NCBI GenBank assembly: GCA_044892525.1
Contig: CM097885.1
Coordinates: 23,686,001 to 23,746,000, forward strand
DNA length: 60,000 nt
Source of the DNA: Schmidtea polychroa
Lineage: Eukaryota
Reading direction: 5' to 3'
Position 1 is the first letter of the stretch; every line of letters starts with the position of its first letter. This document shows, one piece after another, positions 1 through 60,000 of the stretch. A program made the translations under genes and the position numbers. The notes beneath the pieces are model-generated. The model did no database searches. It was given only the letters and a program-made list of their open reading frames with translations, and had not been told where the DNA came from.

Positions 1-1794
1 AAGATAAATCACCTTTATGAAATTGGATCTTCATCAAAAAGTTTATATATCAAAATAATTGTTGGGCTAGAACTGATTTCTAGACCCAAACTTCTAATTA
101 TGACCGAAATGTGTAGGTACACAACATGCAAAAGCAAGAAGTATAGCTAAATATTAAAACTACACCAAATAAACAATAGTAGTTAAAGGAAAAAAAAACA
201 ACAAAAACCTAAACACAGAAATTAAATAAAATTATACCAAAAGCAAGAGGTTAGGCAAAATAGAACTCGAAAATAACCAAATAAACACAGATAAACAAAA
301 ACAGACTCGAATAACCTAAAAGACAGTAAAAACAGTTAAAAATTCCAGAAAAACCCAGAACATTTCATAAAAATGGCGATGACCATCACAAAAGCCATTT
401 AGAACAATAAAAGTTAGAGAAAATAAATAAATTAGTATTAAAAATAAAAAAATCTTAAAAAGAAATTCCTAAAACATCAGTTAAGATGAAAATTGTATTA
501 AAAATAAAATAGAATGTTCTGGAACCGTTCCAAATCCATCATGGACGGCAAATTAACGAAAAATAGTTAAAAAATAAAATATAAAAATAAAAACAAAAAT
601 TATGGCACAAAAATTGCCATTAAAAATAGCAAAATCGCTAAATAGAAAGTTCTGGAATAAAAAGAATTCGAGTTTGTTTTACTGCATCAATACATACACG
701 TGTACAAAATAGGTATATATACCGACACGTTTCGGGCATGATTTAGTCATTTATGCCAAAATTTTTTGTTGACCAAATTTTGAAGGAAACTGATAGTAGG
801 TATTTTTTTTGCATTGTTAACCATGTATGTAACTATTTTAATGAATACCATTTAATAATTAAATTATTCTTACTAAATTCGTTGTTATTTAGAAAATATG
901 ACTGATCAGCGGCGTCACTGTGCGTCGCTATTCCGTCCTGCATTCGGGATATCGAATAAAATTTTTATGCAACCTACCAACATGCATTATTCGTACTATA
1001 TTGATCGATACTATATGATTTCTTTTTGTTCGGGTCCTTCGGAGGTCGAACTACTTCATGGTCCTGCCATGGAGTTAGGTCGAGGAAAACCTCCGTCTGA
1101 CTCTTTGTATTTATGTAAGGTCGACCGTAAATGGTTGACTCAACACTCCACACTAAGGTTTGTGGAAGTGGTCACAGTGGGGCCATGGAAGCAATATTCT
1201 TCCCGACTGTTATTTAATACACATGCAAAATCCACATTCAAAATCATGAACAACGACTCCACACTAAGGTCCTAATTTGAGTAGAACTCATACCTAAAAT
1301 TACACAATTCTGCAATCACATCAATGTAGCTGGTTGAGCAATAATAGGAATTTCAACTATACTTAGACATATGCCGAACTAGATTTTATAGCAGGGGTTT
1401 ATGGTAGAGTAATGGAAATGAGAAAGATATTCGGCATACGTGCAAGTATAACTTAATCTAGAGGGACTAATTCAAAGTAAATGTAGGTATTCTAAACCCA
1501 ATTCCCACTTTAAAATATTCATGAATACATAAAGACTTAGTCATAATTTATAGGAATGATTATGAGATCTTAGATAATTATATTGATCTTAAAATGTAGA
1601 TCATTAATAGGTAAATAATAGAAAGTATAGATTTTGTGTATGAAATTTTTACAACTAATTATATGAATGGGGAATTTCGAGAAAGACAACTTATAAATGG
1701 CTACCGATAACCCGAGGAAATTTTGGAAAACTATGTTGATCACGTAAAGGTAATTCATAAGAAGTTAGATAAAGCTGACTAGAAGTTCATAAAT

Positions 1795-2144
1795 TGTAAA
1801 GTATAAAAATTAGAATATAAAATCATTAAGTAAAAACTTAAACTCGTGAATTGTTAAATATAAAATTATAAACTACAAAATATGTAACTATAAATTATAA
1901 AACCTAAATTCCTAAATTGAAAAACATAACATTATAAATATAAAATTTTAAAGTATAAAATATAAAGTCGCAAATTATTAAATATAAAATTATGAATTAT
2001 AAAATATATACTTAGAAATTATAAAGTATAAATTGGGAAATTGTAAAATATAAAATTTTAAATTACAGGTGGAAATTTATAACTTGCAAAAGGTAACATC
2101 CTAAATCATAAAATATGAATTCCTAAATTGTGAGATACAAAATA
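1795..2144. repeat. Degenerate AT-rich minisatellite (aaattataaa-like units)
   Basis: Recurrent AAATTATAAA/AAATTGTAAA units; the array stops abruptly at AGTAGTAGG (2145). Confidence 0.6.
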
Positions 2145-2289
2145 AGTAGTAGGATGTGGGCCATCCAGATCAGGGGCCCTCCAGGCCACATATACCCCCT
2201 CCCCCCCGGGAAAAATTTTTTTTTTTAAATAAAAGGTCAAGGTCAAGGTCATTTATTTTTTTTTAATTTAATTTTTTGTTTTAATTAAT

Positions 2290-3420
2290 GATCCAAAGGG
2301 CCCCTACTTTTTTTCATCCCAAAAATTAATGTTCCCGCCAACAGATTTTATTGAACAATAGCTCATCTTAAAGCCCAATGCAAGACCTTTCGAATGAGAT
2401 ATAGATTCCTATCATACGATGACTCATCTCATTTTTAGAACAAAGATAAAGACTAACCCAATGTCACATAATTTTTTAAAATTAAGTGATCCAGAGGGCC
2501 CCTACTTTTTTTCATCCCAAAAATTAATGTTCTTGTTAACAGATTTTATTGACCGATACCTCATCTTAAAGCCCAGTCCAAGACCTTTCGAATGAGCTAT
2601 AGGTATCATATATATCTTTAATAGTTTTAATGTTATTAACATTTGATGACCACCATCTTTTCAACGTTAAATTATTATTATTTGTCAAAATATTATTAAG
2701 TGATCCAGCGGGCCCCTACTTTTTGTCATCCCAAAGATTAATGTTCCCGCAAACATATTATATTGATCGATAGCTTATTTTAAAGCTCTGTGCAAGAACT
2801 TTCTAATGAGATATAGATTTTTATCATACGATGACTCATCACATTTTTAGAACAAAGACAATGACTCATCATATTTTTAGAACGATGCCTAATATTTTTA
2901 GATTGATTACGTCATACTTTTAGAACGATGCCTAATATTTTTAGAACGATGCCTATTATTTTTAGAATGATTACGTCATACTTTTAGAACGATGCCTAAT
3001 ATTTTTAGAACGATGCCTAATATTTTTAGAACTATTACGTAATCGATGCCTAATATTTTTAGAACTATTACGTAATTTTTTAAAATTAAGTGATCCAGAG
3101 AGCCCCTACTTTTTTCCATCCCAAAAATTAATGTTCTCGTTAACAGATTTTATTGACCGATACCTCATCTTAAAGCTCAGTCCAAGACCTTTCGAATGAG
3201 CTATAGGTATCTTATATATCTTTAATAGTTTTAATGTTATTAACAATTGATGACCACCATCTTTTCAACGTTAAATTATTATTATTTTCCAAAATATTAT
3301 TAAGTGATCTGGCGGGCTCACACTTTTTTTCATCCCAAAATTTAATGTTCCCATTATCCGAATTTATTGGACGATACCTCTTCTTAAAGCTCAGTCCAAG
3401 ACCTTTCGAATGAGCCATAG
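2290..3420. repeat. Five imperfect ~200-bp tandem units
   Basis: Core GATCCAGAGGGCCCCTACTTTTTTCATCCCAAAAATTAATGTTC...AAGACCTTTCGAATGAG recurs near 2290, 2489, 2703, 3093 and 3305; an internal TTTTTAGAACGATGCCTAATA expansion lies at ~2870-3070. Confidence 0.9.
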
Positions 3421-3509
3421 AAGGTATCATCATCATTATTATTAACAAAGAGAATGACTCACCCAATGACTCACCCAACGATGTCTAATATTTTTAGAAC
3501 GATGACTCA

Positions 3510-3973
3510 TCAAGGTCAAGGTCAAATTTTTAATAAAAGGTCAAGGTCATTTATTTTTTCAAGGTCATTTATTTTTTCAAGGTCATTTATTTTTTCAAGG
3601 TCATTTAATTTTTAATAAAAGGTCAAGGTCATTTATTATTTTCAAGGTCATTTATTTTTTCAAGGTCATTTAATTTTTAAATAAAAGGTCAAGGTCATTT
3701 ATTATTTTCAAGGTCATTTATTTTTTCAAGGTCATTTATTTTTTCAAGGTCATTTATTTTTTCAAGGTCATTTATTTTTTCAAGGTCATTTAATTTTTAA
3801 TAAAAGGTCAAGGTCATTTATTATTTTCAAGGTCATTTATTTTTTCAAGGTCATTTAATTTTTAAATAAAAGGTCAAGGTCATTTATTATTTTCAAGGTC
3901 ATTTATTTTTTCAAGGTCATTTATTTTTTCAAGGTCATTTATTTTTTCAAGGTCATTTATTTTTTCAAGGTCA
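3510..3973 (+). repeat. 18-bp minisatellite built on TCAAGGTCA
   Basis: About 24 copies of TCAAGGTCA, mostly as TCAAGGTCATTTATTTTT, with a higher-order AAAAGGTCAAGGTCA variant. Confidence 0.95.
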
Positions 3974-4004
3974 TTTATTATTTTTTAAGTTTTTAGTTTC
4001 TAAG

Positions 4005-4107
<103 letters not shown>

Positions 4108-4126
4108 ATTATAATTATAATTATTA

Positions 4127-4180
4127 TATACTCCTAGTCTATCCGACAAGATATTCTGTCCCCCTATGGGTACTGCACAC
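4127..4180 (+). repeat. Dispersed ~90-bp motif, copy 1 (partial)
   Basis: TATACTCCTAGTCTATCCGACAAGATATTCTGTCCCCCTATGGGTACTGC; other copies at ~4251-4358, 5371-5462, 7272-7360, 9213-9308 and inverted at ~11046-11134. Confidence 0.9.
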
Positions 4181-4578
4181 AAATTATTTTCAAAGTTTTA
4201 ATCAATATTATTATTATTATTAATATTATTATTATTATATTATTATCATATATACTCTTAATCTATCCGACAAAATATTCTATCCCTCTATGGGTATTGC
4301 TCATATGGGTAATGGTCAAAGGTGTACTACTCACATTCAACATGTCTCAAAGGGTATAATATAATTATTATTAAATTCTGACCAACTTAAATCAATGAAG
4401 GGGTAGAACAAAAATATATTAAGTTGCGGTATTTTAAATTTAAAAATATTTTAAAAACTTATTTTGACACTAAAGTTTACTTAATTAACAAAGACATAAT
4501 TATTGCACATGCTTTGCATAAATATTATTATTTTTTAAATTTTCAATATTTTCTTTTAAAGTATTAACACGCGCGGGC

Positions 4579-4644
<66 letters not shown>

Positions 4645-5160
4645 GTTAATGAAAAATCTAAAATATGGTTTACACACACAACCCCTCAACCATTATTATT
4701 ATTATCAATATTAAAAACATAAAATATTTTCTACACACACACACATGCACAACTCATTAACCATTATTATTATCATTATTAGTGAAAACCTAAAATATTT
4801 TTTACACACACACACAACCCATTAACCATTATTATTATTATTATCAATATTAAAAACCTAAAATATTTTTACACACACACACATACAACTCATTAAACTT
4901 ATTATTATTATTATTATTATTGCAAATATTAGTCAAAAACCTAAAATATTATTTACACTCACACAACCCATTAACAATTATTATTATCAATATTAGTGAA
5001 AACCTAAAATATTTTCTACACACACACACACACAACCCATTAACCATTATTATTATTGCAAATATTAGTCAAAAACATAAAAACACTCATAAACCATTAT
5101 TATTATCAATATTCGTGAAAACCTCAAATATTTTTTACACACATATACAACCCATTAAAC

Positions 5161-5212
<52 letters not shown>

Positions 5213-5235
5213 GTGAAAAAACCTTAAATAATTTT
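4645..5235. repeat. ~60-70-bp minisatellite with CA and ATT tracts
   Basis: Repeated AAAACCTAAAATATTTT(T)TACACACAC..AACCCATTAACCATTATTAT units. Confidence 0.85.
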
Positions 5236-5446
5236 TACATACTAAGTTATGGGGTAGAGTATTATTATGTTTGCAGTATTCTGTGTTTGCCTTTACAGGA
5301 AGTTGTCAATAAGGAGCGATAATTTTACACACACATTCTATATACACATACCTTGTTTAACATGGGTGTATATACTCCTAGTCTATCCGACAAAATATTC
5401 TGTCCCCCTATGGGTATTGCTCACAAAGGTACTACTCACACTCAAC

Positions 5447-8400
5447 ATATCGCAAGGGTATATTAATTATTGTTAGTAAATAAAACCTATCACACACACT
5501 TTTATATTTAAACGATAAAAATCAAGACAGGAGAGGACAAGGCAAAGTTTATGCATTTAGTATTGCCAGGCCTAATGAGCAGTGATCAAATATCTGTGCC
5601 TGAAAGACACGGTGGATATTTGTTCGCGTCCACAAGGGTCGTCTGTGCCTCCCCCAAGTGGGGTCAGAAGAACCTGGGCATTATAGCTTTCCGTACGGAA
5701 CATTACGCCTAGCATGGGTAGTCAACTACCAGCACATTCGAAACGTATAATTTCAAAATACATGCGTCATTGGCACTATAACCAAATTAATTAATGTTTT
5801 CACTAACACAAATATATATTTACAGAGGCCTCCCACTAGTTGGATTACAACCGCCCACCACGACGATCAGCTTGTAAATATATATTAATTAAGGGATAAA
5901 GTGGACCCACCCAACCCTATTATATTTAATTTACAAATTTTTCTCGCTCTTCTGCTGGTAATCTATCTCAAAATTATCATCTCTATCGGGCCACTTGATA
6001 GTGATTTCATGGAATACATCTTGCAAATTGGACGTATTTCTTAGTTTCTGATGCGGCGTCCACTATCATTGCTAAAATATATATTGATTTAAAAGCAATT
6101 AACTTACATTATCTAACATTTTATCGTCACAAATTAAATTCTGTCTGACTATTAGGCAACTGTTATTTGTGGTATACTTTTTCAATGTCATTTCCCACCA
6201 TAAAACACAGATACCTAAATATAATATATATATATTTTAAAAGATTAATTCATGTCTTACATTAATAATAATATTCTTCAGGTAGTACTTTACAATATCT
6301 AATTGATAAAACATCGGTTTTTTCCCATTTTTCTTGACATTCGTTGAAAGTTTACATAATTTAAGTAAACATTCATGTTGAAGGACACCCCCAATCAGCT
6401 AATTCATTTAAGAAATCCCGAACATAGCAATGTTTCACCATTTTGTCTGGTTCATTTTCTTCTATAATTCATGTTTTAATAAGAAATCTCTAAATCCAGA
6501 ACATAAGTCATTTAGTGTTTCACCATTTTGTTCATCTTCTTCATAATTATATAATTCATTTTCTTCATTACTAAGTAAAATAATTAAAATATTTTAGTAA
6601 ATTCTTTATTTACTTACTTTATGGATACTAAAACGAAAGAAATAACGTTATATCAGAATTATATTTAAATAATTTAAATTTAGTTATTTAAACATATTTA
6701 AACACTTTAGTTATTTAAGCATATTTAAACATTAATATTATTATATAGTATAATTTTATATAATTTTATATAATATTATAATATTATAATATTATGTATT
6801 GTAAATTTAATATATCCTTAATTTAATTTTTTAAATTCAAAAATTTATAATGAAGATTCTTTGAATTAAAAAATATTCTGTTAGTATTTCCAGGCAGAAA
6901 ACAACGAATTCAATAATTAAAATCTTAATTTTCATGTTGTTAGGGTTGTGGCCAGAAGTTAATCGCCATCTAATCGTTTGTTCTCAATTTCGCTCATTTT
7001 TGTTCAAAACATTCAGGTGAGTTGTTATCTGGAAAGTTTCTTTGAGCTCAGTTTTGTTAAAACACTCACGGTATTTTTGAGGGACGTGTCACTGGAAATA
7101 AATTAACAATGGGTAGTCATACATACATGTTGTTGGTTTGAACTGATGATTTATTTTAGAAATATGTATATTAAAAACATTTAAGGTATCATTCAGTAAA
7201 ATAATATAGTATTTTTGAGTATTTTTAGTTAATTTATAAATAACAGTATTTTGATATATCAATAAAGACCATATACTCCTAGTTTATCCGACAAAATATT
7301 CTGTCCCCCTATGGGTATTGCTAGCAAGGGTACTGGTCACACTCAACAAGACGCAATATTAATCATTTAGAAATTCTTAGGTAAGATAATCAGAAATTTG
7401 TGAATATTTTAAATGTAACTTTACACTTATGTCGAGCGACTAATTTATTGGTTAACTTTGTAGTCATTTAAAGCAAAAATTAATTTATTCATCTAATGTT
7501 CGTTACAATAGATAATAATATGAGAAAAACATGGTCATTATTCATTGATAATTTTAAATTCATTATCATTTGGAGTAAATTTGTTTGAGGCAAAAATATT
7601 TAAAGGAGTCATAATAGAAATATGGTTATCATTTAACCAAATAAGGTGCTTATTAGTTAAAAATATATATTTATATAGGGTTACAATTCTTTTCTAATTT
7701 AATTAGATGATCATTAGACGTAATATATCTTTGCGAGAAATTTAAGATGTTTGAGTAACCAAAACATTGATATTTTGGGTCATCAATTTATGAATAGTGC
7801 TTAATTTTCTCATTTTTAGTGATTTAAAATAATATTTAGCAAAGGTAATTTGGCAAAATATCACTTATCCATCCGATAACAATATTCCTTCAATAGATTA
7901 ACTGATATTCAACCGATTTAATTTCTAATTAAAATCATAAAATTCCTTCAATAAAGATCAATTTTCTTTAGCCGTTGTCCATTTCCAACTTTTAAGTCAA
8001 TATTTCTCAAGTTTTGTCACTGATGTCCCCACAATGAATAAAATAACTTCTTAAGTAAAATAATTTAAAGCAATAACCTTTGATATCAATCCCAATTAAT
8101 TCTAAAGATTTCAAATATTTCATTGTGAAAACCAAGTAAATTGATCATTAACCCTAAACGACTTAATAAAACAGTGGATAATTAATATAAAACTGGTTCT
8201 AAAACATAAATCTAAATTACTGTGCAATAACATTCATCACAACCTAATAAACCTCTAAAACGATATAATTTCACAGGAACTATTATTAATTCATAGCTAA
8301 ATACTGACTATTTCCCTTTAAAATTTTACCAATAAGAACATTGTCGATTTAAATAGAGATTTCAAACATTTCCACCTTAACCGATCCCTCACCAAATATT

Positions 8401-9086
8401 TCTATCATTTTAAACACCTTAAAAATCGTATATTACCATCTTAACCAACCGACTTTAATATATCAGACCTTTAATATATCAATTCTCTTAAAATCCATAG
8501 AAAATTCTTCAAAATATGAATTTTATTTATTTGTTACAGACATCCGTCCATTGAAATAATTTAGTATCTAAATTCATGTAGTAAGAGCCCATTAAAAAAA
8601 TCAAAATTCACTAAAATCAATATTTTCTACAAATATTTCACCACATTTACCATCAAATACCTAACTAGAAATGAAATATATCGATTGATCATAATTCTTC
8701 ATCGATTCAGCTAATTATATAGCAATTATAACGTGATATATCTTTCAAAATCACAAATTTCAGTATATTTTACAATAATTTTTACAAAAATTAAATAATA
8801 ATAACTTGATTATTGTAAAAACTTTAATTATTAACCTAACTGTCATTAAAAATATTATTATTTAAAAGTAAATTTAAAAAGTAAATTTAAAAATTTAAAA
8901 GTCAATAAAATATAGCAAATTATCAAGAAATTAATTAAATTTGTCTTAGAATTAACACTAAAACGTTAAATTTCAAAATATTCTTTCAATTATTCACAAA
9001 AAGGTTAGTAATAATGTTAGTAAAATCCCGCTAACTCTAAAAATTACCAATGAATTTAATGCTAAATAATAACCAAAAATTTGCCT
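5447..9086 (+). repeat. Left arm of a 7.2-kb inverted repeat (palindrome)
   Basis: Reverse complement of 9321-12692; e.g. 9061-9086 pairs with 9321-9346 and ATATCGCAAGGG (5447) pairs with CCCTTGCGATAT (12692). Confidence 0.97.
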
Positions 9087-9320
9087 CGGTGTTATTAAAA
9101 TTATCTTTCGACTTTACGCTTCTTACCATTTTAGAATAAGATTTTTTATCAAAATTTGTGTTAATTTGACTGATTCAATTTGATGGAGTTATTGTTAATT
9201 CGTTTTATTATATATACTCTGAGTTTATCCGACAAGATATTTTCTCCCTCTATGGATACTGTTCACAATTGGTACTGCTCGTAAGGGTACTGGTCGTAAA
9301 GGTACTGGTGTGTTTTATTT

Positions 9321-12300
9321 AGGCAAATTTTTGGTTATTAATTAGCATTAAATTCTTTGGTAATTTTTAGAGTTAGTGGGATTTTACTAACATTATTACT
9401 AACCTTTTTGTGAATAATTGAAAGAATATTTTGAAATTTAACGTTTTAGTGTTAATTCTAAGACAAATTTAATTAATTTCTTGATAATTTGCTATATTTT
9501 ATTGACTTTTAAATTTTTAAATTTACTTTTTAAATTTACTTTTAAATAATAATATTTTTAATGACAGTTAGGTTAATAATTAAAGTTTTTACAATAATCA
9601 AGTTATTATTATTTAATTTTTGTAAAAATTATTGTAAAATATACTGAAATTTGTGATTTTGAAAGATATATCACGTTATAATTGCTATATAATTAGCTGA
9701 ATCGATGAAGAATTATGATCAATCGATATATTTCATTTCTAGTTAGGTATTTGATGGTAAATGTGGTGAAATATTTGTAGAAAATATTGATTTTAGTGAA
9801 TTTTGATTTTTTAATGGGCTCTTACTACATGAATTTAGATACTAAATTATTTCAATGGACGGATGTCTGTAACAAATAAATAAAATTCATATTTTGAAGA
9901 ATTTTCTATGGATTTTAAGAGAATTGATATATTAAAGGTCTGATATATTAAAGTCGGTTGGTTAAGATGGTAATATACGATTTTTAAGGTGTTTAAAATG
10001 ATAGAAATATTTGGTGAGGGATCGGTTAAGGTGGAAATGTTTGAAATCTCTATTTAAATCGACAATGTTCTTATTGGTAAAATTTTAAAGGGAAATAGTC
10101 AGTATTTAGCTATGAATTAATAATAGTTCCTGTGAAATTATATCGTTTTAGAGGTTTATTAGGTTGTGATGAATGTTATTGCACAGTAATTTAGATTTAT
10201 GTTTTAGAACCAGTTTTATATTAATTATCCACTGTTTTATTAAGTCGTTTAGGGTTAATGATCAATTTACTTGGTTTTCACAATGAAATATTTGAAATCT
10301 TTAGAATTAATTGGGATTGATATCAAAGGTTATTGCTTTAAATTATTTTACTTAAGAAGTTATTTTATTCATTGTGGGGACATCAGTGACAAAACTTGAG
10401 AAATATTGACTTAAAAGTTGGAAATGGACAACGGCTAAAGAAAATTGATCTTTATTGAAGGAATTTTATGATTTTAATTAGAAATTAAATCGGTTGAATA
10501 TCAGTTAATCTATTGAAGGAATATTGTTATCGGATGGATAAGTGATATTTTGCCAAATTACCTTTGCTAAATATTATTTTAAATCACTAAAAATGAGAAA
10601 ATTAAGCACTATTCATAAATTGATGACCCAAAATATCAATGTTTTGGTTACTCAAACATCTTAAATTTCTCGCAAAGATATATTACGTCTAATGATCATC
10701 TAATTAAATTAGAAAAGAATTGTAACCCTATATAAATATATATTTTTAACTAATAAGCACCTTATTTGGTTAAATGATAACCATATTTCTATTATGACTC
10801 CTTTAAATATTTTTGCCTCAAACAAATTTACTCCAAATGATAATGAATTTAAAATTATCAATGAATAATGACCATGTTTTTCTCATATTATTATCTATTG
10901 TAACGAACATTAGATGAATAAATTAATTTTTGCTTTAAATGACTACAAAGTTAACCAATAAATTAGTCGCTCGACATAAGTGTAAAGTTACATTTAAAAT
11001 ATTCACAAATTTCTGATTATCTTACCTAAGAATTTCTAAATGATTAATATTGCGTCTTGTTGAGTGTGACCAGTACCCTTGCTAGCAATACCCATAGGGG
11101 GACAGAATATTTTGTCGGATAAACTAGGAGTATATGGTCTTTATTGATATATCAAAATACTGTTATTTATAAATTAACTAAAAATACTCAAAAATACTAT
11201 ATTATTTTACTGAATGATACCTTAAATGTTTTTAATATACATATTTCTAAAATAAATCATCAGTTCAAACCAACAACATGTATGTATGACTACCCATTGT
11301 TAATTTATTTCCAGTGACACGTCCCTCAAAAATACCGTGAGTGTTTTAACAAAACTGAGCTCAAAGAAACTTTCCAGATAACAACTCACCTGAATGTTTT
11401 GAACAAAAATGAGCGAAATTGAGAACAAACGATTAGATGGCGATTAACTTCTGGCCACAACCCTAACAACATGAAAATTAAGATTTTAATTATTGAATTC
11501 GTTGTTTTCTGCCTGGAAATACTAACAGAATATTTTTTAATTCAAAGAATCTTCATTATAAATTTTTGAATTTAAAAAATTAAATTAAGGATATATTAAA
11601 TTTACAATACATAATATTATAATATTATAATATTATATAAAATTATATAAAATTATACTATATAATAATATTAATGTTTAAATATGCTTAAATAACTAAA
11701 GTGTTTAAATATGTTTAAATAACTAAATTTAAATTATTTAAATATAATTCTGATATAACGTTATTTCTTTCGTTTTAGTATCCATAAAGTAAGTAAATAA
11801 AGAATTTACTAAAATATTTTAATTATTTTACTTAGTAATGAAGAAAATGAATTATATAATTATGAAGAAGATGAACAAAATGGTGAAACACTAAATGACT
11901 TATGTTCTGGATTTAGAGATTTCTTATTAAAACATGAATTATAGAAGAAAATGAACCAGACAAAATGGTGAAACATTGCTATGTTCGGGATTTCTTAAAT
12001 GAATTAGCTGATTGGGGGTGTCCTTCAACATGAATGTTTACTTAAATTATGTAAACTTTCAACGAATGTCAAGAAAAATGGGAAAAAACCGATGTTTTAT
12101 CAATTAGATATTGTAAAGTACTACCTGAAGAATATTATTATTAATGTAAGACATGAATTAATTCTTTAAAATATATATATTATATTTAGGTATCTGTGTT
12201 TTATGGTGGGAAATGACATTGAAATGGGGTTGGGTGGGTCCTCTTTATCCCTTAATTAATATATATTTACAAGCTGATCGTCGTGGTGGGCGGTTGTAAT

Positions 12301-12691
12301 CCAACTAGTGGGAGGCCTCTGTAAATATATATTTGTGTTAGTGAAAACAATAATTAATTTGGTTATAGTGCCAATGACGCATGTATTTTGAAATTATACG
12401 TTTCGAATGTGCTGGTAGTTGACTACCCATGCTAGGCGTAATGTTCCATACGGAAAACTATAATGCCCAGGTTCTTCTGACCCCACTTGGGGGAGGCACA
12501 GACGACCCTTGTGGACGCGAACAAATATCCACCGTGTCTTTCAGGCACAGATATTTGGTCACTGCTCATTAGGCCTGGCAATACTAAATGCATACACTTT
12601 GCCTTGTCCTCTCTTGTCTTGATTTTTATCATTTAAATAGTGTGTGTGATAAGTTTTATTTACTAACCCTAATTAATATACCCTTGCGATA

Positions 12692-12692
<1 letters not shown>
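9321..12692 (-). repeat. Right arm of the inverted repeat; lacks ~260 bp corresponding to ~5920-6180
   Basis: Continuous reverse-complement match to the left arm; deletion junction at ~12224 (CATTGAAA|TGGGGTTGGG); 234-bp spacer at 9087-9320. Confidence 0.97.
10283..10412 (+). pseudogene. Decayed leucine-rich-repeat (F-box/LRR-like) fragment; mirror copy on the - strand at ~7995-8123
   Basis: Hand translation MKYLKSLELIGIDIKGYCFKLFYLRSYFIHCGDISDKT*EIL resembles the LxxLxLxxCxxITD repeat; flanks contain many stops. Confidence 0.35.
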
Positions 12693-12739
<47 letters not shown>

Positions 12740-13228
12740 CATTATTATTATTATTGTCACCGTTATTATTATCATTATCAGTAAATCCTCGATTATACAT
12801 AACTTAATTGTTAGTAATAACTTTGTCCTTAATGCATGTAAGTTCATTACGGGTACTCGTATATATATCTTTAATCATTGTAGAATATACTATTAAACCT
12901 ATAAATATTATATCAATTATAGATTATTATTATTAGTAGTGATTATTTATTTCAAAAAGCAATCCAATATCGATTTGGCATTTCCCCAATAAATCAAATT
13001 TAGAAACCACCCTTTGAGCCAATCAGAGGGATCAGAATTCTGAAAAACTATTTTTAGCAACACCCCCCCCCCCCTCTGGAAGAATGTTACCATTATTCAA
13101 GTCACCCAGGGATATGAATGAGGGGGTATGATCCACTACATAAGCTCACACCAAATGAGTAATCAAATATCTAATCGTTATTAAATGAAAGAAACGAAAG
13201 AATTTTACAATTTTATTCGAACAATAAA

Positions 13229-13512
13229 TTACCACACACAATTTGTCTTGAATACAAAATCCTGATTATGGACCAAGAATCGTAGGGCGAGTCCCAGAAG
13301 CTGAATCCTCGATAGCCCCAGCTGGGAAAAATAATCATCAAATTGCCCCTAAATTAGGTATATAAGACCAAGAAATAGATTACCTCTAATGAATAAATGA
13401 TGATTCCACCACCTATAACGAATACAACCAGGGGAAGAGTAAGTGAGCAAGAGACTGAGCTCGCCACTAGTACCCTTCGCCTGACGTAACCGCATTTGGT
13501 GGAAATATTCAT
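13229..13512 (-). CDS. Predicted 82-aa two-exon single-pass membrane protein (exons 13512-13384 and 13348-13229)
   Basis: MNISTKCGYVRRRVLVASSVSCSLTLPLVVFVIGGGIIIYSLE, then a 35-nt GTAATC..TTTAG intron, then GQFDDYFSQLGLSRIQLLGLALRFLVHNQDFVFKTNCVW*; splice keeps frame; AATAAA ~12 nt after the stop. Confidence 0.55.
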
Positions 13513-13904
13513 ATCTACAGAAAATTACCTAAAAATTTCTAAAAATTTTAACTTATAAAATTCAAATTACCAACTAGTGGTAAATAAATGCCGAATGATT
13601 AAATTAATAATTTAAAACAAAACCATTTTTTTGAGATTTTCGGATCGGGTATGGATTTTCTAACGTTAACACTTAACTCTAATAAATTTTTCTTTAATTT
13701 ATCTAATTAAAAAGTATATCAATAAATTAAATAAAATTTGGTTATGTTAGAGGTATTTATATTAATTATAATAAATTTGGTAGTATAATAAATTTAGTAG
13801 TTAAGTATTATTGATTTTAAACAAGAACTTTCTGTATGTTTGTTGTGACATCAATTTATAAGCCACATTGGGTACGAACGGGTCTTAATATCTATACTAC
13901 AGAC

Positions 13905-14264
13905 ATGTCTCAATCCAGCTCTAGCAGTGACGAGGGTACTGACCAGCAGACGATCACCCGTCTCCGGACCCGGTACATCTGGTACCATATACATCGGTGG
14001 GGTCAGGGACGGGACCTGGACTGCGCAGATAGAGTAATCCGGACGGGCCCCGAAGTAGATGCCCCGGCGTGGGTGAAGGTGGAGCCGGAGAATAACCGGT
14101 TACAGGAGGCCCGAGATCAAGCGGCCTGGGATGTGGAAGCCGCTCAGATGCGACTCAAGAAGATCGAGTTGCAAATCCGGGCAGAAAGGGAGGGAGTGCC
14201 CTTGGAGGAGTTAGAGGAGGCCACGGTACCCCCGAGAAAAAGAGGGAGGCCCCGCAAAGCGTGA
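13905..14264 (+). CDS. Small unknown protein with a C-terminal AT-hook/NLS (ORF track starts at 13836)
   Basis: GC-rich open frame ending PPRKRGRPRKA; GTATGT..TACAG intron-like segment at 13834-13902 makes ATG 13905 the likelier start; homolog at 57847-58122. Confidence 0.65.
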   Translation: MSQSSSSSDEGTDQQTITRLRTRYIWYHIHRWGQGRDLDCADRVIRTGPEVDAPAWVKVEPENNRLQEARDQAAWDVEAAQMRLKKIELQIRAEREGVPLEELEEATVPPRKRGRPRKA

Positions 14265-14458
14265 TTATCAGACTATAAATAACTTATTTTAGTCATTATA
14301 TCTATAGCACTGCTAGCTTCTAATGTGTATTATTTAAATAAAGGAAATTTTTCTCTTTTGGAGTCTTGCAATTCATAGAGTAAATTGAATAAGTGCAATA
14401 AGGTCGTAACCGGAAATGCTAACGTTAATAAATAATTTACATTTTCATTCTATTCGAT

Positions 14459-14959
14459 ATGAAGGAAACTGACAACTGTTGTGTTTTAGTGTACAAGTTA
14501 ATGGAAAATCTCCGGAAGGATCGGGAGCAGGCCCAACAATGTGCTGACGAACTCCGGGTCCGAGTGGACAAATTGAAAGGAAAATGTCGGGAGTTCGAAG
14601 GGACCTGGTTTAGTCCCGAAGCTATGAAGAAGAAAATAGCCCAGATCCTCCAGCTGCAAACGCAGGGCGCTCAGGACCAAATGGAGATTTGCGCCCTGAA
14701 ATTGCAGGTGCGGGCGCTCGAGACCGAGCGGAACGAGCGGTTTGTGCAAGAATCCGCAGCAAGACAAATACGGCCATTGACCGTGGAACTCGCGGCGATA
14801 TATCCCCCAGCCGCCGAAAATAAGCCCAAAAGAAAACGGCTTGGACGAAACATCCGCAAAAAATTAAAGAAAGCCAGACTGGCTGAGTATGAAAGGCAAG
14901 CGGGTTCGTCGCAAACGTCTACGACGGGATTAACCGGCCCCACCAACCGGCCGAGTTGA
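14459..14959 (+). CDS. Unknown coiled-coil protein with a basic NLS-like tail
   Basis: 166-aa GC-rich ORF in AT-rich surroundings; heptad-like E/Q/L/R pattern; KPKRKRLGRNIRKKLKK. Confidence 0.6.
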   Translation: MKETDNCCVLVYKLMENLRKDREQAQQCADELRVRVDKLKGKCREFEGTWFSPEAMKKKIAQILQLQTQGAQDQMEICALKLQVRALETERNERFVQESAARQIRPLTVELAAIYPPAAENKPKRKRLGRNIRKKLKKARLAEYERQAGSSQTSTTGLTGPTNRPS

Positions 14960-15736
14960 ACTTTTTTGCCGTGTTATTTATTTTTGTAGTGTGTTTTATA
15001 TGCGATGTAGTACTAAAATAATGTTTCTTTTGCTTATTGTTGAAATAATATATATTTTGTAGCGTTAAAATACTGTCTGGTATATTTGATGATTCTCTGG
15101 GAAACGAGAGCTTGTGCGTAAGATTGGGAAAACAATTTTGATAAGGGACCTGAGAAATCGGACACACACTTTCTATCGGTAGTCCGTGAACCCATGGAGT
15201 ACTCGACAATTATAGTGCTTTGATGCGCTCACTTTTTGCGAGTACTCAACTCTTGGTACAGTACCAACGTTGATTACTCAACGGGTACCAAGCGGAAACT
15301 AATGTTGCATGTTGGGTTACGCTGGTAACAGCACTTAATCATTCGACCACCTGTAACCCACCATAATTAATAACGACATGAAATCCAAAATACTCCTTAT
15401 GATTAAGTTTTTGATAAATCAAATTGTCAGGTTTTTCTACTGATTATAATTAAAGATTTTTGAACACAAATAAAAAAATTAATTTAAAAGCATTTGATAA
15501 AATACAATGAAGAATACTTAGTTGGTTGTAAGTAGCTTGTTGTAAGTGTTTAGTGTCCAGTTGTTTGAGAGATAGTACTTGATATCTGGTACCTAGCTGA
15601 TTGTTTCTTGTTGGGATCTAGTTGTTGGCACTAATCTGTTAGTATCTAGTTGTAAGTATCTAGTTGTTAGTACCTAGTTTAAAATATTTAGCAGCTTATA
15701 GTTAGTATCTGATTGTAAATAGTACCTAGATGGTAC

Positions 15737-16733
15737 TGTTGGGGTTATAAAATAATTAAAATTAAAATTGAATTATATTTGTAATTAAAGAAATGAGAGA
15801 AGGGTAAGACTGGTCAAGGAGAGAATTGACAATGCGAAGAAATAAAATGGGTAGAAAGGCTCGAAAAGGTATATCAATATATAGGAAAAGCACAAAAAGG
15901 GTGAATTGAGAAAAATCGATAAAAGATTCATAAATTTGAATTAAAGTCTGGAAAATTGGTCAAGGGTGGAACAGATAGCGGGGAATAACATGATGATAAC
16001 GGAATTTTCAGAAAGTGCTAGGAAGAGTGCGAAAAGATGAGTAAAAGCGAAAAAACAAGAAAATGAAATTAATTAATTAATTAATTAGCTAGTAGAAAGA
16101 AATCCCGAGTTGGGAACACAAAGAGAAAAGTAAACAGAAGGAAGATTTGAGCCAATTATCGTGTCACAATGATTAATGGGAAAAGACCAAGGAAAAGATA
16201 GGGTGTGCAGAAAGACCCGGGCGGGCCATTAATTATCTTTGTTCGCTGGACCATTCGGGATGACAGCCGAAGCTGATATGTGGAATCGAATTTCAAAAAA
16301 GAGATTTGCTCGGCAATAACCATTTGTCATTCCGATTTCGAAGAGTATATAAAGAATGGGAAAATTAGAGCAAACCAACATTTTGCCTCAGCTAGGGACA
16401 CGAAGAAACCGACTTTAGAGTAATCAGGAAGTTAGAGAAACAAACGGATAGAGTTAGGAAATATTTGAGACGTGAGAAGAAAATTGAATTTGAAGCGGAC
16501 CAGATAAAATAGAAAAGTTCAATTAAAAGGGGAATATTGATAAAGATTTTGACAAAGCATCAGTGCCAAGCGGAAAACCGATTAAACTGCTAAAACTCTG
16601 TCGTTGATTATATCTTTGGATTTTGAAAGATTTGTGATTCAAATAAACGTTGGGTAGTTTTTTGTTTTATTAATTACGATAAAAAGGACACGTGGAGTCA
16701 GAGGTTACCGACTTGAATTAATAAAACCCAACA
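15737..16733 (+). mobile_element. Solo LTR (~1 kb)
   Basis: TGTTGGG...CCCAACA termini; 4-bp TSD GTAC at 15733-15736 and 16734-16737; internal TATA-like and AATAAA signals; 3' end resembles the LTR ending at 51557. Confidence 0.9.
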
Positions 16734-17589
16734 GTACCTAGTTTTTAGGTATCTAGTGGTTTGCTGTTTGTTAGAAGTACATAGTTGTTAGTATCTGGTT
16801 GACCTTTTAGATTTGGACAAGAATTTAAGAAATATGCTACTTGCTAAATTAGGAAGAGCTTATTATAAGCAAATACATGATGAATAAATTTTATTAAGTC
16901 TTAAATTGTTATTATTTTATGTGTAGGTATGTAGTTGTTAGTACTTGGTATCTAGTTGTGGGTGAGGACTTAGTTGTTGTTGGTATCTGATTGTTGAATT
17001 AATATTACTATTATTATTATTTCTATTATTTCTATTATTATTATTAACCTTCATCCGTCCCTCGGGTCTTTTTCGACCCGGAGCGATTTTGTTTTGCAAA
17101 TATATCATAAAATATTAATACTACATATATGTAATTTCGTGACTTTGATTTTGTTGATACGATAAACTAATTTTGGAAAAGAAAAAAAATATGATACCTG
17201 GATTATCTCTTGTAAAAAAGTAACACTCCAGTCCCTCGAGTCGAAATGATCCAAGTGCATTTTTGAACAAATTTTTAGAATTCGCGGAGCAAACGATGTT
17301 TATTTTTATCACCTTCTAAGAAGTACTCTTTTCAAGAGACCTTCTAAGAAGTAATTTTTTCAACAAAATTTGACTATAGTTTTCAACAGTCGACTCAAAG
17401 ACGCGGACGAGTGTGCATCAATAATATTTGTGCTACCCGTTTCATCACTTCTCGTTTTTATTGATTTTTTTGCTGGCATAATTTCAAAAAAACTGCATAC
17501 GTTATAACCTTGGTAAGTGTTTATTTGAAAGAAAAAACGTTTTCATTATTTTATTACCCTTACTTACTATTTTGCGTAGAATTGTCATC

Positions 17590-19134
17590 ATGTCAAGACG
17601 AATTGAATATGAAGAATATAATTTACTTGAATTTTCATCGGGAAATGATACCTGCTCAGAGACATCAGATCATATTGAAGAATTGATTGAAACTTCTGAT
17701 AGTGACATAGATGATGAACCTTCTGGATCTATACCATATCTTTCTAAGGATAAAAGTATTGAATGGCAATCAGAGCCCGTCAATCCTCATCAAACGTGAT
17801 TAGAACTACCCCTGAAATCACATAATATGCTATTTCTCGCATATCAACAGAACTCTCTGGATTTCAATTATTGTTTACAAATTCTATAAAAACTATTATT
17901 ATTCAAAATACCAATTTGGAAAGAAATCGCATATATAAAGACGATTGGAAAAATATTTATATTATCAAATTGGACTTTTATAGTTAGCTGGTGTATATAG
18001 ATCGAATAATGAGGCTTTGGAAAATTTATGGCATGAAACAAAGGGTCGACATATATTCAGAGCTACTATGTCACTAAAACAATTCAAAATTATATCAAAA
18101 GTCATTCGATTTGATGATCGTAGTACACGAGCTGCTAGAAGAAATACTGACAAATTAGCTCCAATTCGAGAACTGTGGAATAAATGGGTCGAAATATTAC
18201 CACATCTTTATAATCCGAGCGAAAATATAACAATCGATGAGCAATTGGTTCCATACCGCGGAAAATGTCCATTTCGACAATGCATGCCAAAAAAGCCGGC
18301 TAAATATGGGATTAAATTTTGGGTGCTGTGCGATAGCAAAAATAATTATGTATGGAATATAGATATATACACTGAAAAAGTAGCTGGTGAAGCACCTGAA
18401 AGGAATCAAGGAAGGCGAGTGGTTTTAGATTTGTGCCAACAACTTGAAGGGAGGAATGTAACAGTTGACAACTTTTTCACTTCTTATGAACTAGGTCAAA
18501 TATTACTTTCCAAAAAAAAATACTATGATTGGCACTATTCCAAAAAATAAAACGTCAATTGCTGGAAGTAAAATGCAAAAAAAAATTAATGTGTTGTCCT
18601 TCAGAGTACTTTTCACAAAACAAAAGAATTGTCAGGTGGTTCTGAAAATAAACCTAATATTATATTAGATTATAATGCAACGAAAGGAGGAGTTGATACC
18701 TTAGACAAAATGATAGCAAATTACAGTATTCGAAGAAAAACAAATAGATGGCCAATTATTGTTTTTGCAAATATATTAGATATATCTATATCAAATGCAT
18801 TTATTTTATTTACAGTTGTTTGTCCAGATTGGAATATAAAAAAATCGAAAGCGAATCTTCATTGAAACCGTGGGCGAATTATTGATAAAAAGAACAAATG
18901 ACAAGACGGACCCATTTGTCACGAGCGGATAATTGCGAACAATTTATGTTAGAACAAAAATGCACAACTACATCTCCTTTAGAAGTACCAACAGCAAGGA
19001 TACGTGGTCAAAAAATAGGTAGATGTCACATTTGTCCAAAATCGGACAATAAACATGCATTAGAATATAAATATTGTAAAAGATTTATTTGTAAGGCACA
19101 TTCCTATAACGTATGTAATAAATGTAATAAATAA
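17590..19134 (+). pseudogene. piggyBac (PGBD4-like) transposase, frameshifted
   Basis: Motifs ITIDEQLVPYRGKCPF, KPAKYGIKFW, VTVDNFFTS, YNATKGGVDTLD and a C-terminal Cys-rich domain, split over several ORFs. Confidence 0.93.
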
Positions 19135-19158
19135 ATAATAAACAGATAAATCGCTCTT

Positions 19159-20067
19159 CAGAGCCGGATCTATGGGGGGGGGGGGTGCAAAGGATGCGAT
19201 GCACCCGGGCCCCCTCTCAAAAGGGCCCCGCCAAACACTTTTATCTTTCCACTTTTTTTTATTTATATTTTTAAAAAAATTGCACTCATTTTCCATTTTT
19301 TATAATTTTTTTTTTGACAAAAAATAAAAAAAAGATAAAATTATTTTTCCAAAATAGACATTACTTTTTTTCGAAAATGGTTGTTGTAATATTTCTGCAG
19401 CTGTATGAAAATATAGCAAAGAAAATTCTTCGATTCAATGTTTAATGGGTAGGGAAATTTTTAAATTAGATCTAGCATCACTGTTTGTTGCAAATACGTC
19501 AAAATTAAATTATTCCGCCATTTTCAAACAGCAAAAAGCAAAAATGTAAATGTGCGTCTGTTTTTTTTACTAAAAATAATTAATTTAAAAAGTGATTTAT
19601 ATTAAAATTATAAAATTACTTGTATTTTGTTTTAAATATTTGTGCAAAACTACTAACGTTTATTTGATTTGTATTTTTTATATGTACATAAATATTTGTT
19701 TTTGAATAGAAGTTTTATATTAATATATTATTTTGTTTGACAACAGCCACAATGTAAGCGTGACCTTTTTTTTCTAGAAGAAATAATTAATTTAAAAGCA
19801 ATATTGGTATATTTCTTTTTAGAAAATTGTTTCCGAACAATGGATATCAATTTTATATATCAATATATATGAAGATTTTAAAATATATTGTAAATGATCC
19901 ATTTATCTACATTAATCTACTTTAACTGAAAACTGTCAAATTACTGAAAAGCTACTAAAACATATACATTTATTTTTGAATAATTTTTGAATAGACTTTT
20001 TATATTTTATAAACAACAACCAAAATGTAAGTGTTTCTTTTTTATTAGAAATAATTTATGTATTTAA

Positions 20068-20103
<36 letters not shown>

Positions 20104-23100
20104 TATATATATTTATATTTATATTTATACATATTTATATTAAAACTATAAAAATATTTATACATATTTCTTTTTTTAGAAAATATCCCTGGAAAACTAC
20201 TAATGTATATTAGATTTATAGATATACTAATTTTTGAATAAATTTTGAATAGTAATTTTAAATTATTTTGCAAACAACCAAAATGTAAGTGTGAGCCTTT
20301 TTTACTAGAAATAATGAATTTAAAATATTATTATTTTTCTTTTTAGAAAATTTGTTTTAGCATTGGGATATCAATTTTATATATCAATATATGTGAAGAT
20401 TTTAAAATATATTCTAAATGATCCATTGTGAGCCTTTTTTACTAGGACTAGGACTATTATAAAATAATTTAAAATTATTTATATTTTACAATCTAAACAA
20501 CAAAATTATGAAAAGGACTTACTTGTCAGGAGCAGAGAAACGGAAAATATCAGAACGCAAGCAAATCGAAGACAAAAAGCAGCGTTTCAGTTTGAAATCG
20601 TGGTGTCAAAAAAGTTTAGTTCAAGTAAGGTTCCAGTAAGATACGATGAAACAGAAACTCAAAATATTATATCTGTGGATGAATATGAAAATAACAATCA
20701 TACCATAATAGATTTACCGTCACCGATTAGTATTTCTGTTGAAAAAAACAAAAACCCTACCACAGACGATTTGGCGACTAGTACCGTGAATGATTATTTG
20801 TCAGATAATGAACTTCTGGTATCTCCATATGAAGGCAATAATAATAATGTTAGTTTAGATGTAAATACGTTTAGTACTGATCCGAATGATTGGGCATTTC
20901 CGACATCTTCTGTTTTTAGATCTGCCGTTATTAAGTTAGGCCCAAAACAGATAAGTCTTAAAAACTTTTCAAAGAGTAGTAATGGAAGATCATTTTCCAG
21001 TCATTATTTGATGAGAACGTTAGTAAATGGTGAGAAACAAAAACGAACTTGGCTTCTTTATTTGACCGTTAGAAATGAAGTGTTTTGCTTTTGTTGTTTC
21101 TTGTTTGGAACTGAATCAGAAAAAGAAAATCGTTTCATTAAAGGATACAATAAGTGGCAAAAATTATCAGATATTATCCAAAAGCATGAAACTGGAAGTT
21201 TTCATATAAATTGTTTCCTGAAATGGAAAAAATTAGAAGATAATTTAAAAAATGATAACTACAATTGATCAGCTTCTAATTTCATCAATAAATAAGAGGA
21301 AACAAGAACTTATTCAGATTCAAAGCAGAATTTTAGATGCTATTATCTTTTTGGCCGAACATAATTTAGCTTTTAGAGGTACTAGCGAAAACATTGGAAG
21401 TCCGAAAAATGGTAATTTTTTAGGTTTAATTGAATTTTTAGCCAAATATGATACGATACTGAACGATCATCTTGAAAAAATTAAATCTAAAAAAATACAT
21501 ATCCACTACCTTTCTAAGACTATTCAAAATCAGTTTATTGTATTACTGGCTAATGAGATATCTAAAAAATAATTTCAAAAGTCAGAGTCCAAACATTTCA
21601 GTATTCAAGTAGATTGTACGCCTGATATATCCCATAAGGAACAAACTACATTAATTTTAAGATACGTTTTTCAGGATCTCGAAGCAAAACAGTATAAAAT
21701 AAATGTTTTCTAAATGATTAATATTGCGTCTTGTTGAGTGTGACCAGTACCCTTGCTAGCAATACCCATAGGGGGACAGAATATTTTCTAGAGGCTTCTG
21801 ACACAACAGGAGAAGGACTAACTAAATTAATATTATGCGAGCTCGAAAGAAATGGTATTGAAATTCAAAATTGCAGAGGACAAGCTTATGATAATGGTGC
21901 AAACATGAAAGGCAAATACAAAGGAGTCCAAGCAAGAATATGTGATTTAAATCATCTTGCGTTATATGTTCCTTGTTTAGTTCATAACTTTAATTTGCTT
22001 TTATGCGATGCTGCTTCATCCTCTCTACAGTGTAAGAACTTATTTGGAAATTTACAACGTCTTCATCCACTAAAAGTTGGGAAATTTTAATAAAATACGT
22101 ACATATAACATTAAAACCTTTGAGTGAAACTCGTTGGGAGGCCAGAGTCAGTAAAACCTGTAGTATCTCAATTGCCGCTAATACGTGAAGCTTTAGAAGA
22201 ACTAGCAGCAACATCAAATGATTCAAAAACAGTTTCATAAGCCAATGCTATACTAGATTATATCGTAACAATGCCATTTCTTGTATCATTAATTGTATGG
22301 AAAAATATTCTAATTGATATCAATAAAATAAATAAAATGCTACAAGCAGAAGCAGTAGTTCTGAGTGCAGCTATTGGTTTGGTTGATGCAGTGTTAATAA
22401 AACTACAAAACTACCGTTCATCACTTTTCGAGGAAGCTGTTAAAGAAGCTCAAATCATTGCAGAAACACTAAATGTTTCAACAGATTTTCCGGTGATTCG
22501 ATTGCGCAAAAGGAAACGGTTATTTGATGAAATTTGTAGCGATGAAATGCCAGCTGATCCAGTTTTAAATTTTAAGATTTCATTTTTTCTTCGATTAATA
22601 GACATAATTTCATATGAATTAGAAAGCAGATTTGCTGATGCAAAAGCAATTTGCAGCAAATTTAATTTTTTACTTAATTTAAAAAATATATCAGACGTGC
22701 AATTACAAGATTCTTGTAAAGAATTTATATCATTTTATACTGGAGATGTATCCACTCATTTAATTTCGGAAATTTTTTTGATAAAAACTTTTATTCCAGC
22801 AGAATTCGACAGCAAAAATCTTTTGGATGTTTTAAATTTTTTAACACCACAATATTCTGATATATTTCCTAATTTTATAATTGCGTTGCGTATATTTTTA
22901 ACCTTTTCTGTAACTGTTGCTAGCGCAGAGAGATCATTCAATAAGTTGAAGCTAATTAAAACTTACCTTCGTTCTACTATGGCTCAAGAAAGATTATCGT
23001 CATTGGCGTTATTGTCGATCGAAGTAGATGAAGCAAAATCAATAACTTTTAGTCAATTGATATCTGTTTTTGCGGAAGAAAAGGCAAGGAGGCTTAAATA

Positions 23101-23492
23101 AGAGTTATGTTTTTCGTATTTTTATTTTGGATTTTTATCTTAAATAAATTTCTATACTATTTACAAAAGTTCAACAAGTTGCAAATGAATTTTAAGTGCA
23201 ATTTTTTTTATGTTTTTTTTTCGTTATATATTTTTTTGTTGTTTAATTATATTAATATAAATAAATAATTATTTTTTCTCTTAAAAGCTAATTATATTTA
23301 AAAAAAATCAAGTATTTTTTTAATAGCTGTGAATAATAAAAGTAAATAAATAAATCATGTTATTGTATTAATTAAAACTTATTGTTATTTTATTTTATTA
23401 GAAGAATAATTTTTTTTGAATGAATGGAAGAGGGCCCCAAAATCAAAATCGCTTCTTGCACCTGGGCCCCCAAGTGGCTAGATCCGGCGCTG
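19159..23492 (+). mobile_element. hAT transposon (Tip100/ZMYM-DUF4371-like), copy 1
   Basis: TIRs CAGAGCCGGATCTA / TAGATCCGGCGCTG (1 mismatch); 8-bp TSD TCGCTCTT at 19151-19158 and 23493-23500. Confidence 0.95.
20508..23101 (+). pseudogene. hAT transposase, disrupted
   Basis: MKRTYLSGAEKRK start; TTF-type zinc finger (VFCFCCFLF..HETGSFH); LAFRG..GNFLGLIEFLAKYD; RGQAYDNGANMKG; dimerisation motif TVASAERSFNKLKLIKTYLRSTM; frameshifts and an 81-bp foreign insert. Confidence 0.93.
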
Positions 23493-24296
23493 TCGCTCTT
23501 TATTATTCCTAAACAGTCAACTGTTACTAATAAAACTAATTTAATTATTTGCATTTTGTTTCTTTTAAGTCAACAATTTCTATCTGGGTCGAAAAAGACC
23601 CGAGGGACTTTAGTGTACAGTCAATTTAAGGGACGGATGAAGGTTAATAAAATTTGTATTTGAAAATTAATTCATAAAAATTTTGATTTAAAATTTTCAT
23701 TTCTCCAAAGCCGACTATTATTCAAACTTTTGATAATAAATTTAAAATTATTACTTTACTTATTACATTAATTTAAAATTTCTAACTTTAATTTATTTAA
23801 CTTTAAAATTTAGCCTTAAATTGAATTAATTTAACCCTTTATTTACCAAATATAGGCATTGATTTACTTAATTTTAAAATTTATAACTTAATTTATCTAT
23901 TTAACCAATAATTTCACGTGGTTATCTGGTAGTAAGTACTTGGTTGTTAATACTTAGTAGCTGATAGTTGGTATCTATTTGTAAATACTTAGTTGTTAGT
24001 ATTTGGTATTTATTTGTGGATATCTAGCTAGTTGTTAGTTAGTTGTTGAATTATTATTACTATTATTATTAGCAAAATTTGCATTTAAATTTCTCTTTGA
24101 AAATTATTTCATAAAAATTTCCATTTAAAATGGCTCTTTTTGTATTGAAAATTCCAGAAAAAAAGCGTAGCACATTGAGCAATTACGGAACCGTTACGCA
24201 AAAAACAATAACAGGAGCAATGGCCCCTTTGGGGGGACCCCACCGGATGGTCTGCTCCATGGAGTTACTAACTACCAATTATAATGATACGATTTT

Positions 24297-25208
24297 CTAT
24301 ATTAAACTCCACTGAAGACAAGTTAGAAGGTTAATATAATTATCTTGATAATATACAGCCAGTGCCTTTTTCTTCTCCAATAAACGTTCTAGCACATAAA
24401 ACATAGAATCCCATCTCGTTGGAACGTAATTTATCAAGCAATGTATGGGATATGGGTTGCCTGCTGCATCTTGTTGGAATGATTTATGAATCCGTTCAAG
24501 TAAACCATTAGCTATAGACGAATGTAGGAAATGTCTTACAATTTTACGAGACAACGAAATTACATCTGTGATCCCTGGTGCGATTTTAGACCAACATTTA
24601 TTACTAACTGAATCATATGGATATAATACCCAAGATCCGCCATTCTCGAAACACTAGCAGCCTTGACCATACTGAATCCATTATCTCTTACAAGCAAACC
24701 ACGCATTCTCACATGAATTTTAAATTCTTCTAGCAAACTCAATATTGTATTACCGATCAGTTCCCCGGTATGCCTTCCGTTAACACTTCGCATTGCCAAT
24801 ACAACGAATTTTCGCTCCCATTTCTCGTTGATCTGATGCGCTGTTAAAGATAGAAATGAATTCAAATTATCAGTTGTTGTCCACATATCAGAAGTAAAAC
24901 ATATCACTCTTTATCATACATGAGGCCATTAAAAAACAGAAGTTTTCTTAACTTCTCAACAAAAAAAGGTCCCAATATTCTTTAGTAGATTCGTTTATAA
25001 GAATTATATAAAAACGGTAAATATAATGTTCAATATGCTCACAAAACATCTATTTTACTATATAGATAAAAAAGAAGGCTTATGCCTTTATTTTGAATAG
25101 TCTTATTAGAAACACCATTCGTATGTCTTTTTGCCAAAGTCCGAATAGTGAAAAAATTGGAAACTTCGGCCCGATTCAAAGTCCGAATCGAGTTTCGGCT
25201 AGTCCTTA
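24297..25208 (-). mobile_element. Truncated hAT (ZBED-like) relic with its left end, copy 1
   Basis: FTSDMWTT, VRDNG and VPTRWDSMFYVLERLLE motifs; TAAGGACTAGCCGAAAC terminus with CCGAA subterminal motifs on the - strand. Confidence 0.8.
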
Positions 25209-25940
25209 GCTTTCACCTTCCACCTGTCGTCCTAAAATTGTACCTAATGCTAAATTACTGCCATCAGTCATTACGATAAAAAATTTTTTAAATATGGACA
25301 TCTCAATAATTAAAACATCCGACATAAAAAATGTTTTGCAACTTGGGCAGCATATTTGTAGTTACAGTTGTAAAACTTCTGTAGATAGTGAGAATAGTTT
25401 TTCATGTTTTTCACATTATTATAATTTTAAAGTGAAACTGGCATAACTTGGAATTTTTCAACACTTATTTATTTTTTATTTTAAAAATTAACATTAATAT
25501 CAATTATTCATAAATGCAAAATTTTTCGACAAAAATGCAAAATTTTCAATTTTAATGCAAATTATTCTTTGTCCTAGATATTAACCTGTTAATTTCAAAC
25601 AGTTTGATATTTATGAAATAATAAAAATCTCCGACAATAAAATCATTGTAATTTCCTTTATTTTCATTTGCTTTCAGACAATGAGGCACCAATGAGAAAA
25701 TACATGTAAGCGTTTTTGATAATGACGTAATATACATACTTTTGAATAACCTTTTCCGACATAATTAATTTCTTGTGGCGTCAAAAACGTTTTGCACAGG
25801 AGCGCTTCTCGCCTATGGCACGGGACTTCTTTCAGGTTATAAAACAATATTTTGATTTATATTTAACACCCATAACCTTTTATAGCAACCTAAAGGAAAA
25901 CTGCCAAAACTCATGTTAAATACAAAATAAAATACTGATC

Positions 25941-26307
25941 GGTACTTCCGTGTTATCTTACCCCCAAAAATTAAATTATAAAATACAATTAAAATAATAA
26001 TATAAAAAATGAAAGAATACATTATTGATGACGTTATTGAACATTATTGAACATGAATTTATTAAGGCTATCTGTGATTTATGTGATTATGTGAGTTTAT
26101 GTGGCGCAAACGTGTTCTAAGCAACATTGCCGATGTGTTCGACACTATTCTCAAAGACATTGTGGTTTTCTGGCCACCTGGATGACCATTTACAAACTCT
26201 TTACAAACATTTGCTGAGTTTGTAACTGTGATTTAGAAAATAAATATAATAATTATGTGTGTTCTTTTTTAATTTAATTTTTGGGGGTAAGATAACACGG
26301 AAGTACC
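25941..26307. mobile_element. Merlin-like MITE, copy 1
   Basis: 38-bp perfect TIR GGTACTTCCGTGTTATCTTACCCCCAAAAATTAAATTA; 8-bp TSD TACTGATC; 5'-GG termini with an 8-bp TSD fit Merlin. Confidence 0.85.
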
Positions 26308-26484
26308 TACTGATCTTTAGTGTGAAGAACTGAAGATAAAGAAAAGAGAAATTGAAAATGAACTAACTTTAATTGAAAACATTATAATAGAAATTTGAAC
26401 AAAATTTTACAAATAAATAAATCTGCATAATTTTCCAAAGATTATTCTTCCAGAAATTTGGAAAATATACAAATTATATTTTTA

Positions 26485-27555
26485 TCAAGCTCTTCTTTCT
26501 ATATTTTTCTGCGTCATCTGAATAACTCGCTTGTAAACACTAAAGCAGTAAGACTGGGACAGGTAAATTCCATAAAAGCTGATAATAAAAGAAGTTAAAG
26601 CAACAAAAATTAACACAAGCTCAACGACTTCAAGTATGATTAGATTATAGTTAAAAAGTTGAATTCCAAGGAAATAATTTTCCAATTTCTCTTTGCATGT
26701 TGGATGAATAACACTACGAAGCTTTTTTCTACATACAGTGACTGGCGTATTTTCCTTACAGCATTGTATTGGTATCAAAGACTTGTTGAATTTACGAATT
26801 ATGTCCTTGTATGACTTGGCTCCACAGCATTCGAATACCGCCGAGCCAATGGCAATTACGTTGGTTAACTGATCGAAAGCCGTCACAACTTCATCATAAG
26901 TGACGTTTTGAAAATTACAAACCGTACACTTTGTAACTTCAAAAAAACTATATAATTCTACAATAACCTGATTACTGATCCAACTTATTTTATTCTTAAA
27001 ATTAAAAGAAAACTCTAAAATGCTACAGCCAAGTACAAACGCACTGGCACCGAAAATGAAAATAAAAATCATACTTTGCACCTCATAAGCAATAATTCCC
27101 ACAAAACAACTAAAGAGGCTTCCTAAACCAAAAGCGATGTAATATTTCCCAATCCAAACAAAAGATCTCATGGAAGATCTTATTAAATATTGACAAATAA
27201 TCTTAACAGTTTTATTTCTTCCAATTTGATTTTCGAGATTCGGCTGGTTAAAATGTTTCAATATCGGTTGAGGTTTAGGAATGGTCTTTAAGTTTTGCCT
27301 TTCGACGTTGAGCCTAATTCCTAAGATGACTTCATTTTTGCTGTTTAAACTAATATTATTTTTGATAATATATGACAATATTTCTTTTGTCACCAGTTTA
27401 TAAGCGTTGACAGTAAAAATGTCGTTTAATGTAAAAATGACAAATCCGAATGCTAGAATGGCAATTGCAAATATTACGAGGAGAATTTGAAGAAATACTG
27501 CTAAATTCGCAAAAATATAAATTAATTTCAAAATCGAAGAGGGAGGATATTTCAT
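26485..27555 (-). CDS. Intronless tetraspanin-family protein, copy 1
   Basis: Four hydrophobic segments; large extracellular loop with FECCG, PIQCC and a terminal C (PTCKEKL) before TM4; intact 356-aa ORF. Confidence 0.88.
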   Translation of the reverse strand: MKYPPSSILKLIYIFANLAVFLQILLVIFAIAILAFGFVIFTLNDIFTVNAYKLVTKEILSYIIKNNISLNSKNEVILGIRLNVERQNLKTIPKPQPILKHFNQPNLENQIGRNKTVKIICQYLIRSSMRSFVWIGKYYIAFGLGSLFSCFVGIIAYEVQSMIFIFIFGASAFVLGCSILEFSFNFKNKISWISNQVIVELYSFFEVTKCTVCNFQNVTYDEVVTAFDQLTNVIAIGSAVFECCGAKSYKDIIRKFNKSLIPIQCCKENTPVTVCRKKLRSVIHPTCKEKLENYFLGIQLFNYNLIILEVVELVLIFVALTSFIISFYGIYLSQSYCFSVYKRVIQMTQKNIERRA

Positions 27556-28122
27556 TCCTATAAATTATTCATTTAAATTTTAAATATTCAATAATTATTT
27601 ATTTAACAAGGTAATAATGTTTACATTAACAAACACATGCAGATAAGGTCTAAGTTAGGGAGTAGTATAGTGTGGACGGCGGCCTGGGCCACTTTTATCT
27701 AGTTATCATGTGGCTTGTTAAATGGGTTTTTGTTAAAGTGCATCTTTTTTCAAAAAAAATCTGATGTTATTTTTTAAAATGTGTTATGTTTAAATGCATC
27801 GTTTTAAATAGATATTTCGCGCTTTATTTAAATATGTTTATATTTAATTAAGTTTTGTAGAGATAAATTTATTTTCAATTAATTAATTCTTTATTTCAAA
27901 TTAGTTTCTTGTGTAAGAGAGTGTCAATGCTTGAATGGTTTTTATGCGGGTTGCATGTTTTCCCTGGTCTTTACATTTTTATTTTATATGTTATGTGAGC
28001 CTAATTGGTTTAAATACCTCTAAACTAGCTTACTCAGGACCTGCACATAAAATTCAAATTTTGAGGGGAATGACATTTTCCAAATAAAATTTTTACAAAT
28101 ACTCGAAATGGCAGGTAACAGA

Positions 28123-31100
28123 AGTTAAATCCGTCTTTAGATCCATATTTAAATTTCGCAGAAAAATCTTGAAACTAACAATATATATTTATTCAAAGAA
28201 TTTATAAATAACAAGTTTTATTTAATTCACAAAAACCGCCAATTCCAAATTATTAAAACAACAAGATATCTAACTCTCCCCTTCTTAAGACTTTTTCCAC
28301 TTCTTCAGCCACTCGATTCTTCTTTCTTTCGTTCCTTTTTGTGAATGTAGTTCGACTCGATGAGGTGATAGAAATCTGGCGATTTTATATGGGCCATCGT
28401 ATTGCAAGCCATCTTTGTGCCTGTTCTGCGGCTCTTTACGTACGAGTACCTCCTCCCCCACCTCGAAAACACGAGTGCCCCTCTTTGTCTTATCCATAGC
28501 TCTCATAGTGTCTGCGGCTTTACTCGAGTTAAATCTCGTGTCTTCGATTTTTTCGCTTCTTGATATCTCGGCTTGTTTCAGGTTAGAGTGTAGGTTAACA
28601 CTCCGTCCATAAATTATCTCAAATGGTGATAAACCTGTAGCACTTTGTCGACTGCTATTTATAGTGAACTCTATTCTGGGTAGAAGTTCGTGCCAGTTTC
28701 TCTCTTCACATCCGCCTGCCAATGTTGCTGTAATAAGATCTCTTATCGTTCGTATGGCTCTTTCGGGTAAACCATTTGATTGGTGCTGATAAGGTGAGCT
28801 GAATTCCTGTTTGATTCCAAGTTTCTGTAGCTTCTGTCTTAGGAAATTCCTTTCAAAATTTCGGCCTCTATCTGTTAAAATACTCTTCGGTTTTCCAAAT
28901 CGATAGATCCAACTATTAGGTATTGTTTTGAAAATGGTCACTTCGTTTTGCTTTGTGATTGCAGTTAAAGAAATCAGTTTGCTAAAACGGTCCACCATTA
29001 CTACCATATATTTTTTTTGGCGTTTATTTCCATGTAAGCCACATCTATAACAATCTGTTCTAGGAATTCAGAGCTATATCTAGGAATAAATGTTTCCTTG
29101 GTTCTTGTCTGATCGATCTTTCTCTTAGCGCAGATCTCGCAACATTGTAAACAGAGTTGGATTGTTTCTTGCATTTTCGGCCAATAAAATATCTTTTCCA
29201 TATAATGAAATAATTTCTTAACTCCAATGTGACATAGTTCTTCATGTAGCGTTGTTGTTAACAGGCCTGCAAATGTTTCTGGGACTAACATTAAGATATT
29301 TTTGTTCTTTTCTACTGTTATTAATCCTCCATCAATTTGTGTATTTTTTACGTTAAAAGGAAAACAATTCTTTTTCTCCCGTGTACATCCATTTTCCAAT
29401 ATCTCTCGCAGCTCTCGAAACCGAATGTCCTTTTGTTGTTGTTCCCATACTTTTTCCATAGCTTCTGTTCTTTGGATAGTATATATATAATCTTTGATTT
29501 TCCTTCCTTAGCTTCTTCATGTCTTGTTTGACACTGGGTGCAAACCATACTTTTTAATTTTGATAGTCCATCTGCATTCGAGTGTTCTTCGCCTTTCCGA
29601 TATTTTAGTTCAAAATCATATTCCGACAGGTTAGCTAACCATGTTTGGAATTGCGGACTGATTGGCGTTTTTGTAGTGTTCATGAAAACCAATGCCTTGT
29701 GGTCGGTGCAAATTATGAATTTTTCCCCGTACAGATATTCTCTAAAATGCATGACGTATTCATGTACGGCGAGCAGTTCTTTCCTGGTTACACAGTATCC
29801 CTTTTCATGTGATGACATATGTCTCGAGCCATAAGCTATGGCAGATTCTTCTCCATCTTCTGTAATTTGACTCAAAACTGCACCAATGGCTCCGAAACTA
29901 GCGTCTGTGTCTAAGATAAAAGTCCTATCTTCTCTTGGAAAATCAAGGATAGGTGCTTCGCACAACCGTCTCTTCAGAGTTTGGAAGCTCTCATTGCATT
30001 CTTTAGTCCAATGTATATCTTTATCGCATCCAGATGTTGCAGCGTATAATGGTTGGGCGATTTTGGCATAGTCTTTGATGAATCTTCTATAGTAGTTCGT
30101 TAATCTGAGAAAAACGATCTCAATTGTTTTGAACATTTTGGTACTTCTGCTTTCTCGATCTCTTCCACTTTCTTCCTGTTAGTCTGGATACCCTTCTCGT
30201 TAATTGTGTGACCAAGGAAACACAATTATGTTTTATTGAATTTGCATTTTTCTGGATTTATCTTCAGTCCTGCCACTTGAATTCTTCTGAATATTTCCCT
30301 TAATAGCTCATAGTGGTCTTTTTGACTTTTACCATATACCAAGATATCATCTAGATAAACTACTACTCCCTTGAATAGCATTCTTTCTAGCACTGTGTGC
30401 ATCAGTCTCTGGAATGTCGCAGGAGCTGTTGCTAAGCCAAATGGTAGTCTATTGAAGCAAAATTGTCCTTCTCTTGTACTGAATGCAGTCATTTCTTGAA
30501 CTTCTGGAGCCAACTCCACTTGATAATACGCCTGACCTCAATCGATTGACGAAAATATTTTTGCATTCGCGAGACAGTCTAGTAAGAATTTGGTGTTAGG
30601 CATAGGAAATGACTCTGTTATGGAATTTAATCCACGATAATCTACACACATCCTAATAGATCCATCTTTCTTCCCTACTATCACTAACAGGGCATTCCAA
30701 GGACTCTTGCAACACCGAATAACATTAGCTTTCATTAAAGCTTTTAACAGTTCTTCAATCCTTTTCTCCATGTGCATCGGTTGACGTCGAGGATGTTGCA
30801 TTATTGAGCCTCCTGTTATCCGCATCTCATGTCGAACTAAGTTTGTAAACCCCAGATCGAATTTCGATGCCATAAAAATTCCGCCGTATTCCTTGATCAT
30901 TCCTTCAATATCTTTATTATTCTCACCTGCCATCGCCACTAGTGTTTTATTTATTCTTTCTTCATCAGTGTAAATTTTGTTTATCAATGACGTTTCTATA
31001 TTATTGATTTTCATTAACTTTACTCCAAACTCTTTCATTGTATCAATGCCCCATATGAATTCGGGTTTGATCTCTTTTACCACTACTACTGTGATTATTT

Positions 31101-32806
31101 TGGTCTTCTGATTCCACGTGGCCGGTATAGTCATGTATCCCATTGCTTCTTCACCTCCAGTTGAAAAAACTCCGCACAATAATATCATACTACGTTTAAG
31201 TTCTGGTTTGCCTATTTTCTCCCACAAATTCTTGCTCATGACTGTTACTGATGCTCCAGAATCCCATAACATCTCTGTTTCGGCATTATTCAACACTATT
31301 TTACTCCAATTTCTTCCAACTTTCGTCTGGTACATCTCTTCTTCTGCCTCGTCTCTTCGTCGTTCATTTCTTATTTCACAATTTATTGTCTTGACTCCAC
31401 CGACGAAATGAAACCCATGGAGTCGCTGATGTTTTTTCCGTCTTCTTTCAATATAGTATATTTCTCAGGGACATTGTATCTATCTTCCATATTGCTGTGA
31501 TTCATTCTGAAATCCTGGCTGTTCTCGGTGTAATCTCCTGTTTCAGATTTTGAATCTTCTTCTTCTATGCACGCTATTCTTTGATATCGGTGTGGAACAT
31601 CTTTCCGTAACGAAAAACAATCTCGGAACCCGTGTTCTTCCTTGCCACATATCAGGCATTTATTTCCCAGTGGACACTCATACCTTCTATGTCCCCTTTC
31701 GCTACAGCAAAAACAATCACCTACCGTTAATTTTGGGACCGATGCTTGTGGTAGTCCCCTACTTTCGTTGTACAGCCTCCTTGCAATATTCTTCATGAAT
31801 ATTGTTGGCAGCTTCCTTTCTGAGCTATTCGGGATTCTCGTATTTCTCAAGAATTGTTCTCTTGGAGATTGTTCTCGACGACCATGGTTATTTCCTTCGT
31901 ATTGTATTGGTCCGCGTATAGGATGTTCGTCTCTTCTTGATCTGTTGTGACTAAATGGGTCTTCTGATAGTCTTCTTTGTGGTGATGTAGGCATGGGATC
32001 TTGGGTATTCTTTTGAATTCTCATCTTCCCTCCCTCAGTCACGCTAGCGTATGTTCTTTGACCGATTGCTTTAATAAATTCTGTTTTATGGTTTCCGTTT
32101 TTGTTACTTTCAAAGATTTTCGCCAATGATCTCGTTTATTCAATTTTTGTTTCTGGTTTCGTCAATAGTATCTCCCTCAGTCTCGCATCGCGTGCTTTAT
32201 TTGTGATGAGGTCTTGAACAATATCTTCTTCTGATCGTCCTGAATTTACAATTTCAGCAAAAGCTTTTCTTAGCCGTATCTCAAAAGCTGCAAACCGTTC
32301 ATCATCTTCCTGTTCCAAAGCTGCCAATTCTCTGATTTTGTCAGTTATTGATTTTGTAATTGTGAACGTATTTAAGAACCACGCTTTGACTTTTACATCT
32401 GTTATTTCTGTTTGTTTGACGTTTCCCCACAATGTCTTTGCTTCTGCCACTAATAACACATCGGGAGTGCTTGTCAATCGTTGCATATTTATCAGCAACC
32501 ATTCTTATATATCCCTGATCCAATCTTCGGCTTCTTTTAAACCTCGTCCATCATATCGTCTGATGTTCAGTGTGAGCATGTCATGGCATGATTTCGGTAG
32601 GCATTCCATTAGCGATTTTGTCGATTTCGAAATGGCGCTGATATTTTGATTTTCGGCGTGGTCGCCAGTTAAATCAGTCTTTAGATCCATCTTTAAATTT
32701 CGCAGAAAAATCTTGAAACTAACAATATATATTTATTCAAAGAATTTATAAATAACAAGTTTTACTTAATTCACAAAAAACCGCCAATTCCAAATTATTA
32801 AAAACT
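28123..32806 (-). mobile_element. Ty3/Gypsy LTR retrotransposon, full length but decayed, copy 1
   Basis: LTRs at 28123-28275 and 32667-32806 with AGTT...AACT ends; 5-bp TSD ACAGA; PBS TGGCGACCACG; PPT AAGAAGGGGAG. Confidence 0.95.
28285..32690 (-). pseudogene. Gypsy gag-pol (gag CCHC x2, protease, RT, RNase H, integrase), fragmented
   Basis: CFCCSERGHRRYEC/CLICGKEEHGFRDC; LWDSGAS; RMCVDYRGLN; YLDDIL; LDTDAS..NADGLS; HEELCH..CEIC; ILTDRG..SNGLPER. Confidence 0.95.
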
Positions 32807-33039
32807 ACAGAAAATTTTCCTTTAAAATGTGAAGTTGCAATTTCATTGCAGAATATTATTTAAATATGTAAATGTAATTAGTCTAATCGATAAATATTAA
32901 ATAAAAATTATTTCGGTAAAATAATAAACTCTTTTCTATTGTAAAATATATTATAAAATTATATAAAAATTTAAATTAATTTCAGAAAAATAACTGAAAA
33001 CAAAGTACAAGTTTTTGAAAAATACAATTTAAATAAAAT

Positions 33040-33470
33040 AAGATTTGGGAATATTTTTTAAGAGAAAAGGATGGTTAAAGTGACCAATGTAACATATGTA
33101 ATAAGGAACTCCAAATATTAGGTGGATCAACATGTGGACTCCACACACTTCAAATCAGTACACAAAATTGTACTTGAAAATTTTTCTCCAGCTCCATCTT
33201 CAGACTCTGTGTCGCAGTCGCAGCCTATTCCACTTTGTGAATTCTAAACTAGATTTGGAATCGTTTCAAGCAGTCATATCAAAATTAACAGCAGTGGATA
33301 GAATTTCATTGAGATTTCTAACTAAATCTGAGGAATTGAGAAAATCCCTTAATTCCAGAGGATTTCATGTCCCATCACCTCCTCAAATTATAAGACAGAA
33401 TGTCATGGAATATGCAGAAATGATTAAAAATCAAATTAAATTAGAGTTTTTATATTTAAGAAGAAAGGAG
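33040..33470 (+). pseudogene. 5' part of a BED-finger hAT transposase, cut by the duplication junction
   Basis: Same sequence as 48094-48524, then a switch into piggyBac sequence at 33471. Confidence 0.8.
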
Positions 33471-35123
33471 GCGAGTGGTTTTAGATTTGTGCCAACAACT
33501 TGAAGGGAGGAATGTAACAGTTGACAACTTTTTCACTTCTTATGAACTAGGTCAAATATTACTTTCCAAAAAAAAATACTATGATTGGCACTATTCCAAA
33601 AAATAAAACGTCAATTGCTGGAAGTAAAATGCAAAAAAAAATTAATGTGTTGTCCTTCAGAGTACTTTTCACAAAACAAAAGAATTGTCAGGTGGTTCTG
33701 AAAATAAACCTAATATTATATTAGATTATAATGCAACGAAAGGAGGAGTTGATACCTTAGACAAAATGATAGCAAATTACAGTATTCGAAGAAAAACAAA
33801 TAGATGGCCAATTATTGTTTTTGCAAATATATTAGATATATCTATATCAAATGCATTTATTTTATTTACAGTTGTTTGTCCAGATTGGAATATAAAAAAA
33901 TCGAAAGCGAATCTTCATTGAAACCGTGGGCGAATTATTGATAAAAAGAACAAATGACAAGACGGACCCATTTGTCACGAGCGGATAATTGCGAACAATT
34001 TATGTTAGAACAAAAATGCACAACTACATCTCCTTTAGAAGTACCAACAGCAAGGATACGTGGTCAAAAAATAGGTAGATGTCACATTTGTCCAAAATCG
34101 GACAATAAACATGCATTAGAATATAAATATTGTAAAAGATTTATTTGTAAGGCACATTCCTATAACGTATGTAATAAATGTAATAAATAAATAATAAACA
34201 GATAAATCGCTCTTCAGAGCCGGATCTATGGGGGGGGGGGGTGCAAAGGATGCGATGCACCCGGGCCCCCTCTCAAAAGGGCCCCGCCAAACACTTTTAT
34301 CTTTCCACTTTTTTTTATTTATATTTTTAAAAAAATTGCACTCATTTTCCATTTTTTATAATTTTTTTTTTGACAAAAAATAAAAAAAAGATAAAATTAT
34401 TTTTCCAAAATAGACATTACTTTTTTTCGAAAATGGTTGTTGTAATATTTCTGCAGCTGTATGAAAATATAGCAAAGAAAATTCTTCGATTCAATGTTTA
34501 ATGGGTAGGGAAATTTTTAAATTAGATCTAGCATCACTGTTTGTTGCAAATACGTCAAAATTAAATTATTCCGCCATTTTCAAACAGCAAAAAGCAAAAA
34601 TGTAAATGTGCGTCTGTTTTTTTTACTAAAAATAATTAATTTAAAAAGTGATTTATATTAAAATTATAAAATTACTTGTATTTTGTTTTAAATATTTGTG
34701 CAAAACTACTAACGTTTATTTGATTTGTATTTTTTATATGTACATAAATATTTGTTTTTGAATAGAAGTTTTATATTAATATATTATTTTGTTTGACAAC
34801 AGCCACAATGTAAGCGTGACCTTTTTTTTCTAGAAGAAATAATTAATTTAAAAGCAATATTGGTATATTTCTTTTTAGAAAATTGTTTCCGAACAATGGA
34901 TATCAATTTTATATATCAATATATATGAAGATTTTAAAATATATTGTAAATGATCCATTTATCTACATTAATCTACTTTAACTGAAAACTGTCAAATTAC
35001 TGAAAAGCTACTAAAACATATACATTTATTTTTGAATAATTTTTGAATAGACTTTTTATATTTTATAAACAACAACCAAAATGTAAGTGTTTCTTTTTTA
35101 TTAGAAATAATTTATGTATTTAA

Positions 35124-35154
<31 letters not shown>

Positions 35155-38100
35155 AATTATATATATTTATATTTATATTTATACATATTTATATTAAAAC
35201 TATAAAAATATTTATACATATTTCTTTTTTTAGAAAATATCCCTGGAAAACTACTAATGTATATTAGATTTATAGATATACTAATTTTTGAATAAATTTT
35301 GAATAGTAATTTTAAATTATTTTGCAAACAACCAAAATGTAAGTGTGAGCCTTTTTTACTAGAAATAATGAATTTAAAATATTATTATTTTTCTTTTTAG
35401 AAAATTTGTTTTAGCATTGGGATATCAATTTTATATATCAATATATGTGAAGATTTTAAAATATATTCTAAATGATCCATTGTGAGCCTTTTTTACTAGG
35501 ACTAGGACTATTATAAAATAATTTAAAATTATTTATATTTTACAATCTAAACAACAAAATTATGAAAAGGACTTACTTGTCAGGAGCAGAGAAACGGAAA
35601 ATATCAGAACGCAAGCAAATCGAAGACAAAAAGCAGCGTTTCAGTTTGAAATCGTGGTGTCAAAAAAGTTTAGTTCAAGTAAGGTTCCAGTAAGATACGA
35701 TGAAACAGAAACTCAAAATATTATATCTGTGGATGAATATGAAAATAACAATCATACCATAATAGATTTACCGTCACCGATTAGTATTTCTGTTGAAAAA
35801 AACAAAAACCCTACCACAGACGATTTGGCGACTAGTACCGTGAATGATTATTTGTCAGATAATGAACTTCTGGTATCTCCATATGAAGGCAATAATAATA
35901 ATGTTAGTTTAGATGTAAATACGTTTAGTACTGATCCGAATGATTGGGCATTTCCGACATCTTCTGTTTTTAGATCTGCCGTTATTAAGTTAGGCCCAAA
36001 ACAGATAAGTCTTAAAAACTTTTCAAAGAGTAGTAATGGAAGATCATTTTCCAGTCATTATTTGATGAGAACGTTAGTAAATGGTGAGAAACAAAAACGA
36101 ACTTGGCTTCTTTATTTGACCGTTAGAAATGAAGTGTTTTGCTTTTGTTGTTTCTTGTTTGGAACTGAATCAGAAAAAGAAAATCGTTTCATTAAAGGAT
36201 ACAATAAGTGGCAAAAATTATCAGATATTATCCAAAAGCATGAAACTGGAAGTTTTCATATAAATTGTTTCCTGAAATGGAAAAAATTAGAAGATAATTT
36301 AAAAAATGATAACTACAATTGATCAGCTTCTAATTTCATCAATAAATAAGAGGAAACAAGAACTTATTCAGATTCAAAGCAGAATTTTAGATGCTATTAT
36401 CTTTTTGGCCGAACATAATTTAGCTTTTAGAGGTACTAGCGAAAACATTGGAAGTCCGAAAAATGGTAATTTTTTAGGTTTAATTGAATTTTTAGCCAAA
36501 TATGATACGATACTGAACGATCATCTTGAAAAAATTAAATCTAAAAAAATACATATCCACTACCTTTCTAAGACTATTCAAAATCAGTTTATTGTATTAC
36601 TGGCTAATGAGATATCTAAAAAATAATTTCAAAAGTCAGAGTCCAAACATTTCAGTATTCAAGTAGATTGTACGCCTGATATATCCCATAAGGAACAAAC
36701 TACATTAATTTTAAGATACGTTTTTCAGGATCTCGAAGCAAAACAGTATAAAATAAATGTTTTCTAAATGATTAATATTGCGTCTTGTTGAGTGTGACCA
36801 GTACCCTTGCTAGCAATACCCATAGGGGGACAGAATATTTTCTAGAGGCTTCTGACACAACAGGAGAAGGACTAACTAAATTAATATTATGCGAGCTCGA
36901 AAGAAATGGTATTGAAATTCAAAATTGCAGAGGACAAGCTTATGATAATGGTGCAAACATGAAAGGCAAATACAAAGGAGTCCAAGCAAGAATATGTGAT
37001 TTAAATCATCTTGCGTTATATGTTCCTTGTTTAGTTCATAACTTTAATTTGCTTTTATGCGATGCTGCTTCATCCTCTCTACAGTGTAAGAACTTATTTG
37101 GAAATTTACAACGTCTTCATCCACTAAAAGTTGGGAAATTTTAATAAAATACGTACATATAACATTAAAACCTTTGAGTGAAACTCGTTGGGAGGCCAGA
37201 GTCAGTAAAACCTGTAGTATCTCAATTGCCGCTAATACGTGAAGCTTTAGAAGAACTAGCAGCAACATCAAATGATTCAAAAACAGTTTCATAAGCCAAT
37301 GCTATACTAGATTATATCGTAACAATGCCATTTCTTGTATCATTAATTGTATGGAAAAATATTCTAATTGATATCAATAAAATAAATAAAATGCTACAAG
37401 CAGAAGCAGTAGTTCTGAGTGCAGCTATTGGTTTGGTTGATGCAGTGTTAATAAAACTACAAAACTACCGTTCATCACTTTTCGAGGAAGCTGTTAAAGA
37501 AGCTCAAATCATTGCAGAAACACTAAATGTTTCAACAGATTTTCCGGTGATTCGATTGCGCAAAAGGAAACGGTTATTTGATGAAATTTGTAGCGATGAA
37601 ATGCCAGCTGATCCAGTTTTAAATTTTAAGATTTCATTTTTTCTTCGATTAATAGACATAATTTCATATGAATTAGAAAGCAGATTTGCTGATGCAAAAG
37701 CAATTTGCAGCAAATTTAATTTTTTACTTAATTTAAAAAATATATCAGACGTGCAATTACAAGATTCTTGTAAAGAATTTATATCATTTTATACTGGAGA
37801 TGTATCCACTCATTTAATTTCGGAAATTTTTTTGATAAAAACTTTTATTCCAGCAGAATTCGACAGCAAAAATCTTTTGGATGTTTTAAATTTTTTAACA
37901 CCACAATATTCTGATATATTTCCTAATTTTATAATTGCGTTGCGTATATTTTTAACCTTTTCTGTAACTGTTGCTAGCGCAGAGAGATCATTCAATAAGT
38001 TGAAGCTAATTAAAACTTACCTTCGTTCTACTATGGCTCAAGAAAGATTATCGTCATTGGCGTTATTGTCGATCGAAGTAGATGAAGCAAAATCAATAAC

Positions 38101-38697
38101 TTTTAGTCAATTGATATCTGTTTTTGCGGAAGAAAAGGCAAGGAGGCTTAAATAAGAGTTATGTTTTTCGTATTTTTATTTTGGATTTTTATCTTAAATA
38201 AATTTCTATACTATTTACAAAAGTTCAACAAGTTGCAAATGAATTTTAAGTGCAATTTTTTTTATGTTTTTTTTTCGTTATATATTTTTTTGTTGTTTAA
38301 TTATATTAATATAAATAAATAATTATTTTTTCTCTTAAAAGCTAATTATATTTAAAAAAAATCAAGTATTTTTTTAATAGCTGTGAATAATAAAAGTAAA
38401 TAAATAAATCATGTTATTGTATTAATTAAAACTTATTGTTATTTTATTTTATTAGAAGAATAATTTTTTTTGAATGAATGGAAGAGGGCCCCAAAATCAA
38501 AATCGCTTCTTGCACCTGGGCCCCCAAGTGGCTAGATCCGGCGCTGTCGCTCTTTATTATTCCTAAACAGTCAACTGTTACTAATAAAACTAATTTAATT
38601 ATTTGCATTTTGTTTCTTTTAAGTCAACAATTTCTATCTGGGTCGAAAAAGACCCGAGGGACTTTAGTGTACAGTCAATTTAAGGGACGGATGAAGG
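33469..38697 (+). mobile_element. piggyBac 3' half (no left end), copy 2
   Basis: Starts mid-transposase; right TIR followed by TTAA (38698-38701). Confidence 0.93.
34215..38546 (+). mobile_element. hAT transposon, copy 2 (transposase pseudogene 35562-38155)
   Basis: Same TIRs and TCGCTCTT TSD as copy 1. Confidence 0.95.
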
Positions 38698-39350
38698 TTA
38701 ATAAAATTTGTATTTGAAAATTAATTCATAAAAATTTTGATTTAAAATTTTCATTTCTCCAAAGCCGACTATTATTCAAACTTTTGATAATAAATTTAAA
38801 ATTATTACTTTACTTATTACATTAATTTAAAATTTCTAACTTTAATTTATTTAACTTTAAAATTTAGCCTTAAATTGAATTAATTTAACCCTTTATTTAC
38901 CAAATATAGGCATTGATTTACTTAATTTTAAAATTTATAACTTAATTTATCTATTTAACCAATAATTTCACGTGGTTATCTGGTAGTAAGTACTTGGTTG
39001 TTAATACTTAGTAGCTGATAGTTGGTATCTATTTGTAAATACTTAGTTGTTAGTATTTGGTATTTATTTGTGGATATCTAGCTAGTTGTTAGTTAGTTGT
39101 TGAATTATTATTACTATTATTATTAGCAAAATTTGCATTTAAATTTCTCTTTGAAAATTATTTCATAAAAATTTCCATTTAAAATGGCTCTTTTTGTATT
39201 GAAAATTCCAGAAAAAAAGCGTAGCACATTGAGCAATTACGGAACCGTTACGCAAAAAACAATAACAGGAGCAATGGCCCCTTTGGGGGGACCCCACCGG
39301 ATGGTCTGCTCCATGGAGTTACTAACTACCAATTATAATGATACGATTTT

Positions 39351-40262
39351 CTATATTAAACTCCACTGAAGACAAGTTAGAAGGTTAATATAATTATCTT
39401 GATAATATACAGCCAGTGCCTTTTTCTTCTCCAATAAACGTTCTAGCACATAAAACATAGAATCCCATCTCGTTGGAACGTAATTTATCAAGCAATGTAT
39501 GGGATATGGGTTGCCTGCTGCATCTTGTTGGAATGATTTATGAATCCGTTCAAGTAAACCATTAGCTATAGACGAATGTAGGAAATGTCTTACAATTTTA
39601 CGAGACAACGAAATTACATCTGTGATCCCTGGTGCGATTTTAGACCAACATTTATTACTAACTGAATCATATGGATATAATACCCAAGATCCGCCATTCT
39701 CGAAACACTAGCAGCCTTGACCATACTGAATCCATTATCTCTTACAAGCAAACCACGCATTCTCACATGAATTTTAAATTCTTCTAGCAAACTCAATATT
39801 GTATTACCGATCAGTTCCCCGGTATGCCTTCCGTTAACACTTCGCATTGCCAATACAACGAATTTTCGCTCCCATTTCTCGTTGATCTGATGCGCTGTTA
39901 AAGATAGAAATGAATTCAAATTATCAGTTGTTGTCCACATATCAGAAGTAAAACATATCACTCTTTATCATACATGAGGCCATTAAAAAACAGAAGTTTT
40001 CTTAACTTCTCAACAAAAAAAGGTCCCAATATTCTTTAGTAGATTCGTTTATAAGAATTATATAAAAACGGTAAATATAATGTTCAATATGCTCACAAAA
40101 CATCTATTTTACTATATAGATAAAAAAGAAGGCTTATGCCTTTATTTTGAATAGTCTTATTAGAAACACCATTCGTATGTCTTTTTGCCAAAGTCCGAAT
40201 AGTGAAAAAATTGGAAACTTCGGCCCGATTCAAAGTCCGAATCGAGTTTCGGCTAGTCCTTA
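39351..40262 (-). mobile_element. Truncated ZBED-like hAT relic, copy 2
   Basis: Duplicate of 24297-25208. Confidence 0.8.
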
Positions 40263-40994
40263 GCTTTCACCTTCCACCTGTCGTCCTAAAATTGTACCTA
40301 ATGCTAAATTACTGCCATCAGTCATTACGATAAAAAATTTTTTAAATATGGACATCTCAATAATTAAAACATCCGACATAAAAAATGTTTTGCAACTTGG
40401 GCAGCATATTTGTAGTTACAGTTGTAAAACTTCTGTAGATAGTGAGAATAGTTTTTCATGTTTTTCACATTATTATAATTTTAAAGTGAAACTGGCATAA
40501 CTTGGAATTTTTCAACACTTATTTATTTTTTATTTTAAAAATTAACATTAATATCAATTATTCATAAATGCAAAATTTTTCGACAAAAATGCAAAATTTT
40601 CAATTTTAATGCAAATTATTCTTTGTCCTAGATATTAACCTGTTAATTTCAAACAGTTTGATATTTATGAAATAATAAAAATCTCCGACAATAAAATCAT
40701 TGTAATTTCCTTTATTTTCATTTGCTTTCAGACAATGAGGCACCAATGAGAAAATACATGTAAGCGTTTTTGATAATGACGTAATATACATACTTTTGAA
40801 TAACCTTTTCCGACATAATTAATTTCTTGTGGCGTCAAAAACGTTTTGCACAGGAGCGCTTCTCGCCTATGGCACGGGACTTCTTTCAGGTTATAAAACA
40901 ATATTTTGATTTATATTTAACACCCATAACCTTTTATAGCAACCTAAAGGAAAACTGCCAAAACTCATGTTAAATACAAAATAAAATACTGATC

Positions 40995-41361
40995 GGTACT
41001 TCCGTGTTATCTTACCCCCAAAAATTAAATTATAAAATACAATTAAAATAATAATATAAAAAATGAAAGAATACATTATTGATGACGTTATTGAACATTA
41101 TTGAACATGAATTTATTAAGGCTATCTGTGATTTATGTGATTATGTGAGTTTATGTGGCGCAAACGTGTTCTAAGCAACATTGCCGATGTGTTCGACACT
41201 ATTCTCAAAGACATTGTGGTTTTCTGGCCACCTGGATGACCATTTACAAACTCTTTACAAACATTTGCTGAGTTTGTAACTGTGATTTAGAAAATAAATA
41301 TAATAATTATGTGTGTTCTTTTTTAATTTAATTTTTGGGGGTAAGATAACACGGAAGTACC
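40995..41361. mobile_element. Merlin-like MITE, copy 2
   Basis: Same TIR and TACTGATC TSD. Confidence 0.85.
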
Positions 41362-41538
41362 TACTGATCTTTAGTGTGAAGAACTGAAGATAAAGAAAAG
41401 AGAAATTGAAAATGAACTAACTTTAATTGAAAACATTATAATAGAAATTTGAACAAAATTTTACAAATAAATAAATCTGCATAATTTTCCAAAGATTATT
41501 CTTCCAGAAATTTGGAAAATATACAAATTATATTTTTA

Positions 41539-42609
41539 TCAAGCTCTTCTTTCTATATTTTTCTGCGTCATCTGAATAACTCGCTTGTAAACACTAAAGC
41601 AGTAAGACTGGGACAGGTAAATTCCATAAAAGCTGATAATAAAAGAAGTTAAAGCAACAAAAATTAACACAAGCTCAACGACTTCAAGTATGATTAGATT
41701 ATAGTTAAAAAGTTGAATTCCAAGGAAATAATTTTCCAATTTCTCTTTGCATGTTGGATGAATAACACTACGAAGCTTTTTTCTACATACAGTGACTGGC
41801 GTATTTTCCTTACAGCATTGTATTGGTATCAAAGACTTGTTGAATTTACGAATTATGTCCTTGTATGACTTGGCTCCACAGCATTCGAATACCGCCGAGC
41901 CAATGGCAATTACGTTGGTTAACTGATCGAAAGCCGTCACAACTTCATCATAAGTGACGTTTTGAAAATTACAAACCGTACACTTTGTAACTTCAAAAAA
42001 ACTATATAATTCTACAATAACCTGATTACTGATCCAACTTATTTTATTCTTAAAATTAAAAGAAAACTCTAAAATGCTACAGCCAAGTACAAACGCACTG
42101 GCACCGAAAATGAAAATAAAAATCATACTTTGCACCTCATAAGCAATAATTCCCACAAAACAACTAAAGAGGCTTCCTAAACCAAAAGCGATGTAATATT
42201 TCCCAATCCAAACAAAAGATCTCATGGAAGATCTTATTAAATATTGACAAATAATCTTAACAGTTTTATTTCTTCCAATTTGATTTTCGAGATTCGGCTG
42301 GTTAAAATGTTTCAATATCGGTTGAGGTTTAGGAATGGTCTTTAAGTTTTGCCTTTCGACGTTGAGCCTAATTCCTAAGATGACTTCATTTTTGCTGTTT
42401 AAACTAATATTATTTTTGATAATATATGACAATATTTCTTTTGTCACCAGTTTATAAGCGTTGACAGTAAAAATGTCGTTTAATGTAAAAATGACAAATC
42501 CGAATGCTAGAATGGCAATTGCAAATATTACGAGGAGAATTTGAAGAAATACTGCTAAATTCGCAAAAATATAAATTAATTTCAAAATCGAAGAGGGAGG
42601 ATATTTCAT
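41539..42609 (-). CDS. Intronless tetraspanin-family protein, copy 2
   Basis: Protein identical to copy 1. Confidence 0.88.
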   Translation of the reverse strand: MKYPPSSILKLIYIFANLAVFLQILLVIFAIAILAFGFVIFTLNDIFTVNAYKLVTKEILSYIIKNNISLNSKNEVILGIRLNVERQNLKTIPKPQPILKHFNQPNLENQIGRNKTVKIICQYLIRSSMRSFVWIGKYYIAFGLGSLFSCFVGIIAYEVQSMIFIFIFGASAFVLGCSILEFSFNFKNKISWISNQVIVELYSFFEVTKCTVCNFQNVTYDEVVTAFDQLTNVIAIGSAVFECCGAKSYKDIIRKFNKSLIPIQCCKENTPVTVCRKKLRSVIHPTCKEKLENYFLGIQLFNYNLIILEVVELVLIFVALTSFIISFYGIYLSQSYCFSVYKRVIQMTQKNIERRA

Positions 42610-43176
42610 TCCTATAAATTATTCATTTAAATTTTAAATATTCAATAATTATTTATTTAACAAGGTAATAATGTTTACATTAACAAACACATGCAGATAA
42701 GGTCTAAGTTAGGGAGTAGTATAGTGTGGACGGCGGCCTGGGCCACTTTTATCTAGTTATCATGTGGCTTGTTAAATGGGTTTTTGTTAAAGTGCATCTT
42801 TTTTCAAAAAAAATCTGATGTTATTTTTTAAAATGTGTTATGTTTAAATGCATCGTTTTAAATAGATATTTCGCGCTTTATTTAAATATGTTTATATTTA
42901 ATTAAGTTTTGTAGAGATAAATTTATTTTCAATTAATTAATTCTTTATTTCAAATTAGTTTCTTGTGTAAGAGAGTGTCAATGCTTGAATGGTTTTTATG
43001 CGGGTTGCATGTTTTCCCTGGTCTTTACATTTTTATTTTATATGTTATGTGAGCCTAATTGGTTTAAATACCTCTAAACTAGCTTACTCAGGACCTGCAC
43101 ATAAAATTCAAATTTTGAGGGGAATGACATTTTCCAAATAAAATTTTTACAAATACTCGAAATGGCAGGTAACAGA

Positions 43177-46100
43177 AGTTAAATCCGTCTTTAGATCCAT
43201 ATTTAAATTTCGCAGAAAAATCTTGAAACTAACAATATATATTTATTCAAAGAATTTATAAATAACAAGTTTTATTTAATTCACAAAAACCGCCAATTCC
43301 AAATTATTAAAACAACAAGATATCTAACTCTCCCCTTCTTAAGACTTTTTCCACTTCTTCAGCCACTCGATTCTTCTTTCTTTCGTTCCTTTTTGTGAAT
43401 GTAGTTCGACTCGATGAGGTGATAGAAATCTGGCGATTTTATATGGGCCATCGTATTGCAAGCCATCTTTGTGCCTGTTCTGCGGCTCTTTACGTACGAG
43501 TACCTCCTCCCCCACCTCGAAAACACGAGTGCCCCTCTTTGTCTTATCCATAGCTCTCATAGTGTCTGCGGCTTTACTCGAGTTAAATCTCGTGTCTTCG
43601 ATTTTTTCGCTTCTTGATATCTCGGCTTGTTTCAGGTTAGAGTGTAGGTTAACACTCCGTCCATAAATTATCTCAAATGGTGATAAACCTGTAGCACTTT
43701 GTCGACTGCTATTTATAGTGAACTCTATTCTGGGTAGAAGTTCGTGCCAGTTTCTCTCTTCACATCCGCCTGCCAATGTTGCTGTAATAAGATCTCTTAT
43801 CGTTCGTATGGCTCTTTCGGGTAAACCATTTGATTGGTGCTGATAAGGTGAGCTGAATTCCTGTTTGATTCCAAGTTTCTGTAGCTTCTGTCTTAGGAAA
43901 TTCCTTTCAAAATTTCGGCCTCTATCTGTTAAAATACTCTTCGGTTTTCCAAATCGATAGATCCAACTATTAGGTATTGTTTTGAAAATGGTCACTTCGT
44001 TTTGCTTTGTGATTGCAGTTAAAGAAATCAGTTTGCTAAAACGGTCCACCATTACTACCATATATTTTTTTTGGCGTTTATTTCCATGTAAGCCACATCT
44101 ATAACAATCTGTTCTAGGAATTCAGAGCTATATCTAGGAATAAATGTTTCCTTGGTTCTTGTCTGATCGATCTTTCTCTTAGCGCAGATCTCGCAACATT
44201 GTAAACAGAGTTGGATTGTTTCTTGCATTTTCGGCCAATAAAATATCTTTTCCATATAATGAAATAATTTCTTAACTCCAATGTGACATAGTTCTTCATG
44301 TAGCGTTGTTGTTAACAGGCCTGCAAATGTTTCTGGGACTAACATTAAGATATTTTTGTTCTTTTCTACTGTTATTAATCCTCCATCAATTTGTGTATTT
44401 TTTACGTTAAAAGGAAAACAATTCTTTTTCTCCCGTGTACATCCATTTTCCAATATCTCTCGCAGCTCTCGAAACCGAATGTCCTTTTGTTGTTGTTCCC
44501 ATACTTTTTCCATAGCTTCTGTTCTTTGGATAGTATATATATAATCTTTGATTTTCCTTCCTTAGCTTCTTCATGTCTTGTTTGACACTGGGTGCAAACC
44601 ATACTTTTTAATTTTGATAGTCCATCTGCATTCGAGTGTTCTTCGCCTTTCCGATATTTTAGTTCAAAATCATATTCCGACAGGTTAGCTAACCATGTTT
44701 GGAATTGCGGACTGATTGGCGTTTTTGTAGTGTTCATGAAAACCAATGCCTTGTGGTCGGTGCAAATTATGAATTTTTCCCCGTACAGATATTCTCTAAA
44801 ATGCATGACGTATTCATGTACGGCGAGCAGTTCTTTCCTGGTTACACAGTATCCCTTTTCATGTGATGACATATGTCTCGAGCCATAAGCTATGGCAGAT
44901 TCTTCTCCATCTTCTGTAATTTGACTCAAAACTGCACCAATGGCTCCGAAACTAGCGTCTGTGTCTAAGATAAAAGTCCTATCTTCTCTTGGAAAATCAA
45001 GGATAGGTGCTTCGCACAACCGTCTCTTCAGAGTTTGGAAGCTCTCATTGCATTCTTTAGTCCAATGTATATCTTTATCGCATCCAGATGTTGCAGCGTA
45101 TAATGGTTGGGCGATTTTGGCATAGTCTTTGATGAATCTTCTATAGTAGTTCGTTAATCTGAGAAAAACGATCTCAATTGTTTTGAACATTTTGGTACTT
45201 CTGCTTTCTCGATCTCTTCCACTTTCTTCCTGTTAGTCTGGATACCCTTCTCGTTAATTGTGTGACCAAGGAAACACAATTATGTTTTATTGAATTTGCA
45301 TTTTTCTGGATTTATCTTCAGTCCTGCCACTTGAATTCTTCTGAATATTTCCCTTAATAGCTCATAGTGGTCTTTTTGACTTTTACCATATACCAAGATA
45401 TCATCTAGATAAACTACTACTCCCTTGAATAGCATTCTTTCTAGCACTGTGTGCATCAGTCTCTGGAATGTCGCAGGAGCTGTTGCTAAGCCAAATGGTA
45501 GTCTATTGAAGCAAAATTGTCCTTCTCTTGTACTGAATGCAGTCATTTCTTGAACTTCTGGAGCCAACTCCACTTGATAATACGCCTGACCTCAATCGAT
45601 TGACGAAAATATTTTTGCATTCGCGAGACAGTCTAGTAAGAATTTGGTGTTAGGCATAGGAAATGACTCTGTTATGGAATTTAATCCACGATAATCTACA
45701 CACATCCTAATAGATCCATCTTTCTTCCCTACTATCACTAACAGGGCATTCCAAGGACTCTTGCAACACCGAATAACATTAGCTTTCATTAAAGCTTTTA
45801 ACAGTTCTTCAATCCTTTTCTCCATGTGCATCGGTTGACGTCGAGGATGTTGCATTATTGAGCCTCCTGTTATCCGCATCTCATGTCGAACTAAGTTTGT
45901 AAACCCCAGATCGAATTTCGATGCCATAAAAATTCCGCCGTATTCCTTGATCATTCCTTCAATATCTTTATTATTCTCACCTGCCATCGCCACTAGTGTT
46001 TTATTTATTCTTTCTTCATCAGTGTAAATTTTGTTTATCAATGACGTTTCTATATTATTGATTTTCATTAACTTTACTCCAAACTCTTTCATTGTATCAA

Positions 46101-47860
46101 TGCCCCATATGAATTCGGGTTTGATCTCTTTTACCACTACTACTGTGATTATTTTGGTCTTCTGATTCCACGTGGCCGGTATAGTCATGTATCCCATTGC
46201 TTCTTCACCTCCAGTTGAAAAAACTCCGCACAATAATATCATACTACGTTTAAGTTCTGGTTTGCCTATTTTCTCCCACAAATTCTTGCTCATGACTGTT
46301 ACTGATGCTCCAGAATCCCATAACATCTCTGTTTCGGCATTATTCAACACTATTTTACTCCAATTTCTTCCAACTTTCGTCTGGTACATCTCTTCTTCTG
46401 CCTCGTCTCTTCGTCGTTCATTTCTTATTTCACAATTTATTGTCTTGACTCCACCGACGAAATGAAACCCATGGAGTCGCTGATGTTTTTTCCGTCTTCT
46501 TTCAATATAGTATATTTCTCAGGGACATTGTATCTATCTTCCATATTGCTGTGATTCATTCTGAAATCCTGGCTGTTCTCGGTGTAATCTCCTGTTTCAG
46601 ATTTTGAATCTTCTTCTTCTATGCACGCTATTCTTTGATATCGGTGTGGAACATCTTTCCGTAACGAAAAACAATCTCGGAACCCGTGTTCTTCCTTGCC
46701 ACATATCAGGCATTTATTTCCCAGTGGACACTCATACCTTCTATGTCCCCTTTCGCTACAGCAAAAACAATCACCTACCGTTAATTTTGGGACCGATGCT
46801 TGTGGTAGTCCCCTACTTTCGTTGTACAGCCTCCTTGCAATATTCTTCATGAATATTGTTGGCAGCTTCCTTTCTGAGCTATTCGGGATTCTCGTATTTC
46901 TCAAGAATTGTTCTCTTGGAGATTGTTCTCGACGACCATGGTTATTTCCTTCGTATTGTATTGGTCCGCGTATAGGATGTTCGTCTCTTCTTGATCTGTT
47001 GTGACTAAATGGGTCTTCTGATAGTCTTCTTTGTGGTGATGTAGGCATGGGATCTTGGGTATTCTTTTGAATTCTCATCTTCCCTCCCTCAGTCACGCTA
47101 GCGTATGTTCTTTGACCGATTGCTTTAATAAATTCTGTTTTATGGTTTCCGTTTTTGTTACTTTCAAAGATTTTCGCCAATGATCTCGTTTATTCAATTT
47201 TTGTTTCTGGTTTCGTCAATAGTATCTCCCTCAGTCTCGCATCGCGTGCTTTATTTGTGATGAGGTCTTGAACAATATCTTCTTCTGATCGTCCTGAATT
47301 TACAATTTCAGCAAAAGCTTTTCTTAGCCGTATCTCAAAAGCTGCAAACCGTTCATCATCTTCCTGTTCCAAAGCTGCCAATTCTCTGATTTTGTCAGTT
47401 ATTGATTTTGTAATTGTGAACGTATTTAAGAACCACGCTTTGACTTTTACATCTGTTATTTCTGTTTGTTTGACGTTTCCCCACAATGTCTTTGCTTCTG
47501 CCACTAATAACACATCGGGAGTGCTTGTCAATCGTTGCATATTTATCAGCAACCATTCTTATATATCCCTGATCCAATCTTCGGCTTCTTTTAAACCTCG
47601 TCCATCATATCGTCTGATGTTCAGTGTGAGCATGTCATGGCATGATTTCGGTAGGCATTCCATTAGCGATTTTGTCGATTTCGAAATGGCGCTGATATTT
47701 TGATTTTCGGCGTGGTCGCCAGTTAAATCAGTCTTTAGATCCATCTTTAAATTTCGCAGAAAAATCTTGAAACTAACAATATATATTTATTCAAAGAATT
47801 TATAAATAACAAGTTTTACTTAATTCACAAAAAACCGCCAATTCCAAATTATTAAAAACT
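43177..47860 (-). mobile_element. Ty3/Gypsy LTR retrotransposon, copy 2
   Basis: Same LTRs, ACAGA TSD and fragmented gag-pol (43339-47744). Confidence 0.95.
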
Positions 47861-48093
47861 ACAGAAAATTTTCCTTTAAAATGTGAAGTTGCAATTTCAT
47901 TGCAGAATATTATTTAAATATGTAAATGTAATTAGTCTAATCGATAAATATTAAATAAAAATTATTTCGGTAAAATAATAAACTCTTTTCTATTGTAAAA
48001 TATATTATAAAATTATATAAAAATTTAAATTAATTTCAGAAAAATAACTGAAAACAAAGTACAAGTTTTTGAAAAATACAATTTAAATAAAAT

Positions 48094-49850
48094 AAGATTT
48101 GGGAATATTTTTTAAGAGAAAAGGATGGTTAAAGTGACCAATGTAACATATGTAATAAGGAACTCCAAATATTAGGTGGATCAACATGTGGACTCCACAC
48201 ACTTCAAATCAGTACACAAAATTGTACTTGAAAATTTTTCTCCAGCTCCATCTTCAGACTCTGTGTCGCAGTCGCAGCCTATTCCACTTTGTGAATTCTA
48301 AACTAGATTTGGAATCGTTTCAAGCAGTCATATCAAAATTAACAGCAGTGGATAGAATTTCATTGAGATTTCTAACTAAATCTGAGGAATTGAGAAAATC
48401 CCTTAATTCCAGAGGATTTCATGTCCCATCACCTCCTCAAATTATAAGACAGAATGTCATGGAATATGCAGAAATGATTAAAAATCAAATTAAATTAGAG
48501 TTTTTATATTTAAGAAGAAAGGAGTTAAATTTTCATTGTCTTTTGATGAATGGACCTCATCTGGAAACAAAGGATTTATTGTGATTATTATACAATATAG
48601 AAATCATGTCTGGCATTTGGGACTTGTTAGAGTTAAAGACACTTTGTCAGCCCCAAATTATATAATATTTCTAAAAAAAAGATTGGATATCTGTGGACTA
48701 GATTTAGACGGATGTAGTGTTATGAAAAAAGTGCATAAAGAAATTGGAGGGATTTCGCAATTGTGTCAATCTCATGGATTTCAATTGGCAGTCATAGATG
48801 TTCTTTGCAAAAGTAGTGGTGAAACCAACAAAATTTCTCAATGTCAAGATGAAAATGACAGTGATAACGATAATGATAACGAAGAGAATGAAAATGAAAG
48901 TACTTGCAATTTCGAAGTAGTCAATACTGGAGATAATGTAGAAATAAAATTCAGAGTATGATACTTTAGTTCAAAGAGCAAGAAGAACTGTGAAAATATT
49001 CAGAAAATCCTCTAAGAACGAAGCAATTCTTTTGAAATATGTTAGACAAGACACAGAAAAAAGAATTTAAGCTCATCCTGAATTCAAAAACAATGTAGAA
49101 TACCATGTTAGCTATGCTAGACCGTTTTGTATCACTTAAAACCTGTATTTTGAAGGCCTTAATTGATATTAAGTCTGAATTAACAATGAACGAAGAAGAG
49201 TTTTCAGCTTTGAATGATATGCTACAGCTTGAACTCCAGTCAAACTAGGAGTAGAAGCATTATGCAGACAAGATTCGAATTTATTAACATCTGATGCTAC
49301 TTTGAATTTTATTTTGGAAAACATTTCAGAGACAGTTTTTGGAAACAAATTGAAGGAAGCGTTGATCGAACGAATTGCTGAGAGAAGATGCGTTGCAGTA
49401 CTTGCATCGCGGTGATTTGTCGGAAGTTAAAAGTTTACCGAGAATTCGCCCGAGTAAAACAAAATTATTGACCATTTTCCTAGAAATTTTGCAGTCTTCG
49501 TTAGCACAGGAAACTAAAAATGATGCCGTACACTTTTAATCCACAAAATCCCTCACTAAAAAACAAATTAAATTTAGCTATCAACAGTCAAAATGAGTTA
49601 AAAATTAAGCAAAACCCTACACAATCAAATAAGTTATCTTCAATTTTGAAAAGAGAAATGGATCTATTTGAAGTCAATGGAAGTACCGGCATCAACCTCA
49701 TATACACGATTGGTTATTGAACGGTAAACCCACCAGTGTCGAACCAGAGAGAGCATTTTCAGCATCCAACAATTTTATTACAAAACTTCGTACTTCTCTT
49801 GGAGATGATAAATTTGATGCCATATTTTATTTTATGATCATATTTAATGA
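48094..49850 (+). pseudogene. BED-finger hAT transposase, heavily decayed
   Basis: KIWEYF..QCNIC..GGSTCGLH BED finger; LSFDEWTS; LCQSHGFQLAVIDVL; PTSVEPERAFSAS; subterminal AATACCGAAATACCGGTATT at ~49992. Confidence 0.85.
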
Positions 49851-50433
49851 GAAAATCGCAAATTGATTTAATTTCTTAAATTTAAGTCTATTCATAGTAG
49901 ATACATTATGAATAAATAATTATAACAAAACCAGATAATAAATTTTTATAAACTTCATAAAATTTAATTTTTTGAAAGGTTTGAAAATTTCAATACCGAA
50001 ATACCGGTATTGAAAAAATGGCCAAATCCCGACATGTACTAGTATGAATAAATGAACCATATTCTAAGCCCTGCAACATATATCATAAGTAATTAACTTT
50101 TAACTACTAATTAGGATACATGATAAATTCCAATTAAGAATTTTTTAAATCCTTATAGCCACACAAATTATGACAAACAAATAATATTAACATGATTTCT
50201 TTAGTTATAATACATTTTTTACTTACAAGATAAATAGATATTCTCGTAAAATGGGCGTGATCTCTAAACTGGTCTTTCTTTCATACAAAGATAAAAAAAT
50301 TGACATGTATCAAACGAGTATTCTTTATCCAATGTAAGTGGTGACATTAAATTTTCTCTCTATTTTGTAATACGGAAGTACAATTTTTGTCACTATTTTT
50401 CATTTTTCTTCAACTGTTTTGATCTTTATATAT

Positions 50434-50500
50434 CAGCGGTTTCCAATCTTTCTGACCCCTTGATAACATTTGTCCAGTTGTGGCGACCCCAACAATAAAA
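50434..50500 (+). mobile_element. Possible hAT-Charlie-like terminal fragment
   Basis: CAGCGGTTTCCAATCTT...TGTGGCGACCCC resembles Charlie-type ends; no partner TIR found. Confidence 0.35.
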
Positions 50501-51844
50501 TTAATATAGTTGCTCCACAGTCACTGCATTTTTTCAGTTAACTATTATGTTTTTGACTTCTAAACATTTGATTTTATTTATATTTTATACTTAATGGCAC
50601 CATATTTTTTTGTTACCAATTTGTTATTTGTTTTGGTTAACATTTTTAAAAATGAAATTGGAAATGAATAAAATATTTACATTTACAATATTTTAAGTGT
50701 GTAATGTACAATGTTAATTTTTTTTGGAGTTCAACAAGAGAGGTACAAAATGAGGTAAAAAATCAATAAAAACACCAAATTCACAATAGTAATTTAAGGT
50801 ACAAAAATATTAATTAAAAATCAAAAAATTTTTAAAATGAATATTTTTCGGAGGAAACTGGTATGACCGGCTGCCTAACAATGAGACGAGTTCAACTATA
50901 ATAAAATAAAATCAGTGGGGAGGTCCCTAGAAGGAATTAATTACAAAAAACTAAAATTAATTAAAAATTAATTAGCCAATGGGAAACCCGAGACAACAGA
51001 AAATTCGAGCGAATTGAGAGAACCTGAATGGTCAATCAAATTATTAGAGGCAATTAAATTAGCCCATAAATAATTAAATTGGGGCAAGCCATCAAAGGAG
51101 ACGAGCAAATTCCTCAAAGTAATTAGAGCGACAAGAGGAAGCCCGGGGGAAATTGGATTCGAAATAATTTGACACAGTAAAATCAAATTAAGAGAAGGGT
51201 ATAAAAGCGACCGGCAAGTTAACAGAATTGCCAGTAGGTCGAAGAAACATAAATTAATAGTTTAGCGAAAGTATTAAAAGGAAAAATTGAACTTAGTGAT
51301 AACTGAATATTTTCGAATCGAGCGTACCAGAAAGGGACATCTCCCGTTGGAAGATTAATCCCTGCGCAAGGTTTACATTGGTATTGAAAAGTGCAGACCA
51401 AAGAGTTGTTTAAAGTGTGGTTGTTTCAATAAAGAGTGTAATCAAAGTGTATTGTATTAGTATCGAATAAAGATTTTGCGTTGGGTTGTTTAACTTAATT
51501 TCAAAAAGAACACAAAGGAGTCAGATCGGGATACCGACTTGCACAAAATACCCAACATATTTGGTGAGCCCGAAAATTTGTTGAGATTGGGAAAGTATTG
51601 TAAAGTGATATAAGAAAAATATATATTGAAGTAGAAAATTTGATTTAAACGTGGTGAATATTATTCGAGAATTGTTAAAGTAGTGATATTGTTTTTGAAG
51701 TGAAAAAAATTGTGGAAATTGATTATTGGAAAGTCAAAATAAAAACGAAAGGTAAATTTTGTAATTGTAAATTTTATGCGAATGAAACCTGTGTTGACCC
51801 GATCATTTTTTAAATTGAGAAGCCAAAAATTAGTAGAGAATATA

Positions 51845-52622
51845 ATGAGCACCCAAAGACAAGCCAATAATACAAATAACAATGATGAAACACCAGTGTC
51901 CACGGTGGGCAACAGCAAGGAAGGCAATGATTATGCGAGTTGTCAAAAACTACCTGTAGATCAGCACGGAGGAGATCCGCTGGAATTTGTCGACTTCATG
52001 GCTGATTATTATATGTATGCGACAGCCTATGGATGGAGCCAATCGATAATGTTGCAAATTTTACAGCTATACCTGAAAAGAGCAGCCAGAGAAGCATGGC
52101 AGTAAAATTGATAAAAGATTAGTAGCAAATGACTGGACAAAGTTGAATGATGCACTAGCGGCGAAATTAATCGGAGGAGATATAAAAAGGATAATGCGGC
52201 AGAAATTCAATAACCGCGTATAAAAGTAAGTTTGTTTGCTCATCATTTATCAACTCTTGCAGAGAAAACATTCGAAGTGAAACGAGAATAGGTCGAGGTG
52301 GCAAAGCAAGTAAAGAAGTTATTACAGGATCAATTTTTGTCGGGAGTAAAGAAAGAAATTAAAAAGGTTTTGTGTTACGTTGATTTTAATGACTAATGAA
52401 TTTATTTAAAATGCAATGAAAATTGAGCTGAATTTAAAAAGCACAGTGTTAAAATCAGAGTCATTTGCAGTCATTTCAGGCGCAAGTGAAAGATCAATAA
52501 CTCCAGTTAAAAACAATCAGATCCAACAAGCAAGTATTCCATCACAAAAATTTAGATCAAAATTTGAGTCGAACAAGTCAACAGATATTCAAATAGATAG
52601 AAAAGAAGGTCCTATCCAATGA
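51845..52622 (+). pseudogene. Retrotransposon gag-like, disrupted
   Basis: GDPLEFVDFMADYYMYATAYGWSQSIMLQILQLYLKRAAREAW capsid-like motif and later LLQDQFLSGV; stops and frameshifts. Confidence 0.75.
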
Positions 52623-52959
52623 AGAACCTATCCAAATGTTCACCATAATAAGAAATTTGTAAATGAAGTTAGCAAACGAAGTTGAGCTGTCACCGAAAGA
52701 AGAATATCATCTTTATGTGACCAAGGGTACGGTAAAAGTACTGAGGAATAACAATGAAGTATGGTGGTAACTAAGAAAATTTACGTCTTGGAAGTTGCAG
52801 AAAGACTTCATGTGGCAAATATTACGAGTGGGTGAAGTACCATAGATGCATTCGAGTGAAGGAGAAGACCCAATGTTATTGAAGATTTCGAAAGATATGC
52901 TGAAAAAGAAAATGTCTTTTCTCAGAAAAGAAATGAATCTAGAAGAAATCCCCAATAGA

Positions 52960-53422
52960 ATACTATTTATCGATGCGGAATATGGCACTTCAGAACAAAG
53001 AAAATGGTTCTTTTGGCGGTAGCGATCATGAACTATTATAGAAAAATAATAAAGGACGTATACCTGACTCCAGGGGAAAGATTTCGACATTTCAACTCGA
53101 GAATCCACAGAAAAAACAGAAGTGGCTAGCAGGAAACAATGCGATCAATAGGTTTTAACAAAGGACATTCAACAGCTGACAGTGGGTAAGATATTGGTAG
53201 GCCATGATCTACATGCAGAACTGCAATATTTGAGGATATGAATTGAGCAATTGTATGGTATTCGTGATTTAGCAGCAGCACCAATACTGCAGAACATGTG
53301 AGTAACCATAAGAGTAGAATAGTTTAAATTACAAACACTGGTAAAAGAAATGTGAAGAAGAGACTCAAATTGACATACATTCAGCTCTCCAGAACGTGAA
53401 AAGTGTTCGCAAAGTATACCAG
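52960..53422 (+). pseudogene. DEDDh 3'-5' exonuclease (REXO4/ISG20-like), decayed
   Basis: Across frameshifts: ILFIDAEYG / LLAVAIMNYYRKIIKDVYLTP..FNSRIH / GKILVGHDLHAELQYL..GIRDLA..FKLQTLVKEM / QIDIHSALQNVKSVRKVY. Confidence 0.8.
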
Positions 53423-53864
53423 AGAGTGGGAAACCAAAGGATTGACGACATACCAATACCAAAAAATTAACCATCAAAGAGATATTCCTTCGAGAAATGG
53501 CATCAACATCGACTACAATACCAGAGAAATTGACACAAATTTCAGTTGAAGAAATTGATTTAACAATCGAAGAGAATGTGACGATGGAGATTGAAAATTC
53601 ATTACTTCCATTGAATTGGGTCACCGAATCGTTTTTGGAAATTTCGGAAGAATCTGTCGCATTATTGGCAAGTGTTTCGATAGTAAGGATACATCCGACA
53701 TTTGAATATGGCCCAATGCCCGAAGGCCGAAAAGCTAAGAAGAGAAAAAATACTTCAAACATTGATGTTTGAGATATTGTGAAAGTCAATGGTGTAATAT
53801 ATGAACAAGAAGAAACCATAATACGATATCGACATGAAACCAAACGATTGAAAATAAAAATGGA

Positions 53865-56800
53865 CTAAATTATATATATATATATCATCCCTTCCAGCGG
53901 ATCAACAACCCCATTTAACTCTAAGGGGCAAACCATAGTTATTGGTCTCAATAACTCTTTTCCTTTACTAAGTATTTTTAACACTCGGACGTGTCCATCT
54001 TCGCCGGGACAGACTTCCACTACTCCCCCAAGCTTCCACACCTTCTTACACAATCCATCCTCCAGTACCCATATCAAATCTCCGGACTTTAAATCCTTCC
54101 CATCCTTTGCCCATCTTTTTCGGCCCCTCCGTCCGATCACAATCTCTTGTTTCCATCGTCTCCAAAATTTCTCGATTAGGTCTTGAATCAGCTTCCATCT
54201 CTTTTTTATCCCTGTTCCCATTAGTTCTGTCTCTTCCTTGATAAACCTCTTGTAACCTGGCTTGATGAAATGGTTCGGTGTCAACACTTCTTCTTCCTCC
54301 GTATCTTCACTAACAGTTGTCAACGGTCTACTATTCACCATTTCTTCCGCCTTCAGAATGACAGTTTGCAGCTCCTCATCCGTCAATTCAGCAGCTCCAG
54401 CAATTGCTAATAAAGCATTTTTTGCTTCTTTTACTAGTATCTCGAAAACTCCTCCAAAGTGGGTTGCACTAGGCGGGTTGAAGATTCACTTTATTCTGTC
54501 ATTTTTGAGACCACTTTGGATTGAATACGTATCAATCTCCACTTTCCCAATTTCACTAGCTGCCCTTACAAAATTTGTTCCATTGTCAGAAATTATTAAC
54601 AAGGGGGTTCCGCGACGTGCAATGAATCTTTTGAATGCAATAAGTTCCTCGGCCCTCATTCCCCTTGATAGAAAATCTGCGACGTTTTCCTTCGTAGGCA
54701 AATACCTCCACTGTGAGCTCCTTGTCGAACGCTGAATTTCCGCGACCCTGTTCGCCACAAATACTTTACAATTACGACCTAATTGCGTTATCCAATACAA
54801 GACGTCTTCACTATTCGTCCAGAAGATGATGTCTTGGATATTCGTCTTCCAACATTGAGATATCTTAAGCCCCAATCTCATCCCTAATTCTGCTGCCAAC
54901 AGCTCCAGGCATGGAATGCTCACTACTTTGATCAGCGCTACTCTAGATTTAGCCGCGATTAGGTTCGTCCTTACTCTTTCCTCTTGACTCTCCCTGACGT
55001 AAGTTACGGCCCCATATGCGCATTTTGACGCATCAACAAATATGTGAATCTTCGACTCACTATTTACGTCTCTAATTAAACATCTTTCGCATCTGACTTC
55101 ATTTAAAATTGGAAATTCCTTCAACCAGCTCTAGAACTTTCTCCATAAATCTTGTGGTAATAAGTCATCCCAATCCATACCCGCTAACCAAATCTCTTGC
55201 ATCAACAGCTTACCCCTGATCAGAAAACTTCTGCTAAACCCAAAGAGTCAAATATCCTCGCTAAGCAACTCAAAAATCCCCGTTTCGAGAGCCATTATTG
55301 GGTTGGTAGTTTGACATCGTAACTAAATTTATCCTCTGCCGCAATCCAAACGAGTCCAAGAGTTTTTACTGCTACCTGGTTTCCATCGTTCAAGCTTAGG
55401 AGCTTTGATCTCCTTTCCACAGGAATCGTTTCTAACACCCTTTTTTCATTGGTGAGCCACTTGTTAGTTAGCATTCCTGCATGTTCCCAGATATCAATTA
55501 TTTCGTCCTTGACCCTAATTGCTTCCTCCGCCGACTGAAAGGAATCCATTGTATCATCCATGTACGTGGACTCTATTATTGTTTCCGCCGCTATTGGAAA
55601 CTTCGCCTGAAACTTCTCAGCGTTCTGCCTCGTGAGCAACTGTGACAGAAACGGAGATATGTTTAGTCCGAAGACTAGTCTTTCGAATTCAAATCCCTCA
55701 GTTTCTCCATTTTCAGCCCACATAAACCTTAAATATTTCCTATCATCCGGGTTCACCTTTATCTGTAAATACATCTCTTGTATATCATAAGCAATCGCTA
55801 CAGGATATCTTCTGAATCGCAATAATATCTCGAAGAGATCATTTTGTAGCTTTGGGCTTTGTTCTATGGCATCATTTAAATTGAGACCATTGTTTTTCGC
55901 TGCTGCATCAAAAACTATTCTAATCTTGGTTGTTTCCTTGTTCATCTTTATCACAGGAAAATGTTGCAACCAACACTTCGTCTCACAAAATTCCTTCTCC
56001 GCTAATAACCTGATATACCTTTTTCGCACATAGTCATTAAGTCCTTTTAACCGATTGTCCTTCTTTAAACACTTGTCTAGACTTCTCAAACGATTCTCAG
56101 CCATTTTTAAATTACCTTGAAGTTGATACTTGTTCTCCTTCCATAAAAACTAACCGTAAATCGCCCATCTTCGCGCGACATCCCTTTGATCGCCTTTTGC
56201 ATTAACATTAATTCATTTTGGCTAAATTGATTCTTTTCAACGTACGTCTCCTCAATTTCCCAAAATTGCCGCATCTGATTTTCCAATCTCTCTGTTTTCG
56301 AGAAATAACTCTGCAAAAGATGCGAATGCCGAGGAGATTCTTCATTACTGATTTTGACAAGGCATGTCCATCCCAGACCTACTACTTCTCGAATCGATCA
56401 ATGCAAGTGTGGATAATCTGCACCGATCAAACATCTATATGTGGCCTTTTCCCCAGCACTGGGAATCGAACATCTTTTAGGTGATTCCAATTACCGGCCC
56501 TTTGCCAATTAAAGATCTTGGAATCACTAGTGATTTCTTTGACCACCAGGACGTCAAAGTCCATCTTCACTTTATTATTGTCACTCGCCAGCATAACTCT
56601 TACCGGTTTTGCCACTAACATCTCAGTCTTTCCCTCAATCACACCAATTTCCATTGTCCTTTAACATCTAATTTCTCCGCGGCCCAATCGCTAATTAAAC
56701 TTACGTTGCTTGCGTCATCAAGCAGCGCATTCACACGCACTTCTCTACCATCTCTAATCAACTAAACTGAATCGTCCTCAAAGGGACATACTTCTTTTCA

Positions 56801-57080
56801 CACCGTTCTTCTCGAAAAGTCACCATTGACGTGTTTTTATTTGGCGTCTTCATTTGACTATCCTCAGCTTTGCAATCTGAATCATACAAAAGGAAATGAT
56901 GCTTTGCTTTGCAACTTTTATCCTTACAGAAGCTGGACCTCTCGCAGTTCCTGACGAAGTGGCCTCCAGCTAAAAAGTTTAAAAAAAGTCTTAATTCTTT
57001 AACAAGCTCGCTTCGTACTGCTACTTTCATTTTTAAAAGTTCCGGACATTGGTTCAAGTAATGTTCCGATCCACATTTGA
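53865..57080 (-). mobile_element. BEL/Pao LTR retrotransposon relic
   Basis: BEL gag zinc knuckles; protease ALLDDAS; RT KIRIVFDAA..STYMDD; Pao RNase H HIFVDASKCAYGAV..FVANRV; integrase SDNGTNF..VNSRPL; C-terminal FWRRWKQE region. Confidence 0.93.
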
Positions 57081-57123
57081 CAAATTTTGATAAAAGAATT
57101 AATGAAATTACCCACCAACTAGT

Positions 57124-57355
57124 TCATAAAGTAGTAGGATAAAAATTAATTATCTGGTTAAATTTAACGAAATGTGATAACCAACAAGATCTCAATTCCT
57201 GAAATTAAACCATGTCAAAGTTATAAAAGAAATTACTTGCCGAACGATGCTGAAGTTGAAGCCACTCACTACCACTACGGTTAGGGATTGCTAGGGACCA
57301 GATACAAATCTAGGACGCATAGCGATACCCCTCCAATAATAAGTCTGAGTGGCAT
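57124..57355 (-). pseudogene. Two-exon hydrophobic peptide relic, positional counterpart of 13229-13512
   Basis: MPLRLIIGGVSLCVL.../..TVVVVSGFNFSIVRQ, then a 38-nt GTAATT..TTCAG intron (57236-57199), then ELRSCWLSHFVKFNQIINFYPTTL*; needs a frameshift. Confidence 0.35.
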
Positions 57356-57846
57356 AATTTTTGCGAAGCATATTAGGATAACAAAAAAGGGAAATACGAA
57401 ATTATTTGAAATATGATGATTATTTAATATAATTGGGAATTAAATTTTGAAGCAGATAAACAAGAGTCCGAAATTTTTTTTTCCTCTTACCCCATCCCTC
57501 CTATTTTGTGAGATCCAAATTTATTAATTTTGAATTTAAATATTTCAGCTTTAATCTGGTAATTTATAACTTATAAATCGTTAATTTAATAAACTTGGTA
57601 ATTTGTAAATTGTAAATTCTTAAGTTAAAAAGATTTCTTTTTTCACGTAAGTAAATTGAACAATTTAATGCGGGAACCAAATAGGGGTTGGGGAGTCCAC
57701 TTTAAATCAAAAAAATCATTAGCAATTTGATGGAATGGGTATGATGCCGGAGTTCGAAATGTGACAACGTGCCCAAGCGTCCTTGGTTGACAAAACTAGG
57801 GCGCATAAACAAAACTTCGATTAAAATTTTTTTTACTCTATCAGGT

Positions 57847-58122
57847 ATGCCTAATAGAACTCGAAAACCCGAACAAGCAGCCCTTCATCCTCTGCGTCGG
57901 ACCTCAGAGAAATCCAAGAGGGGGTAGATGAAGCCTCCAGGCTGGGCATAGAAGAAGAGATTACCCGCCTAAGGTCCCGGTGGATCTGGTATAAGATCCA
58001 CGATTGGACTTACCAGAATGTGGTTCCGGTGGTCCCAAAAGCAGAACCCTCAATCAATGCTACCTCCCTCGCTCTAATCGAAGCCTTCGAGAATGTTGAG
58101 GAAGCCGTGGATCGGTTGCAAC
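57847..58122 (+). pseudogene. Homolog of the 13905 ORF, interrupted by a hAT insertion
   Basis: ITRLRSRWIWYKIHDW versus ITRLRTRYIWYHIHRW (12/16 identical); AFENVEEAVDRL versus AAWDVEAAQMRL; frameshift near the start. Confidence 0.75.
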
Positions 58123-60000
58123 TAGGGTTGTTAAACGAAAATCGGAAATCCGATTTTCGATTTTGAAAACGATTATCGGTTTCTTTATTTCACAAAACGA
58201 TAATCGGTTTGTCTTTTACATATTATACAGATAAATTGAATGCCGGGAATTTAATTTTGTTCATTGTTTACTACTGTATCCATTCAATTTTACCGACAGA
58301 AAGGGGCAGTTTTTTTCAACTCGTCAAAACTCCTTACAACGTGTTTGTACATGAGTCAATCTTTTCAATTATCCCATTCCTGTAACAACGGCAAGAGGTT
58401 GCTCTAGTATTCCAACATATCTCACTGACTGACCAGTTATTTGTCAGTTGATGTCCGTAATCGGCAACCGCTGATTTGTTTTATACAGCCCCTGACAGGT
58501 ACTGTGCCCATTAAATCTTTTAATCGGGACCAGCTAAGGCCAAGGTTGTGGTTGTGTGTTTTAGTATTTGCATTTTGCCGGTTTTGTTTGGCAACCTGAT
58601 ATTTGTTGCCGAAATCGGCCACCAAAGATTTGATTACTGCAGTCCATAACAGAAGCTTATCTATTAACCCCTTTGACAGGGACTAGATGTGGCGAGGTCG
58701 GCGATTTTGTGTTTAGTCTGTGAAGGTCTATTTTGCAATCTGATATCTTGCATCTGCGAACCGGTTAAAAGTTTATTCTGGTTTTAACTTAAAACCAGAA
58801 TAAACTGAATTGCATACCGCATCATCTTCATGAAAGCCAGATGTAAAGAGATCGAAAGACATGTGCCATTCCTCGAATAATAATGTTTGGTTGTTTACCC
58901 ATTGAAATATGGAAGAGAGTTGGACACTAGGACAAACTTCAAGTTTGGGTGACGACCATTCTCAAATTTATTCAGTTTGTTGATCTTTTGACAATGTCTA
59001 AGAGGCTGCTCAGGTCGAAGTAAATTGATTTTCGGGATTTTAATTTATGACAAGATTTTGGAAAGTCCAATCCATGGTTCAAATCTACTATAAACATATA
59101 AACTGTTATATAATTTCCATTCATTCAGTTAGTTGCTCTCGTAGTAGCTGTTATTAATCCATATAATTGAAAATTGCGGTTTAGTTTGAATATTACGTAA
59201 TATTCAATAAACATTTTTTATATTATCTAAATCAATACAAAATCAGTTTAAATTTATGGGTTTCCGTATAAATAAGTCTGACGTCTGGGACAATTTTGAT
59301 AAAATTTCGGCGACGATGCACAATGTAAGCTCTGTGCACAGCAAATAAGTAGAAGTGGAGGTACTACGACTGGTTTGCATGCACATTTGCATAGCAAACA
59401 TGGTATATTAACAACATCTTCAAATACTCAAACACGATTGACTGCATTGATTACAACACAAAGAAATTGTCCGAGTAGTAAACAGGAAAAAATTACGGCT
59501 GCTGTTGCGAGATTGATTTCCGAAAATATGTTGGCAATTTCGCTCGTGGAATCGAAATCCTTCCGTGAATTGATGGCGATAGTGGAGCCAGGATATCGTC
59601 CTCCGTGTCGTCAGACGATGACAGCACGACTAACAGCAATGAAAAATAATTTAGTGGTCAAAATGTCGAAATATATCCATGAAAATGTCAAGGACATTGC
59701 GATCACTACCGACATCTGGACTAGTGTCACCAATGAAGCTTATCTCAGTTTTACTGCAAGCTACATTGATACAGACTGGAATATGATGACGCCTGTTCTT
59801 GGAACAATTCTGATGACTCAACGCCACACACAAGCCGTCATTGCTGACCATCTATGTAGTATAGCTGATGAATGGTCAATAAAAGAAAAAATTGTTGCAT
59901 GTGTCCATGATGGTGCATCCAACATCAATCATGCAGGCAATCTCAATGGATGGTTTGACGTTCACTGTGCGGCGCATAAATTGCAACTTTGCATCAATAA
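58123..60000 (+). mobile_element. hAT (ZBED1-like) transposon, left part; runs off the window
   Basis: TAGGGTTGTTAAACG terminus with AATCGG/CCGATT subterminal motifs; preceded by the 8-mer GTTGCAAC (candidate TSD). Confidence 0.8.
59256..60000 (+). pseudogene. ZBED1-like hAT transposase, frameshifted, incomplete at the window edge
   Basis: SDVWDNF..AQCKLC..GGTTTGLHAHLHSKH BED finger; IAITTDIWTS; VHDGASN; HCAAHKLQLCI. Confidence 0.9.

What the first reader, a model, noticed from the sequence alone, without database searches (positions are those of the whole stretch)
13229..14959. Divergent small-gene module (spliced membrane peptide opposite AT-hook and coiled-coil ORFs), with a homolog 44 kb away
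Seen: an 82-aa two-exon transmembrane gene on the - strand (missed by the ORF track) lies head-to-head, ~390 bp apart, with a 119-aa AT-hook ORF, followed by a coiled-coil/NLS ORF. All three frames are open although the neighbouring transposons are decayed. The same layout recurs at 57124-58122, with the conserved motif ITRLRxRxIWYxIHxW and an intron-like segment just before the + strand ATG in both. I recognise no family. Inference: a conserved accessory cassette of an uncharacterised large mobile element. Giant planarian Burro-type LTR elements are reported to carry spliced antisense accessory transcripts, which is one candidate host.
Basis: partly seen in the sequence, partly recalled or inferred. 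Interest (0 to 1): 0.72.

Follow-up and report, generated by a model that had tools for sequence, protein, structure and literature searches.

The report
Regulatory genes inside giant retrotransposon LTR
The module is part of the end repeat (LTR) of a giant flatworm jumping gene found in over a thousand copies; it holds two conserved small genes, likely regulators of the element, and a folded antisense stretch that is probably a non-coding RNA rather than the membrane peptide first proposed.

Summary
Window 60-15363 is a solo LTR (TG..CA, TAAT duplication) of a Burro1-type giant Gypsy element; 57084-58122 is a second, broken LTR of the same family. The two sense ORFs are real genes: dN/dS 0.11-0.22 between subfamilies, both present in 14 of 20 LTRs sampled by promoter alone, no relatives in the protein databases searched. 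ORF2's conserved start is not the ATG at 14459: its exon opens AG|TG (81/82, 15/15 copies), and the LTR's first exon ends in A (27/28), so splicing likely builds the start codon A|TG. The 82-aa membrane peptide is not conserved (start codon, frame and stops vary; dN/dS about 1). That block is instead a ~100-nt hairpin with compensatory changes, favoured on the antisense strand and followed by a conserved 35-44-nt GT-AG intron (39/45). RT is 99-100% identical across copies while the cassette proteins fall to 35-45%. Best reading: a complex-retrovirus-like regulatory cassette inside the LTR (AT-hook DNA binder, coiled-coil/basic adaptor, antisense RNA). No spliced read was obtained; functions are inferred. 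Earlier notes of this scan saw the Rev-like ORF and common-leader splicing in other Burro copies. Grohme 2018 and Lee 2026 could not be read.

The parts
60..15363 (+). Solo LTR of a Burro1-type giant Gypsy element (about 5.5 kb of LTR sequence, split by insertions between ~1461 and ~12702)
   Evidence: TG..CA ends, 4-bp duplication TAAT on both sides, no primer-binding site after it; 60-1461, 12702-14257 and 14485-15364 match one LTR of a paired element at 80-83%
697..740 (+). Predicted LTR promoter: CACGTG box, TATATATA, initiator-like site
   Evidence: Most conserved part of the LTR 5' end; the 26-mer at 697-722 has 1,073 exact matches in the genome, reversed control 0; transcription start inferred, not mapped
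733..795 (+). Predicted short first (leader) exon ending in A before a GT donor at 796; 5' end approximate
   Evidence: Last base A in 27 of 28 LTRs with a donor (30 examined), background 156 of 485; its own ATG is not kept in frame (phase 1 and open in 7 of 25)
13349..13383 (-). Short antisense GT-AG intron (35 nt), predicted
   Evidence: GT plus YAG at the same place after the hairpin in 39 of 45 model hits, 4.2% at 945 control offsets; interiors diverge; no spliced read
13404..13504 (-).
   Evidence: -45.1 kcal/mol, z -5.6; 98.7% of cells paired, 6 of 33 pairs with two-sided change in 7 family-1 copies; 92.3% and 10 of 30 in 13 family-2 copies
13520..13830 (.). AT-rich spacer (19% GC); candidate antisense promoter and candidate target of the AT-hook protein
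   Evidence: Composition; role inferred
13903..14264 (+). ORF1 exon: acceptor AG at 13901-13902, ATG 13905, 119-aa protein with W-x-x-I-H-x-W helix, long helix, C-terminal AT-hook-like RGRP motif
   Evidence: dN/dS 0.19 (11 family-1 subfamilies) and 0.22 (25 family-2); model helices 12-32 and 64-96, mean pLDDT 64; Pfam AT_hook 10.3 bits, below cut-off 17.4
14490..14959 (+). ORF2 exon: begins TG after acceptor AG 14488-14489; 156-aa coiled-coil protein with basic KPKRKRLGR stretch if the leader supplies the A of ATG
   Evidence: AG|TG in 81 of 82 and 15 of 15; first in-exon Met only at codon 40-45 in 11 of 15; dN/dS 0.11 and 0.19; helices 2-39, 42-103, 119-139, mean pLDDT 80
15133..15363 (+). 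Conserved LTR 3' end (U5-like), shared by both cassette families
   Evidence: 77-81% identity between families
57084..58122 (+). Fragment of a second LTR (cassette family 2); 5' side abuts a decayed BEL/Pao element; continues at G000:C1:23746259-23747709
   Evidence: 96% identical to another family-2 LTR; BEL/Pao domains
57257..57366 (-). Family-2 antisense hairpin
   Evidence: Covariance-model hit 101.5 bits (this copy is in the model's training set); z -3.4
57199..57236 (-). Family-2 short antisense intron (38 nt), predicted
57845..58122 (+). Family-2 ORF1 exon, broken (frameshift near 57878, cut by an insertion after 58122)
   Evidence: sister copies give 154-182-aa proteins ending in the same RGRP motif

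Best explanation
The module is the 3' half of the LTR of a Burro1-type giant Gypsy retroelement, and it holds two protein genes under purifying selection plus a conserved antisense hairpin that together likely form the element's own regulatory cassette, as in complex retroviruses. Shown: LTR identity, coding selection on ORF1 and ORF2, conserved splice signals, base-pair covariation in the hairpin. Inferred: a promoter about 650 nt into the LTR makes a ~65-nt leader exon that is spliced either to the ORF1 exon (own ATG two bases after the acceptor) or to the ORF2 exon, where the leader's last A and the exon's first TG form the start codon; both genes would then lie in an unusually long R region, so a solo LTR could express them alone. 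ORF1 most likely binds AT-rich LTR DNA through its AT-hook and activates or de-silences the element; ORF2 most likely oligomerises through its coiled coil and uses its basic stretch for nuclear import and RNA binding, helping the long unspliced RNA escape splicing or leave the nucleus. The AT-rich spacer most likely also drives a spliced antisense non-coding RNA that starts with the hairpin.
For: LTR pairs 99.8-99.9% identical around Gag/fusion protein/Pol; window copy has TG..CA and TAAT duplication. ORF1 hit in 15, ORF2 in 16, both in 14 of 20 LTRs picked by promoter only. dN/dS 0.11-0.22 in the claimed frames, 1.1-2.3 in the out-of-register frames. AG|TG in 81/82 and 15/15, first in-exon Met at codon 40-45 in 11/15; no phase-1 donor shared inside ORF1 among 21 subfamilies; leader ends in A in 27/28 against 32% background, a prediction written down before looking (note). 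Precedent for a start codon split by splicing in insect ERV env (bioRxiv 10.1101/2023.08.03.551782, passage). Hairpin: alignment folds at -28.2 antisense against -1.3 sense, 0/500 shuffles reach the paired fraction, antisense z lower in 18 of 21, intron follows in 39/45. Seven internal accessory ORFs of the C3 element also start 0-3 nt after an AG.
Against: No spliced junction was seen in any RNA data; the runs available were contigs of uncertain type. Transcription start and poly(A) site are unmapped: AATAAA follows ORF2 by 20-30 nt in 9 of 13 family-2 subfamilies but in 0 of 8 family-1, and the window copy has none. The leader carries an upstream ATG in 25 of 28 copies, usually out of frame, which would compete with A|TG; one copy ends in G. 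A 4.5-kb R would need a very long strong-stop DNA. The AT-hook scores below the Pfam cut-off. No structural or sequence relative supports either function. The hairpin also folds, less well, on the sense strand, the structures were derived from the alignments they were counted on, and related sequences can beat the shuffle control. One further family-1 lineage (L147) also keeps an 82-codon antisense frame.
Confidence: 0.6

Rival explanations
1. One reading: a divergent pair in which a spliced antisense gene encodes a conserved 82-aa membrane peptide.
For: Frame open in this copy with a hydrophobic stretch (Kyte-Doolittle 2.26 over 19 residues); the short intron is conserved; second codon positions of an 11-codon core are the best conserved in that frame (0.85 against 0.74 and 0.69); the donor is usually 24 nt after the motif; L002, L003 and the more distant L147 keep the whole frame.
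Against: In-frame ATG in 4 of 20 subfamilies, stop two codons before the stretch in 6, stop within eight codons after it in 6, pN/pS 0.81 like the other five frames; dN/dS 1.34 in exon 1 among 6 family-1 subfamilies and frameshifts in exon 2; donor spacing is 24 or 25 nt; base pairing explains the conservation.
Confidence: 0.1
2. ORF1 and ORF2 lie in U3 and are made either from an internal promoter in the AT-rich spacer or only from the 3' LTR by splicing of the full-length RNA; R is short and solo LTRs do not express them from the 5' promoter.
For: A donor-like GTATGT lies 69 nt before the ORF1 acceptor in the window's subfamily; the spacer is 19% GC; U3 genes and internal promoters are known from MMTV and foamy viruses (recalled); a short R eases reverse transcription.
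Against: The nearby donor is not shared across subfamilies and ends in T or G, which gives ORF2 no ATG; the only TATA/initiator/donor set conserved in the LTRs aligned is at 697-797.
Confidence: 0.17
3. The hairpin works as single-stranded minus-strand DNA during reverse transcription (strand transfer signal) or as a sense-strand response element, not as an antisense RNA.
For: Minus-strand strong-stop DNA has the antisense sequence; both strands fold better than shuffles in the window copies.
Against: A GT-AG intron is conserved on the same strand 20-21 nt after the hairpin, which only RNA would need; G-U pairs are tolerated on the antisense strand.
Confidence: 0.08
4. The ORFs are kept by selection on the host after insertion (domesticated solo-LTR genes) rather than by the element's replication.
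For: Solo LTRs with target duplications are common (8 of 20 sampled); a Burro1 BIR-RING gene is reported to help planarian stem cells (seen only as cited in PMC13465017).
Against: Selection is strongest between subfamilies (pN/pS about 0.2) and weaker among near-identical copies (0.4-0.5); window copy against sisters shows mostly replacement changes in ORF2 (5 to 1); many copies are broken.
Confidence: 0.05

Closest known systems
Burro1 / GYPSM1 giant Gypsy LTR element of Schmidtea mediterranea (PMC6431247 section 7, read whole)
   Same: Size over 30 kb, Gag with CCHC knuckles, MATH, fusion glycoprotein before PR-RT-RH-IN, ankyrin, BIR, RING; polyprotein frame of ~4,790 codons against 4,873 aa published.
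   Different: That section describes accessory ORFs and domains but nothing coded inside the LTR, no split start codon and no antisense hairpin. Grohme 2018 with its supplements, the Repbase entry and Lee et al. 2026 (PMC13047482) were not readable and may describe some of it.
Regulatory genes of complex retroviruses: HIV Tat/Rev, HTLV-1 Tax/Rex/HBZ, foamy Tas/Bet, MMTV Sag/Rem (recalled; Tat, Rev and the HTLV antisense promoter also named in PMC7264820)
   Same: Small basic proteins made from spliced RNAs, structured RNA elements, antisense transcription from the LTR.
   Different: No sequence or fold similarity found; both genes lie wholly inside the LTR downstream of its predicted promoter; the predicted DNA-binding motif is an AT-hook; binding and export activity are untested.
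Split initiation codon of env in springer-subclade insect ERVs (bioRxiv 10.1101/2023.08.03.551782, passages)
   Same: Start codon completed by a splice junction from a 5' leader.
   Different: There AU comes from the leader and serves env; here a single A would serve a non-env gene inside the LTR.
Additional ORFs of plant LTR elements: Grande gene23, RIRE2, Retand, PvRetro13 (PMC7264820, parts 1-2 of 3 read)
   Same: Conserved orphan ORFs, nuclear or coiled-coil (SMC-like) products, proposed regulatory role, antisense transcription.
   Different: Those lie between pol and the 3' LTR, mostly antisense with their own promoter; these are sense and inside the LTR.

Membership tests
Burro1/GYPSM1 | LTR element over 30 kb with long LTRs | tested here: met
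   LTR pairs of 5.4-5.9 kb spanning 38.7, 40.2 and ~50 kb; TG..CA, primer-binding site and 4-bp duplications
Burro1/GYPSM1 | Gag with CCHC knuckles, MATH, env-like fusion protein ahead of PR-RT-RH-IN, ankyrin | tested here: met
   PF00098 (2 stretches pass; the published three not counted), PF22486, PF24664, PF00077, PF00078, PF17917, PF00665, PF12796 in that order
Burro1/GYPSM1 | Single polyprotein of about 4,870 aa | tested here: met
   Stop-to-stop frames of 4,773-4,846 codons around many of the 150 RT hits
Burro1/GYPSM1 | BIR, RING and TRAF accessory domains | tested here: met
   PF00653, PF13920, PF02176, PF21355
Burro1/GYPSM1 | Sequence identity to the published Burro1 rather than Burro2-4 | not testable with these tools
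   No reference sequence held; papers not held
AT-hook proteins | RGRP core flanked by basic residues and proline | tested here: inconclusive
   RGRP invariant in 11 of 11 aligned copies; Pfam PF02178 10.3 bits, cut-off 17.4; profile hits are to multi-AT-hook proteins only
AT-hook proteins | Binds the minor groove of AT-rich DNA | not testable with these tools
   Needs a binding assay
Rev/Rex-type export adaptors | Arginine-rich RNA-binding and import motif | tested here: inconclusive
   Basic stretch is Lys/Arg mixed; K115, R116, G118 invariant in 8 of 8
Rev/Rex-type export adaptors | Leucine-rich export signal, cognate RNA element bound, export activity | not tested
   Hairpins exist in the LTR but no binding or export test was possible
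Protein-coding gene (antisense 82-aa membrane peptide) | Conserved start codon, frame across the junction and dN/dS well below 1 | tested here: not met
Conserved structured RNA (antisense hairpin) | Compensatory base changes, strand-specific fold | tested here: met
Known RNA families (pre-miRNA, TAR, RRE) | Match to an Rfam model | tested here: inconclusive
   Two chance-level matches, E 2.6 and 3.6, in 13200-15400

The most novel reading that the evidence does not exclude
Every intact Burro1 LTR, including the many solo LTRs, is a self-contained, alternatively spliced two-gene unit with a multi-kilobase R region: one short leader switches on a DNA-binding activator or, by donating the A of a split start codon, an RNA-export adaptor, opposed by a structured antisense RNA. 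The cassette exists as deeply diverged alleles (35-45% protein identity) swapped among elements whose RT is 99-100% identical, as expected from an arms race with piRNA silencing or from allele-specific protein-target pairs. Over a thousand dispersed copies could then regulate full-length elements, and perhaps host chromatin, in trans in planarian stem cells.
Probability: 0.3. Interest if true: 0.82.

Novelty: new variant of a known kind. Interest (0 to 1): 0.62.

Why it matters
Solo LTRs are normally read as inert promoter relics; here they would be complete small-gene units, present over a thousand times in one genome. It would show that a Gypsy element evolved a Tat/Rev/antisense-type control layer independently of retroviruses, placed inside the LTR, and it gives concrete, cheap targets (two junctions, two proteins, one hairpin) for asking how a 30-40-kb element full of splice sites exports its genome and stays active under PIWI silencing (PMC8532177, passages). 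Burro1 is reported to aid planarian regeneration (seen only as cited in PMC13465017), so its switch is of interest to that field.

Tried and rejected
RNA evidence: no RNA holder listed; contigs of X1, X2, X3, X6 on the window and X7, X8, X9, X1 on a family-2 LTR showed no GT-AG joint; X7 has a few low-depth contigs on ORF1, ORF2 and the LTR end, which I do not count as evidence. Homolog searches: ORF1 profile none among 7,994 scored candidates, longer proteins one AT-hook-only hit, 1.84 billion representatives two multi-repeat proteins matching only the C-terminal third; ORF2 profile one 157-aa ENA protein that reads like an unspliced family-2 copy; ESM Atlas nothing usable; metagenome, viral and phage collections none. 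Fold searches: no match at E<=0.001, best Z 4.8 to generic helices; this shows neither a new fold nor absence of relatives. Plus-strand donor at 13439 as the source of the A: present in family 1 only, dropped. A sense-strand peptide in the hairpin block (tblastx hit): stops in many copies, dropped. ORF1-ORF2 fusion by splicing: no shared phase-1 donor in 21 subfamilies. A conserved leader peptide: phases 0/1/2 in 5/10/10 copies, dropped although 9 hand-picked LTRs first suggested it. Flatworm trans-spliced leader ending in AUG (recalled): would be out of frame with both ORFs. Joint fold of both families on the sense strand gave no pairs. An ORF2 self-association prediction was not obtained, so oligomerisation rests on the monomer model only.
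Full report
What is there. Searching the own genome with ORF1 gave 2,582 candidates and with the second copy 2,089; 150 of 150 scored matched each time, many in same-strand pairs 29-46 kb apart.

The host element. Tiles across two such pairs showed direct repeats of 5.4-5.6 kb at up to 99.8% identity, with TG..CA ends, 4-bp target duplications and a primer-binding site that looks tRNA-Pro-like (name recalled). Between them lie CCHC knuckles, MATH, a viral fusion glycoprotein domain, PR, RT, RNase H, integrase, ankyrin, TRAF, BIR and RING. This is the anatomy of Burro1/GYPSM1 (PMC6431247 section 7, read whole); RT hits sit in frames of about 4,790 codons. The genome (781 Mb, four large contigs) fits Schmidtea mediterranea, by inference. 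In the window the LTR runs 60-15363, flanked by TAAT, with no primer-binding site: a solo LTR split by later insertions. The second site is a fragment of another LTR, 57084-58122, cut by an insertion and resuming beyond the window. A 26-nt promoter string has 1,073 exact matches, reversed control 0. Of 20 LTRs taken in genome order by that string (second members of pairs skipped), 15 had ORF1, 16 ORF2, 14 both; 8 were solo with target duplications, 6 were 5' LTRs, 6 unresolved.

Two real genes. Among subfamily representatives dN/dS is 0.19 and 0.22 for ORF1 (11 and 25 sequences) and 0.11 and 0.19 for ORF2 (8 and 15); out-of-register frames give 1.1-2.3. These counts come from 120 loci, of which 109 had the anchor motif; ORF1 was the search query, so its integrity is biased upward, ORF2 was not. 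Selection weakens among near-identical pairs (pN/pS 0.50 and 0.39, 18 and 14 disjoint pairs), so it acts mainly on replicating lineages. The two cassette families share only 41-45% (ORF1) and 35-41% (ORF2) identity, yet internal regions next to a family-2 LTR are 85-97% identical to a family-1 element over most of their length, 73% in one stretch, and its RT is 99% identical. One family therefore carries deeply diverged LTR cassettes. No relative was found outside the element. Models: ORF1 four helices and disordered ends, mean pLDDT 64; ORF2 two long helices, a basic linker and a third helix, mean pLDDT 80; fold searches gave only generic helices.

How ORF2 starts. The ATG at 14459 is confined to some subfamilies; what is kept is a branch-point-like and pyrimidine tract and AG|TG. 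AG|TG occurs in 81 of 82 copies where the ORF2 start was found and in 15 of 15 of the promoter-picked set, in 11 of which the first in-exon Met is at codon 40-45 although the first 40 codons are conserved. An invariant TG suggests the last two letters of Met. I noted that a donor exon ending in A was needed. No phase-1 donor is shared inside ORF1 (21 subfamilies). Prompted by an earlier scan note on common-leader splicing (e1-8578977), I aligned the LTR 5' end and found CACGTG, TATATATA, an initiator-like site and a ~65-80-nt exon. Its last base is A in 27 of 28 loci with a donor (30 examined), against 156 of 485 for such motifs in the window, although G is the usual base there (splice consensus recalled). 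The leader's own ATG is not kept in frame (7 of 25 open and phase 1). A start codon completed by splicing is known for env in springer-type insect ERVs (bioRxiv 10.1101/2023.08.03.551782, passages). ORF1 has an in-frame ATG two bases after an AG in 102 of 109 copies (this was the search rule), and seven internal accessory ORFs start 0-3 nt after an AG. If the promoter is at ~700 and 3' ends fall after ORF2 (AATAAA 20-30 nt after the stop in 9 of 13 family-2 but 0 of 8 family-1 subfamilies), both genes lie in an R region of about 4.5 kb. This step is inferred.

The antisense unit. The peptide is not conserved: ATG in 8 of 23 family-1 copies, second exon in frame in 4 of 23, dN/dS 1.34 in exon 1; across 20 subfamilies of both families an in-frame ATG in 4, a stop two codons before the hydrophobic stretch in 6, pN/pS 0.81 (these 20 were picked by a motif-plus-donor rule). 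Against this, second codon positions in an 11-codon core are the best kept, and L002, L003 and L147 retain the full frame. It forms a ~100-nt stem: -45.1 kcal/mol, z -5.6 antisense, -34.4, z -4.4 sense. Thirteen family-2 copies fold at -28.2 antisense and -1.3 sense as alignments, with 92.3% of cells paired and 10 of 30 pairs changed on both sides, 0 of 500 shuffles as high; seven family-1 copies give 98.7% and 6 of 33, 11 of 500. The tool warns that kinship alone can beat this control. A covariance model of family 2 found 46 strong hits in 100 sources and weak antisense hits (E 0.03-0.6) at the matching place in five family-1 loci; several subfamilies gave none. In 39 of 45 hits (one duplicate dropped; 13 were training sequences) a GT and a YAG define a 35-44-nt intron right after the hairpin, against 4.2% at 945 control offsets. 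Rfam has no match. So a spliced, structured, probably non-coding antisense RNA is the better reading.

Mechanism. Most likely the LTR carries the element's control layer. ORF1, with an AT-hook-like tail next to 19%-GC LTR DNA, would act on transcription or silencing; Burro1 is de-repressed on loss of SMEDWI-2 (PMC8532177, passages). The antisense RNA would dampen or tune the unit. Confidence is about 0.9 for LTR and coding status, 0.75 for the split start codon, 0.7 for a non-coding antisense RNA and 0.35 for the specific protein functions.

Limits and print. No spliced read was obtained. Ten literature searches (listings seen) found no description of coding genes in Burro LTRs, but Grohme 2018, its supplements and Lee et al. 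2026 are not held, and Jurka's 'Smc' motif in GYPSM1 could be any coiled coil, ORF2 included. Other papers seen: PMC11410931, PMC6884822, PMC13465017 and 10.64898/2026.01.28.702291 as passages, PMC7264820 parts 1-2 of 3. Verdict: known element, new variant of a known kind of system; interest 0.62.

Noticed in passing
window 18408-33470 and 33465-48524: 15-kb tandem duplication at 99.98% identity holding hAT remnants, a small Gypsy element and a tetraspanin-like ORF; could be recent or an assembly artefact.
   Followed up: no
window 26485-27564 and 41539-42618 (-); L045:7028-8038: Intronless 359-codon tetraspanin-like frame (PF00335, E 1e-9), with a further copy just left of the window, among transposons.
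   Followed up: partly
window 5444-12695: Insertion inside the solo LTR with long inverted arms (6180-9086 / 9321-12224, 99.7%; 5444-5921 / 12223-12695, 96%) ending in an ATT microsatellite.
   Followed up: no
   Followed up: partly
L189:5918-6559: A third, far-diverged ORF2-like frame (GTWFSP motif, E 8e-5) starting AG|ATG in an LTR without an ORF1 hit.
   Followed up: no
L199: LTR in which the hairpin-ORF1 segment is inverted between two copies of another repeat.
   Followed up: no
L036:8695-9174 and L039: A RING ORF directly after the 5' LTR and a row of 3' accessory ORFs (TRAF, BIR-RING, three unknown), each starting 0-3 nt after an AG.
   Followed up: partly
window 53865-57123 (-): Decayed BEL/Pao element (RT, Pao peptidase, DUF5641) abutting the second LTR fragment.
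   Followed up: partly
L091 and L092 (C2:133.00-133.12 Mb): Solo LTR copied in a ~29-kb tandem array, 99.6% identical units, at least five hits.
   Followed up: no

Follow-up and report, generated by a model that had tools for sequence, protein, structure and literature searches.

The closest described counterparts of the locus reported here are the rotifer LTR elements Juno and Vesta, whose third open reading frame (ORF3) encodes an RNase D-like exonuclease of the DEDDy class (Rodriguez, Kenefick and Arkhipova, 2017, PMC5408684; cited also in PMC5718144 and PMC6338049). According to the same paper, ORF3 is usually made via a spliced subgenomic message, shows a DEED variant of the motif and has been proposed to act in silencing or in the processing of RNA 3' ends, its activity being unproven; the term DEDDh is absent from the portion of that paper available to us. 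It also lists Maelstrom and EXD1 as catalytically dead DEDD proteins of piRNA pathways. The initial annotation of our locus had mentioned DEDD-type additions in nematode and rotifer LTR elements: the rotifer half stands, as DEDDy, and the literature search, over sources available in part, found none for nematodes. In planarians, the gypsy elements Burro/GYPSM1 carry ankyrin, BIR, MATH, SUMO-like, BCL2 and Env domains and reach 30 kb (PMC6431247); their description in section 7 of that article places Env between gag and pol and names no exonuclease or cupin. Among RNA viruses, the DEDDh domain of arenavirus NP serves immune suppression, and the nidovirus nsp14 ExoN tracks genome size and tolerates D or E at ExoII (PMC7968707, Fig. 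S1 legend). The accessible parts of PMC8532177, PMC10123124, PMC13269885 and PMC554778 held nothing on element-encoded DEDDh nucleases. Within our literature search the family described below is unreported; Repbase and the primary Burro paper (Grohme 2018) lay outside its scope, and a Repbase annotation may exist.

The window, that is, the whole 60,000-nucleotide stretch of Schmidtea polychroa DNA that was analyzed, contains the following features around the nuclease:

50700..51557, + strand, stretch resembling the 5' LTR of a Ty3/gypsy element, its 5' end placed approximately (motifs, read depth)
51562-51572, + strand, primer-binding-site-like (PBS-like) TGGTGAGCCCG, right after the LTR-like end (sequence)
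51845..52621, + strand, gag, decayed by stops and frameshifts, cut just before the first zinc knuckle (tblastn with P0170)
52611..52638, + strand, deletion junction where gag meets the nuclease gene, with near-duplicated CCTATCCAA(A)TG on either side
52622..52950, + strand, N-terminal double-stranded beta-helix (DSBH; AlkB/cupin-fold) domain, 5'-truncated (family profile)
52951..53458, + strand, DEDDh 3'-5' exonuclease domain, ISG20/ISG20L2/REXO4-like, broken (colinear profile matches)
52969-52983, + strand, ExoI motif IDAEY (read from sequence)
53185-53223, + strand, ExoII motif GKILVGHDLHAEL (read from sequence)
53260-53274, + strand, IRDLA motif (read from sequence)
53378-53395, + strand, ExoIII motif HSALQN (read from sequence)
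53459..53868, + strand, low-complexity tail with the family's C-terminal G-x-x-F/Y...I-x-Y motif and a stop at its end
53865..57330, - strand, decayed, unrelated BEL/Pao element (DUF5641, Peptidase_A17, RVT_1), adjoining the stop of the nuclease gene at a TA microsatellite

The LTR-like stretch contains TATAAA at 51200 and AATAAA at 51428 and 51466, and ends in ...CCCAACA. Over 50748-51569, summed contig depth in run X1 reaches 2e4-2e5, compared with about 70 in the flank. As there is a single LTR-like stretch and no repeat pair, the LTR call rests on the PBS, the TATA and polyA motifs and the read depth. A second LTR copy was not found in the window, nor was a 3' LTR of either the gypsy remnant or the BEL/Pao element. 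The PBS-like TGGTGAGCCCG may resemble the 3' end of tRNA-Trp; the window itself yielded no tRNA gene. The gag remnant aligned with P0170 (tblastn 45% over 161 aa, E 1e-30), a protein with three CCHC knuckles that matches PF00098 (zf-CCHC) and PF03732 (Retrotrans_gag, E 8.5e-5, just under the cut-off). The window element thus has the PBS and the Retrotrans_gag/CCHC-type gag of Ty3/gypsy; it is without pol and without 3' LTR, and the PR-RT-RH-IN order was seen only in the relative L001. P0171, another member of the gag family with 52-57% identity to the gag of the window, carries a DTW-domain sequence (PF03942, E 3.5e-26) upstream of gag and in frame with it, which suggests that a host gene was captured at the 5' end of gag or that gene prediction produced the fusion.

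Elsewhere, the window shows two nearly identical tandem copies (approximately 18000-33000 and 33000-48000) that repeat at about 15054 bp; the duplication may be real or an assembly artefact. Within the copies lie hAT-like remnants, an ORF for a tetraspanin (PF00335) and a further gypsy element in decay. A large foldback at 5505-12639 has 2379-nt arms of 100% complementarity, plus further arm pairs. Short ORFs within 13821-14959 and at 57858-58166 gave no reliable Pfam match; by eye, 13821-14264 and 57858-58166 have an LRxRxIWYxIH-like motif in common.

The motifs of the nuclease were all found as the initial annotation had read them, in canonical order, intronless and on the + strand like the LTR, PBS and gag, and they are spread across three frames. 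The frame is broken, as had also been stated: the main frame (52702-53418) contains 13 stops, 7 of them within in-frame pieces. The catalytic residues are D-E at ExoI, E at ExoII and H...N at ExoIII, so the Asp positions of ExoII and ExoIII do read E and N. With its three frames, its stops and its ExoIII Asn, the window copy is not an intact DEDDh exonuclease but a dead pseudogene. The whole gene extends over about 52622-53868, N-terminal domain and tail included, and exceeds the span first noted; the initial annotation covered neither of these two parts, nor the dead paralogs.

The broken pieces matched 0 Pfam families and no nuclease, and a PDB search with the broken frame reached ISG20 at E 1.3 only; the ankyrin-like and TyrRS matches of that search were dismissed as chance. 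A profile built from 44 relatives, the window copy excluded, scored 79.8 bits on the region, and none of 200 shuffles exceeded 7.8. The homolog P0005 matched PF00929 (E 2.6e-6). The profile matched the window colinearly at positions 71-205, 207-244, 247-328 and 321-360, the finer matches over the nuclease domain being 175-205, 207-244, 247-328 and 321-360. For the tail, the corresponding profile gave the sole domain listed in the window, at the expected place and not significant (i-E 6); by eye, the tail resembles those of P0028 and A1.

P0005 was the one relative (E 4e-8) returned among 289 candidates by a protein search with the stop-masked window frame. As a query, it gave 8 proteins among 3329 candidates, and 839 proteins at E<=0.001 against the full HMMER library, the best 150 of which were listed. 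Close relatives are stand-alone ORFs, mostly of 350-680 aa, in which an N-terminal domain of about 170 residues is followed by the nuclease and by a variable disordered tail, so that homologs carry both domains together. PF00929 was matched by 26/41 family members. No family row carries a CCHC knuckle, and two YxDD-like matches in the nuclease region are chance. Searches with P0005 in metagenomes, with A1 and P0170 in viral contigs, and with A1 in prokaryote genomes found no locus.

Among solved structures, the family profile matched ISG20L2 best (E 1.4e-31), followed by ISG20 (5e-21), SDN1 (6.4e-18) and PAN2 (3.6e-5). The nuclease model of P0023, a natural protein (pLDDT 93.5), superimposed on ISG20 with Z 18.5 and rmsd 2.2 over 161 residues, with weaker matches to PAN2 (Z 15.0) and RNase D (Z 9.1). 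The best profile and structure match is therefore ISG20/ISG20L2, as membership in the REXO4/ISG20 group requires, and the class first proposed for this nuclease was borne out. Since Foldseek E-values place PAN2 marginally ahead of ISG20L2, we name the donor ISG20/REXO4-like and do not fix it further. The RNase D/DEDDy class was rejected on the ExoIII His of the live family and on the Z scores (9.1 for RNase D vs 18.5 for ISG20). A search of the ESM Atlas with P0023 gave generic PF00929 clusters only.

The N-terminal domain of the window copy was recognized by profile positions 71-205, which match 52654-52995 (E 3.8e-16 for 75-205), with an internal gap of about 20 residues; its fold is taken from intact relatives. 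The model of this domain from P0025 (pLDDT 79.9) resembled the DSBH proteins Ofd2 (Z 9.6), ALKBH1 (9.1) and ALKBH6 (9.1), as well as a small cupin (8.8) and pirin (8.6), all tied within one unit. AlkB and other 2OG-Fe(II) dioxygenases bind iron through an H-x-D...H triad. This triad is absent from the N-terminal domain of 41 family members, in which residues 1-170 show only one His column (38/41) and one strongly conserved Glu column (36/41). An active AlkB dioxygenase was rejected on this ground, and we infer a module that is non-catalytic or binds a single metal at most. Searches with this domain gave leads under 0.9 only in the ESM Atlas and, in BFVD, cupins and plant-virus replicase regions at E of about 1e-4, which are unspecific.

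A tree of the nuclease core was computed from 144 of 159 rows, 15 being dropped for short coverage; the window pieces had been excluded beforehand, along with 11 sequences that were cluster-mates or near-duplicates (P0009, P0013-P0022). In this unrooted, quick-search tree, 64 family rows (the window copy and two duplicates beside 61 distinct relatives) are separated by a branch of 0.86 with an SH-aLRT of 99 from 80 rows that we take, by their motifs, to be REXO4-like. A 62-row repeat gave the same split, the separating branch being 0.86-0.97 across both trees, which are without a named ISG20, PAN2 or REXO1 outgroup. The window copy thus does not fall among host REXO4-like orthologs. It belongs to a 49-row subclade with a support of 95 in the 144-row tree, not starred in the 62-row repeat.

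Among the distinct live relatives of this subclade, ExoII is acidic in 32/32, with Glu in 25 and Asp in 7, and ExoIII has its Asp in all 29 that cover the site; 15 further rows have lost the catalytic set. The ExoII Glu is therefore a family trait and was rejected as a sign of decay, and the ExoIII Asn occurs in the window copy only. At the level of the family, the ExoI D-x-E, the acidic ExoII, the ExoIII H-x4-D and the RNase H-like fold of a DEDDh nuclease are all present. The relatives are under purifying selection: between L003 and L005, dN is 0.14 and dS 1.35 in the nuclease, and 0.15 and 3.4 in the N-terminal domain. L001 and L004 are saturated at synonymous sites (pN 0.22), and L005 contains one in-frame stop.

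The genomic context of the relatives comes from a metagenome scan, which retained 6 loci out of 37 pattern matches (L001-L006); L006 is an ordinary REXO4-like gene. L001, of 11.5 kb, and L002, 99.9% identical to it, amount to one independent element, the only one in which pol and nuclease were seen together. Its coding features are:

L001:3-7109, giant gypsy polyprotein, open, at least 2368 aa
L001 7268-8743, dead nuclease paralog, after the polyprotein
L001 9043-10374, live nuclease ORF, after the dead paralog (PF00929 E 1.5e-11)
L002:5956-6576, small ORF past the nuclease genes, its C-terminus weakly similar to ubiquitin/SUMO (E 0.04-0.1)

The polyprotein contains protease, RT and RNase H as well as integrase, a further protease-like domain and ankyrin repeats, and L001 has three more ORFs besides it. 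At least one extra aspartyl-protease-like domain lies past the integrase, in a long C-terminal region that ends, by eye, in a hydrophobic, membrane-like stretch. The N-half of the small ORF looks by eye like a TFIIS N-terminal domain, which we take as an assumption. A relative of the nuclease that the initial annotation had assigned to an LTR retrotransposon lies, in L001, inside an LTR-type element. The dead paralog of L001 falls within the 49-row subclade of the window copy (144-row tree), and the live one in another subclade, at about 30% identity. L004 retains the dead-then-live pair (E 9e-8). As most of the 61 relatives have no context, some of them could be host genes or lie in other elements. 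In 3/6 ATGs examined, a pyrimidine tract and an AG precede the start codon, which is consistent with spliced subgenomic messages. Between the dead and live ORFs, a tandem unit of about 90-106 nt (L001:8767-8958, L002:3817-4008, L004:401) with a core GGAGGC...CGCCC, also kept in L004, is a possible cis-acting element; Rfam gave no match on L002-L005.

At the gag/nuclease junction, 7 contigs of run X5 diverge from the window at 52621 and read, in the gag frame and by hand, as the start of a C-x2-C-x4-H knuckle. Just past the same position, the match enters the nuclease profile at about its position 53-71, which means that the nuclease gene has lost its first 50-70 residues. As gag loses its knuckles and the nuclease its N-terminus at 52621, the adjacency of the two is the product of a deletion that cut both. 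Judging from L001, this deletion would also have taken pol, and we infer that in the lineage of the window element, too, the order was pol, then nuclease. The junction is spanned by two contigs at about single-copy depth (X1 record 6, 70.6 vs 52.6 for the flank contig; X3 record 13, 22.7 vs 15.4), and is therefore real DNA but peculiar to this locus. A comparable rotifer derivative, TelKA2n, is without the gag C-terminus and most of pol (PMC5408684). A native place downstream of gag, as implied by the initial annotation, is not supported: in L001 the gene is a separate ORF past pol, and gag-DEDDh-pol is probably wrong as a native order.

Four runs of the host species were covered through their Logan contigs. 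In three runs, the median summed depth over the nuclease is 38-58x the first flank bin, and that over gag is 5.3-6.6x that over the nuclease, summed contig depth being no copy number. The nuclease stretch is many-copy in the host runs, and the deeper gag indicates many gag-bearing copies without nuclease or with a more diverged one. These many copies and the 61 distinct relatives in a group of their own uphold an acquisition at the level of a lineage, as first suggested. Contigs of run X8, guessed to be RNA, cover the nuclease region without demonstrating transcription. No contig was found that joins the gag family of the window to the nuclease family within one intact element.

Like rotifer ORF3, the family provides an exonuclease of the DnaQ superfamily as a separate ORF past pol (here in L001/L002 only) and includes a DEED variant; unlike it, as far as the available part of its description goes, the family is DEDDh, closest to ISG20L2/ISG20, with His instead of Tyr at ExoIII, and has an N-terminal DSBH domain and tandem dead paralogs. 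With human ISG20 (1wlj), ISG20L2 (7yw5) and REXO4 it shares fold, motif order, the GHDL-type ExoII and the H-x4-D ExoIII, but it differs from them in the fused AlkB/cupin-fold domain, the frequent ExoII Glu, its long-branched separate grouping, its many copies and its mobile-element context. L001 recalls Burro in its giant polyprotein with ankyrin repeats after pol and in its accessory ORFs, compared by description only; from the Burro domain string (MATH, BCL2, Env, BIR, ankyrin), L001/L002 show the ankyrins, plus the weak ubiquitin-like ORF. We thus call the L001 polyprotein Burro-like by description alone and assign neither L001 nor the window element to Burro. The arenavirus NP and nidovirus nsp14 nucleases, as partly described in PMC7968707, offer a functional analogy only: they are likewise cell-derived DEDDh nucleases in RNA-based parasites, with other donors and fused partners, and with zinc fingers of which none was seen here.

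Taken as a whole, anatomy and origin are in our opinion likely to be those of a deleted Ty3/gypsy copy with a captured, barrel-fused DEDDh nuclease as an accessory ORF. The window would hold a dead, internally deleted copy of a multi-copy LTR retrotransposon, whose intact form would most likely read LTR-PBS-gag-pol-(accessory ORFs)-LTR. The accessory ORF 3' of pol, probably expressed from a spliced subgenomic mRNA, would encode the AlkB/cupin-fold domain and the exonuclease. The nuclease would have been captured long ago from the eukaryotic REXO4/ISG20 family and then fused to the barrel domain; as it diversified along with its elements, live DEDD-h and DEED-h forms would have arisen, as well as paralogs that are catalytically dead.

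Another history would keep the nuclease between gag and pol, a short deletion having taken away the knuckles of gag together with the N-terminus of the nuclease, and a BEL fragment having replaced the pol side. Everything past 53868 in the window is indeed BEL sequence, and odd orders occur, as with the Env of Burro (PMC6431247, section 7). Nevertheless, the nuclease comes after pol in L001, no match to the L001 polyprotein was found in the 149-1672 bases downstream of the nuclease ORF in L002-L005, and family proteins are stand-alone ORFs without a CCHC knuckle, which makes this order improbable. Barely less improbable is a chimera, in which LTR-gag and nuclease gene would stem from two repeat families joined here by recombination or template switching. 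The single-copy depth of the junction, the greater depth of gag and the near-repeat on both sides would fit such an event, but both parts lie on the same strand, the loss of the gag 3' and ORF 5' ends is typical of an internal deletion, and a derivative of such a kind is known in TelKA2n (PMC5408684). Since the nuclease family is borne by an LTR element in L001 anyway, a chimera would change the carrier element, not the identity of the gene. An intronless and decayed gene could also suggest that host REXO4 entered the element a single time, as a processed pseudogene. We rejected this, as it is extremely improbable for a many-copy sequence that includes a domain which REXO4-like proteins lack, and that the long branch (SH-aLRT 99) places with the family in both the 144-row and the 62-row trees.

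Regarding function, we lean, tentatively and at slightly below even chances, towards a cytoplasmic RNase that would remove or trim element-derived RNA, such as small-RNA or double-stranded by-products, and so blunt host silencing. The barrel domain would bind nucleic acid without being catalytic, and the dead paralog would serve as a decoy or as a binding partner. This role is ranked first because the nearest relatives of solved structure act in RNA turnover, a nuclease that degrades small RNAs being among them, because the gene is separate from pol, because dead paralogs persist, as Maelstrom and EXD1 do (PMC5408684), and because arenaviruses use a DEDDh domain in immune suppression (PMC7968707). 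Ranked second, and rather unlikely, is a role in replication, either in 3'-end processing of genomic RNA, of the tRNA primer or of cDNA ends, or in editing for an error-prone RT; it would help very long elements to persist, as ExoN does in nidoviruses. The great length of L001, with its polyprotein of at least 2368 aa and three more ORFs, that of Burro-type elements (PMC6431247), and the nidovirus ExoN with its link to genome size and its D/E tolerance (PMC7968707) would suit this role. An ORF separate from pol leaves packaging into the particle unassured, though, dead paralogs persist, the closest solved relatives act in RNA turnover, and many gag copies seem to lack the nuclease. The remaining share may go to host manipulation or to a neutral passenger.

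Beyond silencing evasion as such, a bolder and rather doubtful proposal is that giant gypsy-like elements carry a two-gene RNA counter-defence cassette, in which a live AlkB/cupin-fold and ISG20-like RNase and its dead twin would together destroy piRNA/siRNA or dsRNA directed against the element, the target RNA being possibly recognized via modified bases. If true, a retrotransposon would thereby encode an enzyme that suppresses small-RNA silencing in animals.

The DEDDh capture is an independent one, because the rotifer LTR elements, as described in the available text, carry a DEDDy ORF3 of another class, and its architecture, with DSBH fusion and live/dead pairs, is new within the literature searched. 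With it, LTR retrotransposons of animals have taken up a 3'-5' exonuclease a second time and independently, from a class other than that of the rotifer ORF3. As intact natural proteins exist (L001 9043-10374, P0006, P0023), the question of why RNA-based parasites keep exonucleases, whether for silencing evasion or for long-genome replication fidelity, becomes directly testable.
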